Origin: Nemertoderma westbladi
Taxonomy: Eukaryota; Animalia; Xenacoelomorpha
Length of the DNA stretch: 48,108 nt
Direction of reading: 5' to 3'
NCBI GenBank assembly: GCA_032718475.1
Contig: JAUCBJ010005447.1
Location: 1-48,108 of the forward strand
The notes under the pieces were generated by a model. That model did no database searches. It saw only the letters and a list, made by a program, of their open reading frames with translations, and was not told the DNA's origin. The position numbers and the translations under genes were made by a program. This document shows positions 1 to 48,108 of this stretch, one piece after another; the first letter of the stretch is position 1, and every line of letters starts with the position of its first letter.

Positions 1-942
1 TTAGACTATATTTGAAAGTTATTTTTTGTGGTACTAAAATAATATCGTCTGGTGTGTTTAAAATTGGCCAAACCAAATAATTAAAAAAATAGGCCACAAA
101 ATGGCACTCTGCTGTGGCCAAAAGTGCCTTTTTGTGCAAAAGGTATTCTGAACAAGTGTCAACATTTCTGAACAAATTTCAAATCATTCCAGCAAAAATC
201 GGCGGAGAAATAGCCGATTTCATGACAAAATATCATTCTTAGTTAAAGGCGTTTAATATGTCGCTTCATTTTTAAATTTAATATGTAGTCTGCGAAAATA
301 ACAATATTACGATCCATCGGTATTGTCTTATTTGCTTACATTTCATAATATCGATCTTACGATTTATATTTTCATTAACTTTTTTTATTTTCTGAATTTA
401 TTTACTATTTCTCACTGAAAGTGGATATGTTTATTGAATTTTAATAGCAGCAAAATGGCCTACTTTAAGACCATGTACTTAAAAGGCCATTAAAAAGGAT
501 ATGGCCCCTACAAAACAATGCCCCCTGTCCTAAAGGCCTGTTTACACGTGGCAACTTTTAGAGCAACTTTCTCGGCAACTAGCAATGTGTTTGGAGCAAT
601 TTAATTTAATCGCTGTTTAATGTTTACACGTGGCAACTTTACCAGCAACTTCACCAGCAACTTGGCCGGAAACTTTTATAGCAACTTGGCTATTTTGACT
701 GTAAAATAGTGGATACTGTTTCAGTATGCATACACCCCTCACCAAATTATATATACTATCTAGTTTTTGATAATTTCTTTTTTTTTTAAATTTTGAAAAA
801 ATTAATGTTCTAAAACAAATATTTTTTTAGACAAAGGCCTTGTTAGTATTTAAAAAGAACGGGATGGATATAATACGTATATAAAATGAATAAAATAACT
901 TTTTAGGCCGCGTTCACACTACCGAGTCAAAGTCAAAGTTAA

Positions 943-2775
943 CCCTATTAAACCTGGACAAGGAGGGGGCCAATATGACCCCCCCCCCCCCCCGTGGTTT
1001 TTTTATTATAATTCTGCAACAAACGCAGTTGGGAATCTGAAATTTTATGACTTTTCCTAAAAATCTATTGTATTCCTAGTAGTGAAAACCGTTTTCAAAA
1101 ATATTGGGTAGTTTTCGAGTTATAGACCATTTTTTAACCCTACTTTTGGCACTTTTTTTGAAACGTTTTTTGAAAATTACATTTCATTAAATATGAATTG
1201 TTTGTTATTTTTTTTTAATTTTTATTTACACCGGTTTTTTGGTCTTAGCAATTGGATGGAATTCATATAAATTGATTTAGAAATTTCAAACTTGTTTTTT
1301 CGGCGGGTGCCAAATTTTGGTGCCAGCACCAAATTTTGAAATATGTCAATTTTGTAAATTGATTGTTTGAAACTTGTTTTTTACGCAATTGGGGTTTTTT
1401 GGGGTTCTGGTTTCGATGAAATATATACGAGTTGCGTATCAAACTTGTATTTTTCGGTGCTGTGTGCAAATTTTGGTGCCAGCACGAAATTTTGAAAATC
1501 CATTCAATAGATAAAATTGCTTGTGACAATTTATTTCTTGCATTTTAGAGGTTTATGGCTGTTCTGAATTCAATGGAATATATAATTATCGAACTAGACA
1601 TCTCAAACTTGTATTTTTCGGAAGTGGGTGCAAAATGTGGTGCTAGCACCAAATTTTGAAAACCATCAAATATATCAATTGATTGTGCCATCTTGTTTCT
1701 TGCGTTATACGGGTTTGTTAGGGTTCTGAATTCAATGGAAACAGTAAAAATTCATAAGAGTTTTCAAACTTATATTTTTCGGTGCTGTGTGCAAATTTTG
1801 GTGCCAGCACGAAATTTTGAAAATCCATTCAATAGATAAAATTGCTTGTGACAATTTATTTCTTGCATTTTAGAGGTTTATGGCTGTTCTGAATTCAATG
1901 GAATATATAATTATCGAACTAGACATCTCAAACTTGTATTTCTCGGAAGTGGGTGCAAAATGTGGTGCTAGCACCAAATTTTGAAAACCATCAAATATAT
2001 CAATTGATTGTGCCATCTTGTTTCTTGCGTTATACGGGTTTGTTAGGGTTCTGAATTCAATGGAAACAGTAAAAATTTCATAAGAGTTTTCAAACTTGTA
2101 TTTTTCGCCGGTGGGTGAAAATTGTTGTGCCAGCACCAAATTTTGGAAAATGAGTAAATTGATCAGTAGATAGTATCATCTTGTTTCTTGCGTTATACGG
2201 GTTTATGAGGGTCCTGAATCCGAATGAATCAATAAAAACAGCACTGGACATCGCAAACTTGTACTTTTTGGTGATGGGTACGAAATTTGTTGCTAGCACC
2301 AAAATTTGTGAAATTACGTCGCAAAATACAAGTAGCAATGATCTGGCATATTTGAAATGTATTCCATTAGAATCAGCGCCCTAGAAAACCTGAAAATGTG
2401 AATTTATAGCATCATGTAAGTGAATTAAAAATTTTGTGTTCTAACTGAAAAGTGCTGGTTACTTGTTTTTTCATTTTTTTCCTACGCAGAGAGGACTAAA
2501 CAGCCATTTATCGTAATCATATAATTTTAAATATTTTCCATTGTATTTTGCGCCCCAGAAAACCTATTTTGAAAAACAATTAGCCGAAAAATGTAACTTT
2601 CAAATTTTGTGAAAATTGTGCACTACTTGTAATTTTGGTGCTGCAATATTACCACCCCAGTAAATTCAGACGTTTTCGTTAATATTTGTAGATTTTAAAG
2701 GGAGGGGTCAATATGACCCCCCCCCCCCCCCCCCCCGGTATTTGTACATCATTTTATAGCCCGGTACTAATAGGG
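943..2775. mobile_element. Non-autonomous piggyBac-like element with internal tandem repeats
   Basis: TTAA|CCCTATTA at 939-950 and TAATAGGG ending at 2775 (right TTAA degenerate). Both ends share a CAATATGACCCCC subterminal motif. No ORF. Confidence 0.6.
1280..2310. repeat. Tandem repeat with ~163-bp subunit and ~325-bp higher-order unit
   Basis: AAACTTRTATTTTTCG recurs at 1441, 1766 and 2092. 1441-1765 is nearly identical to 1766-2091. GCACCAAATTTT recurs about every 163 bp. Confidence 0.85.
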
Positions 2776-3284
2776 TTTTAAAAGACAAAATGTAAAACAT
2801 ATCACATGAAATTAATTTTTTCTAGAATGCACTTATGTATTATATTAGGCCTATATAATGTATTATTATTTATTATTGCTAGCTAGCTATATTTATTTTC
2901 TTTTGAATTTGACCTTGACTTTGACTCGGTAGTGTAAACGCGGTCTTAAAATTTTTGAAATTTTTCAATTTAATTATCATGATATCTAGTAAAATTTATG
3001 GTAGCTAATAAATAATAAAAGCAATGATTAAAGTAATTTCAACAAGAAATTTTTTTTTAAATTTTAAATTTTATTGTTGTTGTTTATTATTTGTTGTTTT
3101 ATTGTTGTTTTTCAAAATTTCTAGCTACAATCTTACTGTCAAAATTTTAAATGTTCTAGAATAAAAACCTCATGATAAAAGCTATTTTTCAAAATAAAAA
3201 ATTGGACTTCTGGATGTCTCTCACAAAAAACCGCTTTATCTAATACTGTTTAATTTAATTTGAATATATTTATAAAAACCTTTA

Positions 3285-3700
3285 AAAAGGATTGTCCCAT
3301 GCAATGCAATATTCCATTGGAGCCACTAAAATTCAAAATGACCTCTATTGGACACTGTTCATAAAGGGCCACCAAAAAATGAAATGGCTCTTACAAGACA
3401 TTGTCCATTAGAGCCACTTAAATATGAAATATATTTCATATATATTAGGCAATTTTCCCTTAAAGCCATCAAATCTGAAATGGCCCATATTGGATAGTAT
3501 CGCTTGGAGCCACTCAATTATAATGTGGCCCGATATTAGCCAATTTGATCAAACGCCTTTGAAAAGGCAATGGCCCAGGCAAGACCTTGTTCCATTTGAG
3601 CCAAAAGTTCGAAATGGCCTTAATTAGTCACTGTTCATAAAGGGCCACTAAAAAATATAATGGTTCTTACAAGACAATGTCCCCTTGGAGCCACCCAAAT
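3285..3700. repeat. Degenerate ~41-bp minisatellite
   Basis: Recurring GAGCCAC/GGGCCAC...AAATGGC...GACA.TGTC motifs. Similar units at ~455-530. Confidence 0.55.
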
Positions 3701-3757
3701 GACAAATATTATTCTGATTTTCTAAAAATAAAAAAAATAAAATGTTTGTTACAATAT

Positions 3758-4486
3758 GTTTTGTTACATTATGTCAACTTAACAGCGTTCTGGTGAATTA
3801 CTCATAACGCTGCAAAGTACTACTTTGCAGCGTTGCGGCCTATAGGACGGAACGTTGCAAAGTAATCAATGACATGGAAACAACTTCAATTACCGTATTC
3901 CAGAATGTATTATTTCCATTTATGTTAATGATTGCAGCTTTATTATCCAATTTGCAGTGACGGGACTAGCTTACTGGATGTAAATAATTGTTTAACATTG
4001 TACTGTAATCTATTATGGCGAAACGTCCAATAGAAGACACTAAATTAACCAAAGAAAGTGACGACAGTGTTCAGTAAAACTCAATGGACACAGACGGTGA
4101 ATAAGTTTGCTTCAGTCGACTATAGTCAAGATGGATTAATGATTTATCACATCCAAGCAGGAGATAACTTCCAATAAACTTTAATTAAATTTAAATGTAT
4201 AAATTAATACTGTGTACCAGTGTACCTGTTAATAAATTTCACTTATATTCGATATAGTACATGATTAAAATGTATAAATGAGCAACCATAAAATCCTTTC
4301 TTCACAAACCGAACGCTGATAAGTTGACATAATGTAACAAAATTACATCCATCATTGCTTGCAAAGGTCACTTTTCAGCGTTAAAGACCCTTGTTTATTG
4401 ATGTAAACCTCCCTCACTGCGCTCGCTCGGTACATAAATAAACTCGGGTCATAACGCTGCAAAGTGCTACTTTGCACACAATGATA
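3758..4486. mobile_element. Unclassified element with inverted arms and a terminal hairpin
   Basis: TTGTTACATTATGTCAACTTAACAGCGTTC (3761) is inverted at ~4311-4340. ~4350-4486 folds back on itself with a CTCACTGCGCTCGCTCGG tip. Confidence 0.5.
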
Positions 4487-5571
4487 TACTGTAAATAGTT
4501 ATTAGATCTAATTAATACGAGATAAAATTCACATTATATTTAATGGGCCTATAGATAATTGTTACATTAGGGTAAGAGGCAAAACATTTCTACAGTCTAC
4601 ATTTATGTCTCCAATATATGAATTACTGGTGGGGGATGGAATTCGTAGGGGTCATAAGATGTATTTACGCTAGTCTATAAACTAATCCCCCACCAATGAC
4701 AAAATGTTAATAATGAAGTGTATAGTACGCGAAATAGTGATAAGTTATCCTTCCTAGAGGTACCGAACGGTCATACATTATTTCTTAAAAAAGCACAAAT
4801 TTTAATCGCTTGTCAGTGAGAATTTATTAAAACCTGTTGTTATTTACAGTATTGTCTCGAGAAATCACATCCGCGTTTTTGACTGTCGGTCATAAGTGAT
4901 AATAATTATCTATAACGAAAGACTTAAAATCGTCTAAAAACTACTTATTGTACAACTCATAATCAGAAATTACAGAAAAGTGAATTGTATACATTATTGT
5001 AGATATATATATTTCTTTAAATATCTGCAAAGGCATTTTTGGCTGTAGAATTAAATTGATAATAAATACTATTGTTTACCGCTAGGGGTGCAAGTTAAAT
5101 TCATAAGAACTAAAGGCAATTTCCTTGTAATTGTTTATTTTGGGCCATTATGCCTAGATTGGGCCATTTTGTTCTAGGTGGGCCATATTTGCCCTAAGAG
5201 GACGTGTACCTTTTGGGCCATCGTAGTAGGATTAGGGCCATTGCTCCAAGCCCAAGGCCATTTAAGGGCCATTGGACCTTTAAAAGGTGGCCCTAATAGT
5301 GGGAAAGCTTATATATATATATATATATGTCGATTCCATTGAGGCCGTTTTGATCTACTGTAAACTGTCGTATGATATTTTAATGGATGTTCAACTTTAA
5401 CTTCTTCTTTCTTTTAACTTCGACGCAATCAAATATAACTGTAACCGTAGCCTATGGACTTTCGTCTGTTGTTTTGTTGTTACTGTAATTTGCATCAAGT
5501 GCCATGCCCCCCCCCCCCCCAACCCCCCTTGCTTCCAAGTCCTACAGTAGATCTACCACGATTTATATGAT

Positions 5572-6120
5572 AAGGGCTGGTAATCCCAGCACAGCATTCT
5601 TAAAAATGTAGCTGCAATGCAGCATGCCGATCCTAGTAATCCCGGAGGGTTATTGAAATCCCGGGATCAGAAATGGTCCAATCCCAGGATAAATCTTGGG
5701 ATTTATAATTTCAGGAATAATGCAGGTGAAAAAATACTGTCAATTAATACCATTGAATATCCTTCAATTTAATATAATTTATTACTACTAGTATATATAT
5801 ATTAATTAACCTTAGTTAACCTAATGTTATCCTACTATACCCACCCTTCCTCCCGAACCACCATTTTAATACATGTCGTACTACCATAGTGATCTCTATG
5901 TAAAGTCGCTATGGATACTACTATCTGCTATTGTCTCCCCCGGGCAAAGCCTGTCGTATAAATACCAGTGCATGGTCGTTTATTTTATCTTGTTTATTTA
6001 TTTTCAAAGCAACTTGGGAAACAGAGTGGAAGGGTTTACTGTGGCAGGCATTCCTTGGCTTAATGAGTCTTTAATCACAGGATTGCATTATCTTCCGGGA
6101 TCCCAGGATAACCAGCCCTA
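5572..6120. mobile_element. hAT-like MITE
   Basis: TIRs AGGGCTGGTAATCC / GGATAACCAGCCCT. 8-bp flanks TATATGAT (5564-5571) and TATATGAC (6121-6128) match 7/8. Confidence 0.65.
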
Positions 6121-6450
6121 TATATGACGAAACAGATGGGATCAAGACATACTATATGCCAAGGCGTACTATGTAATATGCCTTAGATGCGACAGTGGGT
6201 TGGTAGGATGTTACTGACTGACTGAAAATTTGAACAAACAAATTTCCGGATTTTATATTTTTTACTTTCAAACAAAATACAATCAAATACCAAAATACAT
6301 ACAATCAACTAAAAACGTAATTTTTTTAGACTAGTTATAATTTATATTAATTAAGTACAATTATTTTTGAGTCATTCTATATTATAAATGAACTACTGTA
6401 CTAAATTACTTAATTAAATAGAACTATATGTAACAATGTGTTCATAATCA

Positions 6451-7098
6451 CTCGGGGGCCGTCCATGTATGACGTCTGCACTTTTCCCCAAAATGTTGAC
6501 CCCCTCCCTCCCCTAAATCAGATGTCATCAGATAGGCGTTGACCCCCCCCCCCCTCCCCTCCCCTAAATCAGATTTTAAAAAAAATTGTAATAAACTATT
6601 ATATTATGAAGATTATTTATAATCACTTGTAAATCATTCAATTACTATTTTTAATCAAATTATGAATTATATAATTATAGTAAATTATTAATTAATATTA
6701 TAATATAATAATAGTTATTCAATCAGCCAGGGACTGATTCTATCCTCAATAATAGACAGAATTGTAGTACTGCAGTCTCTAACAATCATTAGCTTAGTAT
6801 TAATGTTTCATTTTCAGGCGAACCGCAGTACCCCAGTAGCACGCGTCCCAATCACTGAAACATGGTGACTGGTAACTGAAACAGAAGGTCGTGCTACGGG
6901 CCTTCGGGGGCTTCGAACAATTTAAATAGGCAAGCTATTTACTCTTCTGCTATATCTCTTCTAGCACCTATAAATGAACATGCTGACGTCAGATTTTGGC
7001 TGACCCCCTCCCCTCCCCTCATCAGCACGTCGTCAGATTTTCCAAACCCCCCTCCCCCCCCCCTAAAGTGCTGACGTCATACTTGGACGCCCCCCGAG
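6451..7098. mobile_element. MITE with ~32-bp TIRs
   Basis: CTCGGGGGCCGTCCATGTATGACGTCTGCACTTT versus AAAGTGCTGACGTCATACTTGGACGCCCCCCGAG. Subterminal GACCCCCTCCCTCCCCT repeats. TSD not clear. Confidence 0.7.
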
Positions 7099-7752
7099 GA
7101 TATGTTTCGGTTTTCCTTTTTACGTAATTTTTAAGTGCAATTAATTGTTGCCCGTGCCCGTAAGTGTTCTCGTAACCTGAGTTATGTTTTCCCTTTTACT
7201 TCATTTTTAATTTTCAATACTTACTGATTAATAAAAGAGTGTATTATTATAATTATTATTTATTATTATTAAAACATTTCAATACCAGCAACAAATAGCA
7301 GGTTGAGCGCAAACTGGTCGAAGCCATACATTGTTATGATGGGCTGGATGAGGCAACGCGTCCAGTTCGCAATCATTCGCGGTATGTCTCATTGCCTCCA
7401 CGGATCGTGAATCAAGTGGCATTCTGGTCTTGGGTTGGAAGACGGTGCTGGCCTCCCAGGAATATAGACTGCATAGAAACTGTAGAGAACGACTTCGACC
7501 CCATCTAACAACTAACACAAATATACTCTATCCTCATTTCATTATATAATTATGAAACAGTATTATTATTATGCTATATGCTGTATTTCACTCCTTATAT
7601 GCTAATAAATTTTGTTTCAATACCAGAATACTACTTGCTTTCGGTTTACTGATTTAAGCCAATTTAGTTTCCATTTTTTATTGGTGATGAAAAATTTCCA
7701 AACTAAAGACGAAAGTGTAAAAAGTTTCAAATTAAAGTATATATGTAAAGTA

Positions 7753-8335
7753 TTCGCAGTATTCGCTCCTCCTTGCCATTGTCCCGGGTACTCTCCATTC
7801 GCTATATTCACTCCTCCTTGCTGTTGTCCCAGGTACTCTCAGTTCGCCGTATTCGCACCTCCTTGCTGTTGTACCAGGTACTCTCCGTTCGCCATATTCG
7901 CTCCTCCTTGCTGTTGTACCAGGTACTCTCAGTTTGCTATATTCACTCCTCCTTGCTGTTGTCCCAGGTACTCTCAGTTCGCCGTATTCGCTCCTCCTTG
8001 CTGTTGTACCAGGTACTCTCCGTTCGCCATATTCGCTCCTCCTTGCCATTGTCCCGGGTACTCTCCATTCGCAATATTTGCTCCTCCTTGCCATTGTCCC
8101 GGGTACTCTCCATTCGCTGTATTTGCTCCTCCTTGCCGTTGTCCCGGGTACTCTCCATTCGCTGTATTTGCTCCTCCTTGCCGTTGTCCCGGGTACTCTC
8201 CATTCGCTGTATTTGCTCCTCCTTGCCGTTGTCCCGTGTACTCTCCATTCGCCGTATTCGTTCCTCCTTACTGATGTCCTGGGTACTCTCCGTTCGCCTT
8301 GCTGTTGCTGTTGTCCTGACTACTCTCCGTTCGCC
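7753..8335. repeat. 45-bp minisatellite, ~13 copies
   Basis: Unit TTCGCYRTATTYGCTCCTCCTTGCYRTTGTCCCRGGTACTCTCCA. Explains the many overlapping repetitive ORFs here. Confidence 0.95.
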
Positions 8336-9279
8336 TTATAAATAAGCAGGTATACAGTGCTGGAGTGCTGCTTGTACCCCAGGCGGTGACTGCTGCACTG
8401 TACTACAGTACTAATGTAGAAGTCCCTGCCTAACGAACTGCCTAATTTATACAAAGATAGTATTAGGTATCTGAATGTTGATATCAATGGTATTCCGAGG
8501 CGTACAGTGGCGTACAGAGGCGTACAGTGGCGTCACGACCAATCACAGATAGTTTTTAAATTTTGAATAATTTTTAAACTGAAAATACCAATATTTAAAC
8601 TCGGCTATTTTAGCATCTTATTGAATTCTGTAAACGCCATTATGTTTCTGTGATATTATTGCATCTAATTAATCTGGTTTTGAATTTGAGTCGTGAACCC
8701 CATTGTGACAAAATTTGATTTTTTTTGCTAGCATTATGCGTTTTAAGATTCAAAATCCTCTTCTTTTAAGATTCAGAATGTTCCTTTTTAATTTTTTTTA
8801 AATAGTTTAAAATATTTTATGAACATAAAAAAAGGCTAAATAAAACTAAATGAAACGAAACATTTCTGCATTTAAGGAAGTAACTTTACATTCATAAACT
8901 GTTTCTGACTTCTTTTAAAATGTTGTGAAGTTTCAATTGTGAAACATAAAGATAAATTTGATGTTATCATTTCATATATTAGGCATCGTTCTGAAAACAT
9001 TCATTCACCTTAAATAATGTGATATCATTTATATGGTGTATACAGTACATATTACAACACAAAGTGCACTCAAGATTACCTTTAACTTAAAGTCCTAACT
9101 TTACAAACACATTTTATATTCGTATATCCCTCTAGCGGTTATTATATGAATCTTGAGTTAGGTGTATATTTGCAACGAAAAAAAGAGAGTTAGCACAATA
9201 CCATACAAAGATGATGTTAGAACTATAACGTCTTGGTGGGTATTATTAGTGTGTGCATTGTGTTTGTTTAGGATAAACA

Positions 9280-10445
9280 AACTGTATCTATATTAGTGTG
9301 TCATAGTTAGAAAAGTTCTAAAGATATCGATTTCAAAGACCCCCTTGGAAATAAGCTGCAAAGCTTTAGGGGTAATCCTATAGGTTATTTTGTACAATAC
9401 CTGTACATTGTTTGGTGTATTTGTTGTTTGGTGTATTTGTTATTGTTTTTACATAATGTATAAATTAATATATCTATTTAACTTGAGTATTTAAAGTGGG
9501 TTTAACCTCGCGAATTAGTAGGGCTTCTTTGATTAGAGATTATTGCCCTGCTTCCTATGTTGGTGAAACTACCTGACAATTTTGTGCCCGCATAGGTGAA
9601 CATACGGCAACATTTCATCTAACTGACAAACGTGTAATATCTATTTACATTCCTTTGTGTAAAGTAGCACTTTACACTGTGATGATCCGAGTGCTTTGTT
9701 ACACGAACGAACGTAGTGAGTGAGTGAAAATAAAGCCACGAGGATCAGAACACTGTAAAGTACTTTGCAACAAGTATTTATGTATTTTTATTCCAAAATT
9801 TTAACATTACGAAATGATTGTATATATTATAAAGTGATAGAAACTGCACAAATTAAATTAGTTGCTGTATAAATAAATGTAAAAATAACATAAATTATGT
9901 TATAAAAAAGTTAGCTTATTTTTATGGTGGCGTTTGGAGCTATGTTAATAGTTTATAACTACTGGTTTTTAATATCTACCGGTAGGTAATGTAGTAGGTC
10001 TATCTTATCTGGCTGTCAGGCAATTATTAATAAATACCACCTATTGTTTATGTGGTAACCAATGACGCCATAACTATACATCATTGGTTACCACATAAAC
10101 AAGGGACATTACAACACCAATACTAAATGTACAGGCCAAATACTGCAATGACCTCTAAATTTGTAAGGTGGTGCTAAATAACAACTCGCTGTTAATACTA
10201 ACGGCACTGAGTAATGTTACAATTTTGGAATAAAACTAGTTAATTACTCAGCCGTTCTAGAACATTCACTTACTGAGGACCACCCAACTGATACTAAACA
10301 CTTTCTATACTTTCTTCTTCTAACACCCAATTCGACTCTCTAACCAAAGATTCTAACCTTCTAATTCGCGAGGTTAAACCCACTTTAAATCGATATCTCT
10401 AGAACTTCTCTAATTATCACACACCAATATACTGTAGATACAGTT
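9280..10445. mobile_element. Inverted-repeat element with nested insertions
   Basis: Left arm 9280-9333 plus 9490-9518 is inverted at 10361-10445. The left arm is interrupted by a ~150-bp insert resembling a retroposon 3' tail. Confidence 0.6.
9650..10235. mobile_element. Unclassified element with terminal hairpin and inverted arms
   Basis: Hairpin 9650-9775 with GAACGAACGTAGTGAGTGAG tip. Arms TTTTATTCCAAAATT..AACATTAC (~9786) / GTAATGTT..AATTTTGGAATAAAA (~10211). Central 22-bp-stem hairpin at 10045-10102. Confidence 0.5.
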
Positions 10446-11376
10446 ACTATTAAATAAACATGTCAGAAAGAATTCCTTGTCACTAATTTCAGTTCACCGA
10501 ATTTAAGACATTCTGTCCTCGTGTACCTGAGTTTTGCACTCGATTGAAATAGTCAATTAAAAAGAGACAAAAAGTGTTTCTTTCCTCTACATTTTTCGTA
10601 TCGAAGAACATTACTTTATCTGAAAAATTCACTTTTCCTCAGGAATACAGGGAAAAAGTTGCACTTTCGCTCACTATTGTTACTATTAATCACTAAAGTA
10701 GTTACAGAATGTCTTTCTATCACTAAGTTTATAATAGACAATGAGAAATTTTAACTCAGTCAACTCATCCGCGATTTCCCGTTATCCCAATTCTGGGACC
10801 CGGATCCGGGTGTGTTCGTCGGTGCGCCATACACGCACTGGATGACACGTGGAATGGGCGGAGTTCGTGACGTCGGCATACCGTTCGTCAGTGTGGCTCG
10901 CCAACGACGGTTTTGCATATTTGCAAAGGACTACCACGGAAATGTATGTGAACTTTATTATTATATAGTGTTCTTTGTTCTAGAGTTCTACAGCTCTACG
11001 AACTATTAGTAGTACTATTTATTAGTACCGGTAAAATATTTCTACTAAATCTTACTTTGTAGGCCTATGACACATATATTTATGGTGATTAGGTGATATA
11101 CAATACATGTACCAGATACACGGACACGATACACGTGTACGGTACAGAGTGGTTTGCTATACAAACCTCAATGAATACTGCTCACTGTGATTGATTTAAA
11201 CACATCCTTGAATATTATTCTCAAATTTTAATAATTTATAATAATATAGCTTACTCGACTCACGCAATGCATTGTTTATTCTTTTTTGATATAATAGATA
11301 GTAATTTTATCTTTATTATTGAGTCAACTTAGTTTAATTCATTATGTTTGCATTGCATTCCTTAGGCCGGCGTCAG

Positions 11377-11924
11377 TGTTAGCTTATTCAATCCCGCTAA
11401 CACCCCATAAAGTTAAGCCGATAAGCAATATTGGGAGCCACGAGATTGGGTAATTAACCAACTCGTGCCATCCCAATGAGAATGGGAAGGAGAAGCACAC
11501 AATGAGGGTCAGGGGCCAAACCCCTAACCCAGAGAGAACAGGTGGAGTGAACGGGAACACTCCAAAGGGCGCCAACAAGGGTATCAACCAATCAGAGGGG
11601 GGAAAGGCATCGATTAGGTAGAGTAACAAGGCCAACCGTGCAATATAGCCACTTGGCAGTAATCATATCAATTCAGTTATCTCAGTGCAATATTGGTGCT
11701 AGTTTAGGTTAGATAGTTTAGCTAGGGAAGGACCGGGACTTTAGTTACCGTATCCCGCCTTCCGTATACAACAACCATATTATCTCATATCTATACCTAT
11801 ATCTATATCTGTATACCCAAATATTATATACGACGAACAGCACAAACTCATTTACTCTTTATACACGGCGGGGACGCGTGAACTAACATCGGATAAACCG
11901 GGATCCCTCTTGGATCCCGTCACA
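11377..11924 (+). repeat. 5' LTR (548 bp)
   Basis: TGTTAGC...GTCACA. Differs from the 3' LTR by about 2 substitutions and 1 indel found by eye. Confidence 0.95.
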
Positions 11925-11996
11925 GTAACTAAATCAGAGCTGCCGCCCTAGCTAACTAAACTCAGCAACCACCAGCCACCAATCTGCAGAAGAGAG

Positions 11997-14900
11997 ATGA
12001 GTCGGTCAGGTGAGACGACACCGACACGGACCCCGGACGAAGAGCTAACGATCCGCGAGGCCGCAACCAGGCAACACAGGCCCACGACGCCGGAGCCATC
12101 GGTAACGGGCGACCCGGAAGTTCAAGATGAGGGGGACCGTCTGGAGTCAGAAGCCGAGTCGAGAGGAGGGGGAATCGAGTCGGAAGATAGAGAGAACGAG
12201 CTCGAGGGAGAAGGAGACGAGTCGACACGGGACGGGGGTCGACGCACCGGTGTCGCCGGCCAGCCACAGACCGAGGGCGACGAGTGGCCCACCGAAACGG
12301 CGACGGTGGGGCCGACGGTGCGGCGCCGGACGCGGAGAAATGGAGGAGTAATCGGTACCGATGTCGCCGGCCAGCCACAGGCCGAGGGCGACGGACAGCC
12401 CGCCGGAACGGCGACGGTGGGGCCGCCGGTACGACGTCGAACCCGGAGAGACGGACGAGAGGTCGGCGACGAGGACGTCGGGGTTTCTGAGCGACTTCGA
12501 CGGGCTTACAACGCGACCCGGAGACTACTAGAGGAGGCCAGAAAGGGGAAAACGATAGACGAGGTAAAACTAAAGTCAGGACTAGGTAAGTCGGACAGAC
12601 ATTTATATTATCTGATGCGCTTCGGGCAGAGAGAACTAGCCGAGGAGAGAGCGAAAGGGGTTGCCAGTGAACTGTTTGAACTATGGGAATGTGGGAGTAT
12701 GGAACCTAGCGTAGCGTCAGTGTACATAGGGCCATACTTGGTCGATGCCCGGGGAGTAAAATTAGTGGGCTGGAGGGGACCTGAAGGGGGCGAATCCGAG
12801 GTTAACCCCGAGGATTCGGCCTCGTCGGTCGGAGGAAGTTCCGGGAAGCGGGGGAAAGTTAGTGGATCGGGAAGGCGGAGGGAGTCCGTCGTAACCGATA
12901 AGTCTGCTACATCCTCCGCGAAAGGAAGACGGGTGAGAGAGGTAGGTGCCGCGTACCGTCTCGACCTGATAGAGCAAGGTCAGAAGGAAATGGATAAATG
13001 GATGAAATGGATTGGAGGAGGGGAGAATGCGGCTAGAGAGGGAAGCGACATTGATTAGAGAAACCGGAGAGAGGGCCGAAATGGCTTTGAGAGGCCTTGG
13101 GGAGTGTGAGGAAATAGAGGAAAAGGAGTGTAGGGAGCGTGAGGCGAGAGAGGAAAGGGAACGCAAGGAGCGTGAGGCGAGAGAGGAAAGGGAACGCAAA
13201 GAGCGTGAGGCGGAACGCAAGGAGCATGAGGCGAGAGAGGAAAGGGAACGCAAAGAGCGTGAGGCGGAACGCAAGGAGCATGAGGCGAGAGAAGAAAAGG
13301 AACGCAAGGAGCGTGAGGCGAGACGGGAAAGTGAACGCAAGGAGCATGAAGCGAGGCGAAGGGAGAGCGCTAGGAGAGTAGCAGAGCTGGCTGAGCGGGA
13401 CGCGCGGGAATGTGAGAGGAGAATGGTAGAAGCTGAGCGAGAGCAAAAGGAGCTAAAGAGACGCCAAGGTGAGCTTGCGGAACATAGGATTAGACGCATG
13501 CACGAGCTGCAACTGGTGCGGGCGGGGACGTCTGAGAGCGGGACTGGCTCGAGTATTCTAGGGGAGCCAGGGGCCGTGGATACATTTATTAATACCCCAC
13601 TTACAGGGACCGCACGACAGACCCAAAACTGGTGTGACCGTACGGGCGGGGGGGGGGGGGGGGGGGGTAATAATGATAATGGTACAGTAGACGTGGTTAA
13701 TATTAATAGTACCGTATGGGATAATTCTAATCAAACCTTTATTGCAGGAAATACTTTGCCTAGTGATAGTAATCTAAATTTAAATCAGAACAATCCTAAT
13801 ATTAATGTAGAAAATAATTCTAATATTAATGTAGAAAATAATTCTAATATTAACGTAGCTACGCAAAATAATCCAAATAATCAAAGTAATAATCCAAATT
13901 CGAACTTACAAAATAATTTAAGTAACGTAATTACACAAAATAATCCAAATAACTTAAATAATGATCCGAGCCCGAATTTACAAAATAATTCAGATAGTGT
14001 AGTCGCGCAAAGTAATACAAATGATTTTATTTCGAACGAACAAATTAATTCCGTTTCTAATATGGGTGCTATTAACATAAACACGTCGGGCGTGAATAGC
14101 CAGACAGAGGAGGGCCTGGTAGGTCGTACAGTTGGCGGGCCGGAAGTAGCTGGGTTAGGTAGACCCAGCGAGGGCCTGGTAGGCCACACAGTTGGTAGGC
14201 AGGGAGTAGCTGGGTTAGGTAGACCCAGCGAGGGCCTGATAGGCCACGTAGTTGGTAGGCAGGAAGAGGCTGGGTTAGGTAGACCCAGCGAGGGCCTGAT
14301 AGGCCACGTAGTTGGTAGGCAGGAAGAGGCTGGGTTGAATAGACCCAGCGAGGGCCTGGTAGGCCACACAGTTGGTAGGCAGGGAGTAGCTGGATTAGGT
14401 AGACCCAGCGAGGGCCTGGTAGGCCACATAGTTGCTAGGCAGGGAGCAGAGGGCCTGGTAGGCCACGTAATAGCAGAGGGAGAGGCGGGGGTGAATAGAC
14501 CCGACCGCGGTAGGGTTGATGTGTCGACTAGAAAGGGATATAGTAGCGGGGTGAGAGATGGCGAAATTAGATGTGGCGAGTGGGGGGGGGGGGGGGGGGG
14601 GGGTACGAGAACCCCACAACAGCGAATTAGCGGTGAAAGGGGGGGGGGCAGAGAGTGTCCCACAGCCGTCAGCGGATAATGCGCGGGCCGAAATAGGTAA
14701 ACCGCAACAACCGGCGACGGAAAGTAATAGGGGGATTGCGAGTATCCCCAGCGGCGTGCGACCGAGCAGAGAGAGACAGGTTGACGTCGTAAGAGGGCGG
14801 ACGAAGCGTCGAGCCCGATCGGAAGAGGGAAGAAGAACAGTGGGGTTTAACCGGGAGGTCGACGAGAGATCTCACGAGCGGGAATACTCCACTGAAAGGA

Positions 14901-15553
14901 GAAGAAGAGAAGACAGCAGTGGAGGTATCTCCGCGAATGATAGAAGAGCGAGGACGGATAGCGAGCCGTCGGTAGTTGAGATGAGAACGGAGAGTCGATG
15001 GGGTCGGACTCCGGGAGATTGCCGTCGCCCCGGAGAGATGCGACCCGGCGAGGCGGGCTACGCGCCGATGGAGGGGTACGCGATGTACCGGTACGACGAC
15101 GAGAACAGTAGGGGGGGGGGGGGGGGGGGGGGGGGTCGAAGAGAAACTTTCCGGCGGAATACACCTACCGATCGAGCATACGGTAGCCGCGGGGAGGATT
15201 ATTCGAGAAGAATAAACTTCGATCCCGAACAACACATGCAGACTGTAGGACATACTGTAGGCCTTACTGCACATACCATAGGCCATACTGAGAGAGGCAA
15301 TGTGGGCGATAGGACAGCGTGGACAACGGGATTAAACCCGGAAGTCGCGGAATACATACCGGCGGGTAGGCCAGAACCTGATAGGCCTATACCGGTACCA
15401 GTACAGCAGTATGACTACAGCATGCAGGGACATAACATATACCCAGGGGAGGGGGGAATTATTGCGGATAGGTGCATGGGCCCCAACATATTAACATCAA
15501 CCCCAGTACCAAACATACCGGTGGGGGGGGGGGGGGGGGGGGGGACAGGGTGA
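11997..15553 (+). CDS. Long low-complexity Gag N-terminal region, broken into three ORFs (11997-13058, 13012-14679, 14558-15553)
   Basis: First ATG after the LTR. Contains coiled-coil E/R repeats, an Asn-rich island and 20-aa repeats. Two of the frame changes fall in 22-nt G runs. Confidence 0.7.
14110..14470 (+). repeat. 60-bp coding tandem repeat in gag (GLVGHTVGRQGVAGLGRPSE)
   Basis: AGACCCAGCGAGGGCCTG recurs exactly every 60 bp from 14161 to 14401. Confidence 0.9.
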
Positions 15554-15611
15554 CATTTCCCCATCACAATATCAACAATATACCCCGATAGGAGCAAGAA
15601 CAACGAGACCC

Positions 15612-18600
15612 TTGGATGAGAATAGGTCGTGTGATACAGACATATGGAGGGGGCCGCTACCCCCGATGACATACCCGAGTCAGAGAAAGTCAAGAAGTAG
15701 GATGGACGAACCGCACCAGACAGGAGAAACTACACAACATCCGTCGAACCCATTGGAAGCACAGGCGATGGGGATGGCCACGTTGATCGATGCGTTGAAA
15801 ACGAGGATCGAGCTACCACCCGTGGAACCATTCAAATGCGATGGGAGCAGGCTGGAAGAATATCTACAGTTTCGGCGCATGTATAGTAACGAAATACTAA
15901 CAAAAAACTTGACGCAGGCGGAGTGTCTAAAGTATCTGCAAGTATACACGGGAGGCCCAGCATACGACATCGTGAGGCAATATCAAGGAATAGAGGGCGG
16001 CTTCACGACAGCATGGCGGGCACTGGATAGGGAATACGGGCACCCGGCCAAGATCATCAGGCAGACGCTGAGAGGCATAACATCGGGTGGCCTACAGGAT
16101 AATCCCTTTAGCATTAAAACATTTGCTAACAAAGTTGAAAAGGCGCTAATCGTGCTGAAGACGCTAGACGCGCCATACGAGCTCAACGCGTCCAACAACA
16201 TCACCACGATAGCGCAGGCACTACCAAACTGGCTGCGCAACAAGTGGAGGAAGATCGCTTTCTCCACTCAAGATAAGAAGGGTGCGGAACCGGGTTTAGA
16301 AGAAATGTCAAACTTCTTGAACTACGAGGCTGAGCTAATAACTGACCCAGTCTATAGCGAAGATAGCCTGGGAAAGGGACCGAAGACAGATTACCATAGA
16401 CCGAAACCGGAGCACAATACATCAAACGCATTACCGAGACTCAGGCAATCATTGCCATATGCAGCGACGCAGGGGACTGCAAGTCCACAGCTAGCCGAGG
16501 ATAAGACAACACCATGGAACGGACAGGGAAACAATAACAACACGAATAAACATAACCCCAGTACGTCCAGTAGGCTGAATCCAAACAATAAGAATAGTAG
16601 GGACTTTGGTACAAACGCAACTGCGATACGCAATGCATTGTATAAAGAGGGCTACGACCCAAAGAGCAAATGCCAGCTACACGCAAATGCGCTTCATCAA
16701 ACCATGAACTGCAGGTACTGGCAGGCGCTACCGAGGCAAGATCAGATAGATTATGCGTCGAGCAATAGAATCTGCTCGCGATGTGTAATGAGTGGACATA
16801 GAGCAAGGGAGTGCAAGGAGAAGCCGATAAAATTTGGTCAGAGGAGAGGCCAAACGATGGCGACGAGCACAGTAGGGGCGAAGAAGAGAGGAACAGTGTT
16901 ACTTGGAGTAGTACCCGTGCGAGTGATCGGGGAAGGCAATCGATCAGTAACAACACTAATGCTGGTTGATAGTGGAGCTGCCTTCACATTAGTCGAGGAA
17001 TGGGTAGCCGAAGAGGTAGGATTGAGAACGAGGCCAAGCAGAATGGCGGTAACAACCATCTCTAGCAAAGATGAGATCCTGGAGATGAGAACAGGACGGT
17101 GCGCAATTGCAGCAGTGGCACCAGGATGCGACTATGGGGCAACCATCGACCCCATCCAAGTGATAGAGTCAATTAATATCAATGCCAGGCGGCCAACCAA
17201 CATCGAGGTCGAGCAGTATAAATTCCTGGACGACATTGACTTCTCAATCCCAGACGTGGACGTTAGGAAGGTGTCCATCATAGTAGGTATGGACTGCCCA
17301 ACGGCCCACGAAAGAATGCAAACGGTCTTCGGCGAAGACAAGCAGAGTGACCCGGTGGCCATATTAACACCATTCGGGTGGACGCTGAGTGGTCCAATTA
17401 AGAGCAAGATACCTTTTAGGATGTCGGAGACATCAGAATGCATGTTCGCGGGAACAATGCAGGAAATGGGTGACGAGGGAGCAGAGGAGCATCTTAAAAG
17501 ACTGCTCAGACAGGATTTCGAGGGACTGAAAGAAACCGGAGTCGGGACCTCAGTAGAAGACAAGCAGGCTTTACAAAGCGTGGAGGAATCGATGACATGC
17601 AATGAGGGACGGTATACTATAGGAATGGTATGGAAATTACCGAAGATACCGCTGCCCGACAATAGGGGGATGGTACTCACGAGACTCCGCAAACTGAAAC
17701 AAACACTAAAACGGAGCCCCGAGAAGAATGAGTACATCCACAGAACGATTAAGAAGTACGTCGAGAAAGGATGGGCCGTGGAGTTACCGGTCGACGAGCC
17801 GAACACGGACAGGACATATTACCTGCCACTCCACGTGGCTTTAGATCCAAAGAAAGGTAAACTACGGATGGTAGTCGACGCATCGGCAAAGACCGACGGA
17901 AAATGCTTAAACGACTACCTGTTAGAAGGTCCAAACATATACAATTCGGGCATAGAGGTGTTACTTAGATTTAGAAATGGGAAACACGCCTTCACGTGTG
18001 ACATAGAAGGCATGTTCAACCAAGTCCGTGTAACGGAGGAAGATAGCGACAGTCAGCGCTTCTTATGGTATAACGGCGAGGAAGAACCGTCGATAATACC
18101 GGCATATAAGATGGTAGTACAGAACATGGGGGCCAAGTCGTCTTCATTTACGACGACTATGGCAGTGAGAGACATAGTGAAAGGGAAGGAAGATAGATAC
18201 AGCAGTAGGGCCGTCGATATGATTCGACGCGGCTTCTACGTAGACGACGGAATGGAGTCTGGAAATATGGTTAAGGAGATACTGGACACAGGGTGCGAGG
18301 TTCGCGACATCCTAAAGGGATCCGGCTTTAACCTGACCAAATTCCAATCCAGTTCGGAAGAATTTATCAATGCGATAGAGGACAAGAGGCCAGAATCGAC
18401 CATGGATAATCCCACAACAGTCAAAGGGCAGGACATGGCGATTAAGAGAACAGAATCTCAACAGAAGGCATTGGGAATCGTCTGGGATAGAGAGACAGAC
18501 GAACTGAAGTATCAGCTGAGCCAGGAGGGCGCAGACATCCACACGAAGAGGGGCTATGTATTGTATATAGCAAGGATATACGATCCCCTAGGCCTAGCAT

Positions 18601-19967
18601 CCCCATTATTAGTCACGGGGAAACAGATACTCAAGAGAGTATACAAACTGAAGGATGAGTGGGACGTAGAGGTACCAGAGGAAATCAAGAAACAGTGGAG
18701 CAAGTGGACAGGAGACTTGGAGGAGATGGGAACATACAACATGCCACGAGTGTATTTCCCGGATGGGAACATGACGAATCTGGACCTACACATGTTCTCC
18801 GACGCATCGTTGGAAGCGTACGGAGCGGCACTCTACTTAGTACAACGAGAGGGGGCTCATAAGCTCAGATTAGCCTTTAGCAAAGCAAAGTCAACGCCGC
18901 CAGATTCAGCATCAGTTCCCAAGTTAGAATTGACAGCTGCGAGACTAGGAGTTAGAGCCACAGCCTACCTAGTGGATACTATTCCCAACATAGTAGAGAC
19001 ACACTACTGGACGGACTCCATGGTAGTGCTTGGTTGGCTACACAACGAAAGGACGAGATACCCGATATTCGTCGCGAATAGAGTGGACGAAATAAGGGCG
19101 AGCACAGAACTGGAAAGGTGGCACTACTGCCCAACGGACGAGAACCCAGCGGACTTGTTGTCGAGGGGCGTGGTACGCCACACTTTCTTGAAGAAGGAAG
19201 TATTGTGGCAACATGGGCCACAATTTCTGAGCGATAAGGAGGCCTGGCCGCCGATGAGAAAGGTGGATCCGGGCTCAGAAGTAGTGTCAGAGGGAGAAGA
19301 GGGAGATTCAGAGGGAGAAGAGATATACTCCCAGATGGTGAGGGAGATTAGGGACGTGCAACCAGGACGAAAACTGTGCGATAACCCGACGGATAAACTC
19401 CTCAGCTACAGTTCTAGTTGGTATAAGACCAAGAAACTAGTGGCGTACTGGAGAGCCTTCGGGAACTTCCTTGCGGGAGTTGGCAAGGACAAGAAGGTCA
19501 GGACAACCATAGATCTGGAAGGAGCGGCTAAGGCAATCATCCGCTATGAACAACGGAAGAACTATGGCGACGAGGTGGAACGCGTCGGTAACCAACAGCA
19601 CCTCCGACGGGACAGCGAGCTGATTACGCTGTCGCCACAACTCAATGACGATGGGATTCTAGTAATGAATTCTAGGGTGGGATACAACAACAGCATAGTC
19701 GTACCACCGAAACCCATCATCATTCCCACAGGATCGCCAATAGTCCACCAGATTATCTGGGACTCCCATAAATCGATATTACATGGGGGCACCAACCGAA
19801 CCCTCACAGAGATAAGGAGGACCTATTGGGTCAAACAGCTGAGGAAGAAGGTAAAAGCGGTAGTGGGGCAGTGCCAGACCTGCCGACGAGCGAAGAAGGA
19901 GCGAGCCATACAGGAGATGGCGCCACTACCGGCGAGTAGGGTAATGTGGACATGTTCGGGCCGATAA
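15612..19967 (+). CDS. Gag core, Zn knuckles, aspartic protease, reverse transcriptase, RNase H and integrase HHCC (BEL/Pao polyprotein)
   Basis: Pao-type Gag core. CSRCVMSGHRAREC knuckle. LVDSGA protease. YLPLH..RMVVDAS, CDIEGMFNQV and YVDD in RT. FSDAS/PKLEL/WTDS/ENPADLLSRG in RNase H. H-x4-H..C-x2-C. Confidence 0.95.
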   Translation: MDENRSCDTDIWRGPLPPMTYPSQRKSRSRMDEPHQTGETTQHPSNPLEAQAMGMATLIDALKTRIELPPVEPFKCDGSRLEEYLQFRRMYSNEILTKNLTQAECLKYLQVYTGGPAYDIVRQYQGIEGGFTTAWRALDREYGHPAKIIRQTLRGITSGGLQDNPFSIKTFANKVEKALIVLKTLDAPYELNASNNITTIAQALPNWLRNKWRKIAFSTQDKKGAEPGLEEMSNFLNYEAELITDPVYSEDSLGKGPKTDYHRPKPEHNTSNALPRLRQSLPYAATQGTASPQLAEDKTTPWNGQGNNNNTNKHNPSTSSRLNPNNKNSRDFGTNATAIRNALYKEGYDPKSKCQLHANALHQTMNCRYWQALPRQDQIDYASSNRICSRCVMSGHRARECKEKPIKFGQRRGQTMATSTVGAKKRGTVLLGVVPVRVIGEGNRSVTTLMLVDSGAAFTLVEEWVAEEVGLRTRPSRMAVTTISSKDEILEMRTGRCAIAAVAPGCDYGATIDPIQVIESININARRPTNIEVEQYKFLDDIDFSIPDVDVRKVSIIVGMDCPTAHERMQTVFGEDKQSDPVAILTPFGWTLSGPIKSKIPFRMSETSECMFAGTMQEMGDEGAEEHLKRLLRQDFEGLKETGVGTSVEDKQALQSVEESMTCNEGRYTIGMVWKLPKIPLPDNRGMVLTRLRKLKQTLKRSPEKNEYIHRTIKKYVEKGWAVELPVDEPNTDRTYYLPLHVALDPKKGKLRMVVDASAKTDGKCLNDYLLEGPNIYNSGIEVLLRFRNGKHAFTCDIEGMFNQVRVTEEDSDSQRFLWYNGEEEPSIIPAYKMVVQNMGAKSSSFTTTMAVRDIVKGKEDRYSSRAVDMIRRGFYVDDGMESGNMVKEILDTGCEVRDILKGSGFNLTKFQSSSEEFINAIEDKRPESTMDNPTTVKGQDMAIKRTESQQKALGIVWDRETDELKYQLSQEGADIHTKRGYVLYIARIYDPLGLASPLLVTGKQILKRVYKLKDEWDVEVPEEIKKQWSKWTGDLEEMGTYNMPRVYFPDGNMTNLDLHMFSDASLEAYGAALYLVQREGAHKLRLAFSKAKSTPPDSASVPKLELTAARLGVRATAYLVDTIPNIVETHYWTDSMVVLGWLHNERTRYPIFVANRVDEIRASTELERWHYCPTDENPADLLSRGVVRHTFLKKEVLWQHGPQFLSDKEAWPPMRKVDPGSEVVSEGEEGDSEGEEIYSQMVREIRDVQPGRKLCDNPTDKLLSYSSSWYKTKKLVAYWRAFGNFLAGVGKDKKVRTTIDLEGAAKAIIRYEQRKNYGDEVERVGNQQHLRRDSELITLSPQLNDDGILVMNSRVGYNNSIVVPPKPIIIPTGSPIVHQIIWDSHKSILHGGTNRTLTEIRRTYWVKQLRKKVKAVVGQCQTCRRAKKERAIQEMAPLPASRVMWTCSGR

Positions 19968-20845
19968 AGATCAAAGTGATGCGACACACGGAGAAACGCT
20001 ACGGCATTATCTTCGTATGCAACAACACACGGGCGGTAGGGATAGAACTCGCCCAAGATGCAACCGCATCAGCATTCATTAATGCCTTAGAAAGGTTTAG
20101 AGACCGCAAAGGTGGGACGATCGCAGTGATATACAGCGACAACGGTACCAACTTTGTGGGCGCAGAGAGTGAGATGGCAGAGGCCTTGGACATCTTGGAG
20201 GGAGAAGAAGTCAGGGCAGCCATGAGACGACGACAAGTAAAGTGGGAGAGAAGGACGCCGTATGTACCACATACACTAGGATGCGTCGAGAGACTGGTGG
20301 GCAGTTCAAAGCGTCTAATGACGAAGCTAATGAACACCCACATGGTCACTGAGGACGTCTTACGGACAGTACTTGCGAAGTGCGAGGGGATCATTAATAG
20401 CAGACCGCTATATCCGGAGAATGATGACCCTGAGTCATTAGACGTGCTAACGCCTAGCCATTTCCTAATGGAAAGGCCAGCGACCATCGATATGCGGGGT
20501 GTAGACCCAGATGACATACACTCCCGCCAAAGTTGGAAAGTCGCTAAAGCAATAAGCGCAGAGTATTGGAGGAGGTGGGTCGAGGAATACCTACCCACAC
20601 TCCATAAAAGGAGTAAGTGGAGGAAGCCAAATAGGGAGTTAAGAGAGGGAGACCTCGTAATCGTTACGGATGATACTATCATCAACAACCAGTGGCGGTT
20701 GGCGAGAGTTGTAGGCACTTACTCCGACGAGGACGGAAGAGTCCGATCGGTAGAAGTGCGGATAGGTGGTAAGATAGGTGCGAAGGACAGAAAAACCTAC
20801 AGGAGGGCTGTGGGAAAATGCTGTCTGTTAGAAGGGGCACCTTAG
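19946..20845 (+). CDS. Integrase catalytic core and C-terminus, frameshifted from pol
   Basis: DMFGP, SDNGTNF, ERLV, INSRPL, LTPSHFL, WVEEYLPTLH and W-x-LARV motifs. Confidence 0.93.
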   Translation: MDMFGPIKIKVMRHTEKRYGIIFVCNNTRAVGIELAQDATASAFINALERFRDRKGGTIAVIYSDNGTNFVGAESEMAEALDILEGEEVRAAMRRRQVKWERRTPYVPHTLGCVERLVGSSKRLMTKLMNTHMVTEDVLRTVLAKCEGIINSRPLYPENDDPESLDVLTPSHFLMERPATIDMRGVDPDDIHSRQSWKVAKAISAEYWRRWVEEYLPTLHKRSKWRKPNRELREGDLVIVTDDTIINNQWRLARVVGTYSDEDGRVRSVEVRIGGKIGAKDRKTYRRAVGKCCLLEGAP

Positions 20846-20995
20846 TGGAGTTAGAGAAGAGTTTAGTCGTCCAAGTTTTGGACTGAGGGGGGTGGGATTG
20901 AGGGCGAGACGCCCTTCCCACACAAAAATAGAAAATAAAAATAAAAATAATAAGTACATAGTAGGTACCCAGTTAGTAGGCAGAAGTTAGTTAGG

Positions 20996-21640
20996 AGGTA
21001 CGTAGTACCGATAGTTAGTTAGAGAGTTAGAAGGTACGTAGTACCGATAGTTAGTTAGAGAATTAGAAGGTACGTAGTACCGATAGTTAGTTAGAGAATT
21101 AGAAGGTACGTAGTACCGCTAGTTAGTTAGAGAGATAGAGGGTACGTAAGTACCGCTAGTTAGTTAGAGAGATAGAGGATACCTAAGTACCGCTAGTTAG
21201 TTAGAGAGTTAAAGGGTACGTAAGTACCGCTAGTCAGTTAGAGAGTTAGAGGGTACGTAGTACCGTTAGTTAGAGAAGAGTTAGAGGGTACGTAGTACCA
21301 TTAGTTAGAGAAGAGTTAGAGGGTACGTAGTACCGTTAGTTAGAGTTAGAGTTAGAGGGTACGTAGTACCATTAGTTAGAGAAGAGTTAGAGGGTACGTA
21401 GTACCGTTAGTTAGAGGAGAGTTAGAGGGTACGTAGTACCATTAGTTAGAGAAGAGTTAGAGGGTACGTAGTAGCGTTAGTTAGAGGAGAGTTAGAGGGT
21501 ACGTAGTACCGTTAGTTAGAGGAGAGTTAGAGTTAGAGGGTACGTAGTACCGTTAGTTAGAGGAGAGTTAGAGGGTACGTAGTACCGTTAGTTAGTTAGA
21601 ATTAGAGTTAGAGGGTACGTAGTACCGTTAGTTAGAAGAG
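20996..21640 (+). repeat. ~33-40-bp purine-rich tandem repeat between pol and the extra ORF
   Basis: About 18 units of GGTACGTAGTACCGTTAGTTAGAG(A/G)AGAGTTAGAG. Confidence 0.95.
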
Positions 21641-22125
21641 AGAGAGTAAGAGGTAATAGGGGTGTATAAGATATAGATATTAGTTAGCAGTTAGTAGCGA
21701 GAGGGGGGCATATGAGTACAGCTGGGTAAATCGTGTGGCCACACGACGCATACTGCTGTACTGCATAGACCCACAGAGTAGGCCAGAATGTGGATTAGAG
21801 AATAGAATAATCCATAGGCAGTAGTAAGTAGTAGGACAGTAGAACCAAGATAAAATAGATAAAATAAATAGAATAGGGCTGAAAGTTACAAATAATGGCA
21901 ACACAAGGAAAGTTATTCTAGAACATAATAAAAGTAACGGACAGAAATCGTAAATTACGCTCATTTACTAGCTTCAAAATTAATTAGTAATAATTTAGGT
22001 TAAAAGGCGCAGTTAAGTAGGAAATAGGCCATTATCGAACCGTACAGAACATCCTAGATACATCACTCATCTGTATTGCGCCTTGGTAAGGCACCACCTT
22101 GCAGGTGAGCGAGTGAGTGTTCGGA

Positions 22126-24664
22126 ATGGCGAGCAAATTAATCAGAAAGAGAAAGGCGGAGTCAGGAGGAAAGGAGATACTGGTGGATTTCACCGAGAGG
22201 CATCCGGAAGAGAAGACGAGAGGATACTACGAGAGGTTGGAAAGGGGTCACGCGGCGCGAGCGCTGCAGGATCACTTCAGGGAGATGCACGAACAGTGGC
22301 TGGTCGGGACCTACGGGACGCCGTCGCTGGACAACGCGATCTTCCAACACTTCCACTACGTGGTGAAAGGGGACGAGGCGAAGTTCGGGATTCCGAAGTA
22401 CCCGAGGGAATCACCGAGGAAGGACTGGAAGAGATTCATAGAGTCCGTCAACAGAGGAGGATATATGATCCTAGACGACGAGGGAACCGTGGAAGACGAG
22501 GCGGGTTCGAGACGAGGATCGGCGGGGTCGGCCAGGACCATACTCCTACATTTGGCCGCGCCAAATGGGGACATCTTCTTATTCGATCTAGGAACGTATG
22601 GGAAGAAGGACGGGCCGAAATTAAACCGGTTACCGAAAGCGGTACAAGTCTTGGTAAGAGAGAAGTCGACGACGAAAGTGGGATCGGCGATTCGCGAGGA
22701 TGCGGAGAGAATCATCGGTCCGGACGCCACCAACCTCCTGGATATGCAGAAGGTCTTTATGGCTGTGATGGCACCGGATGGGTTGGGGGTAGTCGAAAAC
22801 ACAGGCCAATGCGGGGCGGTGACAATGGGCCAGCTATTGGGGCTCGTATGCCACAAACCGATGGATTGGGGGAAGTTCAGGGAAGAATACGGAGCAGAAC
22901 TAGCGAACTCGCTAAAGTGGGGAGCGAGACCGGGAAAGCAGGAAGTATATCAGTTCCGCAGGGGAGCGATAAAGGTATATCAGAAGCGATATATCCTGCA
23001 GGAGGACTGGATGGTGATAAGTTTGCTTAACTTATTCATGACTGTGGTTATCGAGAGGGAACCAGGGGCATTTCTGTTATCGGGATCTAAGCTACAGGAG
23101 AGCCTTTAAAGTGGCCTTCGACGGTCTGGTAGACCACCCGGGGCTGAAGGGCGAGTCGGTGTACTACAACAGCCGGCATCTGGTAGACGGGGAGACAGAT
23201 ACACCGTATCAGAGATGGGAGCAGCTAGAGACGGATAGACGAGAAGCAAAGCGACTGGAAGAAGTCGCTAGACGGGAGAGGATAGAAGCAGAGGAGAGGG
23301 AAGAGGAGGCCAGGACGCAGAGTTACGGCTTCGAGGAACAGGCAGGCTTAGACGAACTTCATTGGACTTCATCAGGGAGTTCGGGGGAGTCTCTAGGGCG
23401 AGAATTGGGATGGACGGTGGGATCGCCGAAACAGTCGACGTCGGGGTTGCAAACGATGCCCATACCAGCGGGCGCCGAAGGCGACCAACCGCCAAGGAAG
23501 TTAAGGGAGTTAGAGGGATGGAGAGCTACGGGCGAGAGCCAAGACGGGAAGGGACATAGTGGATCCATCGGGATACCGGGGTTGGAGTCACTGCCAGAGG
23601 AGGACGACGACGACGAGTTCGGAGAGATGCCGCCCATCGAGAGGATAGGCCACTCGGACACGGACTGGGTTGGCGGAAGGGTGGTGACGGCCAGTGGGGC
23701 GAGGGCCTTCTGGAACAGATCCGGCAAGCGGACCTGGGTGCACGAGGAGTCGGCGATGGATTTCGCGGGGAGCACTATCAGGTTGGGCGAGCAACCGGGG
23801 ACGGCACCACGGATAGTATTCGGGGAGACAATGCCCGAGAGGGGCGGAGAGATCGACGTAGATAGAGACACCAACGTGGAGAAGTTCGCCTACCAGCGAC
23901 TCCACAGACCGCGGAGATCGCTTGGGACGAAAGACGAGGTGGGACGGGAGACATTGGTACTCGGCTGCGACTACTGTGGGAGACAGACCCACCAGGAAAG
24001 GAGCTGCTTGTACCGGTTCCAGAAGGGAACCTTTTGTTTCTACTGCCGAGAGCCAAGCCACAGGATGGGGGCGTGTCCACGGTTGCATAACCGATGTCCA
24101 AAGTGCCACTTTCGGGGACACTACGGACGCGAGTGCGACTGGATGAACGACGAGGAGAAGTTCACAAGATTCGAGGAGTGGGCCGACGTCGGGGCCATGA
24201 CGCGCCAGTGCATGAAGGCCCAGGAGTTCAAGTGGGGTTTCTTCCTTATCAATCAGGAGACTCACATGGAAATCAAAAAGCGGAGGCTACCGTTTACCTA
24301 CCAAGAGGTAGCAACGGCGGCGTCGTACGCCGGAGTGATGAACACGCAAAGATATTTGGACAGGTGGACACCACAGAACCGAAGGGAGTTTAGGGATTTC
24401 TTGGCGGAACACGTACCACAAGCAATGAAGATGATCCTATGGGACGCCACCAGAGGGAGACAACCGGGCCACTCTGAGGGGCCACCGGCGAAGCGATATC
24501 GGGCACTAATAACACCAGCGCCCAAGGAGCCAACGACCGGGATCAGCAGGGAGGTGGCGGCGAAGGTCCGAAAGCAGAAAGCGGATCCCAGAGGAACGGT
24601 GGTAACCAAGAAACGACCCAGGGAAGAGGACGCCAGGGGGAACTATCCCCAGAGGAACAGATAG
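22126..24664 (+). CDS. Extra ORF: DEDDy-like 3'-5' exonuclease plus three CCHC zinc knuckles (frameshift at ~23087)
   Basis: ILDDEG; LLHLAAPNGDIFLFDL; LPKAVQVLV..TKVGSAIREDA; LLDMQ; W..RP..YQKRYILQED. Knuckles CDYCGRQTHQERSC, CFYCREPSHRMGAC, CPKCHFRGHYGREC. The second copy reads through the frameshift. Confidence 0.72.
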
Positions 24665-25369
24665 GTTCCCAGAGCCGAGGGAGAGAGACTGAGACTTGGA
24701 CTTGGTGCGCCTGGAAGGCGCCGCGTGGGACGTACGAACTATTAAGTACAAATTTAATTAATGCAAATAATCATATAAGTGCAATTTGTATGTACGTACG
24801 TAGTAATTAGTAATCTACGAATATATACGCTCGAAGTAAGTACTATAGTCATACAACCTTTCTCAATTAGCTACTGGGACTGGGGGGTAAACTGACTATG
24901 GCACTATGGACGAGACACCAGACAATTTCACACTTCTTGAGTGCGACGGCACAAGAGGGGGGGAGATTCGTCAGAAGGGATGAGGTAGTCAGAGTGGGGT
25001 TGAGGGACGGAGTAGTAGGTGTGAAGTGCGGAGAGAATGCGGACGCAATTCTAGTGTGGGGGGGGGGGGAGAATAAGAGGCTGAGTGAGGGACGAGGAGG
25101 TCCGAGTGTATGAGAGAGTTAGGATGAGAGTGAAGAAGAGATAGGGCGGAAGTGTTGGGGAAACAAAAGTTGCGTGAGAGGTGAGCGCGATCGGCCCGAC
25201 ATGAGACGCCAAGCACACAGGGTAGCGTTATCATACCCATAGGGAGCGGCCTGGAAAGCCGGCTCCGAGAGAAAATAATTCCACCCCACACCCGATACTA
25301 GATCGGGATCCAGCGGGATTGTAGCGGACTTTTTTGGTTGATGCTATCTTCTTACTGGGAAGATAGCAT

Positions 25370-25378
25370 GGGGGGGAG
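25370..25378 (+). promoter_or_regulatory. Polypurine tract
   Basis: GGGGGGGAG directly abuts the TG start of the 3' LTR. Confidence 0.85.
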
Positions 25379-25925
25379 TGTTAGCTTATTCAATCCCACT
25401 AAACCCCATAAAGTTAAGCCGATAAGCAATATTGGGAGCCAGGAGATTGGGTAATTAACCAACTCGTGCCATCCCAATGAGAATGGGAAGGAGAAGCACA
25501 CAATGAGGGTCAGGGGCCAAACCCCTAACCCAGAGAGAACAGGTGGAGTGAACGGGAACACTCCAAAGGGCGCCAACAAGGGTATCAACCAATCAGAGGG
25601 GGGAAAGGCATCGATTAGGTAGAGTAACAAGGCCAACCGTGCAATATAGCCACTTGGCAGTAATCATATCAATTCAGTTATCTCAGTGCAATATTGGTGC
25701 TAGTTTAGGTTAGATAGTTTAGCTAGGGAAGGACCGGGACTTTAGTTACCGTATCCCGCCTTCCGTATACAACAACCATATTATCTCATATCTATACCTA
25801 TATCTATATCTGTATACCCAAATATTATATACGACGAACAGCACAAACTCATTTACTCTTTATACACGGCGGGGACGCGTGAACTAACATCGGATAAACC
25901 GGGATCCCTCTTGGATCCCGTCACA
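25379..25925 (+). repeat. 3' LTR (547 bp)
   Basis: Direct repeat of 11377-11924, followed by TSD GTCAG. Confidence 0.95.
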
Positions 25926-28879
25926 GTCAGGAATAATATGATGAAGGGGGAATGTTAGTCGGAGATTGCAATCAAGAAAGTTGTTGCGTTCCCCGACTTT
26001 GCTGTTGGTGGCAACCCCACCAGCAGAATGAAGAGGAAGGCTGCCAGTGACGTCAAGGAGGTCCTTCGTCTTGGTTCTGCCACCGGGGAGTGCCACTATG
26101 GCGATGTTGGGGGCCTAACTGTCTACTGGGTTATGGTCCCCGACGTACATTCCCACGCCGCCCAATTAGTCGGTGATGCGGCCCGTCCATTCCAGCGGAC
26201 TACGGATGATGTCATGGCCTACATGAAGTCGCAAGTTGCTGCTGGGTTTTACTCCATTCCCGCACTACGCCGAGCCAACGAGGTCTTCGTGGAGGGAATG
26301 GTGTCGGACACGCGTCTTGCAGAGATGCCAGACTTGAGCTCTAGGCGGTTGGTATTGTTGGTGGCAGGTGGCAGGCCTATCGTTATTGTTTGAAGTATAC
26401 CTATATGTATATATATTTTATTTAGTTTTACCAACGTTATTTGGTAGTCAAACAAATGATAATTTGTATACAGGTAGTGATAGAGAGTTGAGACGATAAA
26501 AATACACTATAGTAATTTAGACAGAGCTGATTACGCTGATCACAAAAATTTATTTCCGTTATTAAATTGACATACCTTTTAGCTATTATTTAATTTTATA
26601 GTTTTTCATATTATTTTTTATGGTTTATTAGTTATAGTTATATATATATTATGTGTAATGTCCTTTAATTGCTTAATTAATAAATTGGTTAATTTTTCAG
26701 TCTGTAAAATTTACTTTATATTATGCTTTTACAGGTACTTCATGACACCTAAGGACCTCAGCAACATGGTCCAAAGGCATCGGCGAGACGTCGGGACCCC
26801 GAGTACGGAGGCTCACGATGTCGCCCAGTTGGCGAGTTTGGTGGACCACTACCGGAATCAGGGCTGCTTCGTGCAGGTCCGGTACCCGGCGGATGGCCAG
26901 CATCTCGCCATGGCAGTAGTTCCGCGTCAGGGAGTCCAGTTGTTGCATCGCTACGGCGACATGTGCGTACTGCTTGACGGGACGTACAAGACAACCAGGT
27001 TCAACCTGACGCTGAATTTGCTGGTTGTGAAGGGCAACGTCATGTACGTGCCTGTTGCCCTTCTCCTGGTCGACGGGGACGGCGAAGAGCCGTTGTCTTT
27101 GTGCCTGCGTTGGGTCCGTGAGTGGACGGGAGTGGTTCCTAGAGGAGGAATGACTGAAGTCTAAGACACTGTAGAGTGTAGGCTAGGGCCTACATTATGA
27201 TATGCATCAAAGGCAAAGCTGTTCTCCAAAATGTAGGGCTTGCTTTGGGGGACATACTGTACACTATATCTGTATCTGGTATCCCTTGGACGAACACCAC
27301 TCGCTACGTTCTCCCAACATCAAACACAGCGCAGGGATGGACGTTGTTGTTTGTTTACATGTTACGGGTATCTATTCTATCAAATGTTGAAGTGAAAGCC
27401 GTTTCGGGAGATTATCACTACTACTTGACACATCCGAGGATTCGGAATATTAGGATTCATGGGAATCACTGGCCTCGTCGTCTGTTATGTCGTAACCATA
27501 CTAGTTTAGGGACATACGTTGCCTCTTTGGGATATGGTTCCGTTGCCTCTTTGGGATATGGTTCCATCATAAATTATAATGTACGCTAAATGAGGGGGGG
27601 GGGGGGGGGGGGGTGGTCTAATTATAAAATATAATCAAATATATAAAATATGCCCGCACGAAAGGGTTAAAAAGCATAATTGCTCTCGTTCTGTATATCT
27701 GATCACCAATTATACATCTTACAACATTCCACCTGTTCTGAACAAATTCATATATTATCCTTCAGAGTGCTAAACCAGATGGTTTATGAGTATATTCAAC
27801 GCACTTTTCGTATTCATTAAAACACTCCTTGCGCTCTTCCTGTACATCTTGTCATCAAAATATATAGCTTACAACATTCCACTCCCAGTTTTGAACAAAA
27901 TGATAACTCTTTCAATATGCTACTGTATATCAGGCGGTTTAGGGTTATATATAGTAAACGCAGTACTCGTCTTCATTAAAAGCCTCGTTGCGCTCGTCCT
28001 GTTTTGACTGAGAGTATTTTTCACAAACTTACACTTACGACCTTTATAACTATGTAAATTCTCGAAACTGCGCGTGGAACTGCTGATTTATGGCAGATGG
28101 ACATATACTGTACAATATATACAGTAGTTCATACCAAGCTTTTGAGAAAATACCGACAGCGTTACATATACGGCAGGTTGGCTAGAAATAGCTGCATTGA
28201 AATGGAAACTCTAACCATAATATTCTGCGTAAAGTGAATTTTAATACGACAGATTTCGATAATTATTGACGCCGACTATGCCGTAAGACTATGACTATAT
28301 AACTAAATATAATACTTTATCAGAAGACAGTCTGTAAGTAAGCAATAAGTCTGTGATGTGCAACTGCAAGCCTATTTAATCCCAGCTGTTTATGTTATTA
28401 TTTATACCGTTGTCTTGACAGTGCATCTTAGCAACTAAGCGCCTCCTGTAATTGTATTGGCTGTTACTGCTTTCTACCTTACCCTCAGCTTATGTCGAGT
28501 CTGTGGAGTGAATTTAGCATCACCCGATGGCAACAAATAGTCACCGATAGGTTGGCCTACACAAACGAACAGGTACAGACAGTACTTACTCCTGCAGCTG
28601 TCATAATCAATGGTATACCATTGGAGCAAGTATTAATTTATTTATGGTCAAACACTTCAGCAATAGAATAATGCAAATTAAACGTGGGTTCCCAACTATT
28701 GAGTTCTATAATTTAATATTTTCCTTTTAGTCAATAAAATTAAATGAATAACAATAAAAATAGAGAGTATACATATAGATAATCCTAAAACAATGTTGTA
28801 AAATAAATCATAAATGAAATTACATTTCATAACATGGCATAAAATAAATGGGTTTAATGGCAATATGGTTCGTTTGTGG

Positions 28880-29260
28880 GGGAATCTCATTAATCGCGAT
28901 TGCTGCAAAGCTATACAATAAAATTATATTAAATGGCATCAGGGATCCCATTGAGAGACTGCTCTGTGGACATCAAAATGGGTTCTGTAAAAGGTGTGGG
29001 TCCATGGAACCGATTTTGACACATTTTGACGAAGGGTAATTGAAGAGTTATCAAAAAAGAAAGACAGGCATATCTGGCTGTTATCTTTGTTGACTTCTTC
29101 AAGGCCTTTGATTCAGTCTCTCGCTCACATACGTTCAGCATACTTTCATTATATGGGAATCCTGATTAAATTATTGCAGCAATCAGATCAGTATATGATG
29201 GTTTGACAACATTTATCTCTACTGTTGATGGAGACACAGAACCATTCAAAGTGTTAAGAT
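28880..29260 (+). pseudogene. Degenerate non-LTR (RTE-like) reverse transcriptase fragment
   Basis: SLIAIAAKLYNKIILN..HQNGF and IFVDFFKAFDSV motifs, with stops and frameshifts. Confidence 0.75.
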
Positions 29261-29299
29261 GCAGTTATGTATGCAATTGAATCATGGGGGCACGAATTA

Positions 29300-29960
29300 G
29301 ACAATAATAATTATATTGCTGTTGGAGTCCTTGACCTCTCTAAGGAATTCAACACTCTTGAACACAATACTTTTAAAAAAGCTGCAAGAAATAGGATTCA
29401 AATCAAATGCAACAATCCTAATTAAAAGTTACTTAAGTGATCGATCTCCAGCCATAAAGTTACAAACAATAATATGAAAATGGGCAACAGGGATATACCA
29501 TGGGAACAAAACAGGGACCGTTATTCTTTACAATTTATGTACATGATATTGTAGACAAACTCAACTTAGAAACCTTACAATATGCAGATGATACACTTCA
29601 AATACTGTTCAGATAAAAATCCAGCAATTGCTATAAAAATACTAAATGATCAAATAATTAACATTAGGAAGCTATTTGGGACATTATGCATGCAACTTAA
29701 TACATAAAAAAAACTTAGATTATTTAGACAAAAGACCTTATATTTATTAGAACTTATATTATTATCACCCCATAGAACCACTGATATTAACAATTATAAC
29801 TGCATAATAACTCATTACTGCATAATAAAATAATTACACAATCAACAGAAATCAAATATTTAAGCATAACTATAGATAATAAGATGTCATAGTCATGGAA
29901 AACTCAAATACATGAAACAGCACATAAAATGTCAGCTGATACATCAGTAATCCGACAAAT
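29300..29960 (+). pseudogene. Degenerate CR1/L2-like reverse transcriptase fragment
   Basis: LDLSKEFNTLEH, IKSYLSDR, FTIYVHD and QYADDT remnants. Confidence 0.7.
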
Positions 29961-30924
29961 AAAAGGCCAATTACCAAGAACCACCGCTGTATAAAACCCT
30001 AGTACTTACTACCCTATCACAATTACTGTAGTACACTATGTACATAATTCCATGATAGGCATAGTTATAAAAAAATACTATATAAATTGGAGAAAATACA
30101 AAATACCTTAATATCAGTCGTATTGCGACTGATATTTCACAAAAAGATAGAAGATAAATAATCGGAACACAACTCCAGTCAACACAACACAACAGTCTGA
30201 GAGAAAGTAATACCAGCCCCTACATGTCATTATTATTAACCTATAAAACATTTGAACGGCCCAGTGCTTAATATTCAATCAGCTCGCCTCCTACCTAACA
30301 CAGCAGTGAGTAACATTATGGTTATGGATATTGATATTCCTGTGGGATTCACTGGGAAGAGCTATTCAGCTGACGGGTAATAATACATTGCAAACTATCA
30401 ATACTTATTGCCCGGTTATCAAGTTATTTTCCCGTATATTTTACCCGAGGGCAGGAATAACCCGAGGGCGCAGCCCGAGGGTTTCCTGCCCGAGGGTAAA
30501 ATATATTTTGTAAACTGGATCAAAATAGTGATAAAGTGCCCCGCCCTATCTAAATAGGACATTTGGAGCCTAGTCAGCCAGGATCTGAAATATTTCTTAA
30601 GTTTCCCGACACATTCACGGGTAATTATTTAAAAGTTTCATGATTTAAAGAAGACTATGTAACATCGGTGTTTATTGTTCTTAGATAGGACGCAGTTTCA
30701 CAGAGATTTGAGCTCATTGAGGATACATTCGAGAATATTCACTAACTCGCTACTGTATGCTCGTTCTTGTGAATGCCTGCACTTGACCCCTGTGTGACAG
30801 AGACAGAAACACTTTAGGGCCTACTTTATATCGAATACAGAAAAACTAATAATATATTAGGACTTCATATTGGTGCATGCGGAACCATTTATAGTAGACA
30901 TATTAATATCAAGGAAACTCATTG

Positions 30925-31035
30925 TGTAGTGGCTTAACAGTTTAATTAAATCAGAGCCTTGAACTCGGGTCTCTGACTCCAGATGTTTGTGGGTTCGAGT
31001 CCAGGAAGGTGGCCAGGGAAATTTTCATTCCGGAC
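30925..31035 (+). mobile_element. tRNA-derived SINE-like head (mirror copy at ~35980-36090, minus strand)
   Basis: TAGTGG box-A-like motif and GGTTCGAGTCC box B. The downstream GGCCAGGG.A.TTTTC is shared with 37602-37690. Confidence 0.45.
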
Positions 31036-31577
31036 TCACATAAATCTCCGTTAGGCCTATATATAAAAAAGACTGATTCCGTGTTACATTACCGTAATCA
31101 TTAGCATACTGTAGTTACAAAACAACAGTTTTATTTAAAGCCAGCTATATTATTATTCAAATAAAATCAATATTCATTTCCGTAAGACTGCGTCCAACTT
31201 ACATATTAAACATAAAGACAGAAAAGAGCACGAAATATGTAATGTACAGTAGGGCCTACCTACTGTACAAGCCCGCACAGCATTCTTAAAAATGCAGCTG
31301 CAATGCAGCATGCCGATCCTAGTAGTAGTACCTACTGTAGCCTGCTGTACAGACTTGTATCGTTACCACCAGTCCACAGCTTCAGAGCTTCGCAGCTTTA
31401 TCCCTCAGGAAGTCGGACAGCAATTAAGTGATGAACAAATCGTACAGTACCACACACAGGTACCAGTAAAGCCTATACCATGCCAGGCAGCTTGGTCTGG
31501 TGGTCAGCCCACTGCCTGGCTACAGGCAGCGTACCGTAACGGTCTGGTACTTTCAATTTCAGACAATGGATAATGAT

Positions 31578-34500
31578 CATAGCGACCTTTAATAAAGGCC
31601 TGGCAGGCGTGCACAACTGGCCACTGACTGGAGGCTGAACATTTGTATGACGATTATTGTTGTTTTTCGACTTTTACCGTTATCTAAATGTAGCGAATTT
31701 TAAATATAGAACAGGCAAACTCTTAAAAATACATATTTTACAACGAAACGTACAGTAGTGGCCAAAATAATTAGCCCAGACAGCAATAATATGACTAAAT
31801 AGTTAAAAAAAACGAATTGTTAATGTTACGGATGTTGGCTCAAGAAATCGATTTCTGTTTTTTTCATTAGGTTTTGTGCAGAATTCTTCAAAGAATCCGA
31901 TTGTTCAGATCTTTTTTCGTTTTGGATATATCGTTCGATATGTATTCCCAGCACTTTTCATCCTAGTTGACGAAATTTTGAAATTTTCGCATCGCCAATA
32001 GTTGGTCAAATGAATGTAATTTCCAGGTCTCTGAGGTTATTTGAGGTGGTGATTCGATCTGTAACATTTTCAAGTCATTTCGGATCTATGGTTACATGTT
32101 TTTTTCACTACCAGCACTTTTCAGTAAAAAATTATGCACAGATTATTAAAATATTATGTATACAGTATATATACCGGTATTATTAAAATATTGTAACATC
32201 ACACGTCCGCTCCACCAGTAGTGCTAAGTTTTATCACTTTTTGTTTTGCTTCCTTTGACGAACGCGGGGTGTTCAAGTGACAGACATTATTTAAAAATAT
32301 ATTTGCTAGAATCCTAGCGTTCATCTCACTAACTTCAAAGTTGTACTTGCTTCCAAGATCTAAAAATAATTCTGATAGTGATTTACGGCAAAACAATGAA
32401 CAAGTACTTGAAAAAATATGAAGCAGTATATGGTAAACTGGGACATGTTATCATTAGGCTTTCGCAGACCGCCACGGTCTAGTCGATTCAGATAGGTTCC
32501 ATAACTATTGTAGTAATGAAATGTGCCATCTGCTGTCTCAGCATCTTTACGAGATTCATAGCCAGCTATGTATATAAGAGCCATTAAATTTTCTTTGGAT
32601 ACATACTCTTCCAAATCGCCGACGCCGATATTATCCAACACTTCACAATCGTAATCCGAAAGATTAATATTGCACATGTCACACTCGTGGTGGAATGTAG
32701 GTCGAATTTCTTCATCAGATAACTGCAATAATAATTTTGTAGTCAGTATGGTTAGTCTCTCCAATCCTTGTTGACAACTTATGAAATAGTTACTCCCGGA
32801 TCCTTGACGTAAAATTCCGTACGACTTTTCGATTGGATCGCTGTTAATATCACCAAACTTCACATACTCAGCACCCGATTCCAGAAGCTTTACAGCGAAA
32901 TCAACCAAGCCACGACAAGTGTGAGCCAGTGAAACCGCAGTGTCTTCAGTTAGTTGCTGGTTACGTGGGTTTCTAGCCGATGATTTGCCAGTATGTTTCA
33001 TATTGTCGGCCATGTCAGCAATATCCAGTAGTACCTGGAGCCGGTCATCATTCTTATCTCGAACAACAGCATGGTCATCGTCTCTAAATCTAATGTCTGC
33101 CCCTACACCTCGGACATTTATAATTTTCCAAAACTGGATGAATATTTTAAGAAATTCTATAGTCCCTTTAACTTTCATTTGGTCTATACGAGGGTGCGAT
33201 TGCAGAGCGGAAACAGTCTCATCACAGAACACCCTTAAGCACGTGCTCACACGTTGGCGCTCTACTGGCTTCGGCTTGACAGAAACTTCGTTTAGTCGTG
33301 AAAGTTTAACCAAAGATGTCGCCTCTAGTGAGTAAAGGTCCACCAGGTCAGACCATCTGGCAACCATTTCAAGGCCATTGTAGTTATACTTCAGTGACCC
33401 ACAGGATTCTGTGAGCCAGTTATTTCTTACAGATTTCAGTAAATGGATGGGATCAAATAATAAAAACATAGCACCATCCATGGTTAACCACGGTTTGTCA
33501 ACTTGGCGAGGAAATAGACGGAAAAACTTCTGGTTGACTTTGTTACCATCAACAATAACACATTTCGGGACCCCGTGCACTTCTTTTATAGCGGTCAAAG
33601 TGAGTTCACACTGACTATATTGAAACTCAGCGTCCAGTTTGGTGACAGGCAACAGTTTATAAAGAAAGGTGGGCCTGCCAAATAGACATTTCACTTGGAA
33701 TCCCAACATCGCTGTTGCTAGTTTTTTTGATGTGGTTTAATGCATAACCAAACACTTTACCACCATGGAAAGTAAGGGCCGCTTTGACAATAAATTCGTC
33801 GACTATAATTATGCATTGTCGTTGCCGCTCCTCTAAGCCGCTCAAAACATTACGTATAACAGTATTGTCATCATATTTATCTACAGCTGATGTCAATGAT
33901 CTCAATGTTCTCTCGCTCGGTAACTGATAGTCTAAACTGAGTTTCTTATATACCGCACGAGAAGTTGCATAATAATCGAATGCTCTAACTATTGCAGACA
34001 TAGAATAGAGTTTCTCAGTCGGCCATGATTTTCCCATAGTAGAAACATGATCTAATATGATTGCCTTCTTGGAATCAATATCAATATGACAGAGACAGCG
34101 CAGTAGCTCCTCCAGTGACGACCATTTAGAGAGCTTGGTCACTCTCAGTTTAGCCAATGTTGCAATCGTGCATGAAATTCCACAGTGGTATGTCTCGAAG
34201 GAAAGATCAAAATGCAACTTAACTAAACATTGTGGGATTCCTTGAATGAATTGAGAGGACTGAATGAATTTACTGCCACCAAGTCCACCAAACACCACAA
34301 ATGAAAAAGGGAGTGAAGGAAATTTTTTCTTCAGGGAATCAGTATTAATCTCACTTACGTTCATAGAATCCAACTGGTTAAATATTGCAAGTTCATCTTC
34401 CATAACATTCCGAGATGATGGCGCAGCTCGTTTGGTGGCTCTCGGTTTTGGAGGTGGGGTAGGAATTAAACTCGGTTTTAAACCTGGCCACACACTTGGT

Positions 34501-35110
34501 GGATCCGCTGGACGATCTTTACCCCTTACCTGAACCATCTGACAATCTGAAGGCCAATGCAAAGCGCAGACGGCGGTGTATTTAGTATCCGGTGTGTTCT
34601 CTCGGGGGATAACAGCAAGCCACTCGTTCCGTTGTTCGAGGTTGTGTGGCAACCTATACATCGGTATTTTAAGTGTGATGCTTCCAGCAGCCTCCTGTCT
34701 CTCTTGAGTGACCTCGTCATAGCCAGTCCGGCATTTAGGAACGCAACACTTCAAAGGCATAGCCTAGGTACTTCAAACTACCTGCATAGGCCGTAGGCTA
34801 AAGTAGGCCTACTACAGTACTATCTTAGGGCACTCTACCGCCTACCGGTTGGCGGTAGCGGTAGGCTGTCGCCGTAGCTATGGTCAGACGGTACCGGTAC
34901 ATTGACTGTGCTGTGCTTGGGAGGCTTCTACAAGCTTGTCTATAACATTTCTACCAGTCTACAGTCACTACAGTCTACAATGGAAGTTGACAGTAGGCCT
35001 TCTACAGTTCTAACAGTCCAACTACGAACTACTGCAGTACTGCAAAATTTCAGCCTCCAGTCAGCAGCCAGTAGTGCACGCCTGCCAGGCCTTTATTAAA
35101 GGTCGCTATG
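31578..35110 (-). mobile_element. P-superfamily DNA transposon
   Basis: 37-bp perfect TIR CATAGCGACCTTTAATAAAGGCCTGGCAGGCGTGCAC (extends to ~65 bp imperfect). 8-bp TSD ATAATGAT at 31570-31577 and 35111-35118. Confidence 0.95.
32199..34760 (-). CDS. THAP-domain P-element transposase (THAP9-like) with two frameshifts
   Basis: THAP: KCCVPKC..P..W..VCALHW..P. Core motifs IIVDE, DGNKVN, FDPIHLLKSVRNNW, ERQRVS, SDPIEKSYG. Frame breaks at ~33725 and ~32410 lie in or next to homopolymers. Confidence 0.9.
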
Positions 35111-37204
35111 ATAATGATACAAAAATGTATTGTGGTACCGGTAGGTATGTTCTGACAATCTGATTTGCTAATAGAGCTAGGCCTAGGATAATAGGCAGTT
35201 GCATAGCAACGCGGGAATATCACTGATATTTTCCCGTGGGCAAAAAGTGATATTTTTTAGGTACTGTAGCCCACTATTAGAAGTGATATTTAACCCGCTC
35301 ATAAATGGGGAATAACAACTGTTATTCCCCATTTATAAACGGGTTAAATATCATTTCTAATAGTGGGCTACCTAAAAAATATCACTTTTTGCCCACGGGA
35401 AAATATCAGTGATATTCCCGCGTTGCTATGCAACTGCCTATTATCCTAGGCCTAGCTCTATTAGCAAATCAGATTGTCAGAACATACCTACCGGTACCAC
35501 AACACATTTTTGTATCATTATGCATTGTCTGAAATTGAAAGTACCAGACCGGTACGGTACGCTGCCTGTAGCCAGGCAGTGGGCTGACCAGACCAAGCTG
35601 CTTGGCATGGTAGGAGGCTTAATACTGGTGGTACCTGTGTGTGGTACTGTACGATTTGTTCATCACTTAATTGCTGTCCGACTGCCTGGAGGATAAAGCT
35701 GCGAAGCTCTGAAGCTGTGGACTGGTAGCGATACAAGTCTGTACAGCAGGCTACAGTAGGTAGGCCCTACAGTACATATTTCGTGCTCTTTTCTATCTTT
35801 ATGTTTAATATGTAAGTTGGACGCAGTCTTAAGGAAATGAATATTGATTTTATTTGAATAATAATAAAGCTGGCTTTAAATAAAACTGTTGTTTTGTAAC
35901 TACAGTATGCTAATGATTACGGTAATGTAACACGGAATCAGTCTTTTTTATATATAGGCCTAACGGAGATTTATGCGAATCCGGAATGAAAATTTCCCTG
36001 GCCACCTTCCTGGACTCGAACCCACAAACATCTGGAGTCAGAGACCCGAGTTCAAGGCTCCGATATAATTAAACTGTTAAACCACTACACAATGAATTTC
36101 CTTGATATTTATATGTCTACTATAAATGGTTCCGCATGCACCAATATGAAGTCCTAATAAATTATTAGTTTTTCTGTATTCGATATAAAGTAGGCCCTAA
36201 AGTGTTTCTGTCACGCAGGGGTCAAGTACAGGCATTCACAAGAACGAGCATAGCGAGTTAGTGAATATTCTCGAATGTCTCCTCAATAAGCTCAAATCTC
36301 TGTGAAACTGCGTCCTATCGAAGAACAATAAACACCGATGTTAGTCTTTATATCATGAAACTTTTAAATAATAACTCGTGAATGTGTCGGGAAACTCAAG
36401 AAATATTTCAGATCCTGGCTGACTAGGCTCCAAATGTCCCATTTAGATAGGGTGGGCACTGACTCACTATTTTTATCCAGTTTACAAAAGGTTTTAGAAA
36501 ATTATTAGGCCTATCAGTGGTCCAAAGTTAGGCTACCACTGTAGCATCTGCACCTGCTCTGCATGATGTGTTCTACAGTAAATATGGATCTGGCGCGCCT
36601 ATAGTTTATTAAAACATACTTTTTTCACCAAAATTAAATGATACATTTATCGAAAATATCGGAGGATGAGGGAAAATTTTAAATATTATTAAATATTAAA
36701 TTAAATTAATATAAAATTTTAATTTTCCGGTATCTACTGTAGTTATACAGTATTTAGTTATGCATTATTTAATCATTCTGAACGCACAAATACATTTTAA
36801 TGATTTAATATATATTGATATATATTTAATCCCCCCAAAATACCAAGCCCCATTTACTTCACTTGCCCCCAAACAAAACCCTTTTAGAAATGTTAATAAT
36901 GTGGAATAACACATTTATTGCCCGGTTATCAAGTTATTTTCCCTAATATTTTACCCTCGGGCAGGAAACCCTCGGGCTACGCCCTCGGGTTATTCCTGCC
37001 CTCGGGTAAAATATACGGGAAAATAACTTGATAACCGTGCAATAAGTATTGATATTTGCTTACTGTCTGGGATAGAAATAAAATTGGCAAGGAACATACT
37101 TCTTTGCAGTTTGGGCCTATCTATTCAATCAATAGTAGTAGCTTACTAAGCAGGCCCTCATGTACCGTGGCTGATTGCGGCCACATTTGAATTCTTATTT
37201 TTTT

Positions 37205-37465
37205 TCTAAAAAAAAGTACACTTAATTATTTAGACATATATTTAGCTGTACTTTTTTTTCTTCAAAAAAAAATACACCTAATTATTCTGACAAATAATTT
37301 GGAGTATTTCTTTTTTCTTTATCTAAAAAAAAATACACCTAATTATTTAGACAAATATTTAGCTGTACTTTTTTTTTTCTTCAAAAAAATACACCTAATT
37401 ATTCTGACAAATAATTTGGAGTATTTCTTTTTTTCGTTATCTAAAAAAATACTCATAATTAATTA
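37205..37465. repeat. AT-rich ~120-bp tandem duplication built from short hairpin subunits
   Basis: AAAAATACACCTAATTATTCTGACAAATAATTTGGAGTATTTC is repeated. Confidence 0.75.
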
Positions 37466-37599
37466 ATATATGTTATTGGAGGGAATTTTGAACCAGAAGA
37501 CAGGTACCCATACTGTAGGCCTACACTTACGCTGTATCAAACCATACAGCACTGCTGAGTGCACACTGCAGCAGTACTGTTGACCTAGGGTTCTTCCAC

Positions 37600-37690
37600 T
37601 TTGGTGTAGTGGTTGAATTGAATTCATATCTCCCGTAGGTCGTGGGTTCGATCCTCACATGGGCCAGGGCAGTTTTCGTTTCGGCACGAA
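37600..37690 (+). mobile_element. tRNA-derived SINE head
   Basis: Box A TGGTGTAGTGG (37602-37612) and box B GGTTCGATCC (37645-37654). No acceptor stem. Confidence 0.5.
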
Positions 37691-37825
37691 TGCTTAAAAG
37701 GGACCAGCCAGGGCGCATCTCTGTCTTGCATCCATAAGTGGCTTTGAAATTAATACTCCATATCTCAAGAACCTGTGGCCTAGTGGTTGTAGTCTCGGCT
37801 TCCACCTCGAGGTCCCAGGTTCGAA

Positions 37826-37879
37826 TCCGACACCACACTGATGAGACCCAGTAAGGTCGAAACGTGTACGTGGTTTGGA
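37826..37879 (+). ncRNA. Type I hammerhead ribozyme, copy 1
   Basis: CTGATGA 37838-37844; stem II GACC/GGTC; GAAAC; GTA cleavage triplet 37866-37868. Stem I ACCACA/CGTGGT has a mismatch at the core-proximal pair. Confidence 0.8.
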
Positions 37880-38190
37880 GAGATATGAGATATTAATTTC
37901 AATAAAAATTACGCGATTCCTAAATTTGTACACAACCCGGTTATAAAGTACGCATGTGATGGGATTAGTCCTACAATTGCGCCAATAAAAGATACGTTAT
38001 TTTCGGTAAAATAAATTTATCATTCGAGACCTCGAAAAATACAGCTTGCCAACACATTGTTACTATCAATAATAAAAAATCAGGGGCTAATAAAATGGCA
38101 GCTGGCTTAGAATATTAATAATCCATATCGCAAGAACCTGTGGCCTAGTGGTTGTAGTCTCGGCTTCCACCTCGAGGTCCCAGGTTCGAA

Positions 38191-38244
38191 TCCGACACCA
38201 CGCTGATGAGACCCAGTAAGGTCGAAACGTGTACGTGGTTTGGA
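38191..38244 (+). ncRNA. Type I hammerhead ribozyme, copy 2
   Basis: CTGATGA 38203-38209; stem II GACC/GGTC; GAAAC; GTA 38231-38233. Perfect stem I ACCACG/CGTGGT, extended by TCCGA/TTGGA. Confidence 0.85.
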
Positions 38245-38608
38245 GAGATATGAGATATTAATTTCAAGAAAAATTACGCGATTCCTAAATTTGTACACTA
38301 CCAGGTTATTTATCATTCTAGGTTAAGACCCCTAGATCCCTTTTAGGAATAGGCTGATACAGTGATAGGCTACTTCGTAATTGGGTTTTGCTATGGATGT
38401 CGGTGACAACTCTAACCATAAAGTTTATAGTACTACAATCGAAGATTCGTATTTCAAGGGATATACTTATTCAGAAACTCAGCGTTTATTGACCAATATA
38501 GGAATACATGTTTCTATTCGAATAATAAGAAGGGATCATAGCAGGCTTGGTTTGACCAAGCGATTTAATCCATTATATTTAACTTTAATTATTAATATTT
38601 ACAGTATT

Positions 38609-38886
38609 CTAATCGGCTGAAAATGTAGTAACAATATCCAAGCATCTCAACATAATTGTTTTAAATTTCACATAGTTTTCAACGACAGGGAATTGTAACG
38701 TAAGGGCACACGTATTAGTGAGTGGTAGATCGGTATACCACTCATTTCGATCATCGGCATGTAGAAACTCGACAGTCAGTGTGACAGGAAAGCCCAGCTG
38801 TGCTACTGTAGCGGCACCAGTTGCAAAAGACAGCATATCTTCCAGTCCCAAAGGCTGCTTAGTTGTTTCAGGACCAACTTCACCCT
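38609..38886 (-). pseudogene. Terminal exon of a G2E3-like HECT ubiquitin ligase domain
   Basis: LEDMLSFATG..LGF..VEFLH..LPLTNTCALTLQFP..YVKFK resembles the HECT C-lobe with the NTC catalytic Cys. Preceded by a TTTTTTAG acceptor. Confidence 0.65.
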
Positions 38887-38949
38887 CTAAAAAATAAATA
38901 TAATAGATAAATATAAATATAAATATAATAGATAAATATAAATATAAAT

Positions 38950-41900
38950 ATCTCCTCGGTCTGTGGAGCCGTTGGTAGGTAAACTTCTGGACATTAACGT
39001 CTCTATCCATATCCATGTCCTCCTCCCACCTTGGCATCGTCTCCCCAAACACTACCCGTGGTGCCATTCCCGGTTGCTCGCCCAACCTGATGATGCTCCC
39101 CGCGAAATCCATCGCTGGCTCCTCGTGCACCCAGGTCCGCTTGCCGGGTTTATCCCAGAAGGCCCTTGCCCCGCTGGCCATCACCACTCTCCCGCCCACC
39201 CAGTCTGTATCTGAGTGGCCAATCCTCTCGATGGGCGGCATCTCCCCGAACTCGTTGTCATCTTCCTCCGTCGCTGGGAGTGGATCCAGGCCCAGTATCC
39301 CGGTAGACCCACTGTGCCCCTTTCCGTCTTGGCTTCCACCCATAACTTTCCACCCTTCCTGTTCCCTTGGTCTCTTTCTCACGAAATTGCCCTCGGAGCC
39401 CGCTGGCATGGGCATCACTTGCAATCCCGATGTCGACTGTTTCAGTGATTCTTCCATCCATTCCAGCTCCTCCCCCAGAAACTCGCCCGAGCTCCCTGAT
39501 CCCCACCTCAGCTCGTCCAAGTTCTGGGCCTCGAACCCGTAATCCTCTCCCCTAATCTCCGCCTCTCTCTCATCTGCCTCCCTCCTTTCTTGCCTGGCGA
39601 CTTCTTCCAGTCGCTTCTCCTCGAGTCTATCCGCTTCCAGCTTCTCCCATCTCTTGTATGGTGTATCCACCTCTCTGTCTACTAGGTGCCGGCTGTTGTA
39701 GTACACCGACTCGCCCTTCAGCCCCGGGTGGTCTACCAGACCTTTGAAGGCCACCTTAAAGGCTCTTCTGTAGTTTAGAGGTGATCCTGATAGCAGAAAC
39801 GCTGTCAGCTCTCTTCCGATAACCACGGCCATGAATAGGTTTAGTAAACCTATCATTACCCAATCCTCCTGTAGGATATATCTCTTCTGATATTTTAACG
39901 CTCCTCTTCGGAACTGATACACCTCCTGTTTCCCTGGCCTCGCTCCCCACTTCAGCGAGTTCGCCAGCTTCGCTCCGTACTCCTCCCTGAACTTACCCCA
40001 GTCCATCGGCTTGTGGCAGACAAGGCCCATGAGCTGGCCCATCCCCACTGCTCCACAATATCCTGTGTTCTCTACCACTCCCAAAGTGCCAATTTTTCTT
40101 GGTTTTATTTATTTTTCTTATGTTACCATCCTATCTATCATCCTATCTACCTTGCTACTTCCTTCTTACTATGTACCCTACCATTACTATGCTATGCCTA
40201 CATACCCTTTACTTTCTTACTACGTGGCGCTCTTGGTGCCCACAACTTCAAACTTCTATGGAACTATAGACCCCAATACTGCTACTATGGTATACCAAAA
40301 TACCACACCCTTCACTCTCACTACGTGGCGCTTTCGGTGCCCACAACCCCTCTGATACTACCTCTATGGTATACCTACATACCATACCCTCTACTCTCTT
40401 ACTACGTGGCGCTTTCGGTGCCCATAACCCCTCTGCTACTACTTCTATGGTATACCTACATACCATACCCTCTACTCTCTTACTACATGGTGCTTTCGGT
40501 GCCCACAACCCCTACATCTCTCGGTACTATGTACCCTGCTACTATTCTCGTGGTATGTCTATATACCACACTCCCTAACTCTCTTTCTATGTGGCGCTTT
40601 TGATGCCCACAACCTCTAACTCTCTCAGTACTATGTACCCTGCTACTCCGGTACTATGTACCCTGCTACTACTCTCGTGGTATGTCTATATACCACACTC
40701 CCTAACTTCTTACTTCTTACTAACTCTTACTAACTTCTTACTAACTCTTACTAACTCTTACTAACTTCTTACTAACTCTTACTAACTTCTAACTCTCCTC
40801 TTACCCTTACTGACTTCTACTAACTTCCTAACTTCTTACTCCTACGGCACTATGTACCCTGCTACTCTCGTGGTATGTCAATATACCACACTCCCTAACT
40901 TCTAACTGCCTACGGTACTATGTACCCTGCTATTCTCGTGGTATGTCAATATACCACACTCCCTAACTTCTATCTACTTACCTAGTGCTACGTATTATCT
41001 ACTACTATTACTTTCTAACTTTCTACTACTTGTGTGGGAAGGGTGTCTCGCCCTCATTCCCAACCCCCTCAGTCCAACATATTGGACAACTAAACTTCAA
41101 GGGCGATTCTTCCAGCAGGCACTCTCCCACTGCCCCCCTGTAGGTCCTCTTGTCCTTCGCCCCACTCTCCTTGTCAATTCCAACTCCCTAGGAATTGATT
41201 ATCCCTCCTTCACCACCCTAAAATCAGGTCTTTCAGTCGCCTTCTTGATTTCCTCATGGTCCCCTGGCAGCAAAATGCCACCCTTCATCTTGTCGTCACC
41301 TGGCGGTAGAATGAAAAGAAATCGAAAGAATAGATAAAACAGAATGGATAATAGTAATCCTATCCCTTTCCACCCTGTCTTCTTATTTGACCTCCCCCTT
41401 TTCGGTATGCCTCTCAACCAGACCGGCGTCTCCGGGCATCTCGCCGTCCACTCTTTTCCTTCCTCATACCGATACTTGCCGGGGACATTCTTGTTCCATC
41501 CCATCGTCTCTAAGTCTTCCGCATCGAATCCATTCTCATCTCTCTTGCTGTTGCTTCCCCTCCTAATTCATCTACCGACGGTATTTCTCTGGAACTATCC
41601 TCTATCCTTTCACCACGCTCCACTATGCGTGGTTCCAGATCCATAACCAACTCCTGGTATCCTTCCCCGGGCCGCTTCTCATATGGGACCTCCCCATTGC
41701 CCGTCTCTGGTTTCTCCTCTACAGTGCCCAATAGCTTGCACCCTGATGTCTCCGAAACCCTGAATGGAATCTTGTTTTAATTGGGCCGCTAAGCATCCAT
41801 CCGAAAAGGGCGTGAGAATCGCCGTCGGATCCCGCTGCTTATTCTCTCCGAATATGGTCCTTACTCTCTCGTGGGCCGTTGGACAATCCATTCCGACTAT

Positions 41901-44900
41901 GATGGATACCTTCGAGACGTCCACTTCCGGTATTGAGAAATCGATATCGTCCAGGAACCGGTATTGCTCAACCTCGATCCTGGTGGGTCGCCTGGCGTTT
42001 ATATAAATGGATTCTATTATCTGAATGGGGTCGATGGTCGCCCCATAATCACTTCCTGGTGCTATTGCTGATATCTCGCACCGTCCCCGTTCTCATCCCG
42101 CGTTCCCGCACCGTTCTCATCTCCAGGACCTCATCCTTGCTCGAGATAGTAGTTACTGCCATCCTACTCAGCCTCATCTGTAACCCTATCTCCTCGGCCA
42201 CCCAATTCTCCACCAGCGTTAAGGCTGCTCCATTGTCGACCAGCATCAGTGTCGTGACTGATCGGCCGCCCTTTCCTGTTATCCTCTCTGGTACTACCCC
42301 GAGTAGTACTTTCCTCTTTCTCCTTCTCCCATCGTGCTCATAGCCATAGTTTGGCCTCCAGTCTCATCGTATCCTATCGGTATTTCTCTACACTCTCCGA
42401 ATCCGTGTCCTTCTACCACGCATCGATGACATAGTCCGTTTGTATCTGCGTAGGCTACACGATCTTGTTTAGGCAACGCTTGCCAATGCTTACAACTTAT
42501 GGTCTTATGGGTTCCATCCCTATGCAATTGACATTCGTATCCTGGATTATAGCATTCCTTGTATAGCCCTTCACAAATTGCGCGTAGATTCATATCTACT
42601 GGTTTAGTGTTTTGGTTATTTGGACTCGGCCTACTGGGTGTGTTGGGATTATATTTGTTCGTGTTGTTATTTTGTTTTTGTCCCTGCCACGGTGTGGCCC
42701 TACTCCCAGCTAACTGTGGACTAGCAGTCCCCTACGTGGCTGCATGTGGTAGTGACTGTCTCACTCTCGGGAATGGATCCGCCGGACTGTGTTCGGGTTT
42801 AGGCCTGTTGTATTCAGCTTTCGGTGCCTTCCCCAAACTATCCTCACTGTAGACTGGGTCTGTAATCAACTCTGCCTCATAATTGAGGGAGTTTGATATT
42901 TCCTCTAGGCCGGGTTCCGCACATTTCTTCTCCCAGGTGGAGAAGGCGATCTTCCTCCATTTGTTCCTTAGCCAGATTGGCAGTGCCTGCGCTATCGTGG
43001 TGATGTTATTCGATGCGTTGAGTTCGTAAGGTGCATCCAAGGTCTTCAGCACGATTAACGCCTTCTCGACCTTATTCGCGAAAGTCTTTATACTGACAGG
43101 GTTATCCTGTAGGCCACCCGATGTTATTCCCCTCAAGGTCTGCTGGATGATCTTGGCTGGGTGTCCGTATTCCCTGTCTAGGGCCCGCCATGCAGTCGTG
43201 AATCCACCCTCGATACCTTGATACTGGCTCACGATATCGTATGCTGGGCCCCCTGTGTAAACCTGTAAATATTTTAGGCACTCCGCCTGTGTCAGATTCT
43301 TAGTTAATATTTCATTACTGTACATGCGTCGGAATTGCAGGTATTCTTCCGGTCTGCTTCCATCGAATTTAAATGGCTCCACTGGTGGCAGCTCGATCAT
43401 GGTCTTAAGCGCATCAATGAATGTTGACATTCCCATCGCCTGTGCTTCCAGTGGGTTCGACGTATGCTGTACGGACTCTCCTGTTGTTGGGTGCGGTTCG
43501 CCCGTCGGGCCTGTCGATCTTTTCTGTGTCGGATATATCATTGGGGGTAACGGCCCCCTCCATCTCTCTGTATTGCACGATCTATTCTGGTCCGAGGGGT
43601 TTGGGGTTTTTGTTCTCGGCTGAGTGTATTGCTGATATTGTAATGGGGGAATGTCACCCTGTCCCCCCCCCCCCAACTGGTGTTATGTTTGGTACTGGGG
43701 TTGATGTTAATATATTGGGGCCCACACACCTATCGGCAACCTCCCCTGGGTATATGTTATATCCCTGCATATTATAGTCATACTAGTATGCAGGTACCAG
43801 TATAGGCCTATCCACTTCTTGCCTACCTACCGGTATGTATGCCGCAACTTCTGGATCTAATCCCGTTGTTCGCACTACCCTATCGCCTACACCATCTCTT
43901 CCAGCATGGCCTATAGTATGTGCAGTAAAGCCTACAGTATGTCCTGCAGTCTGCCTGTGTCCCTCCGGACCGAAGTTTAATCTTCTCGAATATTCCAAGA
44001 AGTCCTCCCCGCGACCACTGTACTCTCGATCGATCGGCAGCTATTTCACGTCGGGAAGTTTCTCTCCGATCCCCTCTCCTGTCCTCGTCCTCGTCCCATA
44101 TACTCGTGCCGGTATATCCTGTACCCTTCTCCCGGTGTATGGTATATCTCACCAGGCTGCATCTCTCCGGGGCGATGGCAATCTCCCGGAGTTCGACCCC
44201 ACTGACTCTCTAACTCCATCTCTGCTACCGACAGTTCGCTGTCCGTCCTTGCTCTCCGGTTGCTCGTAGCAACGCTTCTTCTATTCTCTTCACTTCTTCT
44301 CTCTTCAGTGTAGCGATCCCGATCATGAGATCTATCTTTGACCTCCCAGTTAAACTCCACTGTTCTTCTTCCGTCTTCCGACTGGGCTCGATGTCTCGTC
44401 TCTCGCCCGCTCACAGCACCAACCTCTCTCTCTCTACTCGGTTGGACGCTCCTGGGGATATTCGCAATCCCCCTACTATTCTCTATCGTTGAGTGCCGCG
44501 GTTCACCTAACTCGCCCTGCGCACCATCTGCCGATGACTGTGGGACATTCTTTGCCCCCCCCCCTCTCTCGCCACACTAATCTCTCGTGGTGGGGTGCCC
44601 GTAGCCCCCCCCCCCCCATTCGCCACTTCTTACTTCACTACCTCCTACTTCACTTCTACGCCCCTCTCTAGTCAATGCACTATCTCTACTCTGGCTGGGT
44701 CTACTCACCCCCGCCTCTCCCTGTCCGACTGCGTGGCCTTGCAGGCTCCCGTCGGGTTGGCCTACCCCCTCTACTCCCTGCCTAACTACTTGGCCGTGCA
44801 GACTCCCGTTGGGGTGACTCACCCCCGCTGCTCCCTGCCTAACTACGTGGACTTGCAAGCTCCCATCGGGTTCACTCACTCCCGCACCCGCTACTCCCTG

Positions 44901-44991
44901 CGTAACTACATGGCCTTGCAGGCTCTTGCTGGTCGGACCACCTGTGTCCCCTACATTCGTATTAATAGCACTGTTATCAATAATATTGTTA
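38950..44991 (-). mobile_element. Decayed, internally deleted relative of the BEL element (gag, protease, start of RT, integrase end, spacer, extra ORF)
   Basis: 42732-43676 is nearly identical in protein to the Gag of copy 1. LVDNGA protease. 38950-40084 matches the extra ORF. Many stops; most of RT-RH-IN is missing; no LTR in the window. Confidence 0.93.
40170..40975 (-). repeat. Complex tandem repeat spacer of the second BEL copy
   Basis: ~70-bp units with CTACGTGGCGCTTTCGGTGCCCAC, GGTACTATGTACC units, and a (CTAACTYTTA)n-like microsatellite. Confidence 0.85.
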
Positions 44992-47900
44992 CCGTAGGCG
45001 CGGGTGACTTTGCCATTGGTGGTGACATTGCCAGTGTGTATATTGATTTTCTCTTTAATAATATGAGGAACAGTTTAAGACAATTGAGACAATTTGGTTG
45101 TTTAGTGGCATAGTATTTATGTAAAGCCATATAAAATTTTACAAAAGTTGTAAAAATAGACAGTAACTAATGATTTGAAGCATCTACAAAATTTGCATAA
45201 TAATTTTCATAAAAATTATTATTTGATCAGATAAAAAAAAAGTTGTAAACAAAGTGTTCTAGGAAATAGAAATTATATAAAACCTGATATATAGTGATAG
45301 TTTATTATTATTGAGTTTAATTTTTTATGATATTACCCAGACATAGTTGTGTAAAATACAATGGCAAAGTCACCCCAACTCTGACAAGGAACAACTGAAT
45401 AGGGCTGTTATTTTGTTTATGATGTAGGCCTTTTATACGGTATTAATATTCAGATATTTAATATAATAGCCTAAAAACTTTACTCCACATTTCATTATCT
45501 GCTTGCATATAATTATAGTAGTACCATAGTGAAATGCTGAAATGCTGAAATGCTTGCAGGCCTATCCTTTACATCACATAGCGTTTTAGTTGTACTGGTA
45601 CCGATACTTACTTATGGCATATCATTTAATTAACTATCCTAAACTTTAGTTCTGGTACTAAAAGTTATAATAATGACTTAGTATCAGCTTAGGATGCCTG
45701 ACACTTATAAACGTAAACTTGGCTCACGTTCTTATCGAAATTATACTGAAGATGCTCTCATAAAGGCAGTGGACGAAATTCGGGGAGGTAAAACTGCAAA
45801 ATCAGTTTCCGAAAAGTATAACATACCACGCCGAACATTAGGAAATAAGTTAAAGAAACTTCATACAAAACCGGTAGGGGGACAGAAGGTGCTCACTTGA
45901 AGAGAATGTCATTGAAACATGACATTGAAGAGAATGTCATTAAGGATAGCATTCTACAATGTGCGGAATATGGTATGCCATTGGACTCATTTGACTTACG
46001 AATGTTGGTGAAGTCTTATTTGGATAGTATTGGTAGAGAAATAAAGAATTTTACAAATAATATCCCAGGTCGTTCCTGGTTGAAGCGGTTTCTCAAGCGA
46101 CATAAGAAGGATCTAAGTGAATGGAAATGTCAAAATATAAACAGAGTAAGGGCGATGGTGGGACCTGATGAACTCAAAGAATATTTCTATCACCTTGCGA
46201 AAACATTGGACGGAGTTCCTCCAGACAATATACTGAATTATGATGAGACGAACTTTTCTGACAATCCTGGTGAAAGGAAGATGATATTTAAACGAGGATG
46301 TAAATATCCGGAAAGGAATATTAACTCAACTAAAGGTTGCATATCAGTTATGTTCACTGGGACTGCAACTGGGGCACTTTTGCCTCAATATGTCATTTAT
46401 AAAGCTGTACACTTGTGGAATTCCTGGATAATTGGTGGACCACCTGTAACTCGATATGGTCGAAGTGCAAGTGGATGGCAGGATTTGGTGAACTACGGTG
46501 AATACTTCGAAACAATTATTGTTCCATGGGCCGAAGGTCTACCTGGGAAGAAAGTCATTATTGGCGATAATTTGAGTTCCCATCTCAGCACTACGGTATT
46601 AAAGCGATGTGAGGAGTTGGATATTTCCTTTGTTCTATTACCGGCTAATTCAACCCATATATGTCAACCCCTCGATGTCAGCTACTTCGCACCCATGAAG
46701 AGAAAATGGAGGAAACTATTAGAGGAAGATAAGTTTAAGCACCCTGGATCAAAGAGTCTCGATAAATCACGATTCCCAATGCTACTACGAAAACTAGTCA
46801 CAGAATTACAAATGACCACTCCAGAGAATCTGAAGGCTGGTTTCCGAACGTGTGGAATTTTTCCACTTAATTCCGCTGCTGTGCTGGAGAAACTACCAGG
46901 TGGAAGGCCATCTTCTAGCACTGCCACTATACGTGATTCTGTTAGTAATTCACTGTTGAATTACTTGAAGTTGTGTCATTATGGTGATCCTCAGGATGTC
47001 AATTCAACCAAGAAATCTACTGGCAAGAAGAAGAAACTTAATGTTGCCCCTGGCAAGTCGGTGACAGCTGCTGATATTGAAATGCCAGCAGCACCACAAC
47101 CAGATATTGAACCGGAGGAAGCTGATTTAAATGACGAAGATAGAAGTGAAAGTTGTGTGTCTTCTGATACTATACACCCAAGTGCATCTGAGGAAACCTC
47201 AGATTCCAGTACCGGTAATCAACAAGAATACAATGGATTTAACAATCAAGCGCTTACCACCTTTACCAATCTTAATGATTTCTATGGGGGTATGCTGGTT
47301 GTGGCGGTTTATGATAAAGACTGGTTTATAGCTGAGGTTGTAACTGTAAATAATGCCGTGGAACATATGGATCTTAAATGTTCCTTTATGGGTAGGGTTA
47401 AACAAAATTGCACGTTTTGGTTTTGGCCAAGTGCACGGGATGAGTGCAATATACCTCTAAATGGGGTTTTGGGTTTATTTAGATCAGAATTATTAATTCC
47501 TATGAATCTGAGAAACTGTTTTAAAATTGGGTCTAATACTAAGAACAACATTGATGAGGCCTTTGCAGCATATAATGCAGCATATAAATGACTTATGTGA
47601 TAGTTATTATGCATATCCAAGATTATAGACTTGACCTTGACTCTTGTTTGAATGGAATGTACTGGTATATGATAGTGATGCTAAAATATACAGTAAAACT
47701 TAATTACAATATATACTGGTAACGTAATATGCAATTTTTTTTTAGGATAGATAATACCACTGCAAACTGGTATATGCAATACATTAATAATGCAATATAT
47801 TACTAGAGTATACTATAGGATAGTGCAGCAATAATGTTATAATACTGCCTTATATTAAATAAGCTTGTGATATACGTCATGTTATATGGCCTATTCAACT

Positions 47901-48108
47901 TTTGAGCTTCCAAGTTTTTTTAAAAATAATATGGAGTGGCAAACTAGCCCTTAACCATGCTTACATTGCCAGTGATATAGTAGTAATATTGATTGGCAAA
48001 GTCACCCACTTATTAGGGTTACTTTGCCATCCCTGAAAATTTTTAAAAATATTACCATAATATGTGGAAATTTTGGGTTTTATGCAAATCCACATACATA
48101 TATCAAAT
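44992..48108 (+). mobile_element. pogo-type (Tc1/mariner superfamily) DNA transposon, right end outside the window
   Basis: TA|CCGTAGGCGCGGGTGACTTTGCCA left end. GGTGACTTTGCCA/TGGCAAAGTCACC subterminal motifs at ~45003, 45022, 45362, 47994 and 48017. Confidence 0.8.
45694..47591 (+). CDS. pogo/Tigger-like transposase (HTH_psq, CENP-B-type HTH, DDE_1, DD35D) with frameshift at ~45898
   Basis: YTEDALIKAV..YNIPRRTL; PGRSWLKRFLKRH; NYDET; IIGDN; QPLD with 35 residues between the last two Asp. Confidence 0.92.

What the first reader, a model, noticed from the sequence alone, without database searches (positions are those of the whole stretch)
22126..24664. BEL/Pao retrotransposon carries a DEDDy exonuclease-CCHC cargo gene in the env position
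Seen: a sense ORF between integrase and the 3' LTR with no evident transmembrane or env features. Its motifs line up with WRN/EXD2/Mut-7/RNase D-type exonucleases: ExoI DDE, LLHLA..FLFDL, KVG..IRED, W..RP..Q.RY...ED. An acidic linker and three CCHC knuckles follow. The diverged second copy keeps the same protein, which suggests selection. Known: DEDDy ORFs have been described in bdelloid rotifer retroelements, and EXD1, Mut-7 and Nibbler act in small-RNA/piRNA pathways. Inference: an element-encoded RNA-binding nuclease for primer or RNA trimming, RT proofreading, or anti-silencing. ExoIII spacing is atypical, so it may be catalytically altered.
Basis: partly seen in the sequence, partly recalled or inferred. 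Interest (0 to 1): 0.85.

Follow-up and report, generated by a model that had tools for sequence, protein, structure and literature searches.

The report
BEL/Pao retrotransposon with exonuclease-knuckle cargo gene
A high-copy BEL/Pao jumping gene of an animal carries, where an envelope gene would sit, a conserved extra gene (broken in this copy) that joins a predicted RNase D/WRN-type exonuclease domain to three zinc knuckles and likely trims RNA ends of the element itself, possibly the primer of its predicted tRNA-free copying.

Summary
An LTR element with BEL/Pao marker domains (11377-25925) has a sense third gene between integrase and the 3' LTR. In this copy the gene is split by a frame break near 23086; other copies read through in one frame.

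The N-terminal part resembles RNase D/WRN-type exonucleases. ESM Atlas scores it 0.94, and a profile of 43 bacterial domains scores it above all shuffles and all 214 other window frames. Pfam, PDB and the large protein searches found nothing. ExoI and ExoII are canonical. ExoIII aligns best as Y-x3-E, Glu for the catalytic Asp, and that half alone is not significant. Three CX2CX4HX4C knuckles follow an acidic linker.

Against the second copy dN/dS is 0.045, but that copy lacks ExoI, ExoII and the knuckles. The element also has no TGG-type primer site; the 9 nt after the LTR pair with its own LTR (13 of 5000 shuffles), as in self-priming elements.

DEDDy third genes are published for rotifer retroelements; I found none for BEL/Pao. 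Verdict: new variant of a known kind; activity and target untested.

The parts
11372..11376 (.). 5-bp target-site duplication, left copy
   Evidence: identical to 25926-25930
11377..11924 (+). 5' LTR, 548 nt, TG...CA
   Evidence: 545 of 547 aligned bases identical to the 3' LTR, one 1-nt gap
11740..11748 (+). 9-nt LTR segment complementary to the primer-site position; candidate self-primer (also 25741-25749 in the 3' LTR)
   Evidence: only occurrences of this 9-mer on the + strand of the window are the two LTR copies
11925..11933 (+). primer-binding-site position, flush with the LTR end; no TGG in the first 30 nt
   Evidence: 13 of 5000 LTR shuffles give a flush match of 9 nt or more
11952..20845 (+). 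gag-pol (long low-complexity Gag N-terminus, DUF1759, two Cys-His boxes, protease, RT, RNase H/Peptidase_A17, integrase, DUF5641), read in five frames in this copy
20989..21644 (+). tandem array, period about 35 nt, 18 copies, between pol and the third gene
   Evidence: also covered in the DNA runs X1-X3
22126..23109 (+). third gene, first frame (327 aa): basic N-terminus, then DEDDy-like exonuclease domain (about aa 95-312)
22474..22482 (+). ExoI motif, D117-x-E119
   Evidence: aligned to the invariant D-x-E of 43 exonuclease domains
22699..22701 (+). ExoII Asp, D192
   Evidence: aligned to the invariant ExoII Asp; family contigs vary at its third codon position
22990..23010 (+). ExoIII region, Y289-x3-E293-D294-W295
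   Evidence: register from MAFFT; same residues in copy 2; not significant alone
23080..23090 (+). frame break of this copy (small deletion relative to other copies)
   Evidence: copy 2 is one open frame across it
23042..24664 (+). third gene, second frame (540 aa stop to stop; homologous to copy 2 from about 23090): charged helix, acidic linker, conserved segment of unknown fold, knuckles, C-terminal region with basic clusters
23966..24136 (+). three CX2CX4HX4C zinc knuckles
   Evidence: weak Pfam zf-CCHC_4 E 0.007 below cut-off; nucleocapsid-like PDB hits E 0.05-3
25370..25378 (+). polypurine tract
   Evidence: G-rich run directly before the 3' LTR
25379..25925 (+). 3' LTR, 547 nt
25926..25930 (.). 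target-site duplication, right copy
38950..40084 (-). diverged copy 2: fragment of the third gene (matches 22783-23918, 78-79% nucleotide identity), one open frame
40963..44932 (-). diverged copy 2: integrase end (40963-41163) and gag-protease region (41737-44932); no LTR match found

Best explanation
The third gene is a selected accessory gene of a BEL/Pao family, and its product likely works as an RNA-binding 3'-5' trimming enzyme on the element's own RNA. SHOWN: position in the element, purifying selection on the part that can be compared, three canonical knuckles, no membrane segment, ExoI/ExoII similarity to RNase D/WRN-type domains, no TGG-type primer site and a flush 9-nt complement in the LTR. 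INFERRED: the domain has the DnaQ fold with a D-E-D-E acidic set and some activity; the knuckles hold single-stranded RNA and feed its 3' end to the nuclease, as in trypanosome RND; the substrate is element RNA. The most specific candidate is the self-primer: after the transcript's LTR segment pairs with the primer site and is cut, the enzyme would trim the 3' end back to the paired base so that reverse transcriptase can start. This copy is broken and would need the protein from another copy.
For: BEL/Pao markers Peptidase_A17 E 1e-39, DUF5641 E 6e-25, DUF1759 E 3e-10. ESM Atlas: WRN-like exonuclease cluster (PF01612 on 38% of members), score 0.94, 184 of 256 features; 24 of 30 hits carry this family set; 10 of 10 best named hits share family or clan. 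Profile tests: (hhalign E 0.0005, probability 32%). dN/dS 0.045 (95% interval 0.01-0.09) against 0.073 for Gag and 0.065 for protease. 31 of 40 listed family differences in 22441-23040 lie at third codon positions and none of the 40 changes D117, E119 or D192 (35 further rows were not shown). All four catalytic positions are acidic. Precedent for exonuclease plus tandem CCHC trimming RNA 3' ends: TbRND (PMC7797062, passages). Self-complementary primer site: 13 of 5000 shuffles flush, 40 of 5000 within 0-3 nt; paired in the minimum-energy and centroid folds.
Against: No Pfam, NCBIfam or PDB sequence hit for the domain. The single-sequence structure model failed (pLDDT 33); the pLDDT 72 model used a DEDDy alignment. 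The ExoIII half does not score alone, and the catalytic Asp position holds Glu. Inactive DEDD domains (EXD1, Maelstrom per PMC5408684; Egalitarian, recalled) are also conserved. The start of transcription is unknown, so the 9-mer is not shown to be the RNA's 5' end; it was noticed after the fact and has no covariation test. Earlier scan notes describe self-priming BEL/Pao elements in other genomes without mentioning any exonuclease gene (unchecked), so self-priming may not need one. Basic clusters at both ends suggest a nuclear protein, which fits particle-internal priming less well.
Confidence: 0.4

Rival explanations
1. The domain is a pseudo-nuclease. With the knuckles it binds element RNA and acts as an adaptor for export, localisation or packaging, like Egalitarian or EXD1 domains, perhaps making up for a Gag that has only two Cys-His boxes.
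For: Glu at the ExoIII Asp position; insertions around ExoIII; Gag has two boxes instead of the usual three in both copies (PMC554778 passages); basic clusters RKRK, KKRR, KRPR; 18 tandem hairpin-like repeats upstream could be binding sites (inference).
Against: ExoI and ExoII acids and the ExoIII Tyr are kept, and the fourth position is still acidic; rotifer ORF3s also carry a D-to-E change (DEED) and were judged possibly active (PMC5408684).
Confidence: 0.25
2. The protein counters host small-RNA silencing, by over-trimming piRNA or siRNA precursors or by competing with Nibbler/Mut-7/EXD1-type host factors.
For: Host relatives of this fold act in small-RNA pathways (PMC5408684 discussion); the family is abundant (summed contig depth about 10,000-78,000 across the gene in three DNA runs; not a copy number); rotifer DEDDy-bearing Juno1/2 tend to higher copy number.
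Against: The same paper reports low-copy DEDDy-bearing Vesta2/5 and no clear correlation; strong purifying selection rather than rapid change in the exonuclease half; mature piRNAs are usually 2'-O-methylated and resist 3' trimming (recalled).
Confidence: 0.2
3. The enzyme acts on DNA: proofreading for reverse transcriptase or polishing of cDNA ends before integration.
For: WRN and PolA-type DEDDy domains act on DNA; the bacterial WRN-like subset scored the domain better than the RNase D subset (5.0 vs 2.5 bits); Dada DNA transposons carry a DEDDy domain proposed to process DNA ends (PMC3706591, passages).
Against: It is a separate gene, not fused to RT or integrase; retroviral-type knuckles favour RNA; both subset scores are low.
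Confidence: 0.1
4. The gene is a captured host fragment with no role for the element, or the exonuclease likeness is chance.
For: No database homologue; broken in this copy; truncated in copy 2.
Against: dN/dS 0.045 at near-saturated synonymous divergence; open frame kept in copy 2 and in contigs of four runs; shuffle and frame controls; same A-rich purine skew as gag-pol.
Confidence: 0.05

Closest known systems
DEDDy-exonuclease ORF3 of bdelloid rotifer LTR retrotransposons Juno1/2 and Vesta2/5, shared with Athena/Terminon elements (Rodriguez, Kenefick, Arkhipova 2017, PMC5408684; parts 1-3 of 5 read, the whole main text)
   Same: Sense third ORF downstream of pol, RNase D-like DEDDy domain, no transmembrane segment, one Asp-to-Glu change in the tetrad, function untested.
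   Different: Host element here has BEL/Pao markers; Juno and Vesta are gypsy-like (recalled). The changed residue is ExoIII (D-E-D-E), not DEED. The protein is much longer (about 850 aa) with three tandem CCHC knuckles; the paper notes only a Maelstrom-like Cys-His-Cys motif in Vesta2/5. Purifying selection is seen here between diverged copies. Common origin was not tested.
Trypanosoma brucei RND (PDB 7C42 series; PMC7797062, passages read)
   Same: DEDD exonuclease followed by a linker and tandem CCHC knuckles; RND trims RNA 3' ends and its knuckles grip the RNA.
   Different: Cellular mitochondrial enzyme with four knuckles and a 28-aa linker; here three knuckles after about 280 aa. Sequence similarity is not significant (knuckle region E 0.87), so this is an analogy.
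env-bearing BEL/Pao elements Tas and Cer7 (PMC554778 passages; PMC3118150 passages)
   Same: BEL/Pao element with a third gene at this position.
   Different: Their gene is an envelope; this one has no membrane segment and has nuclease and knuckle features.
Dada DNA transposons of Laccaria and Ectocarpus (PMC3706591, passages read)
   Same: Transposon-borne DEDDy domain.
   Different: Inserted in a DDE transposase of a DNA transposon, all four residues canonical.
Self-priming Tf1/sushi chromoviruses (10.1101/2022.12.06.519325 and PMC6317226, passages read)
   Same: No tRNA-type primer site; the sequence after the 5' LTR pairs with a segment of the LTR, with adjacent helices.
   Different: Described in Ty3/gypsy (and proposed in some plant copia), not BEL/Pao in those passages; they carry no exonuclease gene; here only two of the three 'pretzel' duplexes are predicted and the RNA start is unmapped.

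Membership tests
BEL/Pao LTR retrotransposons | Paired TG...CA LTRs, target-site duplication, polypurine tract | tested here: met
BEL/Pao LTR retrotransposons | gag-PR-RT-RH-IN order with Pao-specific domains (Peptidase_A17, DUF1759, DUF5641), DSG protease and YVDD RT motifs | tested here: met
   motifs as listed in PMC554778
BEL/Pao LTR retrotransposons | Triple Cys-His box in Gag (characteristic, but the accepted member Tas lacks it per PMC554778, so not treated as defining) | tested here: not met
   two boxes only, the first with His for the second Cys, in both copies
BEL/Pao LTR retrotransposons | RT phylogeny inside the clade, and sub-lineage | not tested
   no reference BEL/Pao proteins were fetched
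DEDDy (DnaQ-like, RNase D/WRN group) exonucleases | ExoI D-x-E after a hydrophobic strand | tested here: met
   D117/E119
DEDDy (DnaQ-like, RNase D/WRN group) exonucleases | ExoII Asp | tested here: met
   D192 in KVG..I.ED
DEDDy (DnaQ-like, RNase D/WRN group) exonucleases | ExoIII Y-x3-D | tested here: not met
   Y-x3-E then D; half not significant alone. Filed as a DEDDy-like variant, not a canonical member
DEDDy (DnaQ-like, RNase D/WRN group) exonucleases | DnaQ/RNase H-like fold | tested here: inconclusive
   single-sequence model failed; alignment-guided model pLDDT 72 matches RNase D at Z 13.1, rmsd 3.5, 175 aligned but is not independent; ESM features agree
DEDDy (DnaQ-like, RNase D/WRN group) exonucleases | Two-metal 3'-5' exonuclease activity | not testable with these tools
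   needs an assay
Bdelloid retroelement DEDDy ORF3 group | Third ORF downstream of pol, no TM segment | tested here: met
Bdelloid retroelement DEDDy ORF3 group | DEED variant of the tetrad | tested here: not met
   ExoII is Asp, ExoIII is Glu
Bdelloid retroelement DEDDy ORF3 group | Groups with Juno/Vesta/Athena ORFs in a tree | not tested
   their sequences were not returned by any search
Envelope genes of LTR elements | Signal peptide and transmembrane anchor | tested here: not met
   hydropathy maxima 1.42 and 0.36; basic N-terminus
Tf1-type self-priming | No tRNA-type site; LTR-complementary sequence directly after the 5' LTR | tested here: met
   9 nt flush, 13 of 5000 shuffles; not compared with a tRNA library
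Tf1-type self-priming | Three-duplex structure around the primer helix | tested here: inconclusive
   primer helix plus a short LTR-end helix and an internal LTR helix are predicted; no leader-to-LTR duplex; z-score -2.0, 9 of 200 shuffles fold as well
Tf1-type self-priming | Complementary segment is the 5' end of the transcript | not testable with these tools
   no raw RNA reads were available

The most novel reading that the evidence does not exclude
A tRNA-independent BEL/Pao family encodes its own primer-maturation enzyme: an RNase D-fold exonuclease with a D-E-D-E active site and nucleocapsid-like knuckles that trims the element's self-primer to the exact base where reverse transcription starts.
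Probability: 0.15. Interest if true: 0.85.

Novelty: new variant of a known kind. Interest (0 to 1): 0.62.

Why it matters
DEDDy cargo in retroelements has been an unexplained feature of rotifer elements since 2017. Finding it in a second LTR superfamily, under purifying selection as strong as Gag and fused to RNA-binding knuckles, shows that it does something for the element. The architecture (as in trypanosome RND) and the self-complementary primer site turn a vague proposal, '3'-end processing', into testable ones: substrate, activity of a D-E-D-E site, and co-occurrence of the gene with tRNA-free priming across families.

Tried and rejected
SEARCHES WITHOUT A HIT. First frame: none of 3487 near-length and none of 5139 longer candidates; 0 of 1.84 billion cluster representatives at E 0.001; PDB sequences; Pfam and NCBIfam; phages; viral and metagenome contigs. 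Integrase in viral contigs: none. Knuckle region: none of 29 candidates; Atlas hits under 0.9, CCHC families only. These collections hold few animal transposon proteins, so the blanks do not show uniqueness.

STRUCTURE. The single-sequence model was unusable. Fold searches of the alignment-guided model returned only DnaQ-fold proteins at the top, as expected from its input; their ranking (Egalitarian first in Foldseek) is not used as evidence.

EXPRESSION. No RNA holder listed; run X6 is only guessed to be RNA and is kept as contigs. No spliced subgenomic RNA could be tested.

PRIMING VARIANTS. Splice-junction primer: of 644 donor-acceptor pairs in the LTR none gave a match longer than the unspliced 9 nt. 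3'-end primer: no AATAAA or ATTAAA in the LTR and none of 13 hexamers tested lies just upstream of the 9-mer. No Rfam match in the element, no tRNA gene in the window.

OTHER. No whole genome is held, so copies could not be counted or compared in full. dN/dS for the Gag knuckle region was saturated and is not quoted. Literature searches with the phrase 'BEL Pao' miss the spelling with a slash and carry little weight; one search used 'Pao' alone instead.
Full report
ELEMENT. The window holds a complete LTR element at 11377-25925. The LTRs are 548 and 547 nt, begin TG and end CA, and agree at 545 of 547 aligned bases with one gap; a 5-bp target-site duplication flanks them. A G-rich polypurine tract precedes the 3' LTR. 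Pfam finds Peptidase_A17 (E 1e-39), DUF1759 (3e-10), Integrase_H2C2 (2e-12) and DUF5641 (6e-25), plus weak protease, RT and rve hits in gag-PR-RT-RH-IN order. This is a BEL/Pao-type element; I did not place it in a sub-lineage. Gag has two Cys-His boxes, not the usual three, in both window copies (usual state from PMC554778, passages). gag-pol lies in five frames, two of the joins at long G runs that could be sequencing errors. This copy is therefore young by its LTRs but probably not autonomous (inference).

THE THIRD GENE. After the integrase stop (20845) come an 18-copy tandem array (20989-21644) and a sense gene from 22126 to 24664. It lies in two frames, 327 aa and 540 aa stop to stop, with a break near 23086. 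Window copy 2 is one open frame across this place. Contigs of all 4 runs laid also differ from the window there by a small insertion, at depths 6853 of 19169, 3628 of 5079, 7887 of 15680 and 4.45 of 4.45. The family gene is thus a single ORF of about 850 codons. Whether other copies share the break cannot be told from contigs. Summed contig depth over the gene is about 10,000-78,000 in the three DNA runs (two studies; X1 and X2 are one sample and may be the window's source), so the family is abundant, although this is no copy number.

IS IT A DEDDY DOMAIN? Standard searches are blank: Pfam, NCBIfam, PDB sequences, two scans of the 5.8-billion-protein set and phmmer over 1.84 billion representatives. 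Two other lines are positive. First, ESM Atlas gives a WRN-like exonuclease cluster (PF01612 on 38% of members) at 0.94 with 184 of 256 features; 24 of 30 hits carry this family set, and the two top hits are unnamed eukaryotic clusters. Shuffled proteins reach 0.9 in 4-10 of 100 cases by the tool's own note. Second, I built a profile from 43 bacterial PF01612 domains: 17 WRN-like and 26 others, mostly RNase D and NrnC-type, kept by a motif filter from 50 loci. The domain scored 10.0 bits, above all 1000 shuffles (max 5.0). It ranked first of 215 window frames (E 0.009, next 0.72). With hhalign it gave E 0.0005 but probability only 32%, and beat 150 of 150 shuffles (28.6 vs max 21.2). With the subsets alone the scores were 5.0 bits (0 of 1000 shuffles as high) and 2.5 bits (2 of 1000). 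The aligned part covers ExoI (D117, E119) and ExoII (D192).

EXOIII AND FOLD. MAFFT puts Y289-I-L-Q-E293-D-W in register with Y-A-A-T-D-A-W, with Gln and Tyr invariant over 45 rows, after a 12-residue insertion. So the spacing is normal and the catalytic Asp is replaced by Glu, with an Asp next to it. This half alone is not significant (446 of 1000 shuffles score as high). AlphaFold failed on the single sequence (pLDDT 33). With the DEDDy alignment it gave pLDDT 72, pTM 0.73, with 86-88 over the ExoIII helix, matching RNase D at Z 13.1, rmsd 3.5 over 175 residues. That shows compatibility, not independent proof. I put the DnaQ fold at about 0.9 and catalytic activity at about 0.55.

REST OF THE PROTEIN. 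A charged helix and an acidic linker (23% D+E) are followed by a segment near 23610-23900 that is well kept in copy 2 and has no Pfam hit. Three CX2CX4HX4C knuckles follow; no other of the 215 window frames has more than one. Their database hits are weak and nucleocapsid-like. There is no hydrophobic segment above 1.42, and basic clusters sit at both ends.

SELECTION. Copy 2 matches only 22783-23918 of this gene. Over 100 exonuclease codons dN/dS is 0.045 (bootstrap 0.01-0.09; differences by codon position 13/4/45); over 276 linker codons 0.21 (0.15-0.30). Gag gives 0.073 and protease 0.065. In family contigs, 31 of the 40 listed differences in 22441-23040 are at third positions and none of the nine others falls in a catalytic codon; 35 rows were not shown. 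In the wider lay, 9 of 18 listed differences inside the gene were at third positions, mostly at places where this copy differs from nearly all others, consistent with some decay of this copy. Selection on the knuckles was not measured.

PRIMER SITE. The 30 nt after the 5' LTR contain no TGG. The first 9 nt are the exact complement of LTR positions 364-372, flush with the LTR end. 13 of 5000 dinucleotide shuffles of the LTR give such a match, 40 of 5000 within 0-3 nt. Folding from that point pairs the two segments in both minimum-energy and centroid structures (pair probability 0.85; z -2.0). This resembles Tf1-type self-priming (10.1101/2022.12.06.519325 and PMC6317226, passages), but only part of the three-duplex structure is predicted, the RNA start is unknown, and no second LTR family was available for covariation. 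I noted this before consulting earlier scan notes. Those notes report self-priming BEL/Pao elements in several other genomes and RRP6-like third genes in Gypsy elements; they are unchecked leads, not support. I tested two variants from them, a splice-junction primer and a poly(A)-site primer, and found neither.

MECHANISM. The best-supported reading (0.40) is an RNA-binding 3'-5' trimming enzyme acting on element RNA. The knuckles would grip single-stranded RNA and present its end, as ZF1-2 do in trypanosome RND, which joins a DEDD domain to four CCHC knuckles (PMC7797062, passages). Maturing the self-primer is the most specific candidate (0.15 overall). Rivals are a catalytically dead RNA adaptor (0.25), an anti-silencing factor (0.20), a DNA-end or proofreading enzyme (0.10) and a functionless passenger (0.05).

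KNOWN OR NEW. DEDDy third ORFs are described in bdelloid Juno and Vesta LTR elements and Athena/Terminon elements (PMC5408684, main text read; PMC6431247, passages), and a DEDDy insert in Dada DNA transposons (PMC3706591, passages). I found no report for BEL/Pao in searches for Pao + LTR retrotransposon + DEDD (9 papers, listing only except PMC5408684), Belpaoviridae + exonuclease (1 paper, listing), LTR retrotransposon/DEDDy/additional ORF (20 of 70 listed) and (4 papers; passages of PMC6338049). The word 'exonuclease' does not occur in the main text of three surveys that cover BEL/Pao (PMC3118150, PMC6238403, PMC8220671); their supplements, which hold element sequences, were not examined. 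Searches for self-priming or primer sites with Pao gave no BEL/Pao case in the listings or the passages read. Repbase and subscription journals were not searchable, so an unpublished annotation is possible. Verdict: new variant of a known kind, interest 0.62.

Noticed in passing
window 11925-11933 with 11740-11748: No tRNA-type primer site; flush 9-nt complement to the element's own LTR, a candidate for self-priming in a BEL/Pao element.
   Followed up: partly
window about 16660-16830 (Gag Cys-His region; approximate) and copy 2 at 42297-42731 (-): Gag has only two Cys-His boxes, the first with His in place of the second Cys, in both copies; the third BEL/Pao box is missing.
   Followed up: partly
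window 20989-21644: 18 tandem copies of a 35-nt unit with a short internal palindrome between pol and the third gene; copy 2 has different tandem repeats at the equivalent place (40285-40972).
   Followed up: no
window 11952-15553: Very long low-complexity Gag N-terminus (coiled-coil repeats, Asn-rich stretch, 20-aa repeats), in frames joined at G runs; dN/dS 0.44 against copy 2 in one part.
   Followed up: no
window 30393-37057: THAP / P-element-type transposase (32360-34763, minus strand, two frames) between long, 90-97% complementary inverted repeats with internal palindromes; resembles foldback P-family elements such as Galileo (name recalled).
   Followed up: no
window 38609-38900 (-): Short HECT C-lobe-like frame (Pfam HECT E 0.007, below cut-off) continuing the truncated third gene of copy 2; probably a chance junction with a neighbouring sequence.
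   Followed up: no
window 45849-47591 and 26583-27164: Open 580-aa DDE_1 (pogo/Tigger-type) transposase frame, and a MULE transposase fragment.
   Followed up: no
run X6 (organism B), contigs over 22162-24648: A second organism label holds pieces of the same third gene at 89-97% identity, in one frame across the break; the run is only guessed to be RNA and could be a relative or carry-over.
   Followed up: no
window 7663-8382 and 1311-2301: Tandem arrays with periods of 45 nt and about 162 nt.
   Followed up: no
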